Source: an uncultured Gammaproteobacteria bacterium
GTDB taxonomy: Bacteria; Pseudomonadota; Gammaproteobacteria; DATFLG01
Direction: 5' to 3'
DNA: 64,000 bases
Assembly: GCA_963830105.1 (NCBI GenBank)
Contig: CAWHLH010000003.1
Coordinates: 771,931 to 835,930 of the forward strand
Below, piece after piece: positions 1 to 64,000 of this stretch. The stretch's first letter is position 1, and every line of letters begins with the position of its first letter. Under the pieces are notes generated by a model. It did not search any database. It was not told the DNA's origin and saw only the letters and a list, made by a program, of their open reading frames with translations. The position numbers were made by a program, and so were the translations under genes.

Positions 1-720
1 TCTGATCGATCTCGCCGTCCGCATCGTTCTCCCCCGGAATCAGCAAAGTGGTCAACTCGAACCAGACCCGCGTCTCGTGCTTGAGGTACTCCAGGGTGTC
101 CAGCACGGGCTGAAGGTGCCCGCCGCACAGCTTCCAGTAGAAGCTGTCGGTGAACCCCTTCAGATCGACATTGGCGGCATCCATGTACTGGAAGAACTCA
201 CGGCGCGGCTCCTCGGCGATATACCCAGCGGTGACGGCCACCGACCGGATGCCGTACTCCCGGCACGCCTTGGCGACATCAACGGCATATTCGAGGAATA
301 TCACCGGATCGTTGTAGGTGTAGGCCACACTGCGACAGCCCAGCTGATGGGCGACCCGGGCGATCTTCTCGGGCGATGCCTGGTCGGCCAGGGTGTCGAT
401 TTCCCGCGATTTGCTGATGTCCCAGTTCTGGCAGAACTTGCAGGCCAGATTGCAGCCCGCAGTACCGAAGGACAGGATCGGCGTGCCGGGCAGGAAATGA
501 TTCAGCGGCTTCTTTTCGATCGGATCCACGCAAAACCCGCTGGACCGCCCGTAGGTGGTCAATACGACCTTGCCGCCCTCATTGCCGCGCACGAAGCACA
601 GCCCGCGCTGGCCCTCATGAAGCTTGCAATAGCGCGGACACACGTCGCACTGCACCCGCCCGTCCTCGAGCGTATGCCAGTAGCGGGTGGGGAAGGCGGA
701 ATCGAATACGGGATCGGACA
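1..720 (-). CDS. AmmeMemoRadiSam-system radical SAM enzyme (partial; C-terminus lies before window start)
   Basis: Minus-strand translation reads VSDPVFDSAFPTRYWHTLEDGRVQCDVCPRYCKLHEGQRGLCFVRGNEGGKVVLTTYGRSSGFCVDPIEKKPLNHF... The CDVCPRYCKL / GLCFVRGN Cys motifs match the PFL-activase-like radical SAM partner of MEMO1/AMMECR1. GTG start at 720 (in-frame alternatives at 726, 741, 744; stop at 757-759). Absent from the ORF track because it runs off the window edge. Divergent from the MEMO1 gene. Confidence 0.7.
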
Positions 721-918
721 CTGGCACTGCACTCCCGGGCACCACGGCCCGGCCTGCTCACGGGTATATCCATAGACATGTAGCCAAATTGGCAAACTTC
801 AAGGGCGCACAGGGCGGCCAGACTTGATTTCGGACGGTTCGGAACCCATCTACACTTCAGGGGCATTTCCGCATCGTCCTCTCGTTGATGCAACGGCGGA
901 AAATGGAGGATTGCTGCC

Positions 919-1704
919 ATGAGTACAGTGCGCGAACCCGCTGTCGCCGGGCTGTTCTATCCGGCCGACCCGGACGAGCTGCGGGCCATGGTGGACGGCT
1001 TTCTGGCGGCCGCCGACGCCAGCGGGCCGGCGCCCAAAGCGCTGGTGGTACCCCACGCCGGCTACGTCTATTCCGGCCCGGTAGCCGCGTCCGGATACGC
1101 CCGTCTTGCGGGAGCGCGCAGCACGATCCGGCGGGTGGTATTGCTCGGGCCGGCCCACCGGGTCGGTTTCCGGGGGCTGGCGGCCAGCAGCGCCAAGCAG
1201 TTCGCGACGCCCTTGGGAAGCATTCCCGTGGACCGCGCCGCCGTCGAAGACATTCTGTCGCTGCCCCAGGTGCACAGCCTGGACGAGGCCCACGCCCAGG
1301 AGCACAGCCTGGAAGTCCATCTGCCGTTTCTGCAAGCGTGCCTGCAGGAGTTCACGCTGGTGCCGCTGGTGGTGGGCGATGCCACCGCGCAGGAAGTGGA
1401 CGAGGTGTTGGAACGGCTCTGGGGCGGTCCGGAAACACTGGTGGTAATCAGCTCGGATCTCAGCCACTACCACGATTACGATAGCGCCCGACGGCTGGAC
1501 ACCGCGACCTCCCGTGCCATCGAGGCCTTGCGTCCCCAGGACATCCACTACGAACAGGCCTGCGGGCGCAACCCGATCAGCGGCCTGCTGGTGGCGGCGC
1601 GCAAACATGGTCTGCATGGCAAAACGGTCGATCTGCGCAACTCGGGGGACACGGCCGGCGGGCGCGACCAGGTGGTGGGCTACGGCGCCTATGTGTTCAA
1701 CTGA
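919..1704 (+). CDS. MEMO1-family protein (AmmeMemoRadiSam system protein B)
   Basis: ORF starts MSTVREPAVAGLFYPADPDELRAMVDGFLAAAD with later HAGYVYSGPVAA and HLPF motifs typical of the MEMO1/AmmeMemoRadiSam B family. GGAGGA RBS at 905-910. Confidence 0.85.
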   Translation: MSTVREPAVAGLFYPADPDELRAMVDGFLAAADASGPAPKALVVPHAGYVYSGPVAASGYARLAGARSTIRRVVLLGPAHRVGFRGLAASSAKQFATPLGSIPVDRAAVEDILSLPQVHSLDEAHAQEHSLEVHLPFLQACLQEFTLVPLVVGDATAQEVDEVLERLWGGPETLVVISSDLSHYHDYDSARRLDTATSRAIEALRPQDIHYEQACGRNPISGLLVAARKHGLHGKTVDLRNSGDTAGGRDQVVGYGAYVFN

Positions 1705-2284
1705 CACGTCCCCGATACTGCCGGGCGCGGAGCGCAAGAGCCTGCTGGAGGTGGCCATCGCCTCCATTCGCCACGGACTGACCGACGGCCGGCCGCTGAC
1801 CCCGGATCCGGCGCACTTTCCGTCACCTCTGGCCGTCCCGCGAGCGACCTTCGTCACTTTGCACGCGGATGGCGAACTGCGCGGCTGCATAGGCGCGCTG
1901 GAGGCGGTCCGCCCGTTGGTGCAGGACGTGGCTTACAACGCCTATGCGGCGGCCTTCGAAGACCCCCGCTTCGCGCCGTTACGCCCGGGCGAAGTCGACC
2001 GTATTACGGTCGATATTTCCATACTCGGGCAGGCGGAGCCCGTCAGCGCCGCATCGGAAGCCGATCTTATACGCCAACTGCGCCCCGGGGTGGACGGGCT
2101 GATTATCGCCGAGGGTGCGCAGCGCGGCACTTTCCTGCCGTCCGTCTGGGAATCCCTGCCACAGCCCCGGGAATTCGTGCAGTATCTCAAACGCAAGGCC
2201 GGCCTGCCTTCGGACTACTGGTCGAACACCCTGAAGATCTGGCGCTATACCACAGAGTCGTTCGGCACCCGTGACGCGGGCTAG
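1691..2284 (+). CDS. AMMECR1-domain protein (AmmeMemoRadiSam system protein A)
   Basis: From the ATG at 1691 the frame reads MCSTDTSPILPGAERKSLLEVAIASIRHGL...TFVTLHADGELRGCIGALEAVRPL...GTFLPSVWE, the AMMECR1 signature (LRGCIG, TFLPQVW-like). The longer track ORF from 1514 is a frame extension overlapping MEMO1. The start overlaps the MEMO1 stop by 14 nt. Confidence 0.8.
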   Translation: MCSTDTSPILPGAERKSLLEVAIASIRHGLTDGRPLTPDPAHFPSPLAVPRATFVTLHADGELRGCIGALEAVRPLVQDVAYNAYAAAFEDPRFAPLRPGEVDRITVDISILGQAEPVSAASEADLIRQLRPGVDGLIIAEGAQRGTFLPSVWESLPQPREFVQYLKRKAGLPSDYWSNTLKIWRYTTESFGTRDAG

Positions 2285-2291
2285 TGGTCCA

Positions 2292-3260
2292 TCACGGCTT
2301 GGGCGCAGCCCGCCCGGCCGCGCGCGCGCCGCTGGGCAGGCAGCGCCCGACCGAGCCATCCGCACAAATGGTCCCGTCCACCCAGATGGCGTGGTCCAGG
2401 CGGGCACCGCGAAGCCGGACACCGGCCAGCTTGGCGCCCTGCAGAACGGCATAGGAAAGATCCGCTTTATCGAGACGGGCGCCGCGCAGATCGGTGTTGC
2501 GCAGACCGGCACCGGTGAGCCGTGCATCGCTGAGATCGGCGCCTCGCAGGTCGGCAATGCTGAGGGTGGCGTAGGCAAGATCCGCCCCGTGCAGATGCGC
2601 ACCGCGCAGGTCGGCGCCCGTGAGGTCCATGCTGTACATATGGGCTGCCAGCAGATTGGAGCCCGGCGCACGAAGACCGGGGCGGTGACAGTTGTTCCAG
2701 TCGACACCCGGCCCGGGTGCAGCCGAACACTGAACCTTGCCCGGGGGCGCAGACGGCGTATAGCGCGCGAACACTACGGTAAGGGCAAGCACCAGTGCGG
2801 CCAGTATCAGTACCACCCGCGGATCCGCTCGGACATCGCCGCCATGGCCCTCGGTCAATTGGCTCCGGACACGGCGATGGCGCACCATGGAGTCCGATTC
2901 CGGCGCGCGCCGGTCGCTGCGGCGGCGCCGTTCATGCACTTCCCCGTCGGGCCGGCTGCCGCGGCGTTCGACGCCACGGCGTTCGTCCTCGCGCATGCGT
3001 GCCAACAACAACCGTTGACGCCCTTCCTCGGAATCCACGTCCAACATTTCCGGCGGCAGCAGCTCGGGGTGATCGGCAACGGGCCGCCACAACACGGCAT
3101 CCTGGCTGATCTCGTCGGTGTCGCGGATACGGCCCAGCAGAATGTAGCGGCCGATCTGGCCGGCGGGATACGGTCCCCGCACCTCGCCCTCGCGGCGCGT
3201 ATACCACAAGACCTTTTCGATCGCTTCGCCTTTCATCTCGCCCCGTCCGTCCTCAGGCAT
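2292..3260 (-). CDS. Membrane protein with N-terminal GYF_2/DUF4339-like domain, one TM helix and C-terminal pentapeptide repeats
   Basis: VLWYTRREGEVRGPYPAGQIGRYILLGRIRDTDEISQDAVLWRPVADHPELLP resembles the GYF_2 domain. A hydrophobic stretch VVLILAALVLALTVVFA follows, then tandem A(D/N)L-x-x pentapeptides (ADLRGAHLHGADLAYATLSIADLRGADLSDARLTGAGLRNTDLRGARLDKADLSYAVLQGAKLAGVRLRGARL). Confidence 0.7.
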   Translation of the reverse strand: MPEDGRGEMKGEAIEKVLWYTRREGEVRGPYPAGQIGRYILLGRIRDTDEISQDAVLWRPVADHPELLPPEMLDVDSEEGRQRLLLARMREDERRGVERRGSRPDGEVHERRRRSDRRAPESDSMVRHRRVRSQLTEGHGGDVRADPRVVLILAALVLALTVVFARYTPSAPPGKVQCSAAPGPGVDWNNCHRPGLRAPGSNLLAAHMYSMDLTGADLRGAHLHGADLAYATLSIADLRGADLSDARLTGAGLRNTDLRGARLDKADLSYAVLQGAKLAGVRLRGARLDHAIWVDGTICADGSVGRCLPSGARAAGRAAPKP

Positions 3261-3323
3261 TTCACTGGGTAAGTCTTTGCGGCACTATAGACTTGTCAAC
3301 GCCGGCCCGGACTGCATATCGCG

Positions 3324-4664
3324 ATGAAGCCCACGGTTCCGCTCCCGCCACTGGTGTCCCTGACGCTGACCCGTCCGCTCGCGACCATCCAGTCCTGGCG
3401 CATCGGGCAGGTGCTGCGCGCGATCGCCCTGACCGCTGCCACGGACGGACATGCCCGACTGCGCATCGGCACCCAGACCGTGCAGGCCCAAACCACCACG
3501 CCCGTTCAGGCCGGCCAGCGGCTCGAACTGCAGGTGATCAAACTCGGACCGCAGCCGGTTCTGCGATTGCTGACGCCCCAGGGCTCAGATCCGGTCACCG
3601 CCGCCATTCGCCGCGTTCTGCCTCGCCAGGCACCGGCGGGTCCCCTACTGGCCAATCTGGCAAAGCTGACCCTCGCCGAGCGCCCGCCGCTGCCGGCCGA
3701 GGTGCTGCAGCGTGTGCAGGAACTGCTCGCCAACCTGCCGCGGGCCCGCGACACTGTGACCGCAGACCAGCTGCGCAGCGCAGTCCGTTCCAGCGGCCTT
3801 TTCCTGGAAGCCCGGCTTGTGCGCGACCCCCCCAAGCCGGGCGCGTTGGCCGTGGACCTGAAAGCCAATCTGCTGCGTCTGATGGCGGTCTTGCGCGATT
3901 GGCCCGGCATCAGATCGCGCCCCCAGCAGAGCCAGAGCCCATTGCCGCCCCGTGCGCCTGTCCCCCCACGCACCGCTGCGCCGGCCGAACCGCCGTCCCC
4001 CGGCCGGACTGCCCCACCGCCGGCCGGGGGCAAAGCCACCGGTGCCACGGCCGAACCGGCGCCTGCCGCAACGGCCCGCTCGGCAGCGACCCCGGCAGCA
4101 CCGCCACCCCTGCGCGGGGTCGATCCCAGGCCGCAGCCACCGGCCGTCGCGACCCTGGCGCAGTTGAACGATCCCGGCGATCCCGCTGCCACCCGGTCGA
4201 CCCTTCATCGCCAGGTCGAAGGGGCCGTGGCGCGTCTGCAGCTCAACCAACTGGCGTCCGTATCCCGTTCCGACTCTCAAGCCGCGGAGTGGCTCATGGA
4301 ACTGCCCATGCAGGGCGAAAACGGGCGATTCGACGTATGGAGCCTGCGTATCCACCGGGAAGACCCGGACCGGCAAGGCCGGGGGTCCCAACAGAGAGCA
4401 CCCAGATGGTCGGTCACCCTCGCCTTCGATCTGCCGACTCTGGGGCCGGTGCAGGCGCGGGTCAGCGTTGGTGGCGATACAGTGTCAACAGTGTTCTGGG
4501 CGGAGCGGCCATCGACCCATGCCGTGTTCGAACGCCACTTGCAGGATCTGCGCGATCGCTTGGAGCATGCCGGGCTGGCGGTGGACCGTGTCACCTGCCA
4601 GCAGGGTCTGCCGGCATCGGTCCGACCGGCCCCCGGGCAGGGGTTGTTGGATGAAAGCGTATGA
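3324..4664 (+). CDS. FliK-family (flagellar hook-length control-like) protein, second copy
   Basis: Pro/Ala-rich central region. The C-terminal segment RFDVWSLRIHREDPDRQGRGSQQRAPRWSVTLAFDLPTLGPVQARVSVGGDTVSTVFWAERPSTHAVFERHLQDLRDRLEHAGLAVDRVTCQQG matches the Flg_hook (FliK C-terminal) pattern L.P..LGpV...v.v......F.a......a....l..Lr..L...Gl.v..v. Confidence 0.6.
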   Translation: MKPTVPLPPLVSLTLTRPLATIQSWRIGQVLRAIALTAATDGHARLRIGTQTVQAQTTTPVQAGQRLELQVIKLGPQPVLRLLTPQGSDPVTAAIRRVLPRQAPAGPLLANLAKLTLAERPPLPAEVLQRVQELLANLPRARDTVTADQLRSAVRSSGLFLEARLVRDPPKPGALAVDLKANLLRLMAVLRDWPGIRSRPQQSQSPLPPRAPVPPRTAAPAEPPSPGRTAPPPAGGKATGATAEPAPAATARSAATPAAPPPLRGVDPRPQPPAVATLAQLNDPGDPAATRSTLHRQVEGAVARLQLNQLASVSRSDSQAAEWLMELPMQGENGRFDVWSLRIHREDPDRQGRGSQQRAPRWSVTLAFDLPTLGPVQARVSVGGDTVSTVFWAERPSTHAVFERHLQDLRDRLEHAGLAVDRVTCQQGLPASVRPAPGQGLLDESV

Positions 4665-4945
4665 GCAAGAAACGCGGCCCTAATAAGCCCCCGGTCGCCG
4701 TTGCGCTGCACTATGACGGGAAGAACGCGCCCACTGTCACGGCCAAGGGCAAAGGCGAGGTTGCCGAACGTATCGCGGAACTGGCGCGTGAACACGATGT
4801 TCCCCTCCACGAAGACCCCCAGTTGGCCGCCCTGCTTGCGCGTGTGGAACTGGGCGACGAAATTCCGGAAGCGCTCTACCGGACAGTCGCCGAAGTGATC
4901 GCCTTCGCGTACCTGCTGAGCGGCAAATACCCGCCGCCAGGCTGA
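4661..4945 (+). CDS. Free-standing FlhB/YscU C-terminal-domain protein (COG2257-like, no TM export-gate domain)
   Basis: The 94-aa product MSKKRGPNKPPVAVALHYDGKNAPTVTAKGKGEVAERIAELAREHDVPLHEDPQLAALLARVELGDEIPEALYRTVAEVIAFAYLL aligns by eye to the cytoplasmic C-terminal domain of FlhB (ALxYD...P.V.AKG.G..A..I...A.e..VPi.ed..LAr.L) but with NAPTV in place of the NPTH autocleavage motif. Start overlaps the upstream FliK-like stop (ATGA). Confidence 0.7.
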   Translation: MSKKRGPNKPPVAVALHYDGKNAPTVTAKGKGEVAERIAELAREHDVPLHEDPQLAALLARVELGDEIPEALYRTVAEVIAFAYLLSGKYPPPG

Positions 4946-4952
4946 CCCGCCG

Positions 4953-5384
4953 TCAACTGGCGCGCGCCACCCCGTGCAGCATGACGATGAGATCGGCCTC
5001 GCCGCGGGTCAATCCGCAGCTCGCAATCAGTTCGTCCACACCGGCTCCGCCCTGTACCAGGCGGATGGCCTGTCCGTAGTGGCGGTCCGCCCCTGCACGC
5101 AGCTCGAGCTGGTCATGGCGCTCGGTAAGACGACGCACCAGGTCTTCGATCCGCACCAGCCGTTCGCCAACGCCGTTAGCCGCGCTGCACAGCGCAGCGA
5201 CGTCTTTTTCCAGCCGCTGCACATCGTCCAGACGCCGGCGCTCGCGGACCCGCTGGCGCCGCAGCGCCAGCCATAGCAGCAGCTGCAAGGCGAACAATAC
5301 GGCGCCTGCAACCACCAGCGCAGCGTCATGGAAACTCGTAAGAGCGGTCAGGTCAGGCATATTCATCGATATGAGGCTCGCCAT
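4953..5384 (-). CDS. DUF2802-family protein (flagellar-locus associated, N-terminal TM helix)
   Basis: N-terminal hydrophobic helix AALVVAGAVLFALQLLLWLAL then a coiled-coil-like charged region. Sits at the end of the che cluster after cheW, as DUF2802 genes do in Pseudomonas-type loci. Start may be at an internal Met. Confidence 0.6.
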   Translation of the reverse strand: MASLISMNMPDLTALTSFHDAALVVAGAVLFALQLLLWLALRRQRVRERRRLDDVQRLEKDVAALCSAANGVGERLVRIEDLVRRLTERHDQLELRAGADRHYGQAIRLVQGGAGVDELIASCGLTRGEADLIVMLHGVARAS

Positions 5385-5538
5385 CCTCGAGCGGTTCCGA
5401 ATCCTTGTTCTCGGGCTGCCGCCGCTTGCCGCGCTCCCTGCGCGGCTCGCCGCCGGACGGCGAAGGGCGCGTCGGCCGTGTCGGCCAAACGGGACTCAGC
5501 GGTCCGATGTCGCCGGGCGCGGCCACCTGAGCGCATCC

Positions 5539-6015
5539 CTACAAGGCTGCAAGCTCCGACCATTCTTCATCGGTCAGCAGCTTGTGGAGGTCGACCAGAA
5601 TGAGCAGTTCACCGTCGCGGCTGGCCACCCCCTGTATGTACTTGGAACTCTCGTCGTTGCCCACATTGGGCGCGGATTCGACTTCCGACATGCGCAGATC
5701 GACCACTTCAGCCACACTGTCCACCCGGATCCCGACCACCTGATTGTCGCTCTCGATGATCACGATACGGCTGGAGTCGTCCACCTCCCGAGGCATGAGA
5801 CCGAGGCGTTTGCGGGTATCGATCACCGTCACCACGTTGCCACGCAGGTTGATGATGCCGAGCACGTAGTCCGGCGCTCCCGGGACAGGCGCGATATCGG
5901 CGACTCGCAGCACCTCGCGGATCTGCATCACGTTGATGCCATAGGACTCATCGTCCAGTCGGAAAGTCACGCACTGGACCGCCGAGTCATCGGTATTCTG
6001 GGCTGTCTGGGTCAT
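5539..6015 (-). CDS. cheW: Chemotaxis coupling protein CheW
   Basis: 158 aa. VQCVTFRLDDESYGINVMQIREVLRVADIAPVPGAPDYVLGIINLRGNVVTVIDTRKRLGL is a canonical CheW domain. Confidence 0.9.
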   Translation of the reverse strand: MTQTAQNTDDSAVQCVTFRLDDESYGINVMQIREVLRVADIAPVPGAPDYVLGIINLRGNVVTVIDTRKRLGLMPREVDDSSRIVIIESDNQVVGIRVDSVAEVVDLRMSEVESAPNVGNDESSKYIQGVASRDGELLILVDLHKLLTDEEWSELAAL

Positions 6016-6125
6016 GGTCTGCCTCTGAGCTCTGTGTCGTACTGCAGGCGGCGAACGGACCGACCGTCAAGGATCAGCCGCGCACGTCCCTGCCCTGATA
6101 ATCAAGCACTAATCATGCCAATGGC

Positions 6126-6821
6126 TCAGCGCTGATGGTCGCGCTCGCCCCATTCCAGCACCTGGGCGAAGGCGTCGGCATCCAGCAAAGCGCACATGTG
6201 GGCGATGACCGTACCGGCCAGCCACGGCCGTTTGCCGTTGGCGCTGCGCCACTTGACCGCATCGGGTTCCAACTGCATCACCTCATCGACCTTGTCGCAG
6301 GCCAGCCCCCACTGGCCGTCACCGATCAGCACGATATTCTGAAAGCGCCCGGGATCGGCCCCGGGCGCCGGCGCCTGACGCCTGTCCGGCGGCAGCACAT
6401 GCCAGGCGGTGTCGATGATCTTGATCTGGCGGCCCTGATGGTAGAGCAACCCGAGAAACCATGGGGCATGGCCCGGCATCGGGCTCACCCCGTCGGCGGG
6501 CCACGGCAACACGCCGTTGAGCCGCTGCAGGGAAACCGCGAGCGTGAGGCCGGCAACCTGAAAGCGCAGGCACGGGAAACGACTCCGGGCCCATTGGCGC
6601 GGTGCCGCCGCGGGCACCGGCGCGGGGCATTCCTCGAGCACGGACGGGTCCTGTGTCCGCACCGGCTCGCCCGCGCCGGCCTCCTGCTCTGCCGGCTTCT
6701 GCGCGCACTCGGCAGATTCGGGCGCCTCGGCGGGCACGCATAGCAGCGACTCGAGATAGGCGCCCAGCGCCAGTTGCTGGTCCAGCAGCACCAGCGGCCG
6801 CTCTTTGGTATCCGTGCTCAT
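6126..6821 (-). CDS. CheW-like-domain protein (ParP-like array-localisation partner)
   Basis: C-terminal half RFPCLRFQVAGLTLAVSLQRLNGVLPWPADGVSPMPGHAPWFLGLLYHQGRQIKIIDTAWHVL is CheW-like. The N-terminal half is Pro/Ala-rich. Lies between a ParA-like ATPase and cheW as in ParC-ParP-CheW loci. Confidence 0.6.
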   Translation of the reverse strand: MSTDTKERPLVLLDQQLALGAYLESLLCVPAEAPESAECAQKPAEQEAGAGEPVRTQDPSVLEECPAPVPAAAPRQWARSRFPCLRFQVAGLTLAVSLQRLNGVLPWPADGVSPMPGHAPWFLGLLYHQGRQIKIIDTAWHVLPPDRRQAPAPGADPGRFQNIVLIGDGQWGLACDKVDEVMQLEPDAVKWRSANGKRPWLAGTVIAHMCALLDADAFAQVLEWGERDHQR

Positions 6822-7618
6822 GTCGCTACCGCCTCCTGTGCCGGCGTCGGCTGCGCACTGAACAGTGACTCCAGGAGCTGGCTGTAGGCCAGCGCCCCGC
6901 GCGAGCGGGGCTGGTAGAGGGACAGGGGCGTACCGGACCTGCTCGCCTCGCGGAACTGGGTATCCACCGGAATCACGCCGGTCCAGACATCGCTGCCATA
7001 ACGCTCGCGCACGGCACGCAGGCTATCCACCGATGCGCGCGTGCGCCGGTCGAACAGGGTGGGGACGATCGTGTATCGCACCTGGGTACGGCGTGCGCGC
7101 TGAATCATGTCCAGGGTATGCACCATCCGCTCCAGACCCTTGAGAGCGAGAAACTCCGTCTGCACCGGTATCAGCAAACGGTCGCAGGCGGCCAGCGCGT
7201 TGACCATCAGCACGCCAAGCATGGGTGGGCAGTCGATGAATGCGAACTCGAATCGCCCCTGCAGTTTCTGCAGGGTGCGCGACAGCACCAGTCCCATGCC
7301 CTCCTGAGTACCCAGTTGGCGATCCAGGGTCGCCAGCGCCGTGGACGCCGGCATGAAATACAGATGCTCCCAGGAGGTCGGCCGCAACAGTTCATCGTAA
7401 GCGCACTGGACACCGGCGGCCTGCGCCTCGAACAGGCTGTACACGCTGCTGCGGACGGTATCGGGATCCAGGCCGAAATAGGCGCTGAGTGAACCATGGG
7501 GATCCAGATCGACCAGCAGGGTCGGGTGGCCCTGAGCGGCAAGCAGACCGGCGAGAGTCACCGCCGTGGTGGTCTTGCCCACCCCGCCCTTCTGGTTGGC
7601 CACCGCCCACACGTTCAT
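6818..7618 (-). CDS. ParA/MinD-family ATPase (ParC-like, chemotaxis/flagellar locus)
   Basis: MNVWAVANQKGGVGKTTTAVTLAGLLAAQGHPTLLVDLDPHGSLSAYFG has a deviant Walker A motif (KGGVGKTT). Overlaps neighbouring genes by 4 nt at both ends. Confidence 0.8.
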   Translation of the reverse strand: MNVWAVANQKGGVGKTTTAVTLAGLLAAQGHPTLLVDLDPHGSLSAYFGLDPDTVRSSVYSLFEAQAAGVQCAYDELLRPTSWEHLYFMPASTALATLDRQLGTQEGMGLVLSRTLQKLQGRFEFAFIDCPPMLGVLMVNALAACDRLLIPVQTEFLALKGLERMVHTLDMIQRARRTQVRYTIVPTLFDRRTRASVDSLRAVRERYGSDVWTGVIPVDTQFREASRSGTPLSLYQPRSRGALAYSQLLESLFSAQPTPAQEAVAT

Positions 7619-8673
7619 GGCGCGGCTCCGGGAGAAGCGGCGGCGCTGCCGCTCGCGGCCGGCATCGAACCCGTGTCGGACGCCCCAGAATGCCCCTGCG
7701 GGCCGGACGATACCGTCTTGTTCGCCGCAGCCCCTGTCAGGGCCCCATCCAGAACGGTGGGGTCACCCGACACTTGGAGATCCTGGGGATCCTTGCCGGC
7801 GTATACCACCAGCACCACCCGGCGATTCTTGCTGCGCCCGGCAGCGGTGGAATTGTCGGCCACCGGGTGGTATTGCCCGTAACCGACAGCCGCCATGCGT
7901 TGCGGGGCAACGCCCGCATCGGTAAACAGGTGCACCACGGTGGCCGCCCGGCCCGCCGACAGCTCCCAGTTGGAGGGAAACGCCACGGTATCGATCGGCA
8001 CGTCGTCCGTGAACCCTTCCACATGGATGGGGTTGGGGAACGGCTCGAGAATCTTGGCGAGTTTCGCCAGCACCGGCCGGGCCGCCGGCGACAGCGTCGC
8101 GCTGCCGCTCGGGAACAGGATGCTGGTGTTGATCTCCACCTGCACCCAGGATTTGGCACTTCGGACTTTGATCAAGTCCTTGCTGATCAGGCCCGCCATG
8201 GCGTGTTCCACCCTGGCGGATATCTCTTTGACCGCGAGTTGTCCAGGCGACCCTGCGTGCTGACTAGCACCGGCCCGGCGGACCGCAGGGGCGCCGCTGC
8301 GCCCGTGAGTTTCCCCGTGGGCCTGAGCCAGTCCGTGCCGCCGCGTATCGCCCGCCCCGGTCTTCGGCCCCCGCTGGTGGACCGGCAGGGGCAGATTGAA
8401 GCTATGCACCATCTGCAGACGTCGATCGAGATTCGACTGCGGCTGAACGGGGCTGGTCAGCGGCTTGCCGATCTGGATGGGAGTGGGACTGCGGGGCGAG
8501 GCCCGGAAGGCAGCGACAAGGGAATTCGACAATACCCGGTATTTGCCCTCGTTGACCGAAGAGATCGAGTACATCACCACGAAGAACGCAAACAGCAGCG
8601 TGATGAAATCGGCGTACGAAACCAGCCAGCGTTCGTGGTTCTCGTGCTCCTCATGCTTTTTCTTGCGTGCCAT
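7615..8673 (-). CDS. motD: Flagellar stator protein MotD (MotB-like, OmpA-type peptidoglycan-binding domain)
   Basis: N-terminus MARKKKHEEHENHERWLVSYADFITLLFAFFVVMYSISS is a MotB plug/TM segment. C-terminal region VEINTSILFPSGSATLSPAARPVLAKLAKILEPFPNPIHVEGFTDDVPI...RRVVLVV is OmpA-like. The motC/motD naming is by position next to cheB-parC and could equally be motA/motB. Confidence 0.8.
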   Translation of the reverse strand: MARKKKHEEHENHERWLVSYADFITLLFAFFVVMYSISSVNEGKYRVLSNSLVAAFRASPRSPTPIQIGKPLTSPVQPQSNLDRRLQMVHSFNLPLPVHQRGPKTGAGDTRRHGLAQAHGETHGRSGAPAVRRAGASQHAGSPGQLAVKEISARVEHAMAGLISKDLIKVRSAKSWVQVEINTSILFPSGSATLSPAARPVLAKLAKILEPFPNPIHVEGFTDDVPIDTVAFPSNWELSAGRAATVVHLFTDAGVAPQRMAAVGYGQYHPVADNSTAAGRSKNRRVVLVVYAGKDPQDLQVSGDPTVLDGALTGAAANKTVSSGPQGHSGASDTGSMPAASGSAAASPGAAP

Positions 8674-8733
8674 AATCGCAAGTACCCCATGGACTGTCTT
8701 TGCGACCAGCCGCGCCCGAACTGGCAGCGCCGG

Positions 8734-9474
8734 TCACTGCAGATAGCTCTGCAGCTTGGTCTCGATGTTGCGCGGATTCTCCCCTTCGGCAATGGAGATC
8801 ACCCCTTCCACGATCATTTCCCGAAACTGCGTCTGACGGTGGACGTGGCTCTTGATCTTGCTGGACATGGGCAGGAAAAACAGGTTGGCCATGCCGACGC
8901 CATAGATCGTTGCCACAAACGCCGTGGCGATGCCGCCGCCGAGCTTGCTCGGATCGGCCAGATTGTTCATCACGTGGATCAGGCCCATGACCGCACCGAT
9001 AATGCCGATGGTCGGCGAGTAGCCGCCCATGCCCTCGAACACCTTCGCCGACTGGGTCGCCTCGTGTTCCTTGGCATCCATGTCCACTTCCAGAATGCCC
9101 CGTATGGTTTCCGGCTCGTTGCCGTCCACCAGCAGCTGCAGCCCCTTGCGCGCGAACAGGTCATCCTCGGTTTCCGCCATACTCTCCAGACCCAGCAAGC
9201 CCTCCTTGCGAGCGATGTTGCTCCAGTTGACGATCTTCTCGATGGCCTGCGCCGGTGCCAGCTTGGGAGGAATGAACACCCAGGCCGCCATTTTCAGCGC
9301 CCGGAAAAACGTGCTCATGGGCGTCTGTACCATGATGGCGCCGGTGGTGCCCCCGCCCACGATGATGAAAGCGGTCAACTGGATCAGCGATTCGAGATGA
9401 CCGCCCTCGATGAAATTGCCACCGAGGATGGCCGCGAACGCCAACACCACACCGACCAGGCTGAGGACGTCCAT
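8734..9474 (-). CDS. motC: Flagellar stator protein MotC (MotA-like proton channel)
   Basis: 246 aa with four hydrophobic segments. MDVLSLVGVVLAFAAILGGNFIEGGHLESLIQLTAFIIVGGGTTGAIMVQ and the C-terminal TAFVATIYGVGMANLFFLPMSSKI are MotA/TolQ/ExbB family signatures. Confidence 0.8.
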   Translation of the reverse strand: MDVLSLVGVVLAFAAILGGNFIEGGHLESLIQLTAFIIVGGGTTGAIMVQTPMSTFFRALKMAAWVFIPPKLAPAQAIEKIVNWSNIARKEGLLGLESMAETEDDLFARKGLQLLVDGNEPETIRGILEVDMDAKEHEATQSAKVFEGMGGYSPTIGIIGAVMGLIHVMNNLADPSKLGGGIATAFVATIYGVGMANLFFLPMSSKIKSHVHRQTQFREMIVEGVISIAEGENPRNIETKLQSYLQ

Positions 9475-9477
9475 GGC

Positions 9478-10527
9478 TTATACGCTCTTGGCGATGCTCG
9501 AACCTATATGGTCCAGCGGCAGCACCTGATCGGCCAGCCCTGCCTCCACGATTGCCATGGGCATTCCGTAAATGACGCAGCTGGCCTCGTCCTGGGCCCA
9601 CACCGTCGACCCACCGAGCTTGAGCGCCCGCGCGCCCTCACGCCCATCGGCACCCATGCCGGTCATCACCACGGCCAGCACCTTGCCCGGAAAGAGTCTG
9701 GCCGCGGAGTCGAAGGCAAGGTCGACCGACGGCCGATAGTGCAGGCTCGGATCGCCGTCGCTGATCCGCACACGCACCTGGCCCGCCCGCTGTTCCAGCG
9801 TCAGCTGCCGTCCACCGGGTGCAAGGTACGCGGTACCGGGAAGCAGCGCTTCGCCGTCCTCGGCTTCCTTTACGGAAATCGCACACTGCTGGTTCAGGCG
9901 CGCGGCAAACGCCGGGGTGAAACTGGCGGGCATGTGCTGCGCCAGCACGACCGGCACGTGCAGGTCCGCCGGCAGGTGCGCGAGAACCTGCTGCAGCGCC
10001 ACCGGCCCGCCGGTGGAACTGCCTATGACCACCAGTCGGTAGTCCTGACGTCGGTGGATGGTCGGCGGTGGCGGCGCGGCAGGTCTGGCGCCCGCCGGAT
10101 AGGCCAATCGCGCACGCGGCAGTCCGCGAGCGCCGATCTGGCGCACACGGGTGCGCAGCAGGTGCTTGGCCTGCTCGCGGTCCTTGGAAATATCGTCGAA
10201 GCGCTTGGGCAGAAAATCGACCGCGCCGGCTTCCAGGGCGTCCAGGGTGGCCTTCGCGCCCTCCTGGGTGAGCGAGGAGAACATCAATACCGGCGTCGGA
10301 TGGGTCGCCATGATGCGCCGCAGCGCGGTAATCCCGTCCATGACCGGCATTTCGATGTCCATGGTGACCACATCGGGATGCAGCTCGGCGGTCTTCATCA
10401 CCGCCTCCCGGCCATTGGCGGCCGTGCCGACGACCTCAATGCGGGGCTCGGCCGCAAGGATCTCGACGATGCGCCGCCGGAAGAAGCCCGAGTCGTCGAC
10501 TACCAGCACCCTTACTGCCATACCCAT
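9478..10527 (-). CDS. cheB: Chemotaxis methylesterase CheB (REC + CheB_methylest)
   Basis: RVLVVDDSGFFRRRIVEILAAEPRIEVVGTAANGREAVMKTAELHPDVVTMDIEMPVMDG is a REC domain. LVVIGSSTGGPVALQQVLAHLPADL...AQDEASCVIYGMP is the methylesterase catalytic core. Confidence 0.9.
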   Translation of the reverse strand: MGMAVRVLVVDDSGFFRRRIVEILAAEPRIEVVGTAANGREAVMKTAELHPDVVTMDIEMPVMDGITALRRIMATHPTPVLMFSSLTQEGAKATLDALEAGAVDFLPKRFDDISKDREQAKHLLRTRVRQIGARGLPRARLAYPAGARPAAPPPPTIHRRQDYRLVVIGSSTGGPVALQQVLAHLPADLHVPVVLAQHMPASFTPAFAARLNQQCAISVKEAEDGEALLPGTAYLAPGGRQLTLEQRAGQVRVRISDGDPSLHYRPSVDLAFDSAARLFPGKVLAVVMTGMGADGREGARALKLGGSTVWAQDEASCVIYGMPMAIVEAGLADQVLPLDHIGSSIAKSV

Positions 10528-10580
10528 ACCTTGATCTGCCTGTGTTGCTGGAACCGGGAATTGGCGGCCCTTCGCACGAC

Positions 10581-12635
10581 CTATATGCGCCGCGCGTATT
10601 TCTTCATCAGGCTCGGAACGTCCAGAATGAGCGCGATGTTGCCGTCGCCGGTAATGGTCGCGCCAGCGAAGCCGGCCAGTCCGTGCAGCAACGACCCAAG
10701 GGGTTTGATGACCACTTCTTCCTGGCCGATGAGCTGATCAACCACGAATCCCACCCGTTGGTTTCCCGCGTGCACCACAACCACGTGGCCGATATCGGTC
10801 GAAGACGACTGATTGTCGGACACCAGCCAGCTGCGCAGATAGAACAAGGGCAGCGCCTTGTCGCGCACAATCACCACCAGGCGTCCATCCACCACGTTTG
10901 TCCTGGAGGCGTCGAGATTGAAGATCTCGCTCACGCTCGCCAGTGGCAGCGCGAAGGTCTGGCGGCCGAGCACAACCATGAGCGTCGGCATGATCGCCAG
11001 CGTAAGCGGCACGCGGATGCTGATGCACGTTCCCTTTCCCAGACCTGACTGGATGTCCACGGTGCCGTTGAGCTGCGCAATACGGGTCTTGACCACGTCC
11101 ATGCCCACACCACGCCCGGAAAGGTCCGATATCTCCGACTTGGTGGAAAAACCGGGCATAAAGATCAGGTTCCAGCACTCGCGATCATCGAGCCGGGCCG
11201 CACTTTCCTGATCCATCAGCCCCTTTTCCACCGCCTTTTGCCGCAGAGCCTCCGGGTCCATGCCCTTGCCGTCGTCGTGGATGGACAGCAGGATATGGTC
11301 GCCTTCCTGCTCGGCGGACAGCACCACGGTACCCACTCGGGGTTTTCCCGCCGCCTCGCGTTCCTCGGGGCCTTCCAGGCCGTGGTCCACAGCGTTTCGC
11401 ACCAGATGCACCAGCGGATCTGCAAGCGCCTCGACCAGATTCTTGTCGAGATCGGTCTCCTCGCCCTGCATCTCCAGCACCACTTCCTTCTGCAGGCTGC
11501 GGGCGATGTCTCTCACCACTCGCGGAAAACGTCCGAAGACCTTCTTGATCGGCTGCATGCGCGTCTTCATGACCGCCGCCTGCAGGTCCGCCGTGACCAC
11601 GTCCAGGTTCGCTACCGCCTTGCCGATCTCCTCATCGGCTCTGCTCGCCTTCAAGGTGGCCAGCCGATTGCGCGCCAAGACCAGTTCCCCGACCAGATTC
11701 ATGATGTCGTCGAGGCGCTTGGTGTCCACGCGCACGGAAGCTTCTGCCTGCGGCTGGGACTGCCTCGCCGGTGCCGCCGACTTGGGAGCCGCCGCCGCTG
11801 GCGCCGGTTCACCGCCAGCCGGCGGCGCCGGCTGCTGGGGCTGAGGGCTCGCCGCCTTCCCCTGGAGTTGATCGAGCAGCGCCTCGAATTCGTCGTCGGT
11901 GATGGTGTCGTCGCCACCAGCCGCGGGCGAAGCCTCCACGGGCGGCGCATCAGACGCCGACGGCTCCTGCTCCGCGGAAACCGGTCCTGCGGGGGCCGCG
12001 CCCTGCCCGTGCAGCTGGTCGAGCAGCGCTTCGAATTCGTCGTCGGAAATATCATCGCTGCCGCCGGCGGCGGCCTGTGCCTGCTCGTCTGCCGCGGGAG
12101 CCGTTTCCCCGCCGGGCTGTGCAGCGTCCAGCAACGCCTCGAATTCGGCATCCGTGATGTCGCCTTCGGCCGAGTCCCCTGCGCCGTTTTCCACCTCGGC
12201 CTCGGCGGCCGCTGCGGGTGCCGCCGGCTGCACCGCGGCGGCGGCCTGCGGACGAGCCAGTGCCTCCAGCTGTGCCAGCAGCTCCGGATCGGCAGGCGTC
12301 GGTTCCTCCCCGGCCTGCACCTGGGAAAACATCACGTTGACGTCGTCGAGCACTTTCAGGACGGTGTCCATCAACACCGCATCGGTCTGACGTTCACCCT
12401 GGCGCAGAACGTTGAACACGTCCTCCGCCCGATGGCATACCGCTACCAGGGCGTCCAGGCCGAGGAAGCCGGCACCGCCCTTTACGGTATGGAAACCACG
12501 GAACACGGCGTTGAGCAAATCGGCATCCTGGGGCCGCTGCTCAAGCTCCACCAACTGCTCGTTGAGCTGCTCGAGGATCTCGCCGGCCTCGACCAGAAAG
12601 TCCTGGAGAATTTCGTCGTCAGCGTCGATCGCCAT
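10581..12635 (-). CDS. cheA: Chemotaxis histidine kinase CheA
   Basis: From the ATG at 12635 (GGGAGA RBS 5 nt upstream): MAIDADDEILQDFLVEAGEILEQLNEQLVELEQ...FRGFHTVKGGAGFLGL is an Hpt/P1 domain. A long acidic linker follows, then HATPase (DHGLEG...HDDGKGMD) and a C-terminal CheW-like domain. The track ORF extends 28 codons further upstream. Confidence 0.9.
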   Translation of the reverse strand: MAIDADDEILQDFLVEAGEILEQLNEQLVELEQRPQDADLLNAVFRGFHTVKGGAGFLGLDALVAVCHRAEDVFNVLRQGERQTDAVLMDTVLKVLDDVNVMFSQVQAGEEPTPADPELLAQLEALARPQAAAAVQPAAPAAAAEAEVENGAGDSAEGDITDAEFEALLDAAQPGGETAPAADEQAQAAAGGSDDISDDEFEALLDQLHGQGAAPAGPVSAEQEPSASDAPPVEASPAAGGDDTITDDEFEALLDQLQGKAASPQPQQPAPPAGGEPAPAAAAPKSAAPARQSQPQAEASVRVDTKRLDDIMNLVGELVLARNRLATLKASRADEEIGKAVANLDVVTADLQAAVMKTRMQPIKKVFGRFPRVVRDIARSLQKEVVLEMQGEETDLDKNLVEALADPLVHLVRNAVDHGLEGPEEREAAGKPRVGTVVLSAEQEGDHILLSIHDDGKGMDPEALRQKAVEKGLMDQESAARLDDRECWNLIFMPGFSTKSEISDLSGRGVGMDVVKTRIAQLNGTVDIQSGLGKGTCISIRVPLTLAIMPTLMVVLGRQTFALPLASVSEIFNLDASRTNVVDGRLVVIVRDKALPLFYLRSWLVSDNQSSSTDIGHVVVVHAGNQRVGFVVDQLIGQEEVVIKPLGSLLHGLAGFAGATITGDGNIALILDVPSLMKKYARRI
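11860..12200. repeat. Threefold imperfect tandem repeat inside the cheA P1-P2 linker
   Basis: Protein-level repeats ITDAEFEALLDAAQ / ISDDEFEALLDQLHG / ITDDEFEALLDQLQG separated by Ala/Pro/acidic spacers. DNA-level repeats of …tcgaattcgtcgtcgg… near 11882, 12031 and 12139. Confidence 0.7.
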
Positions 12636-12645
12636 CGGCGTCTCC

Positions 12646-13392
12646 CTAGAAACCGAGGCTCGACAGGATGTCGTCGACGTCGTCCTGTCCGGAAACGACC
12701 TCGGCCACGTTGTCCACACCCGGTACGGTTGGCCCTTGGCAGCCCCTGTCGTCCTGCATGACAGACACGCCGTCGGCGCCCTTCATGCGGGCTCCCGAAA
12801 TGCGTACCAGGGACACCAGGTTTTCTTCCACTTCCTTGACCAGCGCAATCACCTTGCGGATGATCTGGCCGGTCAGGTCCTGGAAATCCTGGGCCATCAA
12901 CACATCCGACAGATGCTGACTGAGGCGGGCGGCGCGATCTGAGGTCTGGCTGAAGAAGTCGTCCAATGTACTGCTGAGCTCGCGGAACTCTTCGATGCTC
13001 ATATCCCTGCGACGAAACCGATGCCACTGGGCCAGCAGGTCGTCAGCGTCGCGCTTGAGCTCATCGGAAACGGGAAGCGCTTCCTCCACAACGCTCAATG
13101 TGCGATGCGCTGCCTGTTCGGTCATGGTGATGACGTAGCTCAGCCGTTCCTGGGCGTCCGGAATGTCGGTCTGCGCCAGCGCGGACACGCGCGAGTCCAC
13201 ATGGAAACTGTTCAGGGCCTCATGCAGGTCACGGGTCAGTTTGCCGAGTTCCTGAAACAGACCGTCATCACGGGAGCGGGTGAGGCGATCGAGCAAGCTG
13301 CTGGCTCCCGCTTCGTTGCCAGCCTCCAACTCCGTCACCAATTGGCGGGCCTGGGCGATACAATCGTCTCTTGTCAGCCAGTTATCGTCCAT
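12646..13392 (-). CDS. cheZ: CheY-P phosphatase CheZ
   Basis: 248 aa acidic protein. The motif DLTGQIIRKV (CheZ catalytic Gln region ...QDFQDLTGQ...) and its position between cheY and cheA support the call. Confidence 0.8.
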   Translation of the reverse strand: MDDNWLTRDDCIAQARQLVTELEAGNEAGASSLLDRLTRSRDDGLFQELGKLTRDLHEALNSFHVDSRVSALAQTDIPDAQERLSYVITMTEQAAHRTLSVVEEALPVSDELKRDADDLLAQWHRFRRRDMSIEEFRELSSTLDDFFSQTSDRAARLSQHLSDVLMAQDFQDLTGQIIRKVIALVKEVEENLVSLVRISGARMKGADGVSVMQDDRGCQGPTVPGVDNVAEVVSGQDDVDDILSSLGF

Positions 13393-13400
13393 CTGCCCTC

Positions 13401-13796
13401 CTAGCTTTGGGCCGCCGCGAGCCGTTCGAATATCTTGTCGATCTTCTCTTTCAGAGTGACCGCCGTGAACGGTTTGACGACGTAGCCGTTCACGCCGGCC
13501 TGCGCGGCTTCCACGATCTGATCCTTTTTCGCTTCGGCAGTCACCATGAGCACCGGCAGACTGGAGAGCTTGGCGTCGGCGCGCACGGCTTTGAGCAGGT
13601 CGATGCCCGTCATCCCGGGCATGTTCCAGTCCGTGATGAGAAAATCGAAGTTACCGGACTGCAGGACCGGCAGCGCGCTGTTACCGTCGTCCGCCTCCTG
13701 GGTGTTATTGAAACCCAGATCCCGCAGCAGGTTCTTGATGATCCGACGCATCGTGGAGAAGTCGTCCACGATGAGGATCTTCATGTTCTTGTCCAA
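13401..13796 (-). CDS. cheY: Chemotaxis response regulator CheY
   Basis: 131 aa. [60 protein letters not shown]...[22 protein letters not shown] is a canonical CheY. Confidence 0.92.
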
Positions 13797-13862
13797 AAGT
13801 ACCTCCTAACTGACCTTGCGGGCATCCCGCTCCAGCACGTGACGCCCTACCCAGGCGTGGCC

Positions 13863-14600
13863 CTACTCTTCGATCTCGGACACCCATTCGCCCATGCGGG
13901 CGCGCAATCGGATCAGCGCCTGCCCGTGGATCTGGCAGACCCGCGACTCGCTGACACCCAGCACTTCACCGATTTCGCGCAGGTTCAACTCTTCGTCGTA
14001 GTACAGAGCCATGACCAGCCGCTCCCGTTCGGGCAGCCCGGCTATCCCCTCGGCAAGGGCGTTGCGAAAGGCGTCGTGCTGCAGATTCTCCAGCGGTTCG
14101 TTGCTCTGGCCCATGGTCGCAGCATCCGGCTCGTCGCCGGCCGAAGCTGGATCGTCGAAGCTGAACACCCGGCAGCCGCTGGCATCCTGGAGAATGCGGT
14201 GGTATTCATGCAGTCCGATGCCAAGCACATCGGCCACTTCATTGTCCCGCGCATCCCGGCCGTGCTCGTTCTCGATCTGCCGCACCGCCTCCGCTACCTG
14301 GCGCGCCTTGCGGTGCACCGAGCGCGGCGTCCAATCGGTGCGGCGGATCTCGTCGAGCATCGCCCCGCGGATGCGGATGCCGGCGTAGGTCTCGAAACTG
14401 GCACCCTGAGAGGCATCGTAGTTACGCGCCGCCTCCAGCAGTCCGATCATGCCCGCCTGGATGAGGTCATCGGACTGCACACTGGGAGGCAGTCGACTCA
14501 TCAGATGGAAGGCGATCCGTTTGACCAGCGCCGCATGGCGGTGCACCAAATCATCGTAGTCCCGTTCTTGAGTAGCGGCGTACATTGCAACCCCATTCAT
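13863..14600 (-). CDS. fliA: Flagellar sigma factor FliA (sigma-28)
   Basis: From the ATG at 14600 (ATGA overlap with the fleN stop): MNGVAMYAATQERDYDDLVHRHAALVKRIAFHLMSRLPPSVQSDDLIQAGMIGLLEAARNYD (region 2), ...ERERLVMALYYDEELNLREIGEVLGVSESRVCQIH (region 4 HTH). Confidence 0.9.
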   Translation of the reverse strand: MNGVAMYAATQERDYDDLVHRHAALVKRIAFHLMSRLPPSVQSDDLIQAGMIGLLEAARNYDASQGASFETYAGIRIRGAMLDEIRRTDWTPRSVHRKARQVAEAVRQIENEHGRDARDNEVADVLGIGLHEYHRILQDASGCRVFSFDDPASAGDEPDAATMGQSNEPLENLQHDAFRNALAEGIAGLPERERLVMALYYDEELNLREIGEVLGVSESRVCQIHGQALIRLRARMGEWVSEIEE

Positions 14601-15484
14601 CGCAGCATCTCCATCTCGCCACAACTGGACTGGATGAGCCGCTCGACGAAGAATTCCAGATGGCCGCCCGCACCTGTGGGTACGGGCCATCTATCGGCCT
14701 TCTGGGCCAGATTCTTGAATGCCATGGCCGCGCGGCTGCGCGGATAGGCGTCCACGACGGCCCGCTGCTTCTGCACCGCCTTGCGCAGGTACTCGTCGTG
14801 GGGGACCGTACCCAGATATTCCAGGGTTACATCCAGGTAGCGGTCGGTGACCCGGGATATCTTGTTGAACAAGTCCCGGCCCTCCTGGGCACTGCGGGTC
14901 ATGTTGGCCAACACCCGGAAGCGCTCCAGGCCATACTCGCGGCTCAACAGCTTGATCAGCGCATAAGCATCGGTGATGGAAGCCGGCTCATCGCAGACAA
15001 CCACAACGACCTCCTGCGAGGCGCGACTGAAGCTGGTGACGCTGTCGGATATCCCGGCAGCCGTGTCCACCACCAGCACGTCCAGGTCGTAGCTCAACTC
15101 GCTGAATGCTCGGATCACACCGGCGTGCTCCGCCGGGCTGAGCTCCGCCATATGCTTGGTGCCCGAGGTGGCCGGCACGATTTTCAGGCCCGACGGGCCC
15201 TCCACGATGACTTCCTCCAGAGTCCGTTCGCCCTTTATCACGTGGGACAAGTCGTAGGCAGGATGGAGGCCCAACAGCACATCGACGTTGGCGAGCCCCA
15301 GGTCCGCATCCATGAGCATCACCTCGCGTCCGCTGTCGGCCAGCGCGACGGAGAGATTCACCGAGACATTTGTCTTGCCGACCCCGCCCTTGCCGCTGGT
15401 TACGGCGATCACGCGGACCGGCCGCGGTTGGGCCATGCGGCGCAATCCCGCCGCCTGATCGAACTTCATTTCAGCCATGAGCAT
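14597..15484 (-). CDS. fleN: Flagellar number regulator FleN/FlhG (MinD-like ATPase)
   Basis: VRVIAVTSGKGGVGKTNVSVNLSVALADSGREVMLMDADLGLANVD is a MinD/FlhG deviant Walker A. Start is uncertain: ATG candidates at 15484, 15478 and 15469. A GGAGGA sits 10 nt upstream of the 15484 ATG. The track ORF begins at a TTG at 15502. Confidence 0.8.
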   Translation of the reverse strand: MLMAEMKFDQAAGLRRMAQPRPVRVIAVTSGKGGVGKTNVSVNLSVALADSGREVMLMDADLGLANVDVLLGLHPAYDLSHVIKGERTLEEVIVEGPSGLKIVPATSGTKHMAELSPAEHAGVIRAFSELSYDLDVLVVDTAAGISDSVTSFSRASQEVVVVVCDEPASITDAYALIKLLSREYGLERFRVLANMTRSAQEGRDLFNKISRVTDRYLDVTLEYLGTVPHDEYLRKAVQKQRAVVDAYPRSRAAMAFKNLAQKADRWPVPTGAGGHLEFFVERLIQSSCGEMEMLR

Positions 15485-16733
15485 TCGCCGCCATTCCTCC
15501 AAACTGCTCGGGCAAGGCCTGGGTCTCGGCCCTCCGCTCCTCTTGCATCAATGTCACGGCACGGCTCACCAGGTTGTGGCTGCGCGCCGGGTGCATGTCT
15601 TCCGGCACACGCTGCCCGTCGCCGACGTAGCCCAAAGGCAGGTCATGCCGCACGATAACCGACAGGGCGCCGCCGAGACTGGCGGCTTCGTCCATCTTGG
15701 TCAGAATGCATCCATCCAGGGCACCGGCCCGGAATGCCCGCACCGACTCGTCGAGCACCGACTGCTGAGTGGTGGCCGACATGACCAGGTAGGTGCGTAT
15801 CGGACTGCCCGTCCCCGCCAGCGTGGCGAACTGCTCGCTGAGACGTACGTCCCGTTGACTCATGCCGGCGGTATCGATCAGTACCAACTGCTTGTCGAGC
15901 AGACTACGCAGGGCCGCCTGCAGTTCGCCGGCGTCGGCTGCCACCTGCACCGGCACCCCGAGAATGCGTCCGTAGGTCAACAGCTGCTCATGGGCGCCGA
16001 TGCGGTAGCTGTCGGTGGTGACCAGGGCCACATTGCGCTGACCGTGGCGCAGGGCGTAGCGCGCAGCGAGCTTGGCCACGGTGGTGGTCTTGCCCACGCC
16101 GGTAGGCCCCACCAGGGCCACCACCCCACCGTGCGTCAAAATATCGTCGTCCGTCACCGGGACCCGGTGAGCGAGCAGGGCCAGGGCATGGCGCCACGCC
16201 TGGGCCTCGTCCGCCGTCGGGTCGGTACCGTCGACCAGGCTCTGGCACAGTTCGGGCTGGAGCCCGAGATGCGACAAGCGGCGCAGCAGGCCTGCCTGTA
16301 CCGGATGGCGCCGCTCGGTGTCGTTCCACGCCAGCTGGGCGACCTGCTGCTCGAGCATGTCACGGAGCTGCTTGAGCTCCTGCTGCATGGCCACCAGCGC
16401 CGGATCCTGAGACCAGTAGATACCGGATTTGCCAGGGGTGGGGGCATCGTGGTCCCGGCGCTCGGCATGGGTCGAACCGGACAGATCGGACGGCGCCTCG
16501 ACCCCGGCCGGGGATGGCGTGGACGCTGCACCGGGCAGCGGGGTGCCGGGCCCGGTCCGCGCCGTCGCTGCAGCCCGTTCCACCAGGGCTTCGTCGTAGT
16601 CGATGGCTGAAATGATTTCCACGCCGCCGTTGACCTTGCGGTTGGAAAGGATGACGGCGTCCGGGCCCTGCTCTTCACGCACCATGCGGATCGCCTGGCG
16701 CATGTCGGGTGCGAAATATCGCTTAATCTTCAT
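15471..16733 (-). CDS. flhF: Flagellar biosynthesis GTPase FlhF (SRP-type)
   Basis: N-terminus MKIKRYFAPDMRQAIRMVREEQGPDAVILSNRKVNGGVEIISAIDYD, then GPTGVGKTTTVAKLAARY and DTAG, the SRP-GTPase motifs. Located between flhA and fleN. Confidence 0.9.
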   Translation of the reverse strand: MKIKRYFAPDMRQAIRMVREEQGPDAVILSNRKVNGGVEIISAIDYDEALVERAAATARTGPGTPLPGAASTPSPAGVEAPSDLSGSTHAERRDHDAPTPGKSGIYWSQDPALVAMQQELKQLRDMLEQQVAQLAWNDTERRHPVQAGLLRRLSHLGLQPELCQSLVDGTDPTADEAQAWRHALALLAHRVPVTDDDILTHGGVVALVGPTGVGKTTTVAKLAARYALRHGQRNVALVTTDSYRIGAHEQLLTYGRILGVPVQVAADAGELQAALRSLLDKQLVLIDTAGMSQRDVRLSEQFATLAGTGSPIRTYLVMSATTQQSVLDESVRAFRAGALDGCILTKMDEAASLGGALSVIVRHDLPLGYVGDGQRVPEDMHPARSHNLVSRAVTLMQEERRAETQALPEQFGGMAANAHG

Positions 16734-16763
16734 GAAATCATCCTCAACTCAACCGCACAGCCG

Positions 16764-18884
16764 TCAGGCTCCCACCGCCTCCGGAGCGCCCAGCCCGGTC
16801 GTCATGCGCCCCACCGTACTGACGACCTTGATCTGTTTGTTGTCCGGGACCTCGTTGTACGCGAGCACGTGCAGGTTCGGGATGCTGTGGCGGACCAACC
16901 TCGCCAGCCAGGCCCGGACCCCCGGGGAAACCAGCAGCACGGCAGGCTGTCCGATCGCCTCCTGACGCTGGGCGCTCTCGGCCAGCGCACTGTGCATCCG
17001 GTCTGCGAGCCCCGGCTCGAAGCCGGCACTGCCGTCCGCGGTGCTCTGAACCGACTGCTGCAATATCTGTTCCAGTGATGGCTCCAGCGTAATTACCGGG
17101 AGGTCAGGCGCCATGCCATTGATATGCTGTACAATTGATCGACCAAGCGCCGCCCGCACCGCCGCAGTGAGGACGCCGGCGTCTTGACTGTGAGGGGCGT
17201 ACTCCGCCAGCGTTTCGGCAATGGTTCGCATATCCCGCACGGGGATCTGCTCTTCCAGCAGGTTCTGCAGCACCTTCAGCAAGCCGCCCAGGGAAAGCGC
17301 CTTGGGCACCAGGTCCTCCACCAGCTTGGGGGCCGACTTGGCGAGCATGTCCAGCAGCTGCTGTACCTCCTCGTGACCCAGCAGCTCGTGGGCATGCTGC
17401 TGCAATAGCTGACTGAGGTGGGTAGCGACGACGGTACTGGCGTCGACCACGGTGTAGCCCATGGCCTGGGCGTCGTCGCGCTGGGCCGGATCGACCCACA
17501 CCGCCTCCATGCCGAAGGCAGGATCCTTGGTGGAAATACCCTGCAGCGTGCCGAATACCTGGCCGGGGTTGATGGCCAGCTCGTGCTCGGGATGGACTTC
17601 CGCTTCGCCCACCGGGACACCCATCAGCGTGATGCGATAGGCGTTGGGCGCCAGGTCCAGGTTGTCCCGGATGTGCACCGACTGCACCAGAAAGCCCAGC
17701 TCCTGGGAAAGCTTCTTGCGCACCCCCTTTATCCGGGCCATGAGCGGCCCGCCCTGATTGCGGTCCACCAGCGGAATCAGCCGGTAGCCAACCTCGAGCC
17801 CGATGATGTCCACCGGCGCCACATCGTCCCAACTCAGTTCCTGGTGTTCGGAACTGGCCGGCTCGGAGGCGCTCACCACTTCCGGCTGCTCGGCTTCGGC
17901 GTTCTGGCGCATGCGCAGCCAGTAGGCCCCGCCTCCCAGCAGCCCCGCCAACAGTATGAACGGCAGATTCGGCATGCCGGGCACCAACCCCAGGATCCCG
18001 ATAATGCCGGCCGCAACGCCCAACGCCCGGGGATTGCCCAGCAGTTGCGTACTGATCTGCTCGGACATGTTCTGTGAGCTGGAAACCCGCGTGACAATCA
18101 CCGCGGTCGCGGTCGACAGCAGCAGCGACGGAATCTGGGCCACCAGGCCGTCACCGATGGTCAGCAGCGTGTAGTTGTGGAGCGCGGCGTTCAGTGGCAT
18201 GCCGTGTTGCGCCATCCCGATAGCCAGGCCGCCGATGATGTTGATGAACAAAATCAGAATGCCGGCTATGGCATCGCCGCGCACAAACTTGCTGGCACCG
18301 TCCATGGCGCCGTAGAAGTCCGCCTCCTGGCCGACTTCCTCACGACGATTTCGCGCCTCGTCCGCAGTAATCAGCCCGGCGTTGAGGTCGGCGTCGATCG
18401 CCATCTGCTTGCCAGGCATGGCATCCAGAGTGAACCGGGCGGTCACCTCCGATACGCGCCCTGCGCCTTTGGTGACCACCACAAAATTGATAATGACCAG
18501 GATGGAGAACACCACCAGGCCCACGGCGTAGTTGCCGCCGATGACGAATTCGCCGAACGCCTCGATGACATGGCCCGCGGCCGCCGTTCCGCTATGCCCA
18601 TGCAGCAGCACCACGCGCGTCGAGGCGATGTTCAGAGCCAGGCGTAGCAGAGTGGCCATCAGCAGAACGGTGGGGAATGCGCCGAAGTCCAGAGGCCGAA
18701 GCGCATAAATACTGACCAGCATGACCACCAGCGACAGCGATATGTTGAAGGTGAACAGCATGTCCAGCGCAAATGGCGGCAGCGGGATAACCATCATCGC
18801 CATTATGACCACCAGCAGCAGTGGCGCCCCAAGACCGCTGCGCGACAGGCTGCGCAGGTTCTCCAGCAATGAAGTACTGTTCAT
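16764..18884 (-). CDS. flhA: Flagellar export apparatus protein FlhA
   Basis: 706 aa. N-terminal TM region, FHxxxG-like segment, and conserved cytoplasmic domain (…GVPVGEAEVHPEHELAINPGQV…). Confidence 0.95.
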   Translation of the reverse strand: MNSTSLLENLRSLSRSGLGAPLLLVVIMAMMVIPLPPFALDMLFTFNISLSLVVMLVSIYALRPLDFGAFPTVLLMATLLRLALNIASTRVVLLHGHSGTAAAGHVIEAFGEFVIGGNYAVGLVVFSILVIINFVVVTKGAGRVSEVTARFTLDAMPGKQMAIDADLNAGLITADEARNRREEVGQEADFYGAMDGASKFVRGDAIAGILILFINIIGGLAIGMAQHGMPLNAALHNYTLLTIGDGLVAQIPSLLLSTATAVIVTRVSSSQNMSEQISTQLLGNPRALGVAAGIIGILGLVPGMPNLPFILLAGLLGGGAYWLRMRQNAEAEQPEVVSASEPASSEHQELSWDDVAPVDIIGLEVGYRLIPLVDRNQGGPLMARIKGVRKKLSQELGFLVQSVHIRDNLDLAPNAYRITLMGVPVGEAEVHPEHELAINPGQVFGTLQGISTKDPAFGMEAVWVDPAQRDDAQAMGYTVVDASTVVATHLSQLLQQHAHELLGHEEVQQLLDMLAKSAPKLVEDLVPKALSLGGLLKVLQNLLEEQIPVRDMRTIAETLAEYAPHSQDAGVLTAAVRAALGRSIVQHINGMAPDLPVITLEPSLEQILQQSVQSTADGSAGFEPGLADRMHSALAESAQRQEAIGQPAVLLVSPGVRAWLARLVRHSIPNLHVLAYNEVPDNKQIKVVSTVGRMTTGLGAPEAVGA

Positions 18885-18908
18885 GAGTGACGCCCCTTGT
18901 ATCTGTCG

Positions 18909-20072
18909 CTATTGCCCGGCCGGCTTGTGCGGGCCACCCCGTCCCTTCTCGTACTCGTCCGGAACCGGCAGGTCCGAGGGAGGCGTCGGCACTGCGCCGC
19001 CATGCTCCTGAACCGCTTTGAGCTGATAGACGTAGGCAAGAACCTGGGCCACCGCGAGATACAGTCCCGCGGGGATTTCCTGATTGAGCTCGGTGCTGTG
19101 GTACAGCGCCCGCGCCAGCGGCGGCGCGGACATGATGACCACGTCGTTGGCGGCGGCCACCTTCCGGATCTGCGCCGCGATGAGATCGGCGCCTTTGGCG
19201 ACCAGCAGCGGCGCACCCATGCGGCCCGCGTCGTAGCGCAAAGCTACCGCATAGTGCGTCGGGTTGGTCACGACCACATCCGCCTTGGGCACCTCGGACA
19301 TCATTCGTGCCTGCGCGAATTCGCGCTGCTTTGCCCGAATGCGCTGCTTGACCTCGGGCTTGCCCTCTGTCTCCTTGTACTCATCCTTGATTTCCTGCTT
19401 GGTCATCTTCATCTGGCGCGCATGATCCCAGAGCTGAAATGGCACATCAGCCGCCGCGATCAGGATCAGCGGCAGACTCACTCCCAGAAATCCCCAACCC
19501 AGCAGATGGGCTGCATGCGCGATCGCCGCTTTTGGCGTCTCGGCACCCAGTCCCAGGAATTGATCGGACAGGTGCCACAGCAGTCCTATGGCGACCGCCG
19601 TCAGAAACAGGAACTTGACCAGTGCCTTTACGAGTTCCACCACACCCCGCACCGACACCAGCCGCTTGATTCCCTTCACCGGGTTGAGTTTGTCCAGATC
19701 GAACGCCAGCGCTTCGGCGCTGAACGTCCAGCCGCCCAGTGCCACGGAAGCCGCGATTGCCGCCACCGCGGTGACCAGCAGGAGCGGCGCCATCAGTGCC
19801 AGCGCATTCATCAGCGTGTGCTTCAGCAGCAGCACCGGAGCGGTCTGGTCGAAGATCTCGCTGCGATCCAGAGTCAGACCGGAGCGCATCAGGTCCATAA
19901 GGCGCTCTGCCATTGCCGGTCCTGTGACCAGCAGCATACCCGCCGAAACCAGCGTGACTGCCGCCGAATTGAGTTCCTTCGAACGGGCAATCTGGCCCTT
20001 CTTACGCGCCTCCTCAAGGCGCTTGCCGGTAGCCTGTTCACTTCGTTCCTGCCCGTCTTCGTTCTCCGCCAT
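18909..20072 (-). CDS. flhB: Flagellar export switch protein FlhB
   Basis: MAENEDGQERSEQATGKRLEEARKKGQIARSKELNSAAVTL plus four TM helices. The NPTH autocleavage site is present (…VVTNPTHYAVALRYD…). Confidence 0.95.
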   Translation of the reverse strand: MAENEDGQERSEQATGKRLEEARKKGQIARSKELNSAAVTLVSAGMLLVTGPAMAERLMDLMRSGLTLDRSEIFDQTAPVLLLKHTLMNALALMAPLLLVTAVAAIAASVALGGWTFSAEALAFDLDKLNPVKGIKRLVSVRGVVELVKALVKFLFLTAVAIGLLWHLSDQFLGLGAETPKAAIAHAAHLLGWGFLGVSLPLILIAAADVPFQLWDHARQMKMTKQEIKDEYKETEGKPEVKQRIRAKQREFAQARMMSEVPKADVVVTNPTHYAVALRYDAGRMGAPLLVAKGADLIAAQIRKVAAANDVVIMSAPPLARALYHSTELNQEIPAGLYLAVAQVLAYVYQLKAVQEHGGAVPTPPSDLPVPDEYEKGRGGPHKPAGQ

Positions 20073-20073
20073 G

Positions 20074-20865
20074 TCAGCCGCCCGCCGTTCCGAAGGAACT
20101 CATCAGAGCAAAGCCGCTGGCCAGCATATGATTCAGCTGTGGCGCCAGGTTCGGAAGCGTCACCAGTATGATCACAAACCCCAGCAGCATGGTGATGGGA
20201 AAACCCACGCCGAAGATATTCATCTGAGGTGCCGCACGGGTAATCACGCCAAACGCCACATTGACCATGAGCAGGGCACTGACCGCCGGCAGACCGATAA
20301 GCACTGCACCGCCGAACATCTGCCCGGTCCAGGCCACCAGGCGCCACATATCGACGCGAGTGATTCCGTCAATGCCGATCGGCATGGTGTGGAAACTGTT
20401 CACCAGTACGGCGATCAACGCCAGGTGACCGTTCATCACCAGAAACAGCAGAGTCGCAATGGTGACGTAGTACTGACTGAGGACAGGCACTTGAACGCCG
20501 TTTTGCGGATCGATCATGGATGCGAATCCCAGACCCATGCTGACCGCCACGAACTGGCCGCCGACGACAAGCGCCGAAAACACCAGTTGCAGGGCGAAAC
20601 CCATGGCCGCGCCGATCAGGATCTGCTGCACGGTCACGGCGACGCCGGCCGCCGACAGGGGATCGGGAGCGGCGACCGGCGCGAGGCCGGGCACTACCAC
20701 CACAGTGATCGCAAGGCCCAGGACCAGACGAACCCGCATGGGAACCAGGCGCCCGCCGAAGATCGGCGCCACCAGGAACATGGTGGTGATGCGCGTCAGC
20801 GGCCAGACGAAAGCCCCAACCCAGGAGTTGATCTGTGCACTGGTAAATGTGACGGTTTCGTGCAC
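20074..20865 (-). CDS. fliR: Flagellar export apparatus protein FliR
   Basis: 263-aa polytopic membrane protein. WVGAFVWPLTRITTMFLVAPIFG is typical of FliR. Lies immediately upstream of flhB. Confidence 0.9.
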   Translation of the reverse strand: MHETVTFTSAQINSWVGAFVWPLTRITTMFLVAPIFGGRLVPMRVRLVLGLAITVVVVPGLAPVAAPDPLSAAGVAVTVQQILIGAAMGFALQLVFSALVVGGQFVAVSMGLGFASMIDPQNGVQVPVLSQYYVTIATLLFLVMNGHLALIAVLVNSFHTMPIGIDGITRVDMWRLVAWTGQMFGGAVLIGLPAVSALLMVNVAFGVITRAAPQMNIFGVGFPITMLLGFVIILVTLPNLAPQLNHMLASGFALMSSFGTAGG

Positions 20866-20875
20866 GATACGATCT

Positions 20876-21145
20876 TCAGCCGACCATTGCCGGGATGCTG
20901 TGGAAAAGGTGCACGGTGAATCCGATCAGCATGCGCAGCATCCAGTGACCGGCGAACAGCAGCACGGCCGCCACCGCCGCCAGCTTGGGGATGAACGTCA
21001 GTGTCATCTCGTTGATCTGGGTCGCAGCCTGGAACATGCCCACCAGCAGCCCCACGATGAGCCCCGCGATCAGCAGCGGCGCCGACAGCATGACCGTGAT
21101 CTCCATGGTCTGCTTGGCAATGGTCATTACCGTATCAGGAGTCAT
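20876..21145 (-). CDS. fliQ: Flagellar export apparatus protein FliQ
   Basis: 89 aa, two TM helices. MTPDTVMTIAKQTMEITVMLSAPLLIAGLIVGLLVGMFQAATQINEMTLTFIPKL is the FliQ signature. Confidence 0.92.
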   Translation of the reverse strand: MTPDTVMTIAKQTMEITVMLSAPLLIAGLIVGLLVGMFQAATQINEMTLTFIPKLAAVAAVLLFAGHWMLRMLIGFTVHLFHSIPAMVG

Positions 21146-21181
21146 GACGGTCCCTCTGGGCCCAGTGATGTTGTATGACGG

Positions 21182-21937
21182 TCAACTGTAGAAACTGGAT
21201 GCCAGCGTTCCCATCAGCAAAGACCAGCCGTTGATCAGCACGAACAACATGATCTTGAATGGCAGCGAGATGATCATGGGAGAGAGCATCATCATGCCCA
21301 TGGACATGAGTAGACTGGCCACCACCAAGTCAATCACCAGGAAGGGGATAAGGATAAGGAACCCGATCTGGAAGGCCGTCTTCAGCTCGCTGGTCACGAA
21401 GGACGGCAACAGCAGCGAAAATGGCACCTGAGCCGGCGTTGTCATGTTGTCGGTATCGGTACCGGAGATGCCGGCAAACATCTCCAGATCGGACTTGCGG
21501 GTCTGCTTGAGCATGAAGCCGCGGAACGGACCCAGTGCCCGATGCAGCGCCTGGTCGGTGGATATCTGGTTGTGAAGGTAGGGCTGGATCGCCTGGTCGT
21601 TGACCTTGTTGAATACCGGCAGCATGACGAAGAAAGTCAGGAACAGCGACAGTCCGACCAGTATCTGGTTGGAGGGGGCCTGCCCGGTCCCCAGGGCCTG
21701 ACGCAGTATGCCTAGCACAATGATGATGCGCGTAAACGAAGTCATCATCAGCAGGGCTGCCGGCAGCAGCGTCAGGGCGGTCATCAGGGCAAGGACCTGG
21801 ATGCTGACCGTATAGGTCTGCCCGCCGTTCGCGGTCGGTTCCATCTTGAGAGCCGTCAGGCCCGGTGCTGCCAACACTGCCACGGGTGCCAGCAGACTTA
21901 TCAGCAGGACAATCCAGCTAAGCCTCTTTGCGCTCAT
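21182..21937 (-). CDS. fliP: Flagellar export apparatus protein FliP
   Basis: From the ATG at 21937: [26 protein letters not shown] signal peptide followed by the conserved FliP core (…[43 protein letters not shown]…). The track ORF extends 156 codons upstream through fliO in another frame. Confidence 0.92.
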
Positions 21938-22443
21938 GAGGATGCCCTCTTGTCCAGCGCTGCACGCAGCTTTTGCGCAAACCGGCCGGCGCCCGCACCT
22001 TCGGAGTCCTCGGCAATCGGCTCCTGCATGACGTGCAGCGTCTGCACCCGCCCGGGAGCGACCCCGAGGAGCAGCTGTGTCTCCCCGACCTGGATCAGCA
22101 CCACCCGTTCCCTGGCGCCCATGGAAAGCCCGCCCACGATCCTCATCGCTCCGCCGACACCGGACTGGAAACGGCCCACCCGGCGCATCAGCCAAGCCAC
22201 CAGGGCGATGGCCGCCAGCACCGCCAGCAAACCCAGGGTGAGCTGCACCAGACTGCCCACGGCGAGAGGCTCTGCTGCGCTCTGATGGCCGGCCGCAGGC
22301 CCGGCGGGAATGGCAGCCCGAGCCGTCGAACCGTACCCGGTCAGCAACGCGAACAGCGCAAGCCCGGCGGGAATAGCGAAGAAGGATCGAATCCACGCGA
22401 TACACCGTGTCGGGGCAGTGCGAGCTGAAGGCCGTGGGCTCAT
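21934..22443 (-). CDS. fliO: Flagellar protein FliO
   Basis: 169 aa with a single TM helix ([19 protein letters not shown]). Sits between fliN and fliP with 4-nt overlaps at both ends. Low sequence conservation is usual for FliO. Confidence 0.6.
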
Positions 22444-22880
22444 TTCAGCTTCTTCACTCGTTCCGCCGGACTGACCACATCGGTCAGCCGGATCCCGAAC
22501 TTCTCGTTGACGACCACCACCTCGCCATGGGCCACCAGGGTGCCGTTCACGAGCACGTCCATGGGCTCGCCGGCGAGCCGGTCCAACTCCACCACGGACC
22601 CCTGGTTCAACTGCAGCAGGTTCCTGATGCTGATCTGCGTACGGCCGATTTCCATTGCGATGCTGACCGGAATGTCGAGGATCACGTCGAGGTTGCTATC
22701 CTCGTTTGCCGGACCCTGGCCGTCGTCCTGCAGATCCTGGAACTGGGCGGGCGACGGATCGGCTGGGACTTCGTCCGTGGCGATCGCTTCGGCCGCCGTC
22801 TGCTCGGCCATTGCTGCCGCCCAGTCGTCCGTTGCATCATCGGTGTTCGGGCTGTCAGTGGTGTCGGTGGTATCGTTCAT
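22440..22880 (-). CDS. fliN: Flagellar motor switch protein FliN
   Basis: Acidic N-terminus and C-terminal SpoA domain [72 protein letters not shown]. Confidence 0.92.
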
Positions 22881-22908
22881 GTTGAACTCCTGTCCAGAAC
22901 GGCTCCGG

Positions 22909-23886
22909 CTAATGGGCCTTTATCTTGTGCTGCACCTTCAATGCGCGATTTCCGTGGGAGACGCCGAACTTGGCACGGAAAATCGGGACATCCTCGGCGC
23001 ACAAGCTCACCGATTCGGGCAGGTCGATTGGGATCACATCGCCCGCCTTGAGCTGCATGAGCTCGCGCAGCGTGATGGTGGTCTCCGCCAGCGTACTGCG
23101 CACATTAACCGGCGCGTCCTTCATCTCTTCGCGGATCGCACCGAGCCAGCGCTCGTCGACTTCGCTGCGATCGCTCTGTACACCAGCGTCCAGAACGTCG
23201 CGAATGGGCTCGATCATGGAATACGGCAGAGTGACATGCAGATCGCCGCCACCTCCGTCCAATTCGATGTGAAAGGTGTTGACGACCACGACTTCGGTGG
23301 GGCTCACGATATTGGCGAAGTGCGGGTTGACCTCTGAATTGACGTATTCGAAATCCAACGGCATCACGGGATTCCAGGATTCCTTGAGGTCGCTGAAGGC
23401 CTGGCGAAGGATGATGTCGATGACACGCTGTTCGGTCGGGGTGAATTCCCGGCCCTCGATCTTTGCCGGAAAGCGGCCGTCGCCGCCGAAATAATTGTCC
23501 ACCAGCGTAAAGACCAGCTTCGGATCGAACACAAACAGACCAGTTCCGCGCAGCGGCTTGACCTTCACCAGATTCAGACTGGTGGGAACGAACAGGCTAT
23601 GGACGTACTCGGCGAACTTCAGCATTTGGACGCCGGCCACCGCGATTTCGCTGGAACGGCGCATCAAGTTGAACAGGCTGATGCGGAAATACCGCGCGAA
23701 GCGTTCGTTGATCATCTCCAGCGTGGGCATTCGCCCGCGCACGATACGATCCTGACTGGTGAAGTCATAACCGTGCGCTTCGCCGTCGTTCAGTCCTTCA
23801 TCGGTTTCGGTTTCGACATCGCCGCTGCCGACGCCGTGCAGCAGGGCGTCGATTTCTTCCTGGGACAGGAGATCGTTCACGGACAT
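22909..23886 (-). CDS. fliM: Flagellar motor switch protein FliM
   Basis: MSVNDLLSQEEIDALLHG carries the CheY-P binding LSQEEIDALL motif. The central FliM domain and C-terminal SpoA-like region are present. Confidence 0.95.
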   Translation of the reverse strand: MSVNDLLSQEEIDALLHGVGSGDVETETDEGLNDGEAHGYDFTSQDRIVRGRMPTLEMINERFARYFRISLFNLMRRSSEIAVAGVQMLKFAEYVHSLFVPTSLNLVKVKPLRGTGLFVFDPKLVFTLVDNYFGGDGRFPAKIEGREFTPTEQRVIDIILRQAFSDLKESWNPVMPLDFEYVNSEVNPHFANIVSPTEVVVVNTFHIELDGGGGDLHVTLPYSMIEPIRDVLDAGVQSDRSEVDERWLGAIREEMKDAPVNVRSTLAETTITLRELMQLKAGDVIPIDLPESVSLCAEDVPIFRAKFGVSHGNRALKVQHKIKAH

Positions 23887-23891
23887 GGCGG

Positions 23892-24461
23892 CTACTGCAT
23901 CACGAAGCTGGTGAAGTAGGCGCCCTGCACGCCGGTGATGCCGGCCTGCTGCTTCAGCACCTTGCGTACGGTGTCCAGCACTTCGCCGCGCAGCTTGTCC
24001 TTGCCCGCACGGCTGCTGAGATCGGAGGGTTTCTCACTGCTGAGCAGCAGCACCAGCCCGTTGCGAATGGCCGGCATCTGCGCCTTGACGGCGTCCAGTA
24101 CTTCCTGACGGTAGGCGCTGAGCTCAATGCCAACCTGCAGATAGCGGATGTCGCCGCTTCCGTTGAAATTGACCAGAAAGGGGGGATCCAGAGCGATGTA
24201 TTTGACAGACCCGGCCGGTTTCTTGCTGGCGTGGGCCTCGGGCTGCTTCTTGGCGTTGGCTTTGGCCGATTCGGTGGCCGGGCGATCCGCCCCGCCGCCG
24301 GAAAGAGCGCCTGCAAAATACAGGGTGGCCAGCACGGTGCCGCTCAACACCAGCGACAGGGAAAGCCCTATGATCAGGTACTTCAACCAGGGGCGTGCCG
24401 CCTTGGGCACAGCGGCCCCCGCTTCGTCATCCAGATCCAGCTCTGCACCGTTCTCTGCCAT
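23892..24461 (-). CDS. fliL: Flagellar basal-body-associated protein FliL
   Basis: LKYLIIGLSLSLVLSGTVLATLYFAG is a single TM segment followed by the FliL periplasmic domain. Start placed at the ATG at 24461 (GGGAAG RBS 8 nt upstream) because the sigma54 promoter 24499-24514 overlaps the longer track ORF start at 24503. Confidence 0.8.
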   Translation of the reverse strand: MAENGAELDLDDEAGAAVPKAARPWLKYLIIGLSLSLVLSGTVLATLYFAGALSGGGADRPATESAKANAKKQPEAHASKKPAGSVKYIALDPPFLVNFNGSGDIRYLQVGIELSAYRQEVLDAVKAQMPAIRNGLVLLLSSEKPSDLSSRAGKDKLRGEVLDTVRKVLKQQAGITGVQGAYFTSFVMQ

Positions 24462-24498
24462 GGTCCAACTTCCCGAATTCTGCGTCCACTCCCGGGAA

Positions 24499-24514
24499 AG
24501 CAAGACCTATGCCA
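24499..24514 (-). promoter_or_regulatory. Sigma-54 (RpoN) -24/-12 promoter for the fliL operon
   Basis: Minus strand reads TGGCATaggtcTTGCT (GG-N10-GC spacing; consensus TGGCAC-N5-TTGCW), about 35 nt upstream of the fliL ATG at 24461. Confidence 0.6.
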
Positions 24515-24624
24515 TTGGATAGGGCCTGAATCTTTCGTTAACTATCAATATATTGGAAATCATTTCCTGACGAGCGACAGACTTTTGACTGCCTCCGCAG
24601 GGCGATCAAGCCGAAAACTTGGCT

Positions 24625-26889
24625 TCAGGCGGGCGTGACCCAGGGGCCCTGGTTGAGCCAGGAGGTGAATCCGGGCGGGGGCAGCGGACGGCTGACGTGG
24701 AATCCCTGGACTTCGTCGCAGCCAAGGACCGCCAGCTGCGCCCAGGCCTCGCCATCCTCCACGCCTTCTGCCACCACCTTGAATCCGAGATTGTGGCCCA
24801 AGTCGATGATGGAACGGACGATGACAGCGTCGTTTTCATTGTGAGCCATATCCAACAGGAATGACTTGTCGATTTTCAGGGTATGGATCGGCAACCGCTT
24901 GAGGTAGGACAAAGAGGAGTAGCCGGTACCGAAGTCGTCGATGGCGATACCCACGCCCATGTCGCTGAGACGGGAAAGTATGGCGGCGCCGTACTCGAGG
25001 TCCGCCATCAGGGTTTCTTCGGTGATTTCGATCTCCAGACACTGGCCGTCCACACCTGCTTCTTTCAGGGCCCATTGGATCTTGTCCACCAAATGCGGAC
25101 TCTGAAAGAAGCGCGCCGACACGTTCACGGCGATCGGCACCTGCAGTCCGGCCGCCCTCAGGGTCTTGCACTGGCGCAGCGCCGTGACCAGCACCCAATC
25201 GGTGATGGAGGTCATCAGCCCGATCTGTTCCGCGATGTGAAGAAATCGCTTGGGAGCCACCAGGCCTTCCTGGGGATGCTTCCAGCGCAGCAGCGCTTCC
25301 GCCCCGCAGATCTTCATGGTACGGATGTCAATTTTCGGCTGATAATGGAGCTCGAATTCATTGCGCTCCAGCGCATGACGCAGCTGGCCGGAAAACTGCA
25401 GCTGCTCCGCGGCGGGCATGTCGGTACCCGGCTCATAGAACAGATAGGGCGCCTCGCTGCGCTTAGCGCCGTACATGGCCGTGTCGGCGTGGCTTAGCAG
25501 ACTCTCGGCGTCCTCGCCGTGGTCCGGGTAGACGGCGATGCCGATGGCGCCGGCCAGAAACAGTTCCTTGCCGTCGTGCCAGAACGGCGCCTTGAAACAG
25601 CCCAGGATCTTGCCCGCCACATGCTCCGCTGCGGTGCTCGCGGCACGCACTGCGGGCAACAGCACCGCGAACTCGTCTCCGCCCAACCGGGCCAGGGTGT
25701 CCGAATCACGCAGCACCGTGCGCAGGCGGCCGGCCACCTGGCGCAACAGCAGATCGCCCGCCGCATGGCCCAGGGTATCGTTGATGACCTTAAAATGATC
25801 CAGGTCCAGCAGCATCAGCACCACCTGACTGCCAGGGGCACGCCGGGCAGCCGCCAGCGCCACGTTCAGACGGTCGTACCACAGCGTCCGGTTGGCCAAC
25901 TCGGTCAGGCCGTCAGTGGTAGCCATGTGCTCCAGCCGTGCGTAGGTTTCCCGGGCTTCGGTGACGTCCTGCATCAACCCGTCAACACGCACCACCCGGC
26001 GCCCGCTGCCTCGCGAGGGATAGAATTCCATCCGAAACCAACGGGGCTCCGATCCCTTGAGCTCGATCCGGCAATCCACAACGCACTGGCGCCCTTGAAC
26101 GGCCTGTCCCCAAGCGTCGAGCACGCGGCGCTGATCGTCGGGGTGAACGTGGTCCATGCACGGAACAGGGGACTGCACACCGGACGGGCAGATGCGCTCC
26201 GTGGCCGGGCTGACATACAACAGCCGGTTACCGGGCACGGCCACCGACCAGAGTACCTGTGGAATGTTGGCAAGCAGGTCGGTTACCTGCAGCTGACTGG
26301 CGGCGATCTCGCTGCGCTGCTCGTCCAGACGGGCCAGCGCGTCGCCCCACTGGGACTGCAGCATGATGCCCATATCCCGGAAAACCAGCTTCGCCACTAC
26401 CGCGGCGAGAGGCTGCCGGTCGTCCGATTCGATGGTGGCAGAATCCGTGATGAGTTTGTGGAGATGGTCCAGGTAGAGGCGATAGGCACCCAGGACCCAC
26501 ACCGATTCGATCGCCCGCTGGCGATGCAGCGTGCCGATATGCGCTATGCGGGCGGCATCTCCGTCGCTGACGCCACCAGAGAGGATCCCCAACAGATGCT
26601 CGAGCTGGCTGCGGACAAGATCGCCTATGTCGCCGCCGGAGCGCTCGTAATCGTAGAGTCGCTCGGCCGCACCGGGGTTGTCGAACAGGTAATTATAATA
26701 GAGCTCAGCGAAACCGGCGGCGGCTTGCGCAAGGCTGTCCTGGTAGCGGGCGAGCAGCTTCAGATCGTCGTCGCCGATCTGAAGAACGTAGTTGAACTCC
26801 TTGCTCTTTACCCGCGACTCGACCAGCTGCTGCTGCGGCTCCGCACCACCACCCTGCCCTCTGCAACTCTGTTTGCGTTTTCCAGGCAT
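24625..26889 (-). CDS. Globin-coupled-sensor-like / PAS / GGDEF / EAL c-di-GMP turnover protein
   Basis: N-terminal segment DDDLKLLARYQDSLAQAAAGFAELYYNYLFDNPGAAERLYDYE...RIAHIGTLHRQRAIESVW resembles the sensor-globin domain of DosC/BpeGReg-type proteins. A PAS-like region follows. GGDEF has an intact GGDEF motif (LARLGGDEFAVLL) and EAL an intact EALLRW motif. Confidence 0.8.
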   Translation of the reverse strand: MPGKRKQSCRGQGGGAEPQQQLVESRVKSKEFNYVLQIGDDDLKLLARYQDSLAQAAAGFAELYYNYLFDNPGAAERLYDYERSGGDIGDLVRSQLEHLLGILSGGVSDGDAARIAHIGTLHRQRAIESVWVLGAYRLYLDHLHKLITDSATIESDDRQPLAAVVAKLVFRDMGIMLQSQWGDALARLDEQRSEIAASQLQVTDLLANIPQVLWSVAVPGNRLLYVSPATERICPSGVQSPVPCMDHVHPDDQRRVLDAWGQAVQGRQCVVDCRIELKGSEPRWFRMEFYPSRGSGRRVVRVDGLMQDVTEARETYARLEHMATTDGLTELANRTLWYDRLNVALAAARRAPGSQVVLMLLDLDHFKVINDTLGHAAGDLLLRQVAGRLRTVLRDSDTLARLGGDEFAVLLPAVRAASTAAEHVAGKILGCFKAPFWHDGKELFLAGAIGIAVYPDHGEDAESLLSHADTAMYGAKRSEAPYLFYEPGTDMPAAEQLQFSGQLRHALERNEFELHYQPKIDIRTMKICGAEALLRWKHPQEGLVAPKRFLHIAEQIGLMTSITDWVLVTALRQCKTLRAAGLQVPIAVNVSARFFQSPHLVDKIQWALKEAGVDGQCLEIEITEETLMADLEYGAAILSRLSDMGVGIAIDDFGTGYSSLSYLKRLPIHTLKIDKSFLLDMAHNENDAVIVRSIIDLGHNLGFKVVAEGVEDGEAWAQLAVLGCDEVQGFHVSRPLPPPGFTSWLNQGPWVTPA

Positions 26890-26900
26890 GTTATCGGCAT

Positions 26901-27033
26901 TGTTGTTGTTATGGCTTCAGGCATGGGGGTACGCTACCACAGTTCGCGCCAAATCCCAACGACCGGGCGCCGGACAGACGCGGCGGCACCATCGGCACCT
27001 CCTGGGCCGCCTGCCGGGCTCCATAACAACAAC
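26901..27033. repeat. 13-bp perfect inverted repeat bracketing the fliK/GGDEF-EAL intergenic region
   Basis: Plus 26902-26914 gttgttgttatgg and 27021-27033 ccataacaacaac are exact reverse complements about 106 nt apart. One arm abuts the fliK stop and the other lies 12 nt upstream of the GGDEF-EAL ATG at 26889. Confidence 0.7.
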
Positions 27034-28407
27034 TTACGCGAAGTAGTCAATGGCACCAAGGGCGACACGCGCCGCCGAGCGAAGCTTCTCGCTCACCGGC
27101 TCGTCAACCACCAGAGTCGACTCGCTCCCGGTCGCGCCGCCGCCACCGCCACCGCCGTGGCCATGATGGCCAAAGCCCGCTCCTCCTTGCTGGCCGTGCC
27201 CCCCGAAGGAATGCTGAGAGACATTGACGTTGGCCAGGTTCAGTCCGCTGCCGCCCAGCATTTCCCGAAGCCGGGGAATCGCCGCTTCCAGGTGCTCCCT
27301 GGTGAGGGCGTGCTGGGCACTGAAGGCGACGCTCGCCTGGTCGTTGTGCACGCTGATGCGCACGTCGATAGGACCCAGATGGGCAGGGGTGACCCGCAGT
27401 TCGGCGCCCTGAAGATGCTGTCCGATCATCCACTTGACCCGTTCACCCAGTGCCTGATCCCAGCCCGGCTGCTGCATGGGCAACTGGATATTCGCAGTCG
27501 GCAGTGCAGGCGTGCTCTGGCTCGGGGGCACGGACGGCTGCACCGGCGGAGCAATGGTGGGATTACCCCCCTGGCTCAGGGCCGCGGTCGCGTCAGGGCC
27601 GTGGGCCGGGCCGAGCGCATGGGGGGGGAGCCCATTGGCTGCCGAATGGGAGATCGCCTGCTGGACGGCCGCGAGCAGTTGGGGCGGCAGCGCAGGCTGC
27701 TTGGCCGAGGCATCCGCGCCGCTTCCGGCGGTGGGTGCCACCGCGGCATGCACCGCCTGAGCAACGGTGAGTCGGTGATCCCCGGCCGGTTGCCCGGCGG
27801 ACTGCAGCAGCTTGACAAGGGCGGCGGGCAATTGCGGCTGAGCTCCGCCTTTGGCGTCCCCTTGCCGGGCACTACCAGGGGTGGCGGCACCGCTCCCGCC
27901 ATCTTTCCCGGACGCCGCCAAGCCCAGTTCCCGAGCCAGCAACGCCAGCTCTTGGCTGGTCGACGAATCCTGGATCGAAGACTGGCTCGACAACTGGCCC
28001 AACGACTGGGCCGGCAGATGGGCCGAAGGTTGGCTCGCGCCCTGAACATGCGGCGACGCTTGCTGTCCACCGGCCTGAGCGGCAAGCAGACTCGCAAGCA
28101 GCGCGGCCAGCACCTGGTCCGGTGGCAAATCCTTGCCGCCGGACGCGGAATCCGATGACCGCCCGTGTTCCCCCCGCAGCTTGGCTTGAAGCTCGTGCAC
28201 CAACTGGGCGATGGCCTGCGGAGAGCCCTTGGACAGGGGGCCGTTGAGCAACTGGGCGAACGCGCTGCCGCCCTGCCCATCGACCTGTTCGGCATTGCCA
28301 CCGGCAGCTGCGCCGCTACTCTTGTTGACGCTGCCGGAAGCGGTACCTGCGGTCCCGCCAGTGGCGGATGAGGCGATCTGTACAGAGGGTAGCGGCTGGT
28401 CCGCCAT
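27034..28407 (-). CDS. fliK: Flagellar hook-length control protein FliK
   Basis: 457 aa, Ala/Pro/Gln-rich. C-terminal Flg_hook domain ELRVTPAHLGPIDVRISVHNDQASVAFSAQHALTREHLEAAIPRLREMLGGSGLNLANVNV. Sits directly after fliJ. Confidence 0.85.
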   Translation of the reverse strand: MADQPLPSVQIASSATGGTAGTASGSVNKSSGAAAGGNAEQVDGQGGSAFAQLLNGPLSKGSPQAIAQLVHELQAKLRGEHGRSSDSASGGKDLPPDQVLAALLASLLAAQAGGQQASPHVQGASQPSAHLPAQSLGQLSSQSSIQDSSTSQELALLARELGLAASGKDGGSGAATPGSARQGDAKGGAQPQLPAALVKLLQSAGQPAGDHRLTVAQAVHAAVAPTAGSGADASAKQPALPPQLLAAVQQAISHSAANGLPPHALGPAHGPDATAALSQGGNPTIAPPVQPSVPPSQSTPALPTANIQLPMQQPGWDQALGERVKWMIGQHLQGAELRVTPAHLGPIDVRISVHNDQASVAFSAQHALTREHLEAAIPRLREMLGGSGLNLANVNVSQHSFGGHGQQGGAGFGHHGHGGGGGGGATGSESTLVVDEPVSEKLRSAARVALGAIDYFA

Positions 28408-28446
28408 GAAGACTCTCCCGATCCGTCTAGGGCTCCCCTAGACCGG

Positions 28447-28463
28447 AAGCAATTACTGTACCA
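28447..28463 (-). promoter_or_regulatory. Sigma-54-type promoter upstream of fliK
   Basis: Minus strand reads TGGTACagtaaTTGCTT (GG-N10-GC; one mismatch to TGGCAC) in the fliJ-fliK gap. Followed by an 8-bp palindrome gtctaggg/ccctagac (28421-28439) in the leader. Confidence 0.45.
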
Positions 28464-28468
28464 AGAGG

Positions 28469-28918
28469 TCAGTCGTCTTCGGACGGCTTGCTTCGATTCC
28501 GCAAGGCGCGTTCGTCCATATCGTGCTGTTCACGCCGTTCCTCCGCCTTGCGTTCCACGCTTTGATAGCGTTCGGTCACCTTGTCCAGGGCCTGGGCGCG
28601 GGTGCGGGTCTCCAGCCAGCGCTGGCGGCTGCGCTCGCAATCGCCGCGCAACTTTTCCACCGCAGCCGACTGCTGACTGACCGCAACACCGAGCCGGTCC
28701 AGGAATACGCGGTATTCGTGCACCCGGCGCGCGTCCAGACCGGCGCCGCCGGCGGCACTGAAATCCCGAGAATACTGCTCGCGATAGCCTATCAGTTCCG
28801 TCAGTTTCGCCTCGTTTTCCGCAAGCGCACGCTGGGCGTCACCCAATGCGCGGGCCGCCTGGCGCTCACGGTCTTCGGCGACCCTGACCACAGGTTGCAT
28901 GCGTTTGGAACGGGTCAC
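28469..28918 (-). CDS. fliJ: Flagellar export chaperone FliJ
   Basis: 149-aa coiled-coil protein rich in R/E/Q (…LDKVTERYQSVERKAEERREQHDMDE…) placed between fliI and fliK. Confidence 0.8.
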   Translation of the reverse strand: MTRSKRMQPVVRVAEDRERQAARALGDAQRALAENEAKLTELIGYREQYSRDFSAAGGAGLDARRVHEYRVFLDRLGVAVSQQSAAVEKLRGDCERSRQRWLETRTRAQALDKVTERYQSVERKAEERREQHDMDERALRNRSKPSEDD

Positions 28919-28985
28919 GATAGGTCAGTCTCCGGGCTGTGACGGCGCCGCGCCGGCACCGATACCGCCGTCAACGATGGGCGGA

Positions 28986-30380
28986 CTACTGTTCGACCAG
29001 ATCCATCAACTGCTGCAGGCTGTCGCCATGAGACACTCGCTGTTCCATATTCTGCTGGAGAAAGTGCATCAGCTTGGGATGGAAGGCGACCGCCTCGTCG
29101 ACCCGCGGATCGCTTCCGGGCTGGTAGGCGCCGACGCTGATCAGGTCCCTGTGCTGCTCATAGGTCGAATACAACTGCTTGAAGCGCCGGGCCGCCTTCA
29201 GGTGGGGCTGATCGGCGATTTCGGTCATCGCACGGCTGATGGAGGCCTCGATGTCTATGGCCGGGTAGTGACCGGCCTCGCCCAGCCGCCGCGACAGCAC
29301 GATATGGCCGTCGAGAATCGCCCGCGCGGCGTCGGCGATCGGATCGTTCTGGTCGTCACCTTCGGCAAGTACCGTGTAGAACGCGGTGATCGACCCGCCG
29401 CCCACGTCCCCGTTGCCGGCACGCTCGACCAGTTGCGGCAATTTGGCGAACACCGACGGCGGGTAGCCCTTGGTGGCGGGCGGCTCCCCTATGGCCAGCG
29501 CAATCTCGCGCTGCGCCTGGGCGAACCGGGTCAACGAATCCATCAGCAGCAGGACCTGCTGCCCCTGATCGCGGAAATACTCGGCAATCGTGGTGGCCAG
29601 CATGGCGCCGTGCAGGCGCATCAGCGGCGAATTGTCGGCCGGCGTGGCTACCACCACCGAGCGCGCCCGTCCCTGCTCCCCAAGAATGTTCTCGACGAAC
29701 TCCTTCACTTCGCGTCCGCGTTCGCCGATCAGTCCGACCACGATCACGTCCGCATTGGTATATCGGGTCATCATGCCAAGCAGCACGCTCTTGCCGACGC
29801 CACTGCCGGCGAACAGGCCCATGCGTTGACCGCGCCCGACCGTCAACAGCGCGTTGATGGCCCGCACGCCCACGTCCAGCGGCTCGCGGATGGGACGCCG
29901 CGCCAAGGGATTGATGGTCTGACCGTTCAACGGACGGCGGGCCTCGGCCAGCAGCGGCCCGGCTCCATCCAGCGGCTTGCCCGCACCGTCCAGCACCCGG
30001 CCCAGCAGGTTCCTGCCCACCGGTGCTTCACAACTGCGCCGCGCGGGGACCACGCGCGCATCCGGAACCAGGCCGCGAATGTCTCCAGTGGGCATCAAAT
30101 ACAGACGGTCACCGGCGAATCCCACCGCTTCGGCTTCCACCTCGCTGCCGTTGGGGCCCGTGATCATGCAGCGCCCGCCGATCGGCACCTGGCAGCCCAC
30201 CGCCTCCAGGGTCAGCCCCACCATCCGCGTGAGTTTGCCTTCCACCGCCAACGGTACAGGCTGCTCGGCGCGACGCTGGTAGGCCCGCAGCCGTTCCAGC
30301 CAGATATCCTTGCGCTGCGCAGCAGGAAGATCGGCGTTGGCGCCGGTCATGGCTGAACCGTCCGCATGGGTGCGCCACAT
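28986..30380 (-). CDS. fliI: Flagellum-specific ATPase FliI
   Basis: Walker [14 protein letters not shown], Walker [18 protein letters not shown]1/T3SS-ATPase fold. Start is either the ATG at 30380 or the ATG at 30350. Confidence 0.95.
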
Positions 30381-30393
30381 CGGTGTGGATTCA

Positions 30394-31107
30394 TCACGGT
30401 TGATCGTCTTCGTCGCGCTCGCCGCCCATGACCGCGGTGATGGCGGCCTGCATACGGGCCTCGACGGTGGCGTCTATCTGGGAGGTGTCGGTGGAAATGC
30501 GGCAACCACCGCGGGTCACCACCGGATCTTCGACGACCTGCCAACCCTGTTCGGGCTCGCCGATGGCAAGTGCCTCGCGCACCAGCGCCGCATCGTCCGG
30601 ATGCAGGTGAATGCGCACTTTGCGCACGGCAAGCGGCAACACTGCGATGGCTTCGCGCACCGCGGCCACTACCTGGCCGGGATCGGTCTTGATCTCCCGG
30701 CGAATCAGCTGGCGCGCGACGGCCAGGGAAAGCGCCACGAGCTGCTGCTCCACCTGCTGGTCGAGTTCCTCCAGAGGCGCGGCCAGAGTTGCCATGAGCT
30801 GCTGCAGATGCTCCACCTGGGCGCGAATTTCTCGCTGCCCGTCGGCCAGCCCGTCCCCACGGCCCTGGGCGAAACCCTCATCGTAGGCCTGGCGCTGGAT
30901 TTCTTCGATCTGCTCGGCGGTCAACAGGTTGGGGGGACGCACGGCGCTGCCTTGCACTGCCTGCCCGCCGCCTGCCGAGGCGCCCACGTCGGGCGGAGCC
31001 CAGGACTGACAGCTCGCCTGGTCGCCCGGGATCACGCGACTAGACATACTGCTCTGCGCCCTTGCCGCCCAGGACGATCTCTCCCGCTTCCGCCATGCGC
31101 CTGGCAA
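30394..31107 (-). CDS. fliH: Flagellar assembly protein FliH
   Basis: Coiled-coil N-terminus ([41 protein letters not shown]) and FliH C-terminal domain (…[16 protein letters not shown]…[22 protein letters not shown]). Confidence 0.85.
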
Positions 31108-32053
31108 TCGCGAGGATCTCCTTCTGCGCGCCTTCCACTTCGCTCAGACGCACGGGACCCTTGGCTTCCAGATCGTCGCGCAGCATTTCCGCAGCACGCT
31201 TGGACATGTTCTTGAACACCTTCTCCCGCAGCGCCTCGTCCGCACCTTTCAGGGCGATGATCAGGTTTTCGCTCGACACCTCCCGGAGCAGCGCCTGGAT
31301 ACCCCGATCGTCCACCTCGGCGAGGTTGTCGAAAACGAACATCAGTTCCTGGATGCTTTGACCCAGGTCCCCATCGACCTCCTTGAGGGCCTCGACGATT
31401 TCGCCTTCCAGTGCGCTGTCGACGAAGTTCAGGATATTGGCCGCGGCCTTCACTCCGCCGACGCTGGACGATTTGACGTTGTCCTTGCCGGAGAACTGCT
31501 TCTCCATGATCTCGTCGAGTTCCTGCAGTGCCGACGGCTGAATGCCGTCGAGCGTCGCGATGCGCAGCAGCACGTCGGCGCGCACCCGGGGAGACAGGTG
31601 ACCGATGACGTCCGCCGCATGATCGCTGTCCAGATAGGACAGCACGATGGCCATGATCTGCGGATGCTCCAGACGAATGATTTCGGCAACCGCCCGGGCG
31701 TCCATCCACTTGAGAGCCTCCAGGCCCTTGGTGTTGTGGCCCAGCAGGATGCGGTCGATCAGACTGCCGGCCTTGTCCTCGCCGAGGGCATCGACCAGGA
31801 CCTTGCGTACATACTCATCTGAGCCGACGCCCAGGCTGGTCTGGGTTTCCACCGTTTCCACGAATTCCTCGAGCACGGCGCTGACCTGGACGCGCGAGAT
31901 GTTCGCCATGTTCGCCATGGCGGCGCCGACCTTCTGGACTTCCTTGGGTCCCATGTGCCGGAGCACCTCGGCCGCATCCTGCTCGCCGAGGCTCATCAGC
32001 AGGATCGCGGCCCGCTCGGTGCCGGAGAAATGTCCGCCCCCCGTGTCAGCCAT
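31040..32053 (-). CDS. fliG: Flagellar motor switch protein FliG
   Basis: LSGTERAAILLMSLGEQDAAEVLRHMGPKEVQKVGAAMANM; the C-terminal torque helix region is present. 337 aa. Confidence 0.95.
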   Translation of the reverse strand: MADTGGGHFSGTERAAILLMSLGEQDAAEVLRHMGPKEVQKVGAAMANMANISRVQVSAVLEEFVETVETQTSLGVGSDEYVRKVLVDALGEDKAGSLIDRILLGHNTKGLEALKWMDARAVAEIIRLEHPQIMAIVLSYLDSDHAADVIGHLSPRVRADVLLRIATLDGIQPSALQELDEIMEKQFSGKDNVKSSSVGGVKAAANILNFVDSALEGEIVEALKEVDGDLGQSIQELMFVFDNLAEVDDRGIQALLREVSSENLIIALKGADEALREKVFKNMSKRAAEMLRDDLEAKGPVRLSEVEGAQKEILAIARRMAEAGEIVLGGKGAEQYV

Positions 32054-33716
32054 CGGCGTTCACCCAGTTCTTGACCACCTGCGCGACGCGCTTGGGGTCC
32101 TGCTGCACCATGCCGCGAGCCGTAGTGACCTGCTGGTCGTAGCCGAGCTGGGGCGACGTCAGCTGGGGGTTCTGCTGGTGACCGATGCTGACCCGGTCCT
32201 CGGCCATGCCCGGCGGCAAACTGCCGGCGGCCGGCATCATATCGCCTCCCGCGGCGCCCTTCTCCGCCAGTGAGCGCAACACCGGGCGCAGCACACCCAG
32301 CACCAGCAGCAGCACACCGAGCCCCCCCGCCAACTGTTTCGCCAGCGTCCACACCCACGGCTGCTTCCACACCGGTGTGGGCGGAGCAGGAGGCATCGGC
32401 GCGGGGGTCTGGAACGGCGCGTTGATGACACTCACCCGATCGCCACGCTGCCCGTTGAAGCCGACCACCTCCTTGACCAGCGACGTGAAGCGGGCCAGCT
32501 CGGCGTCGGACCAGGGCTTGTGCTGGACCTGCCCATTGGCATCGGTCACCTGGTGGTCGTTGACTACCACGGCGACTGACAGCCGGCGCACGGTTCCCGT
32601 AGGCAGCCGGATGTGGCTGATGGTCTTGTCCAGCTCGTAGTTGCGAGTGGTCTCTTTGCTGGAGTTGACCGGGCCTTGGGTGACCGTGCCGGCGGAAGCG
32701 GGCGAGGCACCCTGCTTGGCATTGGCGGCTCCGTTGGCGTTGACCGTGGCATTTGCTGGCGCCGTTCCCGCCGCGGGCGGTTGATTCGACAGGGCGCCCG
32801 GAATGCCGTCAGCCCCTGAGGCTCCCACGGTGCGATGCTCCGTGGTCTGCTCGCTGCGCAGCGCGGGCATGTCCGGGTTGTAGGTTTCCTGGGTCTTCTC
32901 GACGACCGTGAAATTCAGGTCTGCATTGACCTGGGCCTTGACGTCTCCTGCCCCGACCAGCGGGCTCAGCAGGTCCACGATGCGTTTGGCGTAGTCCTGT
33001 TCGATGCGCTGGGTATAGTTGAACTGATTGCCGGACAGCGCCATGTCCTGGCTCGATCCCTGACTGGTCAGCAGGTGCCCGGCTTCGTCGACCACGGTTA
33101 CGTGGTCCGGACTGAGCCCCGGTACGCTCGCCGCCACCAGGTGAACGACCGCGGCAACCTGGCTGCGGTCCAGGCTGCGTCCGGCATACAGGCTGACCAT
33201 CACCGACGCGGTCGGCTGATGCTGCTTGCGCATGAACACCGAACGTTTGGGAAGCGCCAGATGCACCCTGGCGCTGTTCACGCTGTCCATACTGGCGATC
33301 GTTTGCGCCAACTCTCCTTCCAGGGCGTGCTGGTAGCGCGCCGTTTCCATGAACTGGCTGGTACCGAATCCTTCGTTCTTCTCCAGCAGCCTGAAGCCGC
33401 TGTCGGAGCCTTTGGGCAATCCCTGCGTCGCAAGCTTCATGCGCGCGTCGTAGACCTTGCCCGCCGGCACCAGGATGGCGCCGCTGTTGGGGTCCACCTT
33501 GTACGGGATATTCGCCTTGCTGAGAGCATCCAATACCTGGGCGCTGTCGCGATCCGACAGATTGCCGTACAGCATGCTGTAATTGGGGGATTGGGACCAG
33601 AGCACAACCGCCACGCCCAACGCCACGCTGGCGGCCAGACCGATCATCAGACCAATCTGGCGCAGAGCCGGTAGACGGCTGAAGCCCTGCATCGTTTCCG
33701 CTTTCACGAGCGCCAT
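32046..33716 (-). CDS. fliF: Flagellar MS-ring protein FliF
   Basis: 556 aa. N-terminal TM (IGLMIGLAASVALGVAVVLW), then the conserved YSMLYGNLSDRDSAQVLDALSKANIPYKV segment and a C-terminal TM. Confidence 0.95.
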   Translation of the reverse strand: MALVKAETMQGFSRLPALRQIGLMIGLAASVALGVAVVLWSQSPNYSMLYGNLSDRDSAQVLDALSKANIPYKVDPNSGAILVPAGKVYDARMKLATQGLPKGSDSGFRLLEKNEGFGTSQFMETARYQHALEGELAQTIASMDSVNSARVHLALPKRSVFMRKQHQPTASVMVSLYAGRSLDRSQVAAVVHLVAASVPGLSPDHVTVVDEAGHLLTSQGSSQDMALSGNQFNYTQRIEQDYAKRIVDLLSPLVGAGDVKAQVNADLNFTVVEKTQETYNPDMPALRSEQTTEHRTVGASGADGIPGALSNQPPAAGTAPANATVNANGAANAKQGASPASAGTVTQGPVNSSKETTRNYELDKTISHIRLPTGTVRRLSVAVVVNDHQVTDANGQVQHKPWSDAELARFTSLVKEVVGFNGQRGDRVSVINAPFQTPAPMPPAPPTPVWKQPWVWTLAKQLAGGLGVLLLVLGVLRPVLRSLAEKGAAGGDMMPAAGSLPPGMAEDRVSIGHQQNPQLTSPQLGYDQQVTTARGMVQQDPKRVAQVVKNWVNADG

Positions 33717-33905
33717 GGGCTCAGCCGCCTGTGCGCTGCGGCGGCGGGCCGCAGAGTACGCCGGTTGCGCCTATGCATCGGCAATCGACATTCACCTTCC
33801 GAGCGGACGTCTCTCGATGCGGATATTCAGACAATGCGCCGGTACCCATCTTTGCCTCCTAAGCGGTCCATCCACAAGCCATCAGTGCACCCACGAGGGT
33901 ACCGG

Positions 33906-34229
33906 TCAGGCCTGCATGTTCATCACTTCCTGATAGGCCGCCACCAGTTTGTTGCGAACCTGGGTCATGGCCTCGAAGGACAGGCCGGCCTTCTGGACCG
34001 CGACCATCACGTCAGACAGGTTGGTCTGGGGATCGCCCTTGACGAAGGCGTCGGTGAGCTTGCCGGCCTGCTGCTGCGTTTCGTTCACGGCATTGACAGA
34101 CTGCTTGAGCATGCTGGCAAAGTCGGCCCCGGGGGCGGCATCCGGGCCGGACGGAGGCGGCGCGCCCTGGCTGGCTGCCGCCATGGCGCGCATCTGGGCG
34201 AGGATCTGATTGACGTCTATGTTGCTCAT
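33906..34229 (-). CDS. fliE: Flagellar hook-basal body protein FliE
   Basis: 107 aa. …SFASMLKQSVNAVNETQQQAGKLTDAFVKGDPQTNLSDVMVAVQKAGLSFEAMTQVRNKLVAAYQEVMNMQ is the FliE signature. Confidence 0.9.
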   Translation of the reverse strand: MSNIDVNQILAQMRAMAAASQGAPPPSGPDAAPGADFASMLKQSVNAVNETQQQAGKLTDAFVKGDPQTNLSDVMVAVQKAGLSFEAMTQVRNKLVAAYQEVMNMQA

Positions 34230-34276
34230 GATGCTACCTCGTGAATACGACCGCTTTCAGGCTCAATCGCACGTAA

Positions 34277-34292
34277 TGCAGATTTCGGGCCA
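34277..34292 (-). promoter_or_regulatory. Sigma-54 promoter for fliE(-fliFGHIJ)
   Basis: Minus strand reads TGGCCCgaaatCTGCA (GG-N10-GC) about 48 nt upstream of the fliE ATG, in the short gap after fleR. Confidence 0.5.
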
Positions 34293-34294
34293 AT

Positions 34295-35641
34295 TCAACC
34301 TGGAACCGCGATGCCCGCGTCCCGCATGCGCGCCAGCTTGTAGCGCAGGGTGCGGGGGCTGATGCCGAGCTGTTCCGCCGCCTGCTTGCGACTGCCGTTG
34401 CCGGCCTGCAGGGCATCGAGGATCAGCTGGCACTCGCGGTTCTTCAGGTCGGTTCCCAGACAATCGCCGCCGGGACCGGCAGCGGGGGCCGGCTGCAGCG
34501 CCTCCATCGCGCCTTCCGCAGACTCGAAATGCAGGTCGCCGACATCGATGCCGATACCGTTCATCAGGATCAGCGCGCGCTGGATCACGTTCTCCAGCTC
34601 GCGCACATTGCCGGGCCAGTGGTAAGCCAGCAGCCGGTCGCAGGCAGCCTCGGTAAGCGTGGGACCGACCCCGCCGCCGCAGTGGCGCTGCAGCAGGCCG
34701 TGGACCAACGGCAGTATGTCGGCCGGTCTTTCCCGCAGGGGGGGCAGGTGCAGCGGCAACACATTCAGGCGATAGAAAAGGTCCTCACGGAAGCGTCCCG
34801 CGCCCACCTCTTCGCGCATGGCCCGGTTGGAGGTGGCAAGCACGCGCACATCCAGGGGAATCACCTGCCGTCCCCCGAGGCGCTCGACTTCCCTTTCCTG
34901 AAGCACCCGCAGCAGCTTGGCCTGCAGCCCCAGGTCCATCTCCGAGACCTCGTCCAGCAGCAGGGTACCGCCCTGAGCCTGTTCGAACTTGCCGGGACGG
35001 GCCTGATAGGCGCCGGTAAAAGCGCCCTTCTCGTAACCGAACAGCACCGCTTCCAGCATGTTTTCTGGAATAGCGGCGCAATTGATGGCCACAAACGGCC
35101 CGTCGGCGCGTTCCGAGTGCTGGTGTATGTAGCGGGCGAACACTTCCTTGCCCGTTCCCGACTCCCCGGTGATCATCACCGTGGCGTTGCAGCCCGCCAC
35201 ACGCCGGGCCAGTCCGAGCAGTTCGCGACTCTTGCGGTCCTCGGCCACCGGGCCGTCCTGGCGGGCCGGGCGTGCGGGGAGATAGCGCCGGGTCATCTCC
35301 ACCAGCACGTCCGCTTCGAAGGGCTTCACCAGATAATCGGCCGCGCCGCTGCGCATGGCGTCCACCGCCCGCTGGATGGTGCCGTAGGCGGTCATGAGGA
35401 TGACCGGCAGGTCCGGCGCGCACGCCTTGATCTTCTTGAGCAGAGCATGCCCGTCCATGCGGTCCATCTGCACATCGCTGAACACCATCCCCACGCTCCC
35501 CTGCTCTACGGCCGCGAGCGCCCCGTGACCGTCGGCGGCGCCGCACACGGGAAAACCCGCCAGTTCCAGAGTGTCGCACAGGGCTTCGCGCAGCGACGGG
35601 TCGTCTTCAACGATCAGAACCGTGGATTGGCTCATGGGCAT
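34295..35641 (-). CDS. fleR: Sigma-54-dependent response regulator FleR (REC-AAA+-HTH)
   Basis: From the ATG at 35641 (AAGGAG RBS): MPMSQSTVLIVEDDPSLREAL… is a REC domain, then the sigma54-interaction domain (GESGTGKE, GAFTGA, ESELFG-like) and a C-terminal Fis-type HTH. The track ORF extends 94 codons upstream. Confidence 0.9.
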   Translation of the reverse strand: MPMSQSTVLIVEDDPSLREALCDTLELAGFPVCGAADGHGALAAVEQGSVGMVFSDVQMDRMDGHALLKKIKACAPDLPVILMTAYGTIQRAVDAMRSGAADYLVKPFEADVLVEMTRRYLPARPARQDGPVAEDRKSRELLGLARRVAGCNATVMITGESGTGKEVFARYIHQHSERADGPFVAINCAAIPENMLEAVLFGYEKGAFTGAYQARPGKFEQAQGGTLLLDEVSEMDLGLQAKLLRVLQEREVERLGGRQVIPLDVRVLATSNRAMREEVGAGRFREDLFYRLNVLPLHLPPLRERPADILPLVHGLLQRHCGGGVGPTLTEAACDRLLAYHWPGNVRELENVIQRALILMNGIGIDVGDLHFESAEGAMEALQPAPAAGPGGDCLGTDLKNRECQLILDALQAGNGSRKQAAEQLGISPRTLRYKLARMRDAGIAVPG

Positions 35642-35646
35642 CTCCT

Positions 35647-36866
35647 TCAACTTGCCTGGTACAGGTTGCCAACGGGACCGGCGGCGCCCGCGCCGCTCGG
35701 CAGCGCTTCGTTGTGGGCGGTCGTCGGCAGGCTCAACAGGAACGTGGTGCCGGCACCCGATCGGGACCGCACCCGGACAGCACCGTGGTGTGCGCGCATC
35801 ACGGCTTGCACCACCGCCAATCCCAGGCCTGTACCGTCGGGACGGGTGGTAAAGAAGGGTTCGAAGATACGCGGCAGCAGGTCTTCCGCAATGCCGGGGC
35901 CGTTGTCCCGCAGTTCCATGCACAGTTCGCCGTCCTCGGCCTCGCGTACCGCAAGCGACAGTTCCGGCGCGCTCGCACAGGCCTGCAGCGCATTGGTGGC
36001 CAGGTTCAGGAGCGCGCCCAGGAGCGCCTGGCGGTTGCCGTAGATACGGGCGTCGCCGACCTGGTTGGCGATCGTGCAGGTGCCGCCGGCAGCCTGCAGG
36101 TAGGGCTCGATGGCCCCGGCGAAATCATCCAGCAATGCCGGCAGCAACACCAGTTCCGTACCGGCGCTGCCGCCGCGCGCGAACAGCAGCATGTCGTTGA
36201 CCATGCGATCGAGTTGGCGCAGACGGGCCAGCAGCTTGGCGGCGAAGCGCTCCCGATCAGTGCTCTGCAGGTCGGCGCGGCCCAGGTGACCGGCGTACAG
36301 CAGGGCCGCCGACAGGGGCGTGCGTATCTGGTGGGCGAGGGCCGCTGTGGTCTGACCCATGGCGGACAGACGCTGCTGGCGGCTGAGCGCCTCCTGCAGG
36401 GCACGGGTCTCGGTGACATCGTGCAGCAGAAGAATCTGCCCGGGCTCGCAGCCCAACGAGCGGCGGGAGATGGCGATACGGCGCTCGTCGCGCAGGGTGA
36501 CTTCGTGGGTGTCATCGCTGCGGGGGAAAAGACGCGCCGGGTGACCGCGTCCCAGCTGTGCCCGATAAGCGGCTCGCCCAGCAGATCGCGGGCGGCAGGA
36601 TTGGCTTCCCGAACCCAGCCGCCACCGTCCAGCACGACGACACCGCCCGGCAGGGCTTCCAGAAGCAGTTCGAGACGGTTGGCGAGGCGTTCCTTTTCGG
36701 CGAGCTGGCGCAGACGTTCGGAACGGGCGGCGGCCAGCTCGGCGTTGAGCTCCGCCACGCGCTGCTCCAGCTCCCGGTACGAGCTTTCCAGCTGTACCGA
36801 CATCTGGTTGAACGCCAGAAAGGCATCCTGCAGCTGCCGCGTACTTCCGATCGCCTCTCGGCTCAT
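35647..36866 (-). pseudogene. fleS: Sensor histidine kinase FleS, disrupted by a frameshift at a G5A4 homopolymer (36522-36530)
   Basis: The N-terminal sensor-region frame (track ORF 36006-36866) is meaningful up to …GHSWDAVTRRVF and then reads nonsense. The HisKA/HATPase frame (track ORF 35647-36456) continues backward as …LFPRSDDTHEVTLRDERRIAISRRSLGCEPGQILLLHDVTETR… Adding one C to the C5 run would give …RRVFSPRSDDTHEV…. Confidence 0.7.
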
Positions 36867-36926
36867 CGACTTGCCTGCTCCTGTTGTTGTTGCGACGACG
36901 GGTTTAGGCCCTACGCGCTGGACAGA

Positions 36927-36942
36927 AGCAAGAACTATGCCG
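36927..36942 (-). promoter_or_regulatory. Sigma-54 promoter for fleSR
   Basis: Minus strand reads cGGCATagttcTTGCT (GG-N10-GC) about 60 nt upstream of the fleS ATG at 36866, in the fleQ-fleS gap. Confidence 0.55.
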
Positions 36943-36996
36943 ATTGGTGTGTTTTGCTCTGAATCAAGTGGTTAGAATTGAAGCGCCGACAGGTCG

Positions 36997-38430
36997 TCAA
37001 ATCCCCGACGCCTCGCTGCGCTGCAGGCCGTACTTGCGCAGTTTCTCCACCAGGGTCGTGCGGCGCATCCCGAGACGCTTGGCGGCATGGGCCACCACAC
37101 CGCCCGCATCGTCCAGGGCCTGCTTGATGTAGGTGAGCTCCAGGTTGTTCAGGTGCTCCTTGAGATCGAGACCGCCGCGGGGCAAGCGCGGTTCGCTGAG
37201 TTCAAGATCCGACGGCGGTGCTGGGTTCGCCCACGCCTCTTCCAGCTTGGCCTGGGGCGGAATACCCTCCACCTGAAACTTCTCGGGCAGATCGCCGATG
37301 TCCACCACTCCAAAGGGATAGAGGATGGCCATGCGCTCCACGAGATTGGCCAGTTCGCGCACGTTGCCGGGCCAGTTGTACTGGCACAGGCTCATCAGCG
37401 CGGACGGGGTGAGGCGCACCGAACCCCGTTTCTCGTGCTCGATGCGTCGCACCAGTTCATTGACCAGCAGTGGAATATCCTCCACCCGGTCGCGCAACGG
37501 CGGCATCTCGATGGGAAACACGTTGAGGCGATAAAACAGGTCCTCGCGGAATTTCCCTTCACTGATCGCTTCTTCCAGGTTGCGGTGAGTGGCGGCGATC
37601 ACCCGCACGTTGGCCTGAATGCTCTTGTTGCTTCCCACCCGTTCGAAGGTGCGTTCCTGGAGAACCCGCAGCAGCTTGACCTGCATAGGCAGGCTCATAT
37701 CCCCGATCTCGTCGAGAAACAGTGTGCCGGAGTCAGCCAGTTCGAAGCGTCCCTGGCGGGAACTGATAGCGCCGGTGAAGGCCCCTTTCTCGTGGCCGAA
37801 CAGCTCCGATTCCAGCAGGTCGCCGGGGATGGCGCCGCAGTTGATAGGCACGAAGGTATTTTCCCGGCGACGGGAGTGGTAGTGAAGGTTGCGCGCCACC
37901 ACTTCCTTACCGGTGCCGGAGTCGCCCAGGATCAGCACGTTGGCTTCCGAATCGGCGACTTGCTGGATGAGCTTGCGTACCCGGTGTATCGCCCGGCTGT
38001 TGCCTACCAGGCTGCGGAAAAGGTCCACCGGGCGCTTACGCGCCCCGCCCACATGGGACTCGCGGTACACCTGCGCCTGGTGCAGGGCATTGGTCAGCTG
38101 TGAGTAGGTGGGCGGCACTTCCACCCGACCCAGGATGCATGAGCCGGCATCGATGGCCACGGTGGGTTCCTTACCCCGCTCCGACAGCACAAAAATGGGC
38201 AGGTGCTCGTCCACGTTGTGAATTTCGGTCAGCAGCTTGTCCAGGGCCGTGTCGGATCTGCAGCTGCCCACCAGCACCGCCTGGTACTCGGCCGGGTCTT
38301 CTATATCCCGGTTCCAATTGGCGCAGTCCGCTACGATTTCGGGCGCATAGTCGATGAACTCGAGTATGGCTTTCAGCTCCCGAGACCGTCTTTCATCGGC
38401 CTCGATTATCAGCACCTTGAAATCCGACAT
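36997..38430 (-). CDS. fleQ: Flagellar master regulator FleQ (sigma-54-dependent activator)
   Basis: [31 protein letters not shown] is a degenerate REC/FleQ N-domain. AAA+ sigma54-activator core ([29 protein letters not shown]) and C-terminal HTH follow. Confidence 0.92.
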
Positions 38431-38836
38431 GGCTATGTCCTTTCGGGCTAGAACCAGTTCCGCTGTTCGTTAGTGTTGTTGCGGTTTCAGCTTTGTCGAT
38501 CGTTATTCAGACCCCGCACGATCTACAGTAAACCACTCACTTTTTCAGATGTCAAAAATTTGTCGGGGTGAATAAAGCCCCGCCAGCCGGTCGGTTCGGC
38601 GCCGCAGCAGGAGACTGACGACCGTTCGGGAGCCGACAGAATGCCGGCTCGTAAGCCGGTCGGACCTCTTACCGACGCCGGAAACGGTGATTCGGGAGGG
38701 AGTTTCTGACACTTCACGGAGTGTGGACAGCCGCTTAGGACCGATATGCTCCGGTGGCATGGCACTCGGCGCATACGCTCCGAAGAGGCGGGAAATGGCA
38801 CCGGAAGAACACCACCAATCCGAGCGATCAGTGGGA

Positions 38837-39412
38837 CTAGGGAATGGCACGCCTCTGACGGGCGATGCTGCGGCGGTGTTCCCGGAAGATATAACGTTCC
38901 AAGGCGTCCTTCAGGGCTTCATCCAGCAACTCGAAATGGACCTGAACGGTCACCAGGCCGTCGGCACCGACTTTCCGGCTGCGCACCCGGGTAAGCAATT
39001 CGAGGGGACGCGGAATCTCCGCGTCGAGGAACAGGTCCACCAGCAGCTCGCCGGTATCGGAGGACGGCCCATTCCGCTCGGTCCATTCCAGTCCCCGCGC
39101 GCCCAGACGCACAGGCACCGGCGCAGGTAGTGCCTGCTGATGGACCAGAAAACGTCCCACCAGGTCCAGCAGCAGATTCAACTTGGCATCGATGCGGACG
39201 AGCTCGGCCCCGCGGTGGCCGGGCTCCTCCTCCATGGGCTCTGCGAGATGTTCCCCGAAGGCCAGCAGGGTGTGGAGAAATTCCAGGCTGCGCCGATGAA
39301 TCGCCTGCACGGAGCCCTCTTCGCTCGCGCTGTCCGGTGCCCGCCAGCGCAATGGGAGAGCCGCCTCGAAGACCAGGCCGTCGCCCAATACATTGTCGGT
39401 TGCATCGTTCAT
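38837..39412 (-). CDS. Hypothetical protein of the fliT-fleQ interval
   Basis: 191 aa from the ATG at 39412: MNDATDNVLGDGLVFEAALPLRWRAPDSASEEG… The track ORF extends 110 codons upstream through a GC-skewed frame. No recognisable catalytic motifs. Its position suggests a flagellar accessory or c-di-GMP-binding (atypical PilZ-like) role. Confidence 0.5.
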   Translation of the reverse strand: MNDATDNVLGDGLVFEAALPLRWRAPDSASEEGSVQAIHRRSLEFLHTLLAFGEHLAEPMEEEPGHRGAELVRIDAKLNLLLDLVGRFLVHQQALPAPVPVRLGARGLEWTERNGPSSDTGELLVDLFLDAEIPRPLELLTRVRSRKVGADGLVTVQVHFELLDEALKDALERYIFREHRRSIARQRRAIP

Positions 39413-39480
39413 GGCGTTGTACAGTACCCGTCGCCTAAAAACCGGGCAAGGCCGGCACGGCCTTGCACCTTCCGATCGGT

Positions 39481-39801
39481 TCAGCGGCTGTTGGCCGCAT
39501 AGGCCGCTCGCACCTTGCGCCGGGACGCGAGTTCGCGGATCTGCCGACCGACCTCGCTGCGGCACTGTTCGAGCAGATCCATGGTCTGGTTGTCCAACTC
39601 CAGGACTTCTCTCATGGCGGCCACGACCGACGGGCTCGCGGCATCGGCGGGGCCACCGGAAACATAATCTTCCATCACCGCGCGGCGTTCCGCCTCCCGC
39701 TCGATTACCGTGGCCCACTCGCCGGCCTGGGCGTCCGCCCACATTGCCCGCGTCAATTCCAGCAGCCGATCCATGGAACTGTCTTCGTCTCGTGCCGGCA
39801 A
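39481..39801 (-). CDS. fliT: Flagellar chaperone FliT-like protein
   Basis: 106 aa, helical. LLELTRAMWADAQAGEWATVIEREAERRAVME fits the FliT pattern (ML.lA..geWd.l..lE.eR). Located after fliS. Confidence 0.55.
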   Translation of the reverse strand: MPARDEDSSMDRLLELTRAMWADAQAGEWATVIEREAERRAVMEDYVSGGPADAASPSVVAAMREVLELDNQTMDLLEQCRSEVGRQIRELASRRKVRAAYAANSR

Positions 39802-39804
39802 GTT

Positions 39805-40257
39805 CTAGCGTCCGCCGGCCACGACCGGTGCCGGCTGCTGCTCCGGACCGTAGTGCAGTTCAGGGGGAATTGCGTCCCAGGCACTCTTGATTTCCCGTAT
39901 CAGGCTGATCACCTCGTCCAGCATTGCCGGGTCGTTGTCATGATGGGCCTGTGCCAGGCGGCGCATCATGTAGTCGTACAGCTCATCCAGATGAACGGCA
40001 ATCTCGCCGCCGCGCTCCTTGTCCAGGCTCACCTGCAGTCCCTGGAGGATGGACACGGCCCAGTTGACATGCGCTCCTTTGAGCTGAACGTCACCTTGCT
40101 GCATGCAGCCTTTGGCTTTGGCGACCTTTTCCAGCACCCCCTCCATCAGCATCTGAACCAGCCGATGGGGCGAAGCCGTTTCGATTTCCGATTCCAGCCG
40201 GTTCCGGCTGTACTGCTTCAGACCACTGAGTTTGTCACCGTATGCCATCATCCGCAC
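39805..40257 (-). CDS. fliS: Flagellin-specific chaperone FliS
   Basis: …YSRNRLESEIETASPHRLVQMLMEGVLEKVAKAKGCMQQGD… is the FliS four-helix family. Start likely at the third Met (MMAYGDK). Confidence 0.85.
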   Translation of the reverse strand: MRMMAYGDKLSGLKQYSRNRLESEIETASPHRLVQMLMEGVLEKVAKAKGCMQQGDVQLKGAHVNWAVSILQGLQVSLDKERGGEIAVHLDELYDYMMRRLAQAHHDNDPAMLDEVISLIREIKSAWDAIPPELHYGPEQQPAPVVAGGR

Positions 40258-40462
40258 CCCGGTTGGGAATCAACTTGAAATCATTACAGGCAACAACCAA
40301 TCGACTGTGCCGGCAACCCGTCTGCTTTCTTGTAGCCGACGTCCCGCCCGGAACCCCGACGGTCGTCGCGTCCCTGTCCACTGATACTGCGACAGGTCCG
40401 GTTATGTGAGTTCTGCCGCCCCCCCTGCACTTGCTCCGCGCGCCCGGATACGTCCCTGCGAC

Positions 40463-41827
40463 TCAGGCCTTGGGCAACGACGCCAGCTGCTGAGTGAGAT
40501 AGTTGCTCGTGCCTTTCATATTGCCCAACAGCTGGTCGAGGGCGCTGTACTGCTTGGTCAACGTCTGCTGGTAACTATCCAGGTACTGCTGCATCTGGTC
40601 GATCTGGTCCTGCACGTTGCTGATGTTGTTGTTCAGACCCTGGGTCCGTGTCTGCACCAGACCCTGGGGGCCGCTGAGCTGCTGACCCAGAGTGACAAGG
40701 CTGCCGGCAAAGCTCGCAAACAGGTTCGCCGTCCCGTTCGGATCGGAAGCCAGGGCCGAGTTCAGGGTGCTGGTATCCACGCTCAAGGTGCCGTCCTTCT
40801 GGACGGACACCCCAACCTGCGCCAGATAGCTATAAGTGCTGCTGGCACCGGACGCTGGCGTATTGAGCGTATTGAAAAGCATGGACTGCATCAGGCGCAC
40901 CGTACTGTCGCTGGTCGACGTGCCGGTCTGGGTACTGCCGATCGCGCTGTGCACGGTGTTGTAGGCGTCGACGAATTTCTGGACCTGCGCGCCGATCCCC
41001 TTCTGGTCCTGAGCCACGGACAGGGTCACCGTGCTACCGGTGCTGGTCACCCCATTCAGGTTCAGGGTGACACCCGGCAGCACGCCGGTCACCGTGTTGG
41101 TGGTGCTGGACACGGCGACGTTGTTTACCGTGAAGGCGGCATCCTGGGCCGGCTGCGCAGTCGAGGTGCCCAGTGGGTCGGTTATCGCGCTGCCTGAGCT
41201 ATTCGTGAACGAAAGTGAAAAGCCGTTCGCGCCGCCGGGCTTGTCCGCAGTCAGCATCAGCTGATAGGGATTGCTGGTGGAGCCGTTGTTGATAACCGAC
41301 GCTGTCACTCCGGGATTGCTGGAAGACTGGTTAATCCCGTCGGCGATCTGCTGAAGGGTCTGACCGCCGACATTGATGGTGGCCGAGTTTGACCCCACCG
41401 TAATGGTCATCTGGTCGCCGGCGCTGCCGACCGTGGTCGTGTTCGAATCCGCAAAGCCCTGGGAGGTATCGGTCTGAGCCTGGGCCAGCTTCGAGACCGT
41501 CAACTGGTAGTTTCCCGCCGTCGCGGAAGAGTCCGCCGTCGCCGAGAGGACATTCTGGTTGGAAGAGGTCGTCGTGAACGCCTGGAACTGGGTGGGATCG
41601 GTAAAGCCCTGCATGGCCGTCTGGAAGGTCGACAGCGCACTGCTCAGCTTTCCGTAGGCGCTCAACTGAGCCTGGTAGTCGGACTGCTGCTTCTGCAATC
41701 GCTGCAGAGGCTGACTCTCGACCGCCATCAGCTTCTGAACGATTGACTGCAGATCGATTCCCGAGCCTACTCCGAGCGAACTGAGTGCCGGCGTGGCACC
41801 CAACGAAGTTGTGCTCGATATGGTCAT
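40463..41827 (-). CDS. fliD: Flagellar filament cap protein FliD (HAP2)
   Basis: 454 aa. N-terminus MTISSTTSLGATPALSSLGVGSGIDLQSIVQKLMAVESQPLQRLQKQQSDYQAQLSAYGKL and C-terminus …LTKQYSALDQLLGNMKGTSNYLTQQL are the conserved FliD terminal coiled coils. Confidence 0.92.
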   Translation of the reverse strand: MTISSTTSLGATPALSSLGVGSGIDLQSIVQKLMAVESQPLQRLQKQQSDYQAQLSAYGKLSSALSTFQTAMQGFTDPTQFQAFTTTSSNQNVLSATADSSATAGNYQLTVSKLAQAQTDTSQGFADSNTTTVGSAGDQMTITVGSNSATINVGGQTLQQIADGINQSSSNPGVTASVINNGSTSNPYQLMLTADKPGGANGFSLSFTNSSGSAITDPLGTSTAQPAQDAAFTVNNVAVSSTTNTVTGVLPGVTLNLNGVTSTGSTVTLSVAQDQKGIGAQVQKFVDAYNTVHSAIGSTQTGTSTSDSTVRLMQSMLFNTLNTPASGASSTYSYLAQVGVSVQKDGTLSVDTSTLNSALASDPNGTANLFASFAGSLVTLGQQLSGPQGLVQTRTQGLNNNISNVQDQIDQMQQYLDSYQQTLTKQYSALDQLLGNMKGTSNYLTQQLASLPKA

Positions 41828-41860
41828 TACACGGCTCCCGTGGCGAGTCTCTCGGAAACT

Positions 41861-41876
41861 TGCAAATCCAGTGCCA
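41861..41876 (-). promoter_or_regulatory. Sigma-54 promoter for fliD, perfect consensus
   Basis: Minus strand reads TGGCACtggatTTGCA, exactly TGGCAC-N5-TTGCA. It starts immediately after the flaG stop and lies about 34 nt upstream of the fliD ATG. Confidence 0.75.
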
Positions 41877-42257
41877 TCATGCGCGCGTACGCAGCAAAGC
41901 GCCCGGCAACCGCTCGGGATGCTGGGCCAGCTGAATCACCTGCTCCGGGGGAAGCTGCAGAATTACTTTCTTGCTCTGCGAATCAATGAGTTTCGCCACC
42001 GTGTACCCCGACTGAAGGTCCACCGTGAGCTTCAATGCCGGCGCGGTCTTTTTGATCGCATGCCTGAGTTGTTTAAGGGCGGCTTCGAAGTGCTGTCCCT
42101 GGGAGTGTTTATCGGTCGCCGGGGCTGGCAACACGCTGCCAGTGGGCGGCAAATTTGCGCCGGCGCCGGTTGCCGGTGGGGAAGGCACCGAGGGCGCAGG
42201 GGATTGCGACACTGCCTGCGTATCGGGGGATATCGAGGAGTTGAAGTTGACCTGCAT
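41877..42257 (-). CDS. flaG: Flagellar protein FlaG
   Basis: 126 aa. C-terminal …LKLTVDLQSGYTVAKLIDSQSKKVILQLPPEQVIQLAQ matches the FlaG family. Located between fliC and fliD. Confidence 0.8.
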   Translation of the reverse strand: MQVNFNSSISPDTQAVSQSPAPSVPSPPATGAGANLPPTGSVLPAPATDKHSQGQHFEAALKQLRHAIKKTAPALKLTVDLQSGYTVAKLIDSQSKKVILQLPPEQVIQLAQHPERLPGALLRTRA

Positions 42258-42282
42258 GGCCGCGTGCCCTCCAGCGAAGACG

Positions 42283-42307
42283 CCTGCGGGGCGGGATGCC
42301 CCGCAGG
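42283..42307. terminator. GC-rich hairpin downstream of fliC (putative attenuator/terminator)
   Basis: cctgcgggg-cgggatg-ccccgcagg, a 9-bp perfect stem 20 nt after the fliC stop on the transcribed strand. The following tract CGUCUUCGCU is only weakly U-rich. Confidence 0.35.
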
Positions 42308-42326
42308 CTTACCGCGCGCTGGCCGA

Positions 42327-43178
42327 TTAGCCGAGCAGCTTGAGTGCGAGCTGAGGTATCGAATTGGCCTGAGCCAACATGGATACACCTGCCTGCTGCA
42401 GGATCTGGGCCCTGGAAAGTGCGGCCGTCTGTGCCGCATAGTTCGTATCCACGATGGTGCTGCGGGCCGCGGTCAGATTCTGCTGAGAGTTGGTCAGGTT
42501 GGCTACCACCGAGTTGAAGCGGTTCTGGATGGCGCCGAAGGTGGCGGACTCGGAGGCCACGGTCTTGATGTCGGCCTGAATGCTGGTGATTGCCGCCGAC
42601 GCGGCCGACTGGCTGCTTACCTTGATGGTGTTGGTAGCAGTCAGGGTGCTGCTGAAGCTATTCAGTTTGTTCGTGCCGTTGGCAAGGTTCACACCGGTGG
42701 CGGTGATCTGGTCGTTCGCGCTACCGTTCTGGCCCACCTGGAAAGTGATGTTGGTGCTGCCCGATAGCAGCTGCGTTCCGGCGTATTTGGTGGTTGTGAC
42801 GATCTGGGAGATCTGCTGGGTGAGCTGGTCCACCTCCTTCTGGATACCGCCGCGCGCCGCCGAGGACACCGTGCCGTTGGCGGCCTCCACGGCCAGCTGG
42901 TTGATACGCTGCAGGGAGTCGCTGATCTGCTGCATGGCCCCGCCGGCAGTCTGCGCCAGGGAGACACCGTCGTTGGCATTGCGGACCGCCTGGCCCATGC
43001 CGTTGATATCGCCAGTCATCAGCTGAGACGAGTAGTAACCGGAGGCGTCGGATGCGGCGTTCTGCACCCGCAAGCCCGACGACAGCTGCTGCAGGGCGTC
43101 CGACAGCGAGCTCTGGGACTTCGAGAGGTTGTTCTGCGCGTACAGCGACATCAGATTGGTATTGATGGTAAGTGCCAT
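42327..43178 (-). CDS. fliC: Flagellin FliC (short, 283 aa)
   Basis: MALTINTNLMSLYAQNNLSKSQSSLSDALQQLSSGLRVQNAASDASGYYSSQLMTG… is the N-terminal D0/D1. C-terminal …TAALSRAQILQQAGVSMLAQANSIPQLALKLLG. The short central region is Ser/Thr-rich (NSFSSTLTATNTIKVSSQSAASAAITS). Confidence 0.95.
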   Translation of the reverse strand: MALTINTNLMSLYAQNNLSKSQSSLSDALQQLSSGLRVQNAASDASGYYSSQLMTGDINGMGQAVRNANDGVSLAQTAGGAMQQISDSLQRINQLAVEAANGTVSSAARGGIQKEVDQLTQQISQIVTTTKYAGTQLLSGSTNITFQVGQNGSANDQITATGVNLANGTNKLNSFSSTLTATNTIKVSSQSAASAAITSIQADIKTVASESATFGAIQNRFNSVVANLTNSQQNLTAARSTIVDTNYAAQTAALSRAQILQQAGVSMLAQANSIPQLALKLLG

Positions 43179-43282
43179 GGATTCAGCCCTCTTGACACAC
43201 GGGCAATCACTCGATCGAAGCGCCCGCGGTTCATGTACCTAGCGGATATGCGCGGATTGCGCATTTACCGCTGCCAACTCCT

Positions 43283-43310
43283 GTATCGGTCAGCAATGGG
43301 CGAACTTTAG
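43283..43310 (-). promoter_or_regulatory. Sigma-28 (FliA) class-III promoter for fliC
   Basis: Minus strand reads cTAAAgttcgcccattgctgACCGATAc, i.e. TAAA-N15-(A)CCGATA(C) against consensus TAAA-N15-GCCGATAA. About 105 nt upstream of the fliC ATG. Confidence 0.6.
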
Positions 43311-43703
43311 GAACGGAAGGAGCTCCGCAGCGACAAAACCCGGAAACTCAACAAGGGCTGGGGGATAGCCGGCACTCGGACGCCAAATCCGGCTGTTTTA
43401 TAGTGATTTTATTGAGCCAACCGAGATCGACGGTCGCCTGAACAGTGACTTCCCAACTGTCCGGTCACCCGAGCCTATTCTCGGCAGGGTATGGGAGCTG
43501 CCCGGTTACCCTCCCGACAAACGCCGCCCCCCGGCCGGTGATGGGAATTGGGCAGCGCACGGTTCACCGAGCTCGGGGCACACTTCGGCGCGTTTCCACA
43601 GCATTTGTGGGAAGCCCGCCGCTCGCGACACAGGCCTGCCTTGCGATCAACGGCTTCTGTTTCCGCCCGCATTATCGTCAGCCCCGGAGCTGCATACCCT
43701 TCA

Positions 43704-43737
43704 GGGATCCGGAGTCCGCCAAAACTCCGGATCCCTG
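43704..43737. other. 12-bp perfect hairpin between the glycosylation operon and the fliC promoter
   Basis: agggatccggag-tccgccaaaa-ctccggatccct. The stem is perfectly complementary. No flanking U-tract on either strand. Confidence 0.5.
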
Positions 43738-43863
43738 ACCAACCATTTCCAGATACCTGCATTGACACTCTGCGCGCGCGACAAAGCAACCGCCGCGACC
43801 GAGACCTGCGTGCCGTCGCCCGCCGGTCATGCTGGGTTGGCTCCGTCGCATGGGCCAACATCC

Positions 43864-46275
43864 TCAGCCCGCCCCGGCAGTCTGTACGGCAGCCCGCTCT
43901 TCCGTCGTTTCCTGCCGACGGAGAATGATTTCGGCATTCTCAGCGGCGTTGATGGTGCGCTCGCGAAGTTCGCTGGAGAGGAATGGGCCATTGAACGCTT
44001 GTTGATACCAATGGCTGTATTCGCCGACAACGAAGTTCAGAAAATGCGACCATGGTCCGTAACCTATATTGAGGCAGGTCTGGCAACCCGCCGCATACTC
44101 TCCTGTCACCACCCCGTCTCGAATGAGACGGTATCCGGGACCACGCCAGATGTCCAAACCCGACTGCCGACTGACATCGCCCAGTGCCGGACTCAGGCTG
44201 TCATGGAAACAGCAAGTCTTCACGCGGCCGTTCTTACGCACATACAACGTCTTGAACGGCTCCATGCACGGATGATTGACCGGTTTGGCCGGTTTGGCCA
44301 TGCCGAGCAGGGCCGCCCGGTCAGAGGCCTCGGCATCGAACACCGTCGGCTGCTCTGCGCCGCGCTCACCCGGCTTCTTCGGCTTGACGGTCTTGGCAAC
44401 CGCCTTAAACTGAGTGATCGGAACGAACTCCACGGGTGTCGACGTGTCGCCGTCGCTGCCCCCCATCACAAAATCCGCCTTGCGTTGCCGCGCCTCCTCC
44501 TCATCGGCCACAACCGAGTGTTCGAACTGCTCGGCGCTCAGCCCGATGCCCAGTTGTTTCGCCAACGCCTTCGCTTGCTCGAGCTTCTGGCCCTCGACCC
44601 AGGGCCGGTTCACGGCAATGTGCCCCGAGACGACCGGGTTATCCGCCTGCCCATTCAACTGCTTGACGAAGATGTGATTCACTCCTAAGGATGCCATCAG
44701 CACCACGAATTGCGGCAGGCTGTCGATATGATGCTGGAACGACAGCGAATTGATGACAATGTTCGGAATCGGCGAGTTCAAGCGCCGCTTGGTCTCGGCC
44801 AAGCGGGCGATGCCACCCAGCACCTGCTCGAACACGCCACCCTGGTAGACGTTCTCATAGTCTTCCTTGGTGGCTCCCGAGAAGCTGATCGTGATGGCGC
44901 TTACCTTGCGTTCCACCAGAAATGTGCACAACTCTTCGGTAAGGTGCATGCCGTTGGTGAAGAAATCGATGGCGACTTCGAAAGGGGCCAGATAGTCAAT
45001 CAACTCACGGAACTGGGGGTGGATTGTGGGCTCTCCAAAACCGAAACAGTGCACGATCAGGGCGTGCTCAAGCACTTCGTCCATCGCACCGGCAAAAGCG
45101 TCCTTGTCGATGAAACCCCGCTCCTGGTTGCGCAACGTCTCGTACCGGTTCGGGTTCAATAGCGAGAAGTCGCGACACATGGCACACTTCAGATCACAAA
45201 CGTTGCTGACCTCGAGGAACACCTCGAGGGGATAGTCCGGATAGTCGCCCCCTTCGCTGAAATCGAGAAAGGACTGAAGTGTGTGACGCTTTGCGCCTGC
45301 AAGGCGACCCTCCGGTTGAGTCTCTTGCTCAGCCGACAACCGCCCTGGCGCGGGTGCGCCGTCGGTTTTCCGCCCGCTCGCATCGCGCAGCACCGACTGT
45401 TCGTCGCCTGCGGGGACAATCTCGCTGCCGTACTTGCTGGACAGCAGGACGTTCACCCTATCGATGGCCCGATTCGGCCCCGCATAGGCGGTTGCCTCAA
45501 GCAGCCCTTTGGAGTCGAGTCGTGGCCCGTAAATCAGTAGCGACGGCGTTATCTCGTCCGGATAGAACGCCGGGTGCACGTCCTCGTGAGTAGGGAATAC
45601 CAGTTCCAGAGGCAGCATTTGCACGGGAATTGCTTCCGAGTGCAACGCCAGTGTCAGCGCTATGGATTCCAGATCTCCCACTGTCCTATTGCCGAGACTC
45701 AGATAGTCGGCTTCTCTTCGAAGACGTAGTGAGTACGTACGCCATGCCTCGCGCAGCGGGACCGCAAATGCCCTCGGAACCACCATGAACGACGGATCGT
45801 AATAGGGGATCGACGGAGCATAGTCACTGATTGTCACGCAATGAGCGCTCGGCAGCTTCTGATCGAAGTGCGCGAACAAGCGCCGCCATACCGGAAGCGA
45901 AATAGGGCTGCGGCCGGCGGGTCGCACCGCAACCGCTCCCGGATTCAAGTACCCGGAAAAGTCGGCCGCAACCACCGAAGCGACATCCATTGCTACAAGC
46001 AGGTCCCAATTCCCATCGATGTGAAACAGTGGAGACCTGATGCCTGGCGCGTTGTGGTCATCATTGGCTGACGCCACCACCACCTCAATTCCATTGGCGT
46101 TCAGCATACTGCGTATTTGCGACGGGACGTCCGCAGAAAATACAGCCACAAAGCGGCTGGCGGTGATCGCACCGCCAAACTCCGCTGCCGTCGTGACAAG
46201 GATACTGGCCCGCAGCATGTCGGGCTCGTCCGGTCCTACGATGAAGGCAAATGCAACACGCTCGTTCATTTCCAT
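43864..46275 (-). CDS. Radical SAM / SPASM-domain enzyme fused to a ~330-aa N-terminal domain of unknown function (glycosylation island)
   Basis: Radical SAM core CDLKCAMC (Cx3Cx2C) preceded by DYPLEVFLEVSNV. C-terminal Cys cluster HPCMEPF…KTCCF…GCQTCLN is SPASM/twitch-like. A low-complexity K/P/A linker lies between them. Likely start is the ATG at 46275 (GAGGAA RBS). The track ORF starts at a TTG at 46305. Confidence 0.75.
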   Translation of the reverse strand: MEMNERVAFAFIVGPDEPDMLRASILVTTAAEFGGAITASRFVAVFSADVPSQIRSMLNANGIEVVVASANDDHNAPGIRSPLFHIDGNWDLLVAMDVASVVAADFSGYLNPGAVAVRPAGRSPISLPVWRRLFAHFDQKLPSAHCVTISDYAPSIPYYDPSFMVVPRAFAVPLREAWRTYSLRLRREADYLSLGNRTVGDLESIALTLALHSEAIPVQMLPLELVFPTHEDVHPAFYPDEITPSLLIYGPRLDSKGLLEATAYAGPNRAIDRVNVLLSSKYGSEIVPAGDEQSVLRDASGRKTDGAPAPGRLSAEQETQPEGRLAGAKRHTLQSFLDFSEGGDYPDYPLEVFLEVSNVCDLKCAMCRDFSLLNPNRYETLRNQERGFIDKDAFAGAMDEVLEHALIVHCFGFGEPTIHPQFRELIDYLAPFEVAIDFFTNGMHLTEELCTFLVERKVSAITISFSGATKEDYENVYQGGVFEQVLGGIARLAETKRRLNSPIPNIVINSLSFQHHIDSLPQFVVLMASLGVNHIFVKQLNGQADNPVVSGHIAVNRPWVEGQKLEQAKALAKQLGIGLSAEQFEHSVVADEEEARQRKADFVMGGSDGDTSTPVEFVPITQFKAVAKTVKPKKPGERGAEQPTVFDAEASDRAALLGMAKPAKPVNHPCMEPFKTLYVRKNGRVKTCCFHDSLSPALGDVSRQSGLDIWRGPGYRLIRDGVVTGEYAAGCQTCLNIGYGPWSHFLNFVVGEYSHWYQQAFNGPFLSSELRERTINAAENAEIILRRQETTEERAAVQTAGAG

Positions 46276-46562
46276 GCGAAATTCCTCTTCCACTCGTGGA
46301 ACCAAAGCCGACGAGAGACTGCTCCGAAGGGATGGCCGGCCTTCGGATCGCTCTTACAACGGCATGCCCCGAAGGTGCCTACGGTCGGATCGAAGGGGGG
46401 ACTGCCTCGAACTCGCAAGGCCATGCCCCCTTGTATCCCAAGAACCCCCAGACGGAATTAACGCGTCACGGGTGTTCGATCGATCTGCGCCCGCCCCCCC
46501 CCTTCAACGGATGCCACGATGCATTCCTGACGTCATCGCCCAAGGCCCAACGCAACTGGGGT

Positions 46563-49500
46563 TTACCTGTCCGACGCCGGCAGTAGCGCCTCCATCCACT
46601 CATCAAGGTGGTCATCGAGCATCCATTGGCTTCTCACCCATTCGCGCAGCTGCACTCCTTCCTGCTCCGCCGCGTCAAGATCGTGGACCCGGTCCCGTAT
46701 CGCATTGATCCATGCGCTGGCCGTATTGGCCACCCGCGTCACCGGAGCGTTGCGGTACGGTTCGATGTCCGTGCATATCACCGGGCAGCCCAGGACCCCG
46801 TATTCCAGCAGACGTAGATTGCTCTTGGCCTCGTTGAAGCTGTTGTACTCGAGCGGCGCCACGGCGATATCCAGACCCAGAGCCGCCAGGGCTGTTGGGT
46901 AGTCGTCGTACGGCACCGGCCCGTGGAACTCCGCCACATACGGCCGGATCGGCTCGGGGCACATGCCCATGAACACCCAGTCCACCTCCCGGGCGGTTTC
47001 TCGCACGACCTGATCCAGCAGTTGCAGGTCGCCTTCGTGCTGAAGCGCCCCCACCCATCCGATGCGCGGCCTGTCGCCGACTCGGCGGCGGACTTCCAGA
47101 TCGGCCCAGCGGTGATCCAGCCTGTTGGGCACGATGCGAATGTCACCGATGTAACTGCGGAAGTGATGGCCGAGCGCTTCAGTCGTGACAATCAGCCGAT
47201 CGCACAGAGACAGGCATTCTCGAAGGCGTTTCTTTATATCTTTATAGATGGTGGATCGTAGCGGATTCTTGGCGGGCAGCGCAGTCATCAGATCGTCCTG
47301 CCCGAAGGTGACAAAGGCGCCACCGCCGCGCCGGTACTGCCGCAGCGCCTCGATGTGCGCGTCGTGGACCGTGTTGTAGAGCAGCAGGCTGTCAACGTCC
47401 AGCCTGGCCAATTCGACCGGGCCCGGCACGCGCACCTGGTCGGGGTAAGTTGGAACCTCTGCCGTGTTGGCAATCCCCCGGCGCCCAAGGACATGAAGGG
47501 GTTGGGAGCCACGATACTCCCAGGACCCGGCGGAGCCGAACGCCATCCCCAGTATGCGCGGCAGGTCGTGGTTGTCCCGCGCAGACCACGCGGGCAGATC
47601 GTCCTCCAACGCCACGTCCGGTCGATGCAGGGACAAAGCCGGATGAAACGCCGGATCGTTGGCGAGCCGCGGCAACCAGCGCGCCCGCAGCCCCATCACT
47701 TCCTTCTCCGCTCCCTGCCCCGTGGTATCGGGCTGTCCGGCAAATATCGTCACGTGCGGCGTCCATATCACGCGTCGCCCGCGCTCCTGGGCCCGCAGAC
47801 ATATTTCCGTATCGCCGTGGTGGCGATTCGGCGCCAGCATGTCGATACCTAAATCGGCGTACAGCGCCTTCTCGATCAACAGGCCATCCCTGGAAACTGC
47901 TGACATCTCCTGGGCAACCTGAGCGCGCCCGAAATAGCCAGGTGCCGAATGGGTGAGCCCCGGCTGCAGCGGGGCCGCTATGCCGTCGGTACCCAGGCCA
48001 AGAATCTTACCGATGCCCCGAATGGACTGATCCGCACCGACGACGCGAGCACCGACAATGCCGGCCTCGGAGGGTAGCGCCTGCGCCACCATCCGCTCGA
48101 CCCAATTCGGTTGCACCACGCGCATGCCGTCGCACACGAACAACAGATACTCCGCCTCCACCGCGCCAATATCCTGCGGCGTCTCGAGCAGACCGATCCG
48201 GGCGTCCCGGTCGGCCAATACCCTTAAACCCTGCGCCACACTGTGATCCCGGTGCGCCAGACTAAGCCAGACGCGCATATCCGGATACGTCGTCGTCTCC
48301 AGAACCGATTGCACGCTGTTGGTGACTTCGTCAGCGCTGCCGCGGCCATGGACGACGACTGCGACTTGCGGCAAGCGCATCGGCTCGTATTCAACGCGCC
48401 AAGTCTCGCGCGCAATCCCCGGTTGTACAGCCGCCTTTGTGCCGCAGCGACTCAGATGCTCGGTCACTATGGCCATCCCGAGGACCGTCGCCTTCTCGCT
48501 GGACGTGCGGTTCGCGTCGAGGCGATGGTAGAGAATGTGTGGAATATGCCCGACCGCGCCGTCACCGCACCGTTCGATGATGCGCAACACGGCATCGTAG
48601 GCCTCCATTCCGTCGAGGCAAACGTAACCTCCCAGTGCGAGCAGTACCTCACGCGCCACCAGACAAAACCGCCCCACATAGGCCTGCCCGCGCAGCCATT
48701 CGAGATTGACGTCCGGCTTCAGGCGTGGCTCGTACTCACGTCCGTCGGCTCCAATCCGATCCTCGTCGGTGTATACAAACCGCCATTTCTCGTGCCTCTG
48801 GATATAGTCAGCGCATTGCAGAAGCAGCGAAACGTCGAACCGATCCCCCGGCCCCACCAGGCCGACCCAATCCGCCTCGACGTCACCGATGACCCGATTC
48901 ACTGCCTCGAGCCATCCGCCCCCGTCGACCTCCACCCACCGTAGCGCGGGATGCTGCGAGAACAGGGGATCGGGCGCTGGGCAATCCGCCACGACCGAGA
49001 GCTTCCAGCGCCCGTAGTGCTGCGCCGACACGGATTCCAGGGTGTCCGGCAAGCCGGACATATCCTTTTCCGACACCACCATCACCAGGTGCATCCCCGG
49101 CTGCGATGCCTTCCCCTCCACCGCCTGCCGCAGCTGATCGAGCTGCTCCGCCGTCGGTGCGCGCGCTGCGCGCCACCTTTCATACGCTTCGACCAACCGG
49201 TCCCTGACCTTTTCCGGCGACAACTTGTTGTCGGCCACATCGAGCAGCCCCGTCACCAACTGGCGCGACCCATCCCTGCCATGGAGCAGTTCGGAATAAA
49301 CAGCGTCATAGTCGCCGACGTTGTCCTCCATTGACTTGTGCACCAACCCCTCGAGCCCTGCGTGGACGCCCGTGAGCGAACTGCGGTCCTGCGCCAGTTC
49401 CAGGAGGCGCTTCGCCAATGCAGCCGGGTCCGAGGGCGGGACCAGAAAACCGGTAACCCCGTCGACCACCCGTTCGGGAATGGCCCCCACCGCCGCCGCG

Positions 49501-52469
49501 ACAACCGGCACACCCATGGCCTGGGCCTCGCTCACCGTCAGACAGAACGTTTCGTCCCACACCGACGGTATAATGACAACGTCCACGCGCCCAAGGAGCT
49601 TCGGCAGTTCTTCAGCCGAATAATTCCCGTGCAGCCTCAGGCCAAGCGATACCGCTCGTGCCTTGATGGTATCCTGGACCCCGCCGAACACTTCGACCTG
49701 CACCGCTTCGCCGCGCATCCGCTCCACAGCATCGAGTACCGTGTATGCCCCCTTGCGCTCGGTGAGGTTGCCGAGAAATCCGACCCGAAAGGTGCTGGTG
49801 CGCGGCGGGCGCGCTGACCTACCCTTTACTACGACGCCGTGGGGAACGACGCGGATCTTCGCACCCACCGTTTCCCCCAGCGCACGACAGAACTGGTCGC
49901 GCACGAAGGCCGACGGGGCAATAAGAATATCCGCCGCCTCCAGCACCGACTGGACCAGCGCCTGACGCTCGCCCATATACTGATTCAGCGCCGCGGGCGC
50001 GTGGATGCCGCTCAATTCACGCTTGGCGGACAGGCAACGCATGCACTGCGGGTCGGCGCCGTTGCTCTGCTCCCGTCCACAGCGCCTGTATTCCGGAAGC
50101 ATCAAGTTGTACTCGGGGCACAGCAAGAAATAGTCGTGGAGCGACACTACAACTTTCTTGCCGAGCGCCTTGGCCAGTACCGGCAACAGCAGACTGTCCC
50201 AGTGCGCCAAATGCTGAAAATGAACGATGTCGTAGTCACCCCCGGCTACAAAGCGGGTGAAGTTCCCTTCCACAATCGCATTGTCAAGATCGCCTGCAAT
50301 GCCGACAAACCGCTCCCTGGCCACCACGTTGCGCTCTCTGAGTTCAACGACCCGCAGGTGGGAATCACGCTGCTCCGAATGAAATTCGACATAGTCGCTT
50401 CTTTCGGCTTTTGTATTCCGGCCAGGGAACATGACCGTCGAGCGGTAGCGCTTTTCGAGACCGTCTATCAAACGCCGGGTATGCAACTCCGTGCCGCCCG
50501 GCACATCGAAGCTGTGAATCACATGCAGCACGTGCGGCCGGACTTCGCCCGGTTTGCGCTCCAGCGCCGTCTGCAGGCGCTCCTGCACCTCGCGAAGCGG
50601 ATTATGATGGCAGAAGACCTGCACCGCGACGTCGTACTTCGGCCAGCGCTTCGCGAGCACTTGCGCGTTGCGCAGTCGCCGCTTGCCAATCTGTTTTATG
50701 GAACTGAAGGAGGCCTCGCCATAATGGTGCACGTAGGCGTCGTCACAGCAGACGGTTTCGATTCCTACGTGCCAGGCGCGCATGCAGAAATCGCTCTCCT
50801 CGCCGTACCCAAGACCGAAGACCGAATCGAACACCCCGACCCGGTCGAGGGTTGCGCGGGTGATGAGCATGCAGAATCCCACGGCTGTCGGCAAACGCGG
50901 ATATGAACGCGGCGCATTCTCCGCCACGATCGCCGCAAACCTGTCCACCGACATGTCAGGCGGCAGCCGGTTGGCGGCGCTCATGACCGGAACCGAAAGA
51001 ATCGTGGCATTGTTCGACAAGGGCGAAACTATGCCGATTGCCGGATCGCTGAGGCGACAACGGTCCAGACGTGCCAGCCACCCGGCCGTCACCTCGGTAT
51101 CTGAGTTCAAGATCACCACATCATGGCGCGACAGCATGAAGCCCCGATTGACGTTTCCGATGAACCCGAGATTGCTGTCCGAGGTAACCACGCGCACACG
51201 CGGATCGGAAGATTCAAACCCCCTGAGCAATGGCAGGACCCGCGGATCGGAACTCGCGTCATCGAGGAGAATTACACAGTGCTTGGGATCGGTGTACCGC
51301 AACACGCTTTCCACGCAGCGCTTGACGTGATCGTAGGCGTTGTAGATCGGTATCAGGATATCGTATGCGGTCTCACTCTCCGCCAGCGCTTCGGCCGGCG
51401 GCATCCTGCGGACCAGCGTGAGCGCCCGATCGATGGCACTCCTGATACGCACGGCCGCACGGTCACGCTCTGGTCCCTGATTCGAGCTCTCGAGCACCGA
51501 CTGGTTCGCTGAGCGAGACTTGGACTCGATCGCATCAAGCCGACGCCGCAGTTGCTCCGGATCGCGGTCGTAGTTCGTGCTATCGCCATAGCGCGGCGTA
51601 GCCAGCAGCGCAACGGCCAGCTCATCAAGCCTTTCGACGGGCGAGCACTGTGCGATCGCAGCTTGCAAATTCACTACTCGCTCGCGGGGAACGAACAGCA
51701 GCGAGCTTTCCTCGGCCACGCCGAACATGTTATCCGGATTGCCGCGGAAATTTTCTATGTTGAATGCCGGGAAACGACAAAAGTATGCAGCGTAGTCGTA
51801 TTCTCTGAAGAACTTGACGATATCCCAACCGCGCTCAAGATCGTTGCACTCCAGATAGACCACCGATCGGGAGCGCGCCAGGTTTTGCTGCGCGCCGCGA
51901 AGGACGTCAAGTTCCATCGCCTCAACATCGATCTTGATCAGATCGACGTTTTCCTCGCACACACTGTCGAGCGTGATGACGGGTACCGTCAACATCTCCA
52001 TGTCCGGCTGGGCAGGGTTCTGGCCAGCGGCCAGAGACAATGCCCCGACATTCTGTCGTTGTGTGGGATCGATGGCAGGGATCGATACCGTCCCCGCAAC
52101 GCACGAGACCGCCGCATCGAACGCCCGGACGTTGCGGATTGCGTTCTGGACCAGATTCCGTGTTAAGACCTCGAAGACCTGCGGCTGGGCCTCGACCGCA
52201 TAGACGCGTCCGCTATCGCCGGCAATGCTCGAAAGGGCGAGGGTGTGAGTGCCTACGTTCGCACCGGCATCAATCACGACGCCGCCCGGCGGTACGAATT
52301 GCGCGAGGAACTCTATCTCGGCCTGCGCCCACTCGCCGTAGGCCTGCAAGGCATCGCCGATGGGACCGTCGAAGGGGAAAAATGACATCGAACCGTACCG
52401 GCACGGCAGGGTCTGCACGATATCATCCATCGGCTGCAACGCGGTTGTCGTATCAACGCTACGATTCAT
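46563..52469 (-). CDS. Giant (1968-aa) multidomain flagellin-glycan enzyme: FkbM methyltransferase - GT2 - GT4 - GT2 - GT2 - C-terminal GT-B-like domain
   Basis: Residues 60-250: VVIDAGANVGTHTLALS…VYAVEAQPQVFEVLTRNL…IKIDVEAMELDVLRG is an FkbM-family SAM methyltransferase. Then GT-A segments with DxD-like motifs (LLDDASSDP, NSDTEV; YTDED). A GT4-like region (…ETFCLTVSEAQAMGVPVVAAAVGAIPERVVDGVTGFLVPPSD). The C-terminal ~350 aa are paralogous to the C-terminus of the next gene. Start ATG at 52469 lies 11 nt after the stop of the upstream gene. Confidence 0.8.
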   Translation of the reverse strand: MNRSVDTTTALQPMDDIVQTLPCRYGSMSFFPFDGPIGDALQAYGEWAQAEIEFLAQFVPPGGVVIDAGANVGTHTLALSSIAGDSGRVYAVEAQPQVFEVLTRNLVQNAIRNVRAFDAAVSCVAGTVSIPAIDPTQRQNVGALSLAAGQNPAQPDMEMLTVPVITLDSVCEENVDLIKIDVEAMELDVLRGAQQNLARSRSVVYLECNDLERGWDIVKFFREYDYAAYFCRFPAFNIENFRGNPDNMFGVAEESSLLFVPRERVVNLQAAIAQCSPVERLDELAVALLATPRYGDSTNYDRDPEQLRRRLDAIESKSRSANQSVLESSNQGPERDRAAVRIRSAIDRALTLVRRMPPAEALAESETAYDILIPIYNAYDHVKRCVESVLRYTDPKHCVILLDDASSDPRVLPLLRGFESSDPRVRVVTSDSNLGFIGNVNRGFMLSRHDVVILNSDTEVTAGWLARLDRCRLSDPAIGIVSPLSNNATILSVPVMSAANRLPPDMSVDRFAAIVAENAPRSYPRLPTAVGFCMLITRATLDRVGVFDSVFGLGYGEESDFCMRAWHVGIETVCCDDAYVHHYGEASFSSIKQIGKRRLRNAQVLAKRWPKYDVAVQVFCHHNPLREVQERLQTALERKPGEVRPHVLHVIHSFDVPGGTELHTRRLIDGLEKRYRSTVMFPGRNTKAERSDYVEFHSEQRDSHLRVVELRERNVVARERFVGIAGDLDNAIVEGNFTRFVAGGDYDIVHFQHLAHWDSLLLPVLAKALGKKVVVSLHDYFLLCPEYNLMLPEYRRCGREQSNGADPQCMRCLSAKRELSGIHAPAALNQYMGERQALVQSVLEAADILIAPSAFVRDQFCRALGETVGAKIRVVPHGVVVKGRSARPPRTSTFRVGFLGNLTERKGAYTVLDAVERMRGEAVQVEVFGGVQDTIKARAVSLGLRLHGNYSAEELPKLLGRVDVVIIPSVWDETFCLTVSEAQAMGVPVVAAAVGAIPERVVDGVTGFLVPPSDPAALAKRLLELAQDRSSLTGVHAGLEGLVHKSMEDNVGDYDAVYSELLHGRDGSRQLVTGLLDVADNKLSPEKVRDRLVEAYERWRAARAPTAEQLDQLRQAVEGKASQPGMHLVMVVSEKDMSGLPDTLESVSAQHYGRWKLSVVADCPAPDPLFSQHPALRWVEVDGGGWLEAVNRVIGDVEADWVGLVGPGDRFDVSLLLQCADYIQRHEKWRFVYTDEDRIGADGREYEPRLKPDVNLEWLRGQAYVGRFCLVAREVLLALGGYVCLDGMEAYDAVLRIIERCGDGAVGHIPHILYHRLDANRTSSEKATVLGMAIVTEHLSRCGTKAAVQPGIARETWRVEYEPMRLPQVAVVVHGRGSADEVTNSVQSVLETTTYPDMRVWLSLAHRDHSVAQGLRVLADRDARIGLLETPQDIGAVEAEYLLFVCDGMRVVQPNWVERMVAQALPSEAGIVGARVVGADQSIRGIGKILGLGTDGIAAPLQPGLTHSAPGYFGRAQVAQEMSAVSRDGLLIEKALYADLGIDMLAPNRHHGDTEICLRAQERGRRVIWTPHVTIFAGQPDTTGQGAEKEVMGLRARWLPRLANDPAFHPALSLHRPDVALEDDLPAWSARDNHDLPRILGMAFGSAGSWEYRGSQPLHVLGRRGIANTAEVPTYPDQVRVPGPVELARLDVDSLLLYNTVHDAHIEALRQYRRGGGAFVTFGQDDLMTALPAKNPLRSTIYKDIKKRLRECLSLCDRLIVTTEALGHHFRSYIGDIRIVPNRLDHRWADLEVRRRVGDRPRIGWVGALQHEGDLQLLDQVVRETAREVDWVFMGMCPEPIRPYVAEFHGPVPYDDYPTALAALGLDIAVAPLEYNSFNEAKSNLRLLEYGVLGCPVICTDIEPYRNAPVTRVANTASAWINAIRDRVHDLDAAEQEGVQLREWVRSQWMLDDHLDEWMEALLPASDR

Positions 52470-52480
52470 TTCACCCTACT

Positions 52481-55400
52481 CTAGCTGTAATGCCGGGCGA
52501 TCGAGACCGGCCGGCACTCCGCAACCGGGCGGGTCTTGTCACCGGGCGTCAGGGACGCCATCCAGTCGTCCAAATGGTCCTCGAGCATCCATCCGTTCAG
52601 CACCCAATCCTTCAGCCTGTCCCCTTCCTGCGCGGCGGCGCCCAGGTCATGCGCGCGTTCGCGAATCGCGTCGATCCACGCGGCAGGATCATTGCGTACA
52701 CGCTTGACTGGGCCGCCACGGTACGGTTCGATATCCGTACACACCACCGGCCAGCCCAGAACTCCATATTCCAGGATACGCAGATTGCTCTTTGCGATGT
52801 TGAATGGATGGTCTTCCAGGGGTGCCACGGCCAGATCCAGATTGAGTGCAGCGAGCCTGACCGGGTACTGGGCGAATTCCCCGAACTCGTGGACCTCCCG
52901 CACGAACGGACGCAATGCATCCGGACACATTCCGAAGAACACCCAATCCACCTCTTTGGCGGTGGCCTGGACGACCGGGATGAGCAGTTCGAGGTCGCCC
53001 AGGTGCTGCTGACCGCCGGCCCACCCCACTCGGGGACGAGGCCCCTGACGGCGCAGCGAACGTAGCGTGCCCCAGCGGGAGCGTGGCAGATAGTTGGGAA
53101 GGACACGTATGTCGTCGATGATGTCCCGATACACCTCCGCGATGGGGTCAGTGGTAACGATCAACCGATCGCAGCAGCTGAGCGCTCGGCGGGTGCGCGC
53201 CTTGATATCACGGAAAAGCAACTTCCGACGGGAATTCTTTTCCGGTACCTGCGTTTTCAGGTCTTCCATGTCGAAGACCCGGAATGCCCTGTTGAAACGC
53301 TTGTAGCTTTCAAGGGCGTCCAGGTGCGCGTCATCCAAGGTCCCCTGCAGCAGCAGGGTGTCCGGATCGAGACGTTCCAGTTCGACTATCGAGGGTACCC
53401 GCGGCCAGCCCTCCTGGGGTGCGGCAAAACCGCAGCGGGCACGCGCAGCGGCGGCCAACGCGTTCAAAGGCGCCAGAACGCGGTACTCCCCGCAGCCATA
53501 GGTGTCGACGGGGATACCGAGGATACGGGGGCGGTCGTTAAATGACGGGTCCCAGCTCGCGGTCGACTCGGTGCGCGTGCGGAAGTCCCTGTGGGACAGG
53601 CTCAGGTTTCGGTTGTAATACGGATCGTGCGCCAGATCTCCGAGCCAGCGTTGGAGCATCCGGTTTCCCTCTTCCCCGCAGCCCGGTCGCTCGCCTCCCG
53701 CGCACTGCGGCGGTTGCCAGCCCAGCAGCGCGTGCGGTGTCCACACAACTCGCAGGCCCCGGTTGCGCAACCGAAGGCAGAGATCGGCGGGGTACCAAAC
53801 GTTGGGAAGCATCTGTTCGTCGAAGGGGCCGATGGCTTCGAAAGCAGCGCGGCGGACCATCAAACACGCGCCAGGCACGGCGGACACGCCTTGATCGGTC
53901 AGGGCGCGCCCAAAATAGCCCGGATCCCATGCCGACAGACCTGCGAATGCATCTGCGGCTACGCCGCCTATCCCCAGCAGCAGGGCACTGTGTGCCACCG
54001 TTTTGTCCGGCCCCACAACCCGTGGCGCCACCACGCCGACATCCGGTCGCTGGGCATGGTTGAGCAGTTCTTCCAGCCAGGTTTCCTGCACAAACACCGA
54101 GTGCCTGTCGATGAAAACCAGATATTCACCTGTCGCCACCTCCACTGCCGCATTGTAGGCGGCGGCGCGATTGCCCGGGGTCGGCGCCGTCACCACCCTC
54201 ACGAGTCCCTGGTGGCGCAACAAGTCCAGGTAGTCGTAGGTGTCTTCATCCTCACTACCCTCGTCCACGATCAGCAATTCCATGTGTGCATACCGGGTAG
54301 CGTCGCGCAGGCTGTCGATGAAGATTTCCAGGACATGGAGGTCGTCACGGACAGCAACAATGACCGAGACCATGGGATGAGCGGCATGCTGATAGCAGAC
54401 CCGCAGGGTCTGCGTCGCCAGCCCCTCGGCGACCTCCGCTGTCTGTCCGCAGCGCTCGAGATGGGCTGCCAACGCCGCACGGCGCCACGGCATAAGCCGG
54501 AGGTCGCCGCGCAGGGCTTCGGTGACGGGTCCCCGATGATACAAGACATCGGCGACATGCCCGATGCACTCGGTCCCGCAACGCTCCAGCACCTTCAATG
54601 CCAGTTCGTAATTCCGAATTCCCGGCTCCGAGCTGTAGCCCCCGGCTGCCAGCAACACCTCCCGACGCACGAGACAGAAACTGCCGACCCCGTCCTGGGA
54701 ACGCAGCAGGTCAGGGTCGGCATCTGTCTTGAACCACGGGTCTGCGCGCCTGCCGGCGGCGTCCATCCGGTCCTCGTCACTGTAGATCAAGGCCCAGTCC
54801 GGAGACTGTTGGAGATGATCGATACAGGCAAACAGGGCATTCGGTGCCAGCCGGTCGCCGGGGCGGATCAGCCCGACCCAGTCGGCGTCGGTATCTGCAA
54901 TCGCCCGGTTGATGGCGGACTCCGGATCGTCCCCACACTGGTACCACTCCAGGTTGGGCTGTTCGCCGAACAGGGCGTCCGGGCAAGGCTCCTCAGCGAC
55001 AACGGTCAACCCCCACCCGGGATAGAGCTGGTCTGAGAGCGACTGCAGGGTAGGGGCCAGAAGTTGCGTTTCGCCGGTCCGCAACGGTGCGATGAGATGG
55101 ACGGAGGGACGTACACGCCAGTTCAGCACCATACGTTCGGCCAGAAGTTCCCCGTCAGACTCGCGCAGGGCGTAGATGCGGGTCCAGTCGGCATAGTCAA
55201 GGGGCCGGTCTGGCCCCTGTGCATCACCATCGAAGGGCATCGGCGGCGGTGCCGGCGAGAGGGCCGCAAACACATCCTCCAGCGCATCGAGTTCCAAAGC
55301 CGCCTGATCGAGAAATGCCGCGTCCGGTGCCACATCACCGGCCGCGACGCTTGCGAGATGGCCGTACACCCCATCCACGAGGGATCGAAGCCCTCGCGGC

Positions 55401-57529
55401 TCGCCAGCCGAGACGGCGTCGCTGTGGTGACGTAGCGCGGGCGTCAGAAACGCCTCGACGTCGGTCTCAACCCGCTCATCGGAAAGCGGCAATCGGAGAC
55501 CAAGCGAACCGGCAATACGCGATACCGTGCCACGCCAATCCGAAAGCAGCTGATCGTAGGTCGTAAAGACTCGCAGTGCTCCTCGACTATGGCGCTCGGC
55601 CTCCAGCACATGACGCAGCCAAAGCAACAGCCCCCGATTGCGGGACAACCCGTCCCGCCGTTGCAGCGAGTCCGCGACCTCGTATGGGCTTCTCAGCGGA
55701 ATAACATACCTGGGAGCCGCACCCATATCGGCCAGAACCCGTTGCCAGAGCGGCAGCAGCCGACACAGACGCGGATCCTTTGCACCCCACAGCGGGCGCC
55801 CCGCGAACTCCCGTCGGAGAGTGGCGCCAAGCTCGTGCTGCAGAGCCCACAGTCGGGGCCGTTCCCAACACCCTTCCGGCAGACGCCGCGGATCCGACCA
55901 TGACATGCCCAGTTCGCCCAGCACCTGATCATTCAGGACCATGATGTCGGCGTGTTCCCAAAAGCCGCGTTCATTGGCAGCGTTGCCAGCCAGTAGCGAG
56001 CTGCCGAGTTCGACCCCGTGCAGGTTCAGCACTCGGGTCAGAGCTGAGGTGCCGCTGCGGTGCATACCCAGAACCAGCAGCGCGGCAGGTTCATCCGTGC
56101 TTGGCTCGGGGCGCGCCTGGGGATACGCGAGTCCCTTGCCGGCTGCACCGCAGCTCCCGGTGTACTGGCACAAGGTCAGCTCACGGGGAGTCGGCAGCGA
56201 CAGAACTTCCAGAGGAAGCTCATCGCTGAACCGGCTCTGTCGGTCCGGGACCGCCTCGCTGGCGTCCCCGGAACGGTACGCCACAACCAGGGCGCCCGGG
56301 CGAAGATACGGAGCGTACTCCTGCAGCTCCGCAGCCTGTCCGGTTGCCATACCATCCAACACCACCAAGTCGACGCCTTCGCGCAACGCCGGCTCGGCGG
56401 GCGCGTCATCCAGCAGTCGGACGATCTGGTCTACACCGGCGCGGCCCAGGCGTTCGGCCGCAATCCTCCGGCAGTCAGGATCTGCTTCGACACTGATCAG
56501 CTGACCGATGCCGTTTTGTGCCAACGCGCGGCCAATGGCTTCGCCCACATAGCCGCGCCAGGCACGCGTCTCCACGACCAGTCGCGGCTTGACGGCGCGC
56601 ACAAGCCCGTACAGGAACTCCAACGTCTCCACATCGGCGGTCCAACCATCGAACATCGACCACAGGCGGGGTTCACGGGCCGAAGGCGCAGCTAATGAAA
56701 GCTCCGGATAGATCGACTCCCCCTGGAACAGCAGCGAAGCGCGCTGCGGCCTGGGCCGTGTGCGCCAGGCCTCCATGCGGCTGGACAAACCTTCGGTTCC
56801 AAGCCACGGCTTTGCATCGTAGCTGCGCGCATAGTACTCCGCACGATCGTCCAGCTCCCCTGCCGCGTGACCGAGATTACGGGCGAGATAGCGAGGCGCC
56901 CAGGCGCACATATAGCCGGCATGTCTGACGGACTCGGAAAGCGCCACGTCGTCCGGCAGCAGTACGCCATGCTTATTGGTGTTGGAGCCAACCCTGATGC
57001 CGGCGTCCCACAGCTCCCGTCGCAACAGACAACTGGTGCCGACATTGCCGACAGCCTCATAGAGAAAGTGCCCGTTCTGGCTGCGGAGCACGGCGGGCTT
57101 GGTTTGCCAGACCTCTTCGTCCTCCGGCACTGGCGCACACAGCGACAACTGACCGAGTCCGGGGAAACAGGCGAACAACTCAAGCGCTTCTTCCACCCAC
57201 CCGGAGCGGTACTCGAAGTCATTTTCGCTGACATGCAGTAGCCCGGCGCGACTTTTCCGAAGTCCCTCGTTGATTGCGGCCCCGCCGATGTTCTCCGGCA
57301 GGTAGATCGCCTGCGCTGCAGGTGTGGCCGCACAAAACTCTTCGATGACGGTACGGGAACCGTCCGACGACCCGTTGTCCACGATAAACAGCTCATACGG
57401 GACGGTAACGGTGTCGCGGTAGCTTTCCAGCGTACGACGCAACAGGTCGGCCCGGTTCCAGTTGAGCACGGTTGTGCTGATCACCGGTGCTGACGCCTTT
57501 TCGCCCACGCATAGATCTCCTCTGTACAT
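52481..57529 (-). CDS. Giant (~1680-aa) multidomain flagellin-glycan enzyme: GT2 - class I SAM methyltransferase - sulfotransferase-like - GT2 - GT2 - C-terminal GT-B-like domain
   Basis: VISTTVLNWNRADLL…FIVDNGSSDGS is GT2. LVVETRAWRGYVGEAIG…ISVEADPD…VDLVVLDG is a TylF/class-I methyltransferase. LLVLGMHRSGTSALTRVL…WGAKDPRLCRLL…YVIPLRSPYEVADSL resembles the PAPS 5'-PSB (RSGTS) and 3'-PB motifs of sulfotransferases. Two more GT-A segments (…LLIVDEGSEDED…). C-terminal domain shared with the 1968-aa protein. Start is uncertain: ATG at 57529, or a GTG at 57508 preceded by an AGGAGA RBS. The track ORF begins at 57622. Confidence 0.75.
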   Translation of the reverse strand: MYRGDLCVGEKASAPVISTTVLNWNRADLLRRTLESYRDTVTVPYELFIVDNGSSDGSRTVIEEFCAATPAAQAIYLPENIGGAAINEGLRKSRAGLLHVSENDFEYRSGWVEEALELFACFPGLGQLSLCAPVPEDEEVWQTKPAVLRSQNGHFLYEAVGNVGTSCLLRRELWDAGIRVGSNTNKHGVLLPDDVALSESVRHAGYMCAWAPRYLARNLGHAAGELDDRAEYYARSYDAKPWLGTEGLSSRMEAWRTRPRPQRASLLFQGESIYPELSLAAPSAREPRLWSMFDGWTADVETLEFLYGLVRAVKPRLVVETRAWRGYVGEAIGRALAQNGIGQLISVEADPDCRRIAAERLGRAGVDQIVRLLDDAPAEPALREGVDLVVLDGMATGQAAELQEYAPYLRPGALVVAYRSGDASEAVPDRQSRFSDELPLEVLSLPTPRELTLCQYTGSCGAAGKGLAYPQARPEPSTDEPAALLVLGMHRSGTSALTRVLNLHGVELGSSLLAGNAANERGFWEHADIMVLNDQVLGELGMSWSDPRRLPEGCWERPRLWALQHELGATLRREFAGRPLWGAKDPRLCRLLPLWQRVLADMGAAPRYVIPLRSPYEVADSLQRRDGLSRNRGLLLWLRHVLEAERHSRGALRVFTTYDQLLSDWRGTVSRIAGSLGLRLPLSDERVETDVEAFLTPALRHHSDAVSAGEPRGLRSLVDGVYGHLASVAAGDVAPDAAFLDQAALELDALEDVFAALSPAPPPMPFDGDAQGPDRPLDYADWTRIYALRESDGELLAERMVLNWRVRPSVHLIAPLRTGETQLLAPTLQSLSDQLYPGWGLTVVAEEPCPDALFGEQPNLEWYQCGDDPESAINRAIADTDADWVGLIRPGDRLAPNALFACIDHLQQSPDWALIYSDEDRMDAAGRRADPWFKTDADPDLLRSQDGVGSFCLVRREVLLAAGGYSSEPGIRNYELALKVLERCGTECIGHVADVLYHRGPVTEALRGDLRLMPWRRAALAAHLERCGQTAEVAEGLATQTLRVCYQHAAHPMVSVIVAVRDDLHVLEIFIDSLRDATRYAHMELLIVDEGSEDEDTYDYLDLLRHQGLVRVVTAPTPGNRAAAYNAAVEVATGEYLVFIDRHSVFVQETWLEELLNHAQRPDVGVVAPRVVGPDKTVAHSALLLGIGGVAADAFAGLSAWDPGYFGRALTDQGVSAVPGACLMVRRAAFEAIGPFDEQMLPNVWYPADLCLRLRNRGLRVVWTPHALLGWQPPQCAGGERPGCGEEGNRMLQRWLGDLAHDPYYNRNLSLSHRDFRTRTESTASWDPSFNDRPRILGIPVDTYGCGEYRVLAPLNALAAAARARCGFAAPQEGWPRVPSIVELERLDPDTLLLQGTLDDAHLDALESYKRFNRAFRVFDMEDLKTQVPEKNSRRKLLFRDIKARTRRALSCCDRLIVTTDPIAEVYRDIIDDIRVLPNYLPRSRWGTLRSLRRQGPRPRVGWAGGQQHLGDLELLIPVVQATAKEVDWVFFGMCPDALRPFVREVHEFGEFAQYPVRLAALNLDLAVAPLEDHPFNIAKSNLRILEYGVLGWPVVCTDIEPYRGGPVKRVRNDPAAWIDAIRERAHDLGAAAQEGDRLKDWVLNGWMLEDHLDDWMASLTPGDKTRPVAECRPVSIARHYS

Positions 57530-58381
57530 CGGCCCAACCGGTCTCCAGCGCGATCTGACCGTTTGGCAGCAGGGCGGCGACGGAAATTCGACACCCAATG
57601 GAACAATCAAGCAAAGCAACAACGGGCCGAATCAGTTGGTTAGCGCTGGTTGTACGAAAATGGCCGATCCGGTTGCAGCTCGCTGGCTAGCTGCTGCAAG
57701 TGCTATGCCACTTGGGTTGGGATTCGGCCCGCCACTGATGGGCCGCGGCGCTCTGACTGACCTTCCCCGGCCCCTTACCCCCCGCAACTGCGCCAGCCGT
57801 TCTGACGGCGACCGCACCGGCGGCGCCCACCATTTGCATCGGCGAAGTACGGGGTGCAGGGATGCACAAGGGACATGTCCGTTTCGCTGCCAATCACCCC
57901 GAACGAGGGGTCGCTGCGCGGGCTTTGCAGGGTGCGCCCTGGGGATAGCGAGCACTGCGCCGCCCACAGCGTTGCGATTTTTCACCTGCCACTTGATGGG
58001 CACCAACCATGAACGCCGGCTTGCACGCGGACCCCGCTTGCCGGACACCGGCGACAAGTTGCCGTCTCAGGGTCCGAGGCGCCGCCACCGGGGCGGCCCG
58101 GATACCCCCCGGACCGCGCTTTCCACGGGGCGGTCGCGCAATCGGACTCGCGAAGAACGCGAGCGGGCTCGCATCTTTCAACACACATGGCTTGTGTCGG
58201 GGAGGAAGTGCCGGCACTCGGACGGGTGCGTTTCGGACGCTGACGCAGCCGGACCTTGCTGGTCCGCAACAGGCAGTTCCACCGGGGTAACCGGTAATGG
58301 CCTTGTCCGCCGCCCTTACAGGCTCAACCGATTTCGCGTCTGGTCGACGCAGTCACGCGAAAAGAATCTCGTAATCAACAC

Positions 58382-59284
58382 TCAGGGCAGGTAATTGAAC
58401 AACGACAGCCCCTGAATCTTCCCAAAGCTCTGCTGGGCGGCCTGCAGCGCAGTCATCTGCTGCTGAAACTGGCTGATGGCCTGGGTGTAGTTCAAGTCCT
58501 GCACCTGGGAGAGGTTCTTCTGGACCGCCAGCAGGGAGCTGGAGCTGAGTGTCTGCTGATCGCTGACGGCGTTCTGCCGCGATCCGATGTCCGTCTGCAC
58601 CGACAGCACATGCTGGAGGGCGTTGCCGATGTCGGTGATGGACGAAGCGCTGGGGCTGTTCGATTGCAGCGAAGTGACGAAGTCCTGGAGCGTCTTGAAG
58701 ACGCTCTGGCTGCCCCCGCTGCTGGTTGGAGCGCTCATGAAGACGCTGGAACCGGCGTCGCTTACCGCAACCTGGCGCGACGCGCCGATTTGAACGAAGC
58801 GTTGGGCTTGATCGCCATTGTAGGTCACCGTTCCGCCATTCATGGTAAATGGCTGCTGACCGCTCCGGTAGCCGCCGAAGATATACTGGCCGTTGGTGTC
58901 CTTGGTATTCGCCAACGCCTGGAGTTGTTGCAGGCTCTGCTGGACCTCCTGGGCGATGCCCTGGCGGTCCTGTGCACTCTGGGTACCGTTGGTGGCCTGT
59001 ATTGCCAGGGTATGCGCACGCTGCAGCAGGTTCACCACCGAATCAAGGGTGTTGCTTTCCAGGGTCAGCTGCTGGCTGGCGTAATCGCTGTTGCTCTGAT
59101 ACTGATTTGTTTGGGAGACCGACTTGTCCAGACGCAGGGCCTGGGTAGTCCCGGCCGGGTCGTCGGCGGGCGAAAGGATGCGCTGGCCGGTGGACAACTG
59201 TTGCTGGGTTCGGGCGGCGCCCGTCTGCTGGTCGAGGATGGCGTTGACCCCTTGCTGGAACAACTGGGCAGTGGAGATGCGCAT
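58382..59284 (-). CDS. flgL: Flagellar hook-associated protein FlgL (HAP3)
   Basis: MRISTAQLFQQGVNAILDQQTGAARTQQQLSTGQRILSPADDPAGTTQALRL is the flagellin-like N-domain typical of FlgL. 300 aa. Confidence 0.92.
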   Translation of the reverse strand: MRISTAQLFQQGVNAILDQQTGAARTQQQLSTGQRILSPADDPAGTTQALRLDKSVSQTNQYQSNSDYASQQLTLESNTLDSVVNLLQRAHTLAIQATNGTQSAQDRQGIAQEVQQSLQQLQALANTKDTNGQYIFGGYRSGQQPFTMNGGTVTYNGDQAQRFVQIGASRQVAVSDAGSSVFMSAPTSSGGSQSVFKTLQDFVTSLQSNSPSASSITDIGNALQHVLSVQTDIGSRQNAVSDQQTLSSSSLLAVQKNLSQVQDLNYTQAISQFQQQMTALQAAQQSFGKIQGLSLFNYLP

Positions 59285-59290
59285 GACGGA

Positions 59291-61195
59291 TTACCTCACG
59301 GCACTGAGCAGTGTCTGGAATACGGTATTGGCGATTGTGACCACGTGGGCAGCCGCCTGGTAGGCCTGCTGATACTTCACAAGGTTGGCAGCTTCCTGAT
59401 CCAGGTTGACGCCCGACACCGACGACTGCGCGGACTGAGCCTGCTGGAGCAAAGCCTGCTGGGCCTTTTGGTTGGTCTGGGCCTGACTGGTCTTGGTGCC
59501 GACATTCGCCACCAGTTGGCTGTAGTTGCCGCTGAAGCTGGAGGCGCCCCCGTCCATGGTCAGCGAATTCTGCAGTCCCGCCAGCGCCAACGCATTGCGG
59601 TTGTCGCCGACGCCCCCTGTGTTGGCGCCGACGGTGAAGCTGTCTCCGGCCGCCGGACTTCCCTGAAGCGTCGCAGTCCATCCGTTGTAGGTGACGCTCT
59701 GGCCGCTCGTATAGCCCACGCCAGTGGCCAAAGCCGTGCCGCTGGTCGTGTCTGTCACGTTGTATTGGGTCGGGGACGTGAAGGTGATGCTCACCGCATG
59801 TTGAAGGCCCGCGTTGCTGGGATCCTGAACAGTCAGGTTGCTCAACGTCCCGCTGCCCGAGTTGGACGAGGTGTTGCTGGCGGCGACGGGTGCCGCGGCG
59901 GCTATATTGGCCGGATCCTGGATCGCCACCCCAATACTCCTGGCGGCGTTGGTGGCGATGGTGTACTGGTCATTCGCTGACGGGGTGCCGCTCACCGCAA
60001 TCTTCAGGCCGCCGGCGGTGAAGGGACCGCTACCGGTAAGCGTCGTCGCCGCGCCGCCGGCGGGCGTCAGTGTCCAATTATTGCTGCCGTTGTAGGTAAG
60101 GGTATAACTGCTGGCACCCAGCTGGCTGACCGTCGATGGGTCAAATGTGGCGCTCACCGTGGCGCCACCGGCATTGGTCGGCACCGGCGACACGGTAGGC
60201 GATACGTTGAAGAAATCGCCTCCCAGGGTGCCATTGAGGGTCATGCCCTTGGCATGCTGCGAATTGAACGTGGTGCCCACCGATGCCGCCAGCCGGTCGA
60301 GGGCCGACTGGGCCGGTTCCAGCACCTGCTTGCGGAACGACAGCAGGCCGCCCAGTTTGCCGCCGGACAGGTTGTCCGTGACAGGTACCCCGCCCGCATT
60401 GCCCGAACTGGAAAAGGAAACCACCGGCTGCATGCCGGGGGCGGGTGCCGGCGTGTGGCTGAGCGAACCGGCCGTGAACTCGGTGACCAGCGGCTGACCT
60501 TTGCCGATGAACACGTTCAGCGAACCGTCGGATTGGGCTACGGTGCTGACCGATACCTGCTGCGAAAGCTTGTTGAGCAACGTGTCGCGCTGGTCCAGGA
60601 GGGTATTGGGCGGCTGCCCCCCGGCCTGGCCGGTGGCGGTGACGATCTTCTGGTTGATGGCCGCAAGCGACTGGGCCAGGCTGTTGATCTGTGAAACCGT
60701 GTCACCGAGCTGGCCGTCCGCCTGCTTGCGCTGGTCGCTGAGCTGCTGGTTCATGTAGTTGAAGCGGCTCGCCAGTGTCTGGCCCTGGGAAAGCATGACC
60801 TGGCGCGCCGATGGATCCGTGGGATTGTTGGCGACGCCCTGGACGGCATTGAAGAACGACTGCAGCGCCGGGCTCAGGCCCGCCGAGCTGTCGCCCAGCA
60901 AATTGGCCACATTGCCGGCAAGGTTTGCATAGGTCTGCAGACTGGCATTGGTCGAGGTGGTGGACCGCACCTGCTCGGTCACAAACTGATTGTAGGAGCG
61001 GGTGACGCCGGTGACTTCCACCCCGGTGCCGATGAAGCCTGCGCCGGTTGCCACGGGAATCTGCGGGGCCAGATTCACCTGTTCGCGGCTGTAGCCGTCA
61101 GTGTTGACGTTGGCGATGTTGTTGCCCGTGGTGCTTAGCGCCTGCTGGAACGCCTGCAGACCGCCGGTGGCTATCCCCAGCAGATCTCCGCTCAT
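59291..61195 (-). CDS. flgK: Flagellar hook-associated protein FlgK (HAP1)
   Basis: MSGDLLGIATGGLQAFQQALSTTGNNIANVNTDGYSREQVNL is the conserved FlgK N-terminus. C-terminus …ANLVKYQQAYQAAAHVVTIANTVFQTLLSAVR. Confidence 0.95.
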   Translation of the reverse strand: MSGDLLGIATGGLQAFQQALSTTGNNIANVNTDGYSREQVNLAPQIPVATGAGFIGTGVEVTGVTRSYNQFVTEQVRSTTSTNASLQTYANLAGNVANLLGDSSAGLSPALQSFFNAVQGVANNPTDPSARQVMLSQGQTLASRFNYMNQQLSDQRKQADGQLGDTVSQINSLAQSLAAINQKIVTATGQAGGQPPNTLLDQRDTLLNKLSQQVSVSTVAQSDGSLNVFIGKGQPLVTEFTAGSLSHTPAPAPGMQPVVSFSSSGNAGGVPVTDNLSGGKLGGLLSFRKQVLEPAQSALDRLAASVGTTFNSQHAKGMTLNGTLGGDFFNVSPTVSPVPTNAGGATVSATFDPSTVSQLGASSYTLTYNGSNNWTLTPAGGAATTLTGSGPFTAGGLKIAVSGTPSANDQYTIATNAARSIGVAIQDPANIAAAAPVAASNTSSNSGSGTLSNLTVQDPSNAGLQHAVSITFTSPTQYNVTDTTSGTALATGVGYTSGQSVTYNGWTATLQGSPAAGDSFTVGANTGGVGDNRNALALAGLQNSLTMDGGASSFSGNYSQLVANVGTKTSQAQTNQKAQQALLQQAQSAQSSVSGVNLDQEAANLVKYQQAYQAAAHVVTIANTVFQTLLSAVR

Positions 61196-61259
61196 GCCCA
61201 GGTCTCCCCGTCAATCTGGTTCATTCGCCCTGACGCCACCATGATGCAAGTCTCCTGAT

Positions 61260-62219
61260 TCAGGTTAGCGACCGACCCGCGTCGGTCTTGACCCCGGCAA
61301 CGGTACTCTGCAGCGTCGGGCCGTGCAGAATGTCCAGCAGCTTGTGGGCGTAATGGGGGTCGGTGGCGTATCCGGCCTGTTGCAGGGCCTGGACGAAGGC
61401 CTTGGGGTCCTGGGCCTGGGTCAGGGCCTGGCGATAGCGCGGATTACTCTGAAGGAACTTTGCATAGTCCGCGAAACTGGCCGCTGGCGAGCCGTAGGCA
61501 CGAAAGGCCGCCTGCTGAGGTTCCGGGATGCCGTGTTTGAACTCCAGTGTCGTCACCGTGGCGCTGGGTCCCTGCCACTGTTCCCCGGCCTTGATGCCGA
61601 ACAGGTTGTGGCTGCTGCTGCCATCCGGGTTGCGCACCGTGCCCTTGCCCCAACCGGTCTCCAGGGCCGCCTGCGCCACCAGCACCTTGGGATCGACGCC
61701 CAGCTTGCGGGCCGTGGCCTCGGCGTGTGGCCACAGACTGGCCACGAACTGCGACGGCGACGGGACCGTCTTGCTTGCCGGGGCCGGGGCGGGCGACTTC
61801 TGCGCCGTCGTTGCCGTCGTTGCCGTCGTTGCCGTCGTTGCCGGCGCCGCTGAGCGCGGTGCCGACACCGGGAAAGTCGCCGGTGACTGCGCGCTGCTGG
61901 CGTCGCCGGCGCTCTTGGGAAGATTCTTTCCCAACTGCTGCTCCAGCATCCTGGCCAGACCGATTCCCTTGCCTTTGCTGATATCCAGGGCGATCTGCTG
62001 GTCGAACATGCCCTGGTAGAAGCGCGTCTGGCTGCTGTCCATGATGCCCTTGCCGCCGCCCAGCGTTGCGGCGCGCATGCTCTTCAGCATCATTTGGACG
62101 AACAGCGCCTCGAACTGGTGGGCAACCTGCTTGAGGGCTTTGGACGAATTCTGCTGCGCCTCCCCGTGCAATTGCGCCAGGCCGGTCATGTCCAGGTAGA
62201 TGTCGGGATTGACCTGCAC
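61260..62219 (-). CDS. flgJ: Flagellar rod assembly protein / muramidase FlgJ
   Basis: N-terminal rod-binding domain (…QVAHQFEALFVQMMLKSMR…) and C-terminal glucosaminidase (…LVAQAALETGWGKGTV…HNLFGIKAGEQWQG…). Linker contains a (TTA)n-type repeat. Confidence 0.92.
   Translation of the reverse strand: MQVNPDIYLDMTGLAQLHGEAQQNSSKALKQVAHQFEALFVQMMLKSMRAATLGGGKGIMDSSQTRFYQGMFDQQIALDISKGKGIGLARMLEQQLGKNLPKSAGDASSAQSPATFPVSAPRSAAPATTATTATTATTAQKSPAPAPASKTVPSPSQFVASLWPHAEATARKLGVDPKVLVAQAALETGWGKGTVRNPDGSSSHNLFGIKAGEQWQGPSATVTTLEFKHGIPEPQQAAFRAYGSPAASFADYAKFLQSNPRYRQALTQAQDPKAFVQALQQAGYATDPHYAHKLLDILHGPTLQSTVAGVKTDAGRSLT
61805..61849. repeat. 9-bp tandem repeat (gccgtcgtt) x4 plus one imperfect copy inside flgJ
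   Basis: Plus strand reads gccgtcgtt gccgtcgtt gccgtcgtt gccgtcgtt gccggcgcc. In the flgJ frame it encodes the TTATTATTATTA linker between the rod-binding and muramidase domains. Repeat unit is 3 codons. Confidence 0.85.
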
Positions 62220-62230
62220 CGTAGCGGCCC

Positions 62231-63379
62231 TCAGATGACGATAAGCTGAGCGTTCAGGGCGCCGGCCGCCCGGAGCGCCTCCAGGATCGCGACCACATCG
62301 CTGGGCCCGGCGCCCACCTCGTTCATGGCCTGCACGATCTGGTTGAGGGTCACGCCGGGCTTGAACATGAACATGTGGTCCTTGTTCTCCTGCACCTGCA
62401 CATTGCTCGACGGCACCACCGCCGTGGTCCCTCCCGAGAACGGCCCGGGCTGGCTGACCGTGGGCTGCTCGGAAATGGTCACCGTCATGCTGCCGTGGGA
62501 GACGGCCGCGGCGGTGACCGTCACATGGTTGCCGATGACCACCGTGCCGGTGCGGGCGTTCACGATCACCCGTGCCGACGCCTGACCGGGGTCGACGTTC
62601 AGGTTCTCGAGCATGGCTACGTACGCAACCCGCTGACTGGGATCGGTGGGGGCGTTCACGCGCACCGATGTGGCATCCACCGCACGGGCGGTGCCCGGTC
62701 CGATGGCCTTGTTGATGGCCTGCACCAGGCGGCTGGCGGTGGTGAAGTCCGGACTGTTCAGATTGAGGGTAAGGGTATTGCCGCGGTCGAAGGGGCTGCC
62801 CACCGCCCGCTCCACTGTCGCTCCGTTGGGCACCCGCCCCACGCTGGGAATATTGACGGTGATCTTGGAGCCATCCGCCCCACTGGCACTCAATCCGCCC
62901 ACGAGCAGATTGCCCTGGGCCATGGCGTAGACCTGTCCGTTCGCGCCCTTGAGGGGCGTCATGATCAGGGTGCCGCCGCGCAGGCTCTTGGCGTTGCCCA
63001 GCGAGGACACCGTCACATCGATGGTCTGGCCGGGCTTGGCGAACGGGGGCAGCTCCGCACTCACCGACACCGCGGCCACGTTCTTGAGCTGGGGCGATAT
63101 GTTCGACGGAACGGTGACCCCGAACTGAGCCAGCATGTTCTCCAGGCTCTGCACCGTGAACGGCGTCTGACTGGTCTGATCGCCGGTACCGTCCAGGCCC
63201 ACCACCAGCCCGTAACCCACCAGTTGGTTGCTGCGCACGCCCGCCACCTGCGCAAGGTCCTTCACCCGGTCGGCATGCGCGGCCCCGAACAGCAACAGCA
63301 GCAGGACGCCAATCCAGCCCAGTTGACCGGCGGAGTGTAGCGCGGCGGGACGCAAAGGACGGATTTCACAGTTGTTCAT
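62231..63379 (-). CDS. flgI: Flagellar P-ring protein FlgI
   Basis: Signal peptide [17 protein letters not shown] then [32 protein letters not shown], the FlgI signature. Confidence 0.95.
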
Positions 63380-63394
63380 CGATTCCTTCCTTCG

Positions 63395-64000
63395 TCAGAA
63401 CGGCCAGTAAGGACTGAGGAAGAACCGCGACAACCACCCCATGCGGTTCGCATCGGCCACCGCGCCGTTGCCGCTGTAGGTGATACGTGCGTCAGCCACT
63501 TTATACGATGGCACCGTGTTGTCGGAGCTGATGTCCACCGGGCGCACCATGCCGGATATCTGTATGACTTCGTCGCCCTGATTGAGTGTGAGGTGCTTCT
63601 GACCGCGCACCATGAGATTGCCGTTGGACAACACACGCGCCACGGTCACGGTGATGTTGCCGGTCAGGCTGTTGCTCTGGCTGCTGTCGCCCGAACCCCC
63701 GAATGCCTGGTCAGAGCTCAGACTGTTGGCGAGGGTGTTGTTGCGGTTGCTGGCGAGGGGCAGTATGCCGGGAGCACCGAACTGTGGGGTTGAACCCAGG
63801 ATGGTGGGATTGGCGATATCGATGGAATCCTTCTTCTTGGTATTGGTACTGGCCTGTTTGCTGGCCTGCGTGCTTTCGTTCAGCACAATGGTGATGATGT
63901 CCCCAACCTGGTGGGCCTTGACGTCATCGAACAGGGACATGCCATAGCCCGCCTGATAGATGGCGCCGTCGTTCTGGGCCGCCGGCTTGGGTGGCGGCGG
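63395..64000 (-). CDS. flgH: Flagellar L-ring lipoprotein FlgH (partial; N-terminus lies beyond window end)
   Basis: The frame is open to the window end: …PPPPKPAAQNDGAIYQAGYGMSLFDDVKAHQVGDIITIVLNE… C-terminal …RFFLSPYWPF is typical of FlgH. Confidence 0.9.
   Translation of the reverse strand, partial: PPPPKPAAQNDGAIYQAGYGMSLFDDVKAHQVGDIITIVLNESTQASKQASTNTKKKDSIDIANPTILGSTPQFGAPGILPLASNRNNTLANSLSSDQAFGGSGDSSQSNSLTGNITVTVARVLSNGNLMVRGQKHLTLNQGDEVIQISGMVRPVDISSDNTVPSYKVADARITYSGNGAVADANRMGWLSRFFLSPYWPF

What the first reader, a model, noticed from the sequence alone, without database searches (positions are those of the whole stretch)
55298..56095. Sulfotransferase-like domain embedded in a flagellin glycosyltransferase megaprotein
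Residues ~510-775 of the ~1680-aa protein read …LLVLGMHRSGTSALTRVL…(about 90 aa)…WGAKDPRLCRLLPLWQRVL…YVIPLRSPYEVADSL… This reproduces the spacing and character of the PAPS 5'-phosphosulfate loop (xKSGTT) and the 3'-phosphate RDP motif of sulfotransferases. Sulfated flagellin glycans would be a rare modification with consequences for charge and immune recognition.
Basis: inference. Interest (0 to 1): 0.65.

Follow-up and report, generated by a model that had tools for sequence, protein, structure and literature searches.

The report
Sulfotransferase module in flagellin glycosylation enzyme
A giant sugar-adding enzyme encoded next to the flagellin gene carries a well-conserved sulfate-transferring domain, and similar genes sit at the same spot in at least nine other flagellar loci, which predicts that some bacteria sulfate the sugars on their flagella, a modification I found no report of in bacteria.

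Summary
Window 55298-56095 (minus strand) encodes aa 479-744 of a 1682-aa protein (52481-57529) lying between flgL and fliC.

The segment is a PAPS-type sulfotransferase (ST) domain:
- Only ST families match in Pfam, covering the full model, but the score is below Pfam's cut-off (22.7 vs 27 bits).
- It is 45-66% identical to a very large family (20,861 cluster representatives), many of which pass PF13469.
- The AlphaFold model is confident (pLDDT 93.5) and its 32 best PDB matches are all sulfotransferases.
- The 5'-phosphosulfate loop (GMHRSGTSA) and a 3'-phosphate motif are invariant.

The protein reads GT2, methyltransferase, ST, GT2, GT2, GT4-like. Its first 1313 residues are a colinear fusion of three adjacent genes found in Wzm/Wzt polysaccharide clusters. 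In some of those clusters an APS kinase gene sits beside the ST gene.

ST-bearing giant glycosyltransferases sit next to flgL and/or fliC in nine other loci. Three show both genes flanking the ST gene; six show one side only or have other genes in between.

Sulfation of the flagellin glycan is therefore a well-supported prediction, but no chemistry has been done. I rate it a new variant of a known kind, with moderate interest.

The parts
52481..57529 (-). Six-module megaprotein CDS (1682 aa from the ATG; the public annotation starts 7 codons later, giving 1675 aa, and names it only 'glycosyltransferase')
55364..56083 (-). PAPS-type sulfotransferase domain, aa 483-722
   Evidence: Pfam Sulfotransfer_3/_1 only, below cut-off. 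51% identity to a standalone ST gene. AF2 pLDDT 93.5. The top 32 Foldseek PDB hits are all sulfotransferases.
56042..56068 (-). 5'-phosphosulfate-binding loop GMHRSGTSA (aa 488-496), in a strand-loop-helix arrangement
   Evidence: H490 through A496 are invariant and G488 and M489 at least 90% conserved in 44 family members. The model has a strand at domain residues 4-8 and a helix at 13-25.
55952..55957 (-). E525-H526 (WEH), candidate catalytic base
   Evidence: E47 is invariant in A1 and E47/H48 are invariant in A2. The role is inferred, not mapped.
55769..55780 (-).
55667..55693 (-). 3'-phosphate-binding motif RSPYEVADS (R613...S621)
   Evidence: R135 and S143 are invariant. The model has a strand at 127-134 followed by a helix at 137-148. 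The motif aligns with ARNPAAVLSS of a canonical ST.
56780..57487 (-). GT2 module A (aa 15-250)
56162..56632 (-). Class I SAM methyltransferase module (Methyltransf_24; aa 300-456)
54395..55195 (-). GT2 module B (aa 779-1045)
   Evidence: 31% identity to the GT2-GT2 gene of L003
53591..54394 (-). GT2 module C (aa 1046-1313)
   Evidence: PF00535, 129.6 bits for the whole protein, best stretch aa 1055-1233
52484..53590 (-). C-terminal GT-B (GT4-like) glycosyltransferase module (aa 1314-1682)
   Evidence: AF2 pLDDT 83.5. Foldseek top hits are PglA, GlgM, PimB' and BshA, and also the protein O-glycosyltransferases SdgB and GtfC.
57695..57710 (-). Sigma-54-type -24/-12 consensus match (TGGCATAGCACTTGCA), about 166 nt upstream of the megaprotein ATG
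   Evidence: 8 sites at <=1 mismatch against 2.97 expected. Three of the others lie just upstream of ORFs in the flagellar cluster (fliD, fliK, and the unscanned ORF ending at 24503). This is a consensus match only.
46563..52469 (-). Second island megaprotein (1968 aa: FkbM methyltransferase, GT2, GT4/GT1, and about 900 aa without a significant Pfam domain match)
43864..46305 (-). 813-aa radical SAM/SPASM protein, the last gene of the island
58382..59284 (-). flgL, the upstream boundary of the island
42327..43178 (-). fliC: a 283-aa flagellin with a Ser/Thr-rich centre, the presumed glycan acceptor

Best explanation
Residues 483-722 form a functional PAPS-dependent sulfotransferase module. It is the third of six modules (GT2, SAM methyltransferase, ST, GT2, GT2, GT4-like) in a cytoplasmic assembly-line enzyme. 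That enzyme is encoded in a flagellin glycosylation island between flgL and fliC.

Together with the neighbouring 1968-aa methyltransferase/glycosyltransferase megaprotein and a radical-SAM protein, it builds an O-linked glycan on the Ser/Thr-rich centre of the short flagellin before export. The ST module transfers sulfate from PAPS to a sugar hydroxyl of that glycan, giving an anionic, sulfated (and methylated) flagellar coat.

Shown here: the fold, the conserved PAPS-binding motifs, the family membership by homology, the modular architecture, its origin by fusion of three adjacent polysaccharide-cluster genes, and the repeated position at flagellar loci.

Inferred: catalytic activity, a sugar (rather than protein) acceptor, flagellin as the carrier, and whether the sulfate sits internally or on the non-reducing end.
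For: Domain identity:
- Only ST families match, across the full model.
- All nine PDB sequence hits of the trimmed family profile are sulfotransferases.
- AF2 gives pLDDT 93.5 and pTM 0.91. Foldseek ranks 1-32 are all PAPS sulfotransferases, including the CurM ST, TPST1/2, Stf1, 3-OST and SULTs.
- The window copy keeps all 28 invariant family residues, including HRSGTS, K584, R613 and S621.
- KDPR and R...S align with KTPR and ARNP...S of a canonical ST that scores 116 bits on PF13469.
- The ST module is as conserved between orthologues as the GT modules (55-61%), while linkers are 23-42%.

PAPS link:
- An APS kinase gene lies beside or near the ST gene in L005/L006 and in 6 of 80 metagenome loci.

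Glycan context:
- Standalone relatives sit in Wzm/Wzt glycan clusters (29 of 80 loci).
- Megaprotein aa 15-456, 483-722 and 779-1313 are colinear with three adjacent genes of such a cluster, at 46%, 51% and 31% identity.

Flagellar link:
- The gene order is flgH-I-J-K-L, island, fliC-flaG-fliD, and no transporter lies in the island.
- ST-bearing giant glycosyltransferases lie directly between flgL and fliC in L011 and L025, and in L009 with only rml sugar genes in between. In L010 and L012 one to four other island genes separate flgL from the ST gene. In L014, L032, L043 and L055 the contig shows only one side.
- These copies form their own clades. In L012 the ST belongs to a different subfamily.
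- A sigma-54-type site lies upstream of the gene, like those before fliD and fliK.
Against: - The window copy scores below Pfam's gathering cut-off (17.3 bits in the full protein, 22.7 for the domain alone, against 27).
- The catalytic base is not identified.
- No PAPS-synthesis or PAP-phosphatase gene lies in the 64 kb.
- I found no report of a sulfated bacterial flagellin glycan, so there is no chemical precedent.
- An Aeromonas O-antigen cluster carries an ST-domain gene although no sulfate was found in the polysaccharide (PMC4483657). That ST's relation to this family was not tested.
- The organism is known only as a metagenome-assembled genome.
Confidence: 0.6

Rival explanations
1. The sulfate acts as a chain-terminating cap on the non-reducing end. 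It would limit or mark the finished flagellin glycan, as methyl, phosphomethyl or Kdo caps do in ABC-transporter-dependent O-polysaccharide synthesis. It would not be an internal decoration.
For: - Standalone relatives lie directly after Wzt proteins that carry the cap-reading Wzt_C module.
- They have a C-terminal extension that weakly matches coiled coils. A coiled-coil protein carrying the terminator is the hallmark of that strategy (PMC11231755).
- N-terminal modifier plus GT2-GT2 is the architecture of known terminator-polymerases, and it is the dominant architecture here (117 of 120 long relatives).
Against: - The window protein has no coiled coil after the ST, only a poorly conserved 56-aa linker.
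- There is no Wzt or CBM in the window.
- I found no report of a sulfate terminator.
Confidence: 0.2
2. The enzyme modifies a glycan other than flagellin's (LPS O-antigen, capsule or another secreted protein), and its position in the flagellar cluster is incidental.
For: Most family members lie in Wzm/Wzt clusters. More distant ST-GT2-GT2 proteins sit beside a type I secretion system or a type II secretion/pseudopilin cluster.
Against: - The same position next to flgL and/or fliC recurs in nine other loci from at least two proteobacterial classes, and those copies form separate ST clades.
- The island has no lipid-carrier priming enzyme or exporter.
- A related Chromatiaceae genome lacks the island precisely between flgL and fliC.
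Confidence: 0.1
3. The ST-fold module is catalytically silent, serving as a structural or PAP(S)-binding regulatory spacer within the assembly line.
For: The Pfam score is below cut-off and the catalytic base is unassigned. There is a precedent of an ST-domain gene in a polysaccharide cluster with no sulfate detected.
Against: Every invariant residue of a family with more than 20,000 cluster representatives is retained, including both PAPS-binding motifs. The module is as conserved as the GT modules, while linkers drift.
Confidence: 0.06
4. The acceptor is not a stable sugar sulfate. Either flagellin Tyr/Ser/Thr is sulfated directly (as by TPST or RaxST), or sulfation is a transient activation step (as with the CurM sulfotransferase) that precedes elimination or substitution on a sugar.
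For: The best Foldseek E-values are to the CurM and olefin-synthase STs, and the best TM-scores are to TPST1/2 (0.55-0.58).
Against: Identity to those enzymes is only 13-19%. The sequence relatives sit in glycan clusters, fused or adjacent to glycosyltransferases. No thioesterase-like partner is present.
Confidence: 0.04

Closest known systems
Pseudomonas-type flagellin glycosylation islands between flgL and fliC (Arora et al. 2001, as cited in PMC3542563)
   Same: The island sits in the same chromosomal slot, flanked by flgL and fliC. It encodes cytoplasmic glycosyltransferases and sugar-modifying enzymes. It is variably present: it is absent from a related Chromatiaceae genome.
   Different: Here the island is condensed into two giant multi-module proteins plus a radical-SAM enzyme, and it includes a sulfotransferase module. 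I found no report of a sulfotransferase in such islands.
Multi-module polymerase/terminator enzymes of ABC-transporter-dependent O-polysaccharide synthesis (WbdD/WbdA, WbbB, K. pneumoniae O7 ORF6; PMC11231755)
   Same: A small-group-transferring module is combined with tandem GT2 modules in one polypeptide. The window protein's first 1313 aa are colinear with three adjacent genes of a Wzm/Wzt cluster. Standalone relatives follow a Wzt that carries Wzt_C.
   Different: The small group would be sulfate, not methyl, phosphate or Kdo. The window protein has no coiled-coil ruler and no transporter nearby, and the presumed carrier is a protein rather than undecaprenol-linked glycan.
Bacterial polysaccharide sulfotransferases, for example XssA/XssE of the Synechocystis synechan cluster (PMC8205485) and ST genes in sulfated capsule clusters of marine Vibrio and Cobetia (PMC11641403, PMC11766843; titles and abstracts only)
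   Same: They are PAPS-type ST genes embedded in glycan biosynthesis clusters. [quoted passage not shown]
   Different: Those are separate proteins acting on exported polysaccharides. Here the ST is a domain inside a glycosyltransferase at a flagellar locus. Its sequence relation to XssA/XssE was not tested.
Sulfur-containing anionic flagellar glycans: sulfated N-glycans of Halobacterium flagellins (PMC2952790) and sulfonated peptidylamido-glycans of C. difficile type B flagellin (PMC5207245)
   Same: Both are precedents for a negatively charged sulfur oxyanion on a motility-filament glycan.
   Different: The first is archaeal and N-linked, on an unrelated filament. For the second I read only the title and abstract, which describe a sulfonated peptidylamido glycan; that this is a C-S sulfonate rather than an O-sulfate ester is from my own knowledge. 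The text I read named no ST in either case.
Structurally closest solved enzymes: TPST1/2, CurM and olefin-synthase ST domains, mycobacterial Stf0/Stf1, heparan sulfate 3-OST
   Same: They share the ST fold with the 5'-PSB strand-loop-helix and the 3'-PB Arg...Ser.
   Different: Identity is only 13-19% and TM-scores are 0.4-0.58. The acceptors differ (protein Tyr, beta-hydroxyacyl-ACP, trehalose, heparan sulfate).

Membership tests
PAPS-dependent sulfotransferase superfamily (Pfam Sulfotransfer_3 PF13469 / Sulfotransfer_1 PF00685) | Sulfotransferase alpha/beta fold | tested here: met
PAPS-dependent sulfotransferase superfamily (Pfam Sulfotransfer_3 PF13469 / Sulfotransfer_1 PF00685) | 5'-phosphosulfate-binding strand-loop-helix motif (xK/RSGTT type) at the start of the domain | tested here: met
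   In GMHRSGTSA (aa 488-496), H490 through A496 are invariant and G488 and M489 at least 90% conserved in 44 members. It lies between the strand at domain residues 4-8 and the helix at 13-25 of the model.
PAPS-dependent sulfotransferase superfamily (Pfam Sulfotransfer_3 PF13469 / Sulfotransfer_1 PF00685) | 3'-phosphate-binding motif: Arg at the end of a strand and Ser eight residues later in the following helix | tested here: met
   R613 and S621 are invariant. The strand is at 127-134 and the helix at 137-148. They align with ARNPAAVLSS of a canonical ST. That the Arg-to-Ser spacing of 8 matches SULT and TPST enzymes is from my own knowledge.
PAPS-dependent sulfotransferase superfamily (Pfam Sulfotransfer_3 PF13469 / Sulfotransfer_1 PF00685) | Score at or above the curated Pfam cut-off | tested here: inconclusive
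   The window copy scores 17.3 bits (whole protein) or 22.7 bits (domain alone) against a cut-off of 27, but covers model positions 3-214 of 216, and no non-ST family matches at a meaningful E-value. Relatives pass: P0125 28.1, P0134 35.6, and many standalone members.
PAPS-dependent sulfotransferase superfamily (Pfam Sulfotransfer_3 PF13469 / Sulfotransfer_1 PF00685) | Catalytic base (His or Glu) positioned near the acceptor hydroxyl | tested here: inconclusive
   Invariant E525/H526 and K584/D585 are candidates. No superposition on a ligand complex was possible with the available tools.
PAPS-dependent sulfotransferase superfamily (Pfam Sulfotransfer_3 PF13469 / Sulfotransfer_1 PF00685) | Uses PAPS and transfers sulfate | not testable with these tools
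   Indirect support only: an APS kinase gene lies beside or near family members in L005/L006 and in 6 of 80 metagenome loci.
Flagellin glycosylation island | Glycosyltransferase genes inserted between flgL and fliC | tested here: met
   The order is flgH-I-J-K-L, two megaproteins, radical SAM protein, fliC-flaG-fliD. The window protein has four GT modules.
Flagellin glycosylation island | Linkage to flagellar genes conserved in other genomes | tested here: met
   L009, L011 and L025 show both flgL and fliC flanking the ST gene. L010 and L012 have other island genes in between. L014, L032, L043 and L055 show one side only. These copies form separate ST clades.
Flagellin glycosylation island | Flagellin actually carries the glycan | not testable with these tools
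   All that can be said is that FliC has a Ser/Thr-rich centre.
O-polysaccharide chain terminators (WbdD-like) | Coiled-coil molecular ruler attached to the terminating catalytic module | tested here: not met
   In the window protein the ST is followed by a 56-aa, poorly conserved, Pro-rich linker. Only the standalone relatives have a coiled-coil-like tail.
O-polysaccharide chain terminators (WbdD-like) | Partner Wzm/Wzt exporter with a cap-binding Wzt_C module in the cluster | tested here: not met
   None of the 41 larger ORFs scanned in the window is an ABC transporter. Such exporters are present in relatives' clusters.
Tyrosylprotein sulfotransferases (TPST/RaxST) | Sequence-level family membership | tested here: not met
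   There is only fold-level similarity (13-18% identity, TM up to 0.58). No TPST chain appears in the sequence searches of the PDB.

The most novel reading that the evidence does not exclude
A widespread, uncharacterised sulfotransferase family (more than 20,000 cluster representatives) installs sulfate on cytoplasmically assembled bacterial glycans. It would act in two settings. In one it would be a new, sulfate-type chain-terminating and export signal read by Wzt carbohydrate-binding modules in O-polysaccharide pathways. In the other it would be a dedicated module of flagellin glycosylation islands, producing the first known sulfated bacterial flagella in diverse environmental Alpha- and Gammaproteobacteria.
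Probability: 0.3. Interest if true: 0.75.

Novelty: new variant of a known kind. Interest (0 to 1): 0.55.

Why it matters
Flagellin glycans shape filament assembly, surface charge, phage attachment and immune or plant-receptor recognition. I found no description of sulfate esters on bacterial flagella in the literature I could search.

A conserved ST module at the flagellin locus, found here in the window and nine other loci, gives a concrete and cheap prediction: an 80-Da sulfate on flagellin glycopeptides.

It also flags a very large ST family that public annotation misses when the domain is fused. The source record calls this protein only 'glycosyltransferase'.

The link to Wzt_C-bearing exporters and to adjacent APS kinase genes further suggests a possible sulfate-based capping chemistry in O-antigen synthesis. 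That would add a new member to the short list of known terminators.

Tried and rejected
- The first family profile (A1) was contaminated by the coiled-coil tails of standalone homologues and pulled myosin, lamin and SNARE chains from the PDB. I trimmed it to the domain (A2), after which all nine hits were sulfotransferases.
- The genome-contig scan with the whole protein returned only two weak loci. The source species is not among the representatives.
- The P. gingeri locus (L002) gave no hits to the window's flagellar proteins in the 24 kb fetched, and I dropped it.
- The identical public protein could not be located on a contig, so the rest of the genome, including the cysDNC/cysQ genes, could not be inspected.
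- NCBIfam has no model for the domain.
- My first guess at the ST region of P0133 was wrong. Pfam placed it at aa 295-492.
- Kinase or another P-loop identity is rejected. No such family matches, and the first non-ST fold hit (PFKFB3) appears only at rank 33 with TM 0.37.
- A second ST copy in the window is rejected. A family HMM over all six frames finds only this one.
- A sigma-28 consensus scan gave nothing useful near the gene.
Full report
**Observation.**
The flagged interval lies on the minus strand inside one long ORF (52481-57622). From the first ATG (57529) the product is 1682 aa. The identical public protein is annotated from a GTG seven codons later (1675 aa), as 'MAG: glycosyltransferase [Gammaproteobacteria bacterium]'.

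**Is it a sulfotransferase domain?**
- Pfam. Against Pfam the whole protein gives strong GT2 hits, a Methyltransf_24 hit, and a sub-threshold Sulfotransfer_3 hit (17.3 bits, cut-off 27) spanning model positions 3-213 of 216. The excised segment scores 22.7 bits (E 1.3e-4) on Sulfotransfer_3 and 19.2 on Sulfotransfer_1. Apart from one insignificant hit (U_exon, E 0.22), nothing else matches. NCBIfam has no model for it.
- Homologues. A single-sequence PDB search finds only retinol dehydratase and SULT2B1, weakly. A homologue search shows the segment belongs to a very large, well-conserved family. There are at least 2,966 hits at 42-55% identity. Most of the 120 listed are 270-460 aa, about half already carry PF13469, and a few are named 'sulfotransferase'. 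An exhaustive search finds 20,861 cluster representatives at E<=1e-3 and 6,149 at E<=1e-30.
- Conserved residues. In a 44-sequence alignment the window copy retains all 28 invariant positions. These include H-R-S-G-T-S-A (aa 490-496), E525, K584/P586/R587, R613/P615/E617/S621 and R625.
- Profile against the PDB. A domain-trimmed profile hits nine PDB sequences, all sulfotransferases.
- Structure. AlphaFold2 with this alignment gives a confident model (pLDDT 93.5, pTM 0.91). The 32 best Foldseek matches in the PDB are all PAPS sulfotransferases: the CurM and olefin-synthase ST domains, TPST1/2, Stf1, Stf0, 3-OST and cytosolic SULTs. E-values run from 3e-5 to 3e-3, TM-scores are 0.4-0.58 and identity is 9-19%. 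The first non-ST fold (PFKFB3) appears at rank 33.
- Motif placement. In the model GMHRSGTSA sits in a strand-loop-helix (strand at domain residues 4-8, helix at 13-25). R613 ends a strand (127-134) and S621 lies in the next helix (137-148). That is the geometry of the 5'-phosphosulfate and 3'-phosphate binding motifs.
- Alignment with a canonical ST. A profile alignment with the ST domain of P0133 (PF13469, 116 bits) pairs KDPR with KTPR and LRSPYEVADS with ARNPAAVLSS.

The true 3'-PB motif is the third quoted string, not KDPR.

**Is the module maintained?**
Against two full-length orthologues (P0122 and P0123, 64% and 58% identical overall) the ST module is 55% and 61% identical. The GT2 modules are similar at 54-60%, while inter-module linkers are only 23-42%. 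A family HMM run over all six frames finds only this one copy in the window.

**Architecture and origin.**
The protein reads:
- GT2 (aa ~15-250)
- Methyltransf_24 (300-456)
- ST (483-722)
- GT2 (779-1045)
- GT2 (1046-1313)
- a C-terminal 369-aa domain. This last domain models as a GT-B fold (pLDDT 83.5). Its best matches are GT4-type enzymes (PglA, GlgM, PimB', BshA), and protein O-glycosyltransferases (SdgB, GtfC, Gtf3) also appear.

Standalone ST relatives lie in ABC-transporter-dependent glycan clusters. In L003 the gene order is Wzm, Wzt (with Wzt_C), a GT2+Methyltransf_24 gene, the ST gene, then a GT2-GT2 gene. The window protein's aa 15-456, 483-722 and 779-1313 match those three consecutive gene products in the same order, at 46%, 51% and 31% identity. 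The first 1313 residues are therefore a colinear gene fusion.

Of the 120 best full-length relatives, 117 contain this ST domain, usually at the N-terminus of ST-GT2-GT2(-GT4) proteins of 1000-1700 aa.

**Link to PAPS.**
In L005/L006 an APS kinase gene sits between wzm and wzt, immediately upstream of the ST gene. In 80 metagenome loci recovered with the family profile, 29 contain Wzm/Wzt (16 of the 29 loci that are at least 10 kb). Six contain an APS kinase gene within a few kilobases, and it is adjacent in L051, L078 and L085. APS kinase is normally a single-copy housekeeping gene, so this is a clear enrichment. It is the best available indirect evidence that the family uses PAPS. No PAPS-pathway gene was found among the 41 larger ORFs scanned in the window.

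**Link to the flagellum.**
- Gene content. The window is a polar-flagellum and chemotaxis cluster: cheW, motAB-like genes, cheB, cheA, flhF, flhA, flhB, fliR, fliP, fliM, fliK, fliI, fliG, fliF, two sigma-54 activators including FleQ, fliD, flaG, fliC and flgL-K-J-I-H.
- The island. It consists of this gene, a 1968-aa FkbM-methyltransferase/GT2/GT4 megaprotein and an 813-aa radical SAM/SPASM protein. It fills the gap between flgL and fliC, the classical site of Pseudomonas flagellin glycosylation islands (PMC3542563 citing Arora 2001). There is no transporter or lipid-carrier enzyme in it.
- Other flagellar loci. The closest relatives whose context could be read are all flagellar. P0125 (Stellaceae MAG, 41% identical over 1264 aa) lies after flgL and is followed by rmlC/D/A and then fliC (L009). 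P0130 lies directly between flgL and fliC (L011). P0134 follows flgL and a methyltransferase gene, and fliC comes next (L010). P0244 lies two genes after flgL on a contig that ends before any fliC (L014). Four of the 80 metagenome loci are also flagellar: L025 shows flgK-flgL, the ST-GT2-GT2 gene, then fliC-fliD. L032 shows the flgK-flgL side only, and L043 and L055 show the fliC side only.
- A second ST subfamily. In L012 a 2481-aa island protein carries an ST of a different, canonical subfamily. L014 holds a second, >2800-aa protein with PF13469.
- Clades. A rough neighbour-joining tree, without support values, places the flagellar ST copies in their own clades, apart from the Wzm/Wzt-linked copies.
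- Island absence. A Chromatiaceae MAG with 70%-identical FlgI has flgL directly followed by fliC. Between them is only a 46-codon remnant of the megaprotein's C-terminus. The island is therefore a gain/loss cassette at this exact site.
- Promoter. A sigma-54-type -24/-12 match lies about 166 nt upstream of the gene, like those upstream of fliD and fliK. There are 8 sites at <=1 mismatch against 2.97 expected, and none of 100 shuffles reached 8.
- Acceptor. FliC is short (283 aa) with a Ser/Thr-rich centre.

**Mechanism proposed.**
The two megaproteins and the radical-SAM enzyme assemble and tailor an O-linked glycan on flagellin in the cytoplasm. The ST module uses PAPS to sulfate a sugar hydroxyl, and the methyltransferase modules add methyl groups.

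Where the sulfate sits is open. The standalone relatives have a coiled-coil-like tail, follow a Wzt_C-bearing Wzt and neighbour GT2-GT2 genes. They therefore look like the terminator proteins of O-polysaccharide pathways (PMC11231755). The window protein has lost the coiled coil and has no exporter nearby. I treat terminal capping as a sub-hypothesis (about 0.2) rather than the main claim.

The alternatives are less likely for the reasons given under rivals. They are a non-flagellin target, a silent domain, and direct protein sulfation or transient activating sulfation.

**Comparison with what is known.**
- The domain is a member of the PAPS sulfotransferase superfamily by fold, motifs and homology. 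Its own Pfam score is sub-threshold while relatives pass.
- ST genes in bacterial polysaccharide clusters are known (synechan, PMC8205485; marine capsule clusters).
- Multi-module GT/terminator enzymes are known (PMC11231755), and so are flagellin glycosylation islands.
- I found no report of a sulfotransferase in a bacterial flagellin glycosylation locus, or of a sulfate ester on a bacterial flagellin glycan. The nearest precedents are the sulfated N-glycans of Halobacterium flagellins (PMC2952790) and the sulfonated peptidylamido-glycans of C. difficile type B flagellin (PMC5207245).
- The literature tool covers open-access papers only, so an earlier report cannot be excluded.

**Verdict.**
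I rate it a new variant of a known kind: a flagellin glycosylation island with a built-in sulfation module, recurring across lineages. My confidence that the fold and family assignment is right is about 0.9. My confidence that it actually sulfates the flagellin glycan is about 0.6. Interest is 0.55.

Noticed in passing
L001 9046-11177 (Chromatiaceae MAG DTRM01000091.1): In this relative flgL is followed almost directly by fliC. Between them is only a ~46-codon stretch, 61-62% identical to the megaprotein's C-terminus (aa 1621-1666). It looks like a deletion scar showing that the island is gained or lost at exactly this site.
   Followed up: partly
window 52481-57529 compared with L003 8580-12888: The first 1313 residues of the megaprotein are a colinear fusion of three adjacent genes (GT2+methyltransferase, ST, GT2-GT2) of a Wzm/Wzt polysaccharide cluster.
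   Followed up: yes
L003, L005 and alignment A1 columns ~300-400: Standalone ST homologues carry a ~100-aa C-terminal extension that weakly matches coiled-coil proteins and ends in a conserved KSTxSWRITxPLR tail. They follow Wzt proteins that carry the cap-binding Wzt_C module. This layout resembles WbdD-type chain terminators.
   Followed up: partly
L005 8129-8779; L026, L051, L053, L075, L078, L085: APS kinase genes are embedded in or adjacent to the ST-containing glycan clusters. In L005 the gene lies between wzm and wzt.
   Followed up: yes
window 46563-52469 (-): The second island megaprotein (1968 aa) has FkbM methyltransferase, GT2 and GT4/GT1 modules. Its last ~900 residues have no significant Pfam domain match.
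   Followed up: no
window 43864-46305 (-): An 813-aa radical SAM/SPASM protein lies between the megaproteins and fliC. Its N-terminal ~360 aa are unassigned. It may tailor a sugar or the glycan.
   Followed up: no
window 42327-43178 (-): The flagellin is only 283 aa, too short for large surface domains (inferred from length), and its centre (aa ~140-200) is Ser/Thr-rich. A bulky glycan might stand in for the missing outer domains.
   Followed up: partly
L012 10001-17446 and L014 12127-18701: Other flagellar islands carry giant GT proteins (2481 aa and more than 2800 aa) with TPR repeats and an ST domain. In L012 the ST belongs to a different, canonical subfamily (PF13469, 116 bits). L014 has two ST-bearing proteins in one island.
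   Followed up: partly
L013 (P0150) and the P0222 locus: More distant ST-GT2-GT2 proteins lie next to a type I secretion system, or next to a type II secretion/pseudopilin cluster with heptose-pathway genes. This hints at glycosylation or sulfation of other secreted proteins.
   Followed up: no
window 57695-57710, 41861-41876, 28448-28463, 24499-24514 (all -): Sigma-54-type -24/-12 consensus matches lie just upstream of the megaprotein, fliD, fliK and a further ORF in the flagellar cluster (23892-24503, not scanned). There are 8 sites at <=1 mismatch against ~3 expected.
   Followed up: partly
window 3324-4664 (+) and 27034-28407 (-): Two separate genes encode proteins with the FliK hook-length-control domain. 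One lies outside the main flagellar operons, on the opposite strand.
   Followed up: no
window 24625-26889 (-): A protoglobin-PAS-GGDEF-EAL protein, a possible gas-sensing c-di-GMP enzyme, is embedded in the flagellar cluster.
   Followed up: no
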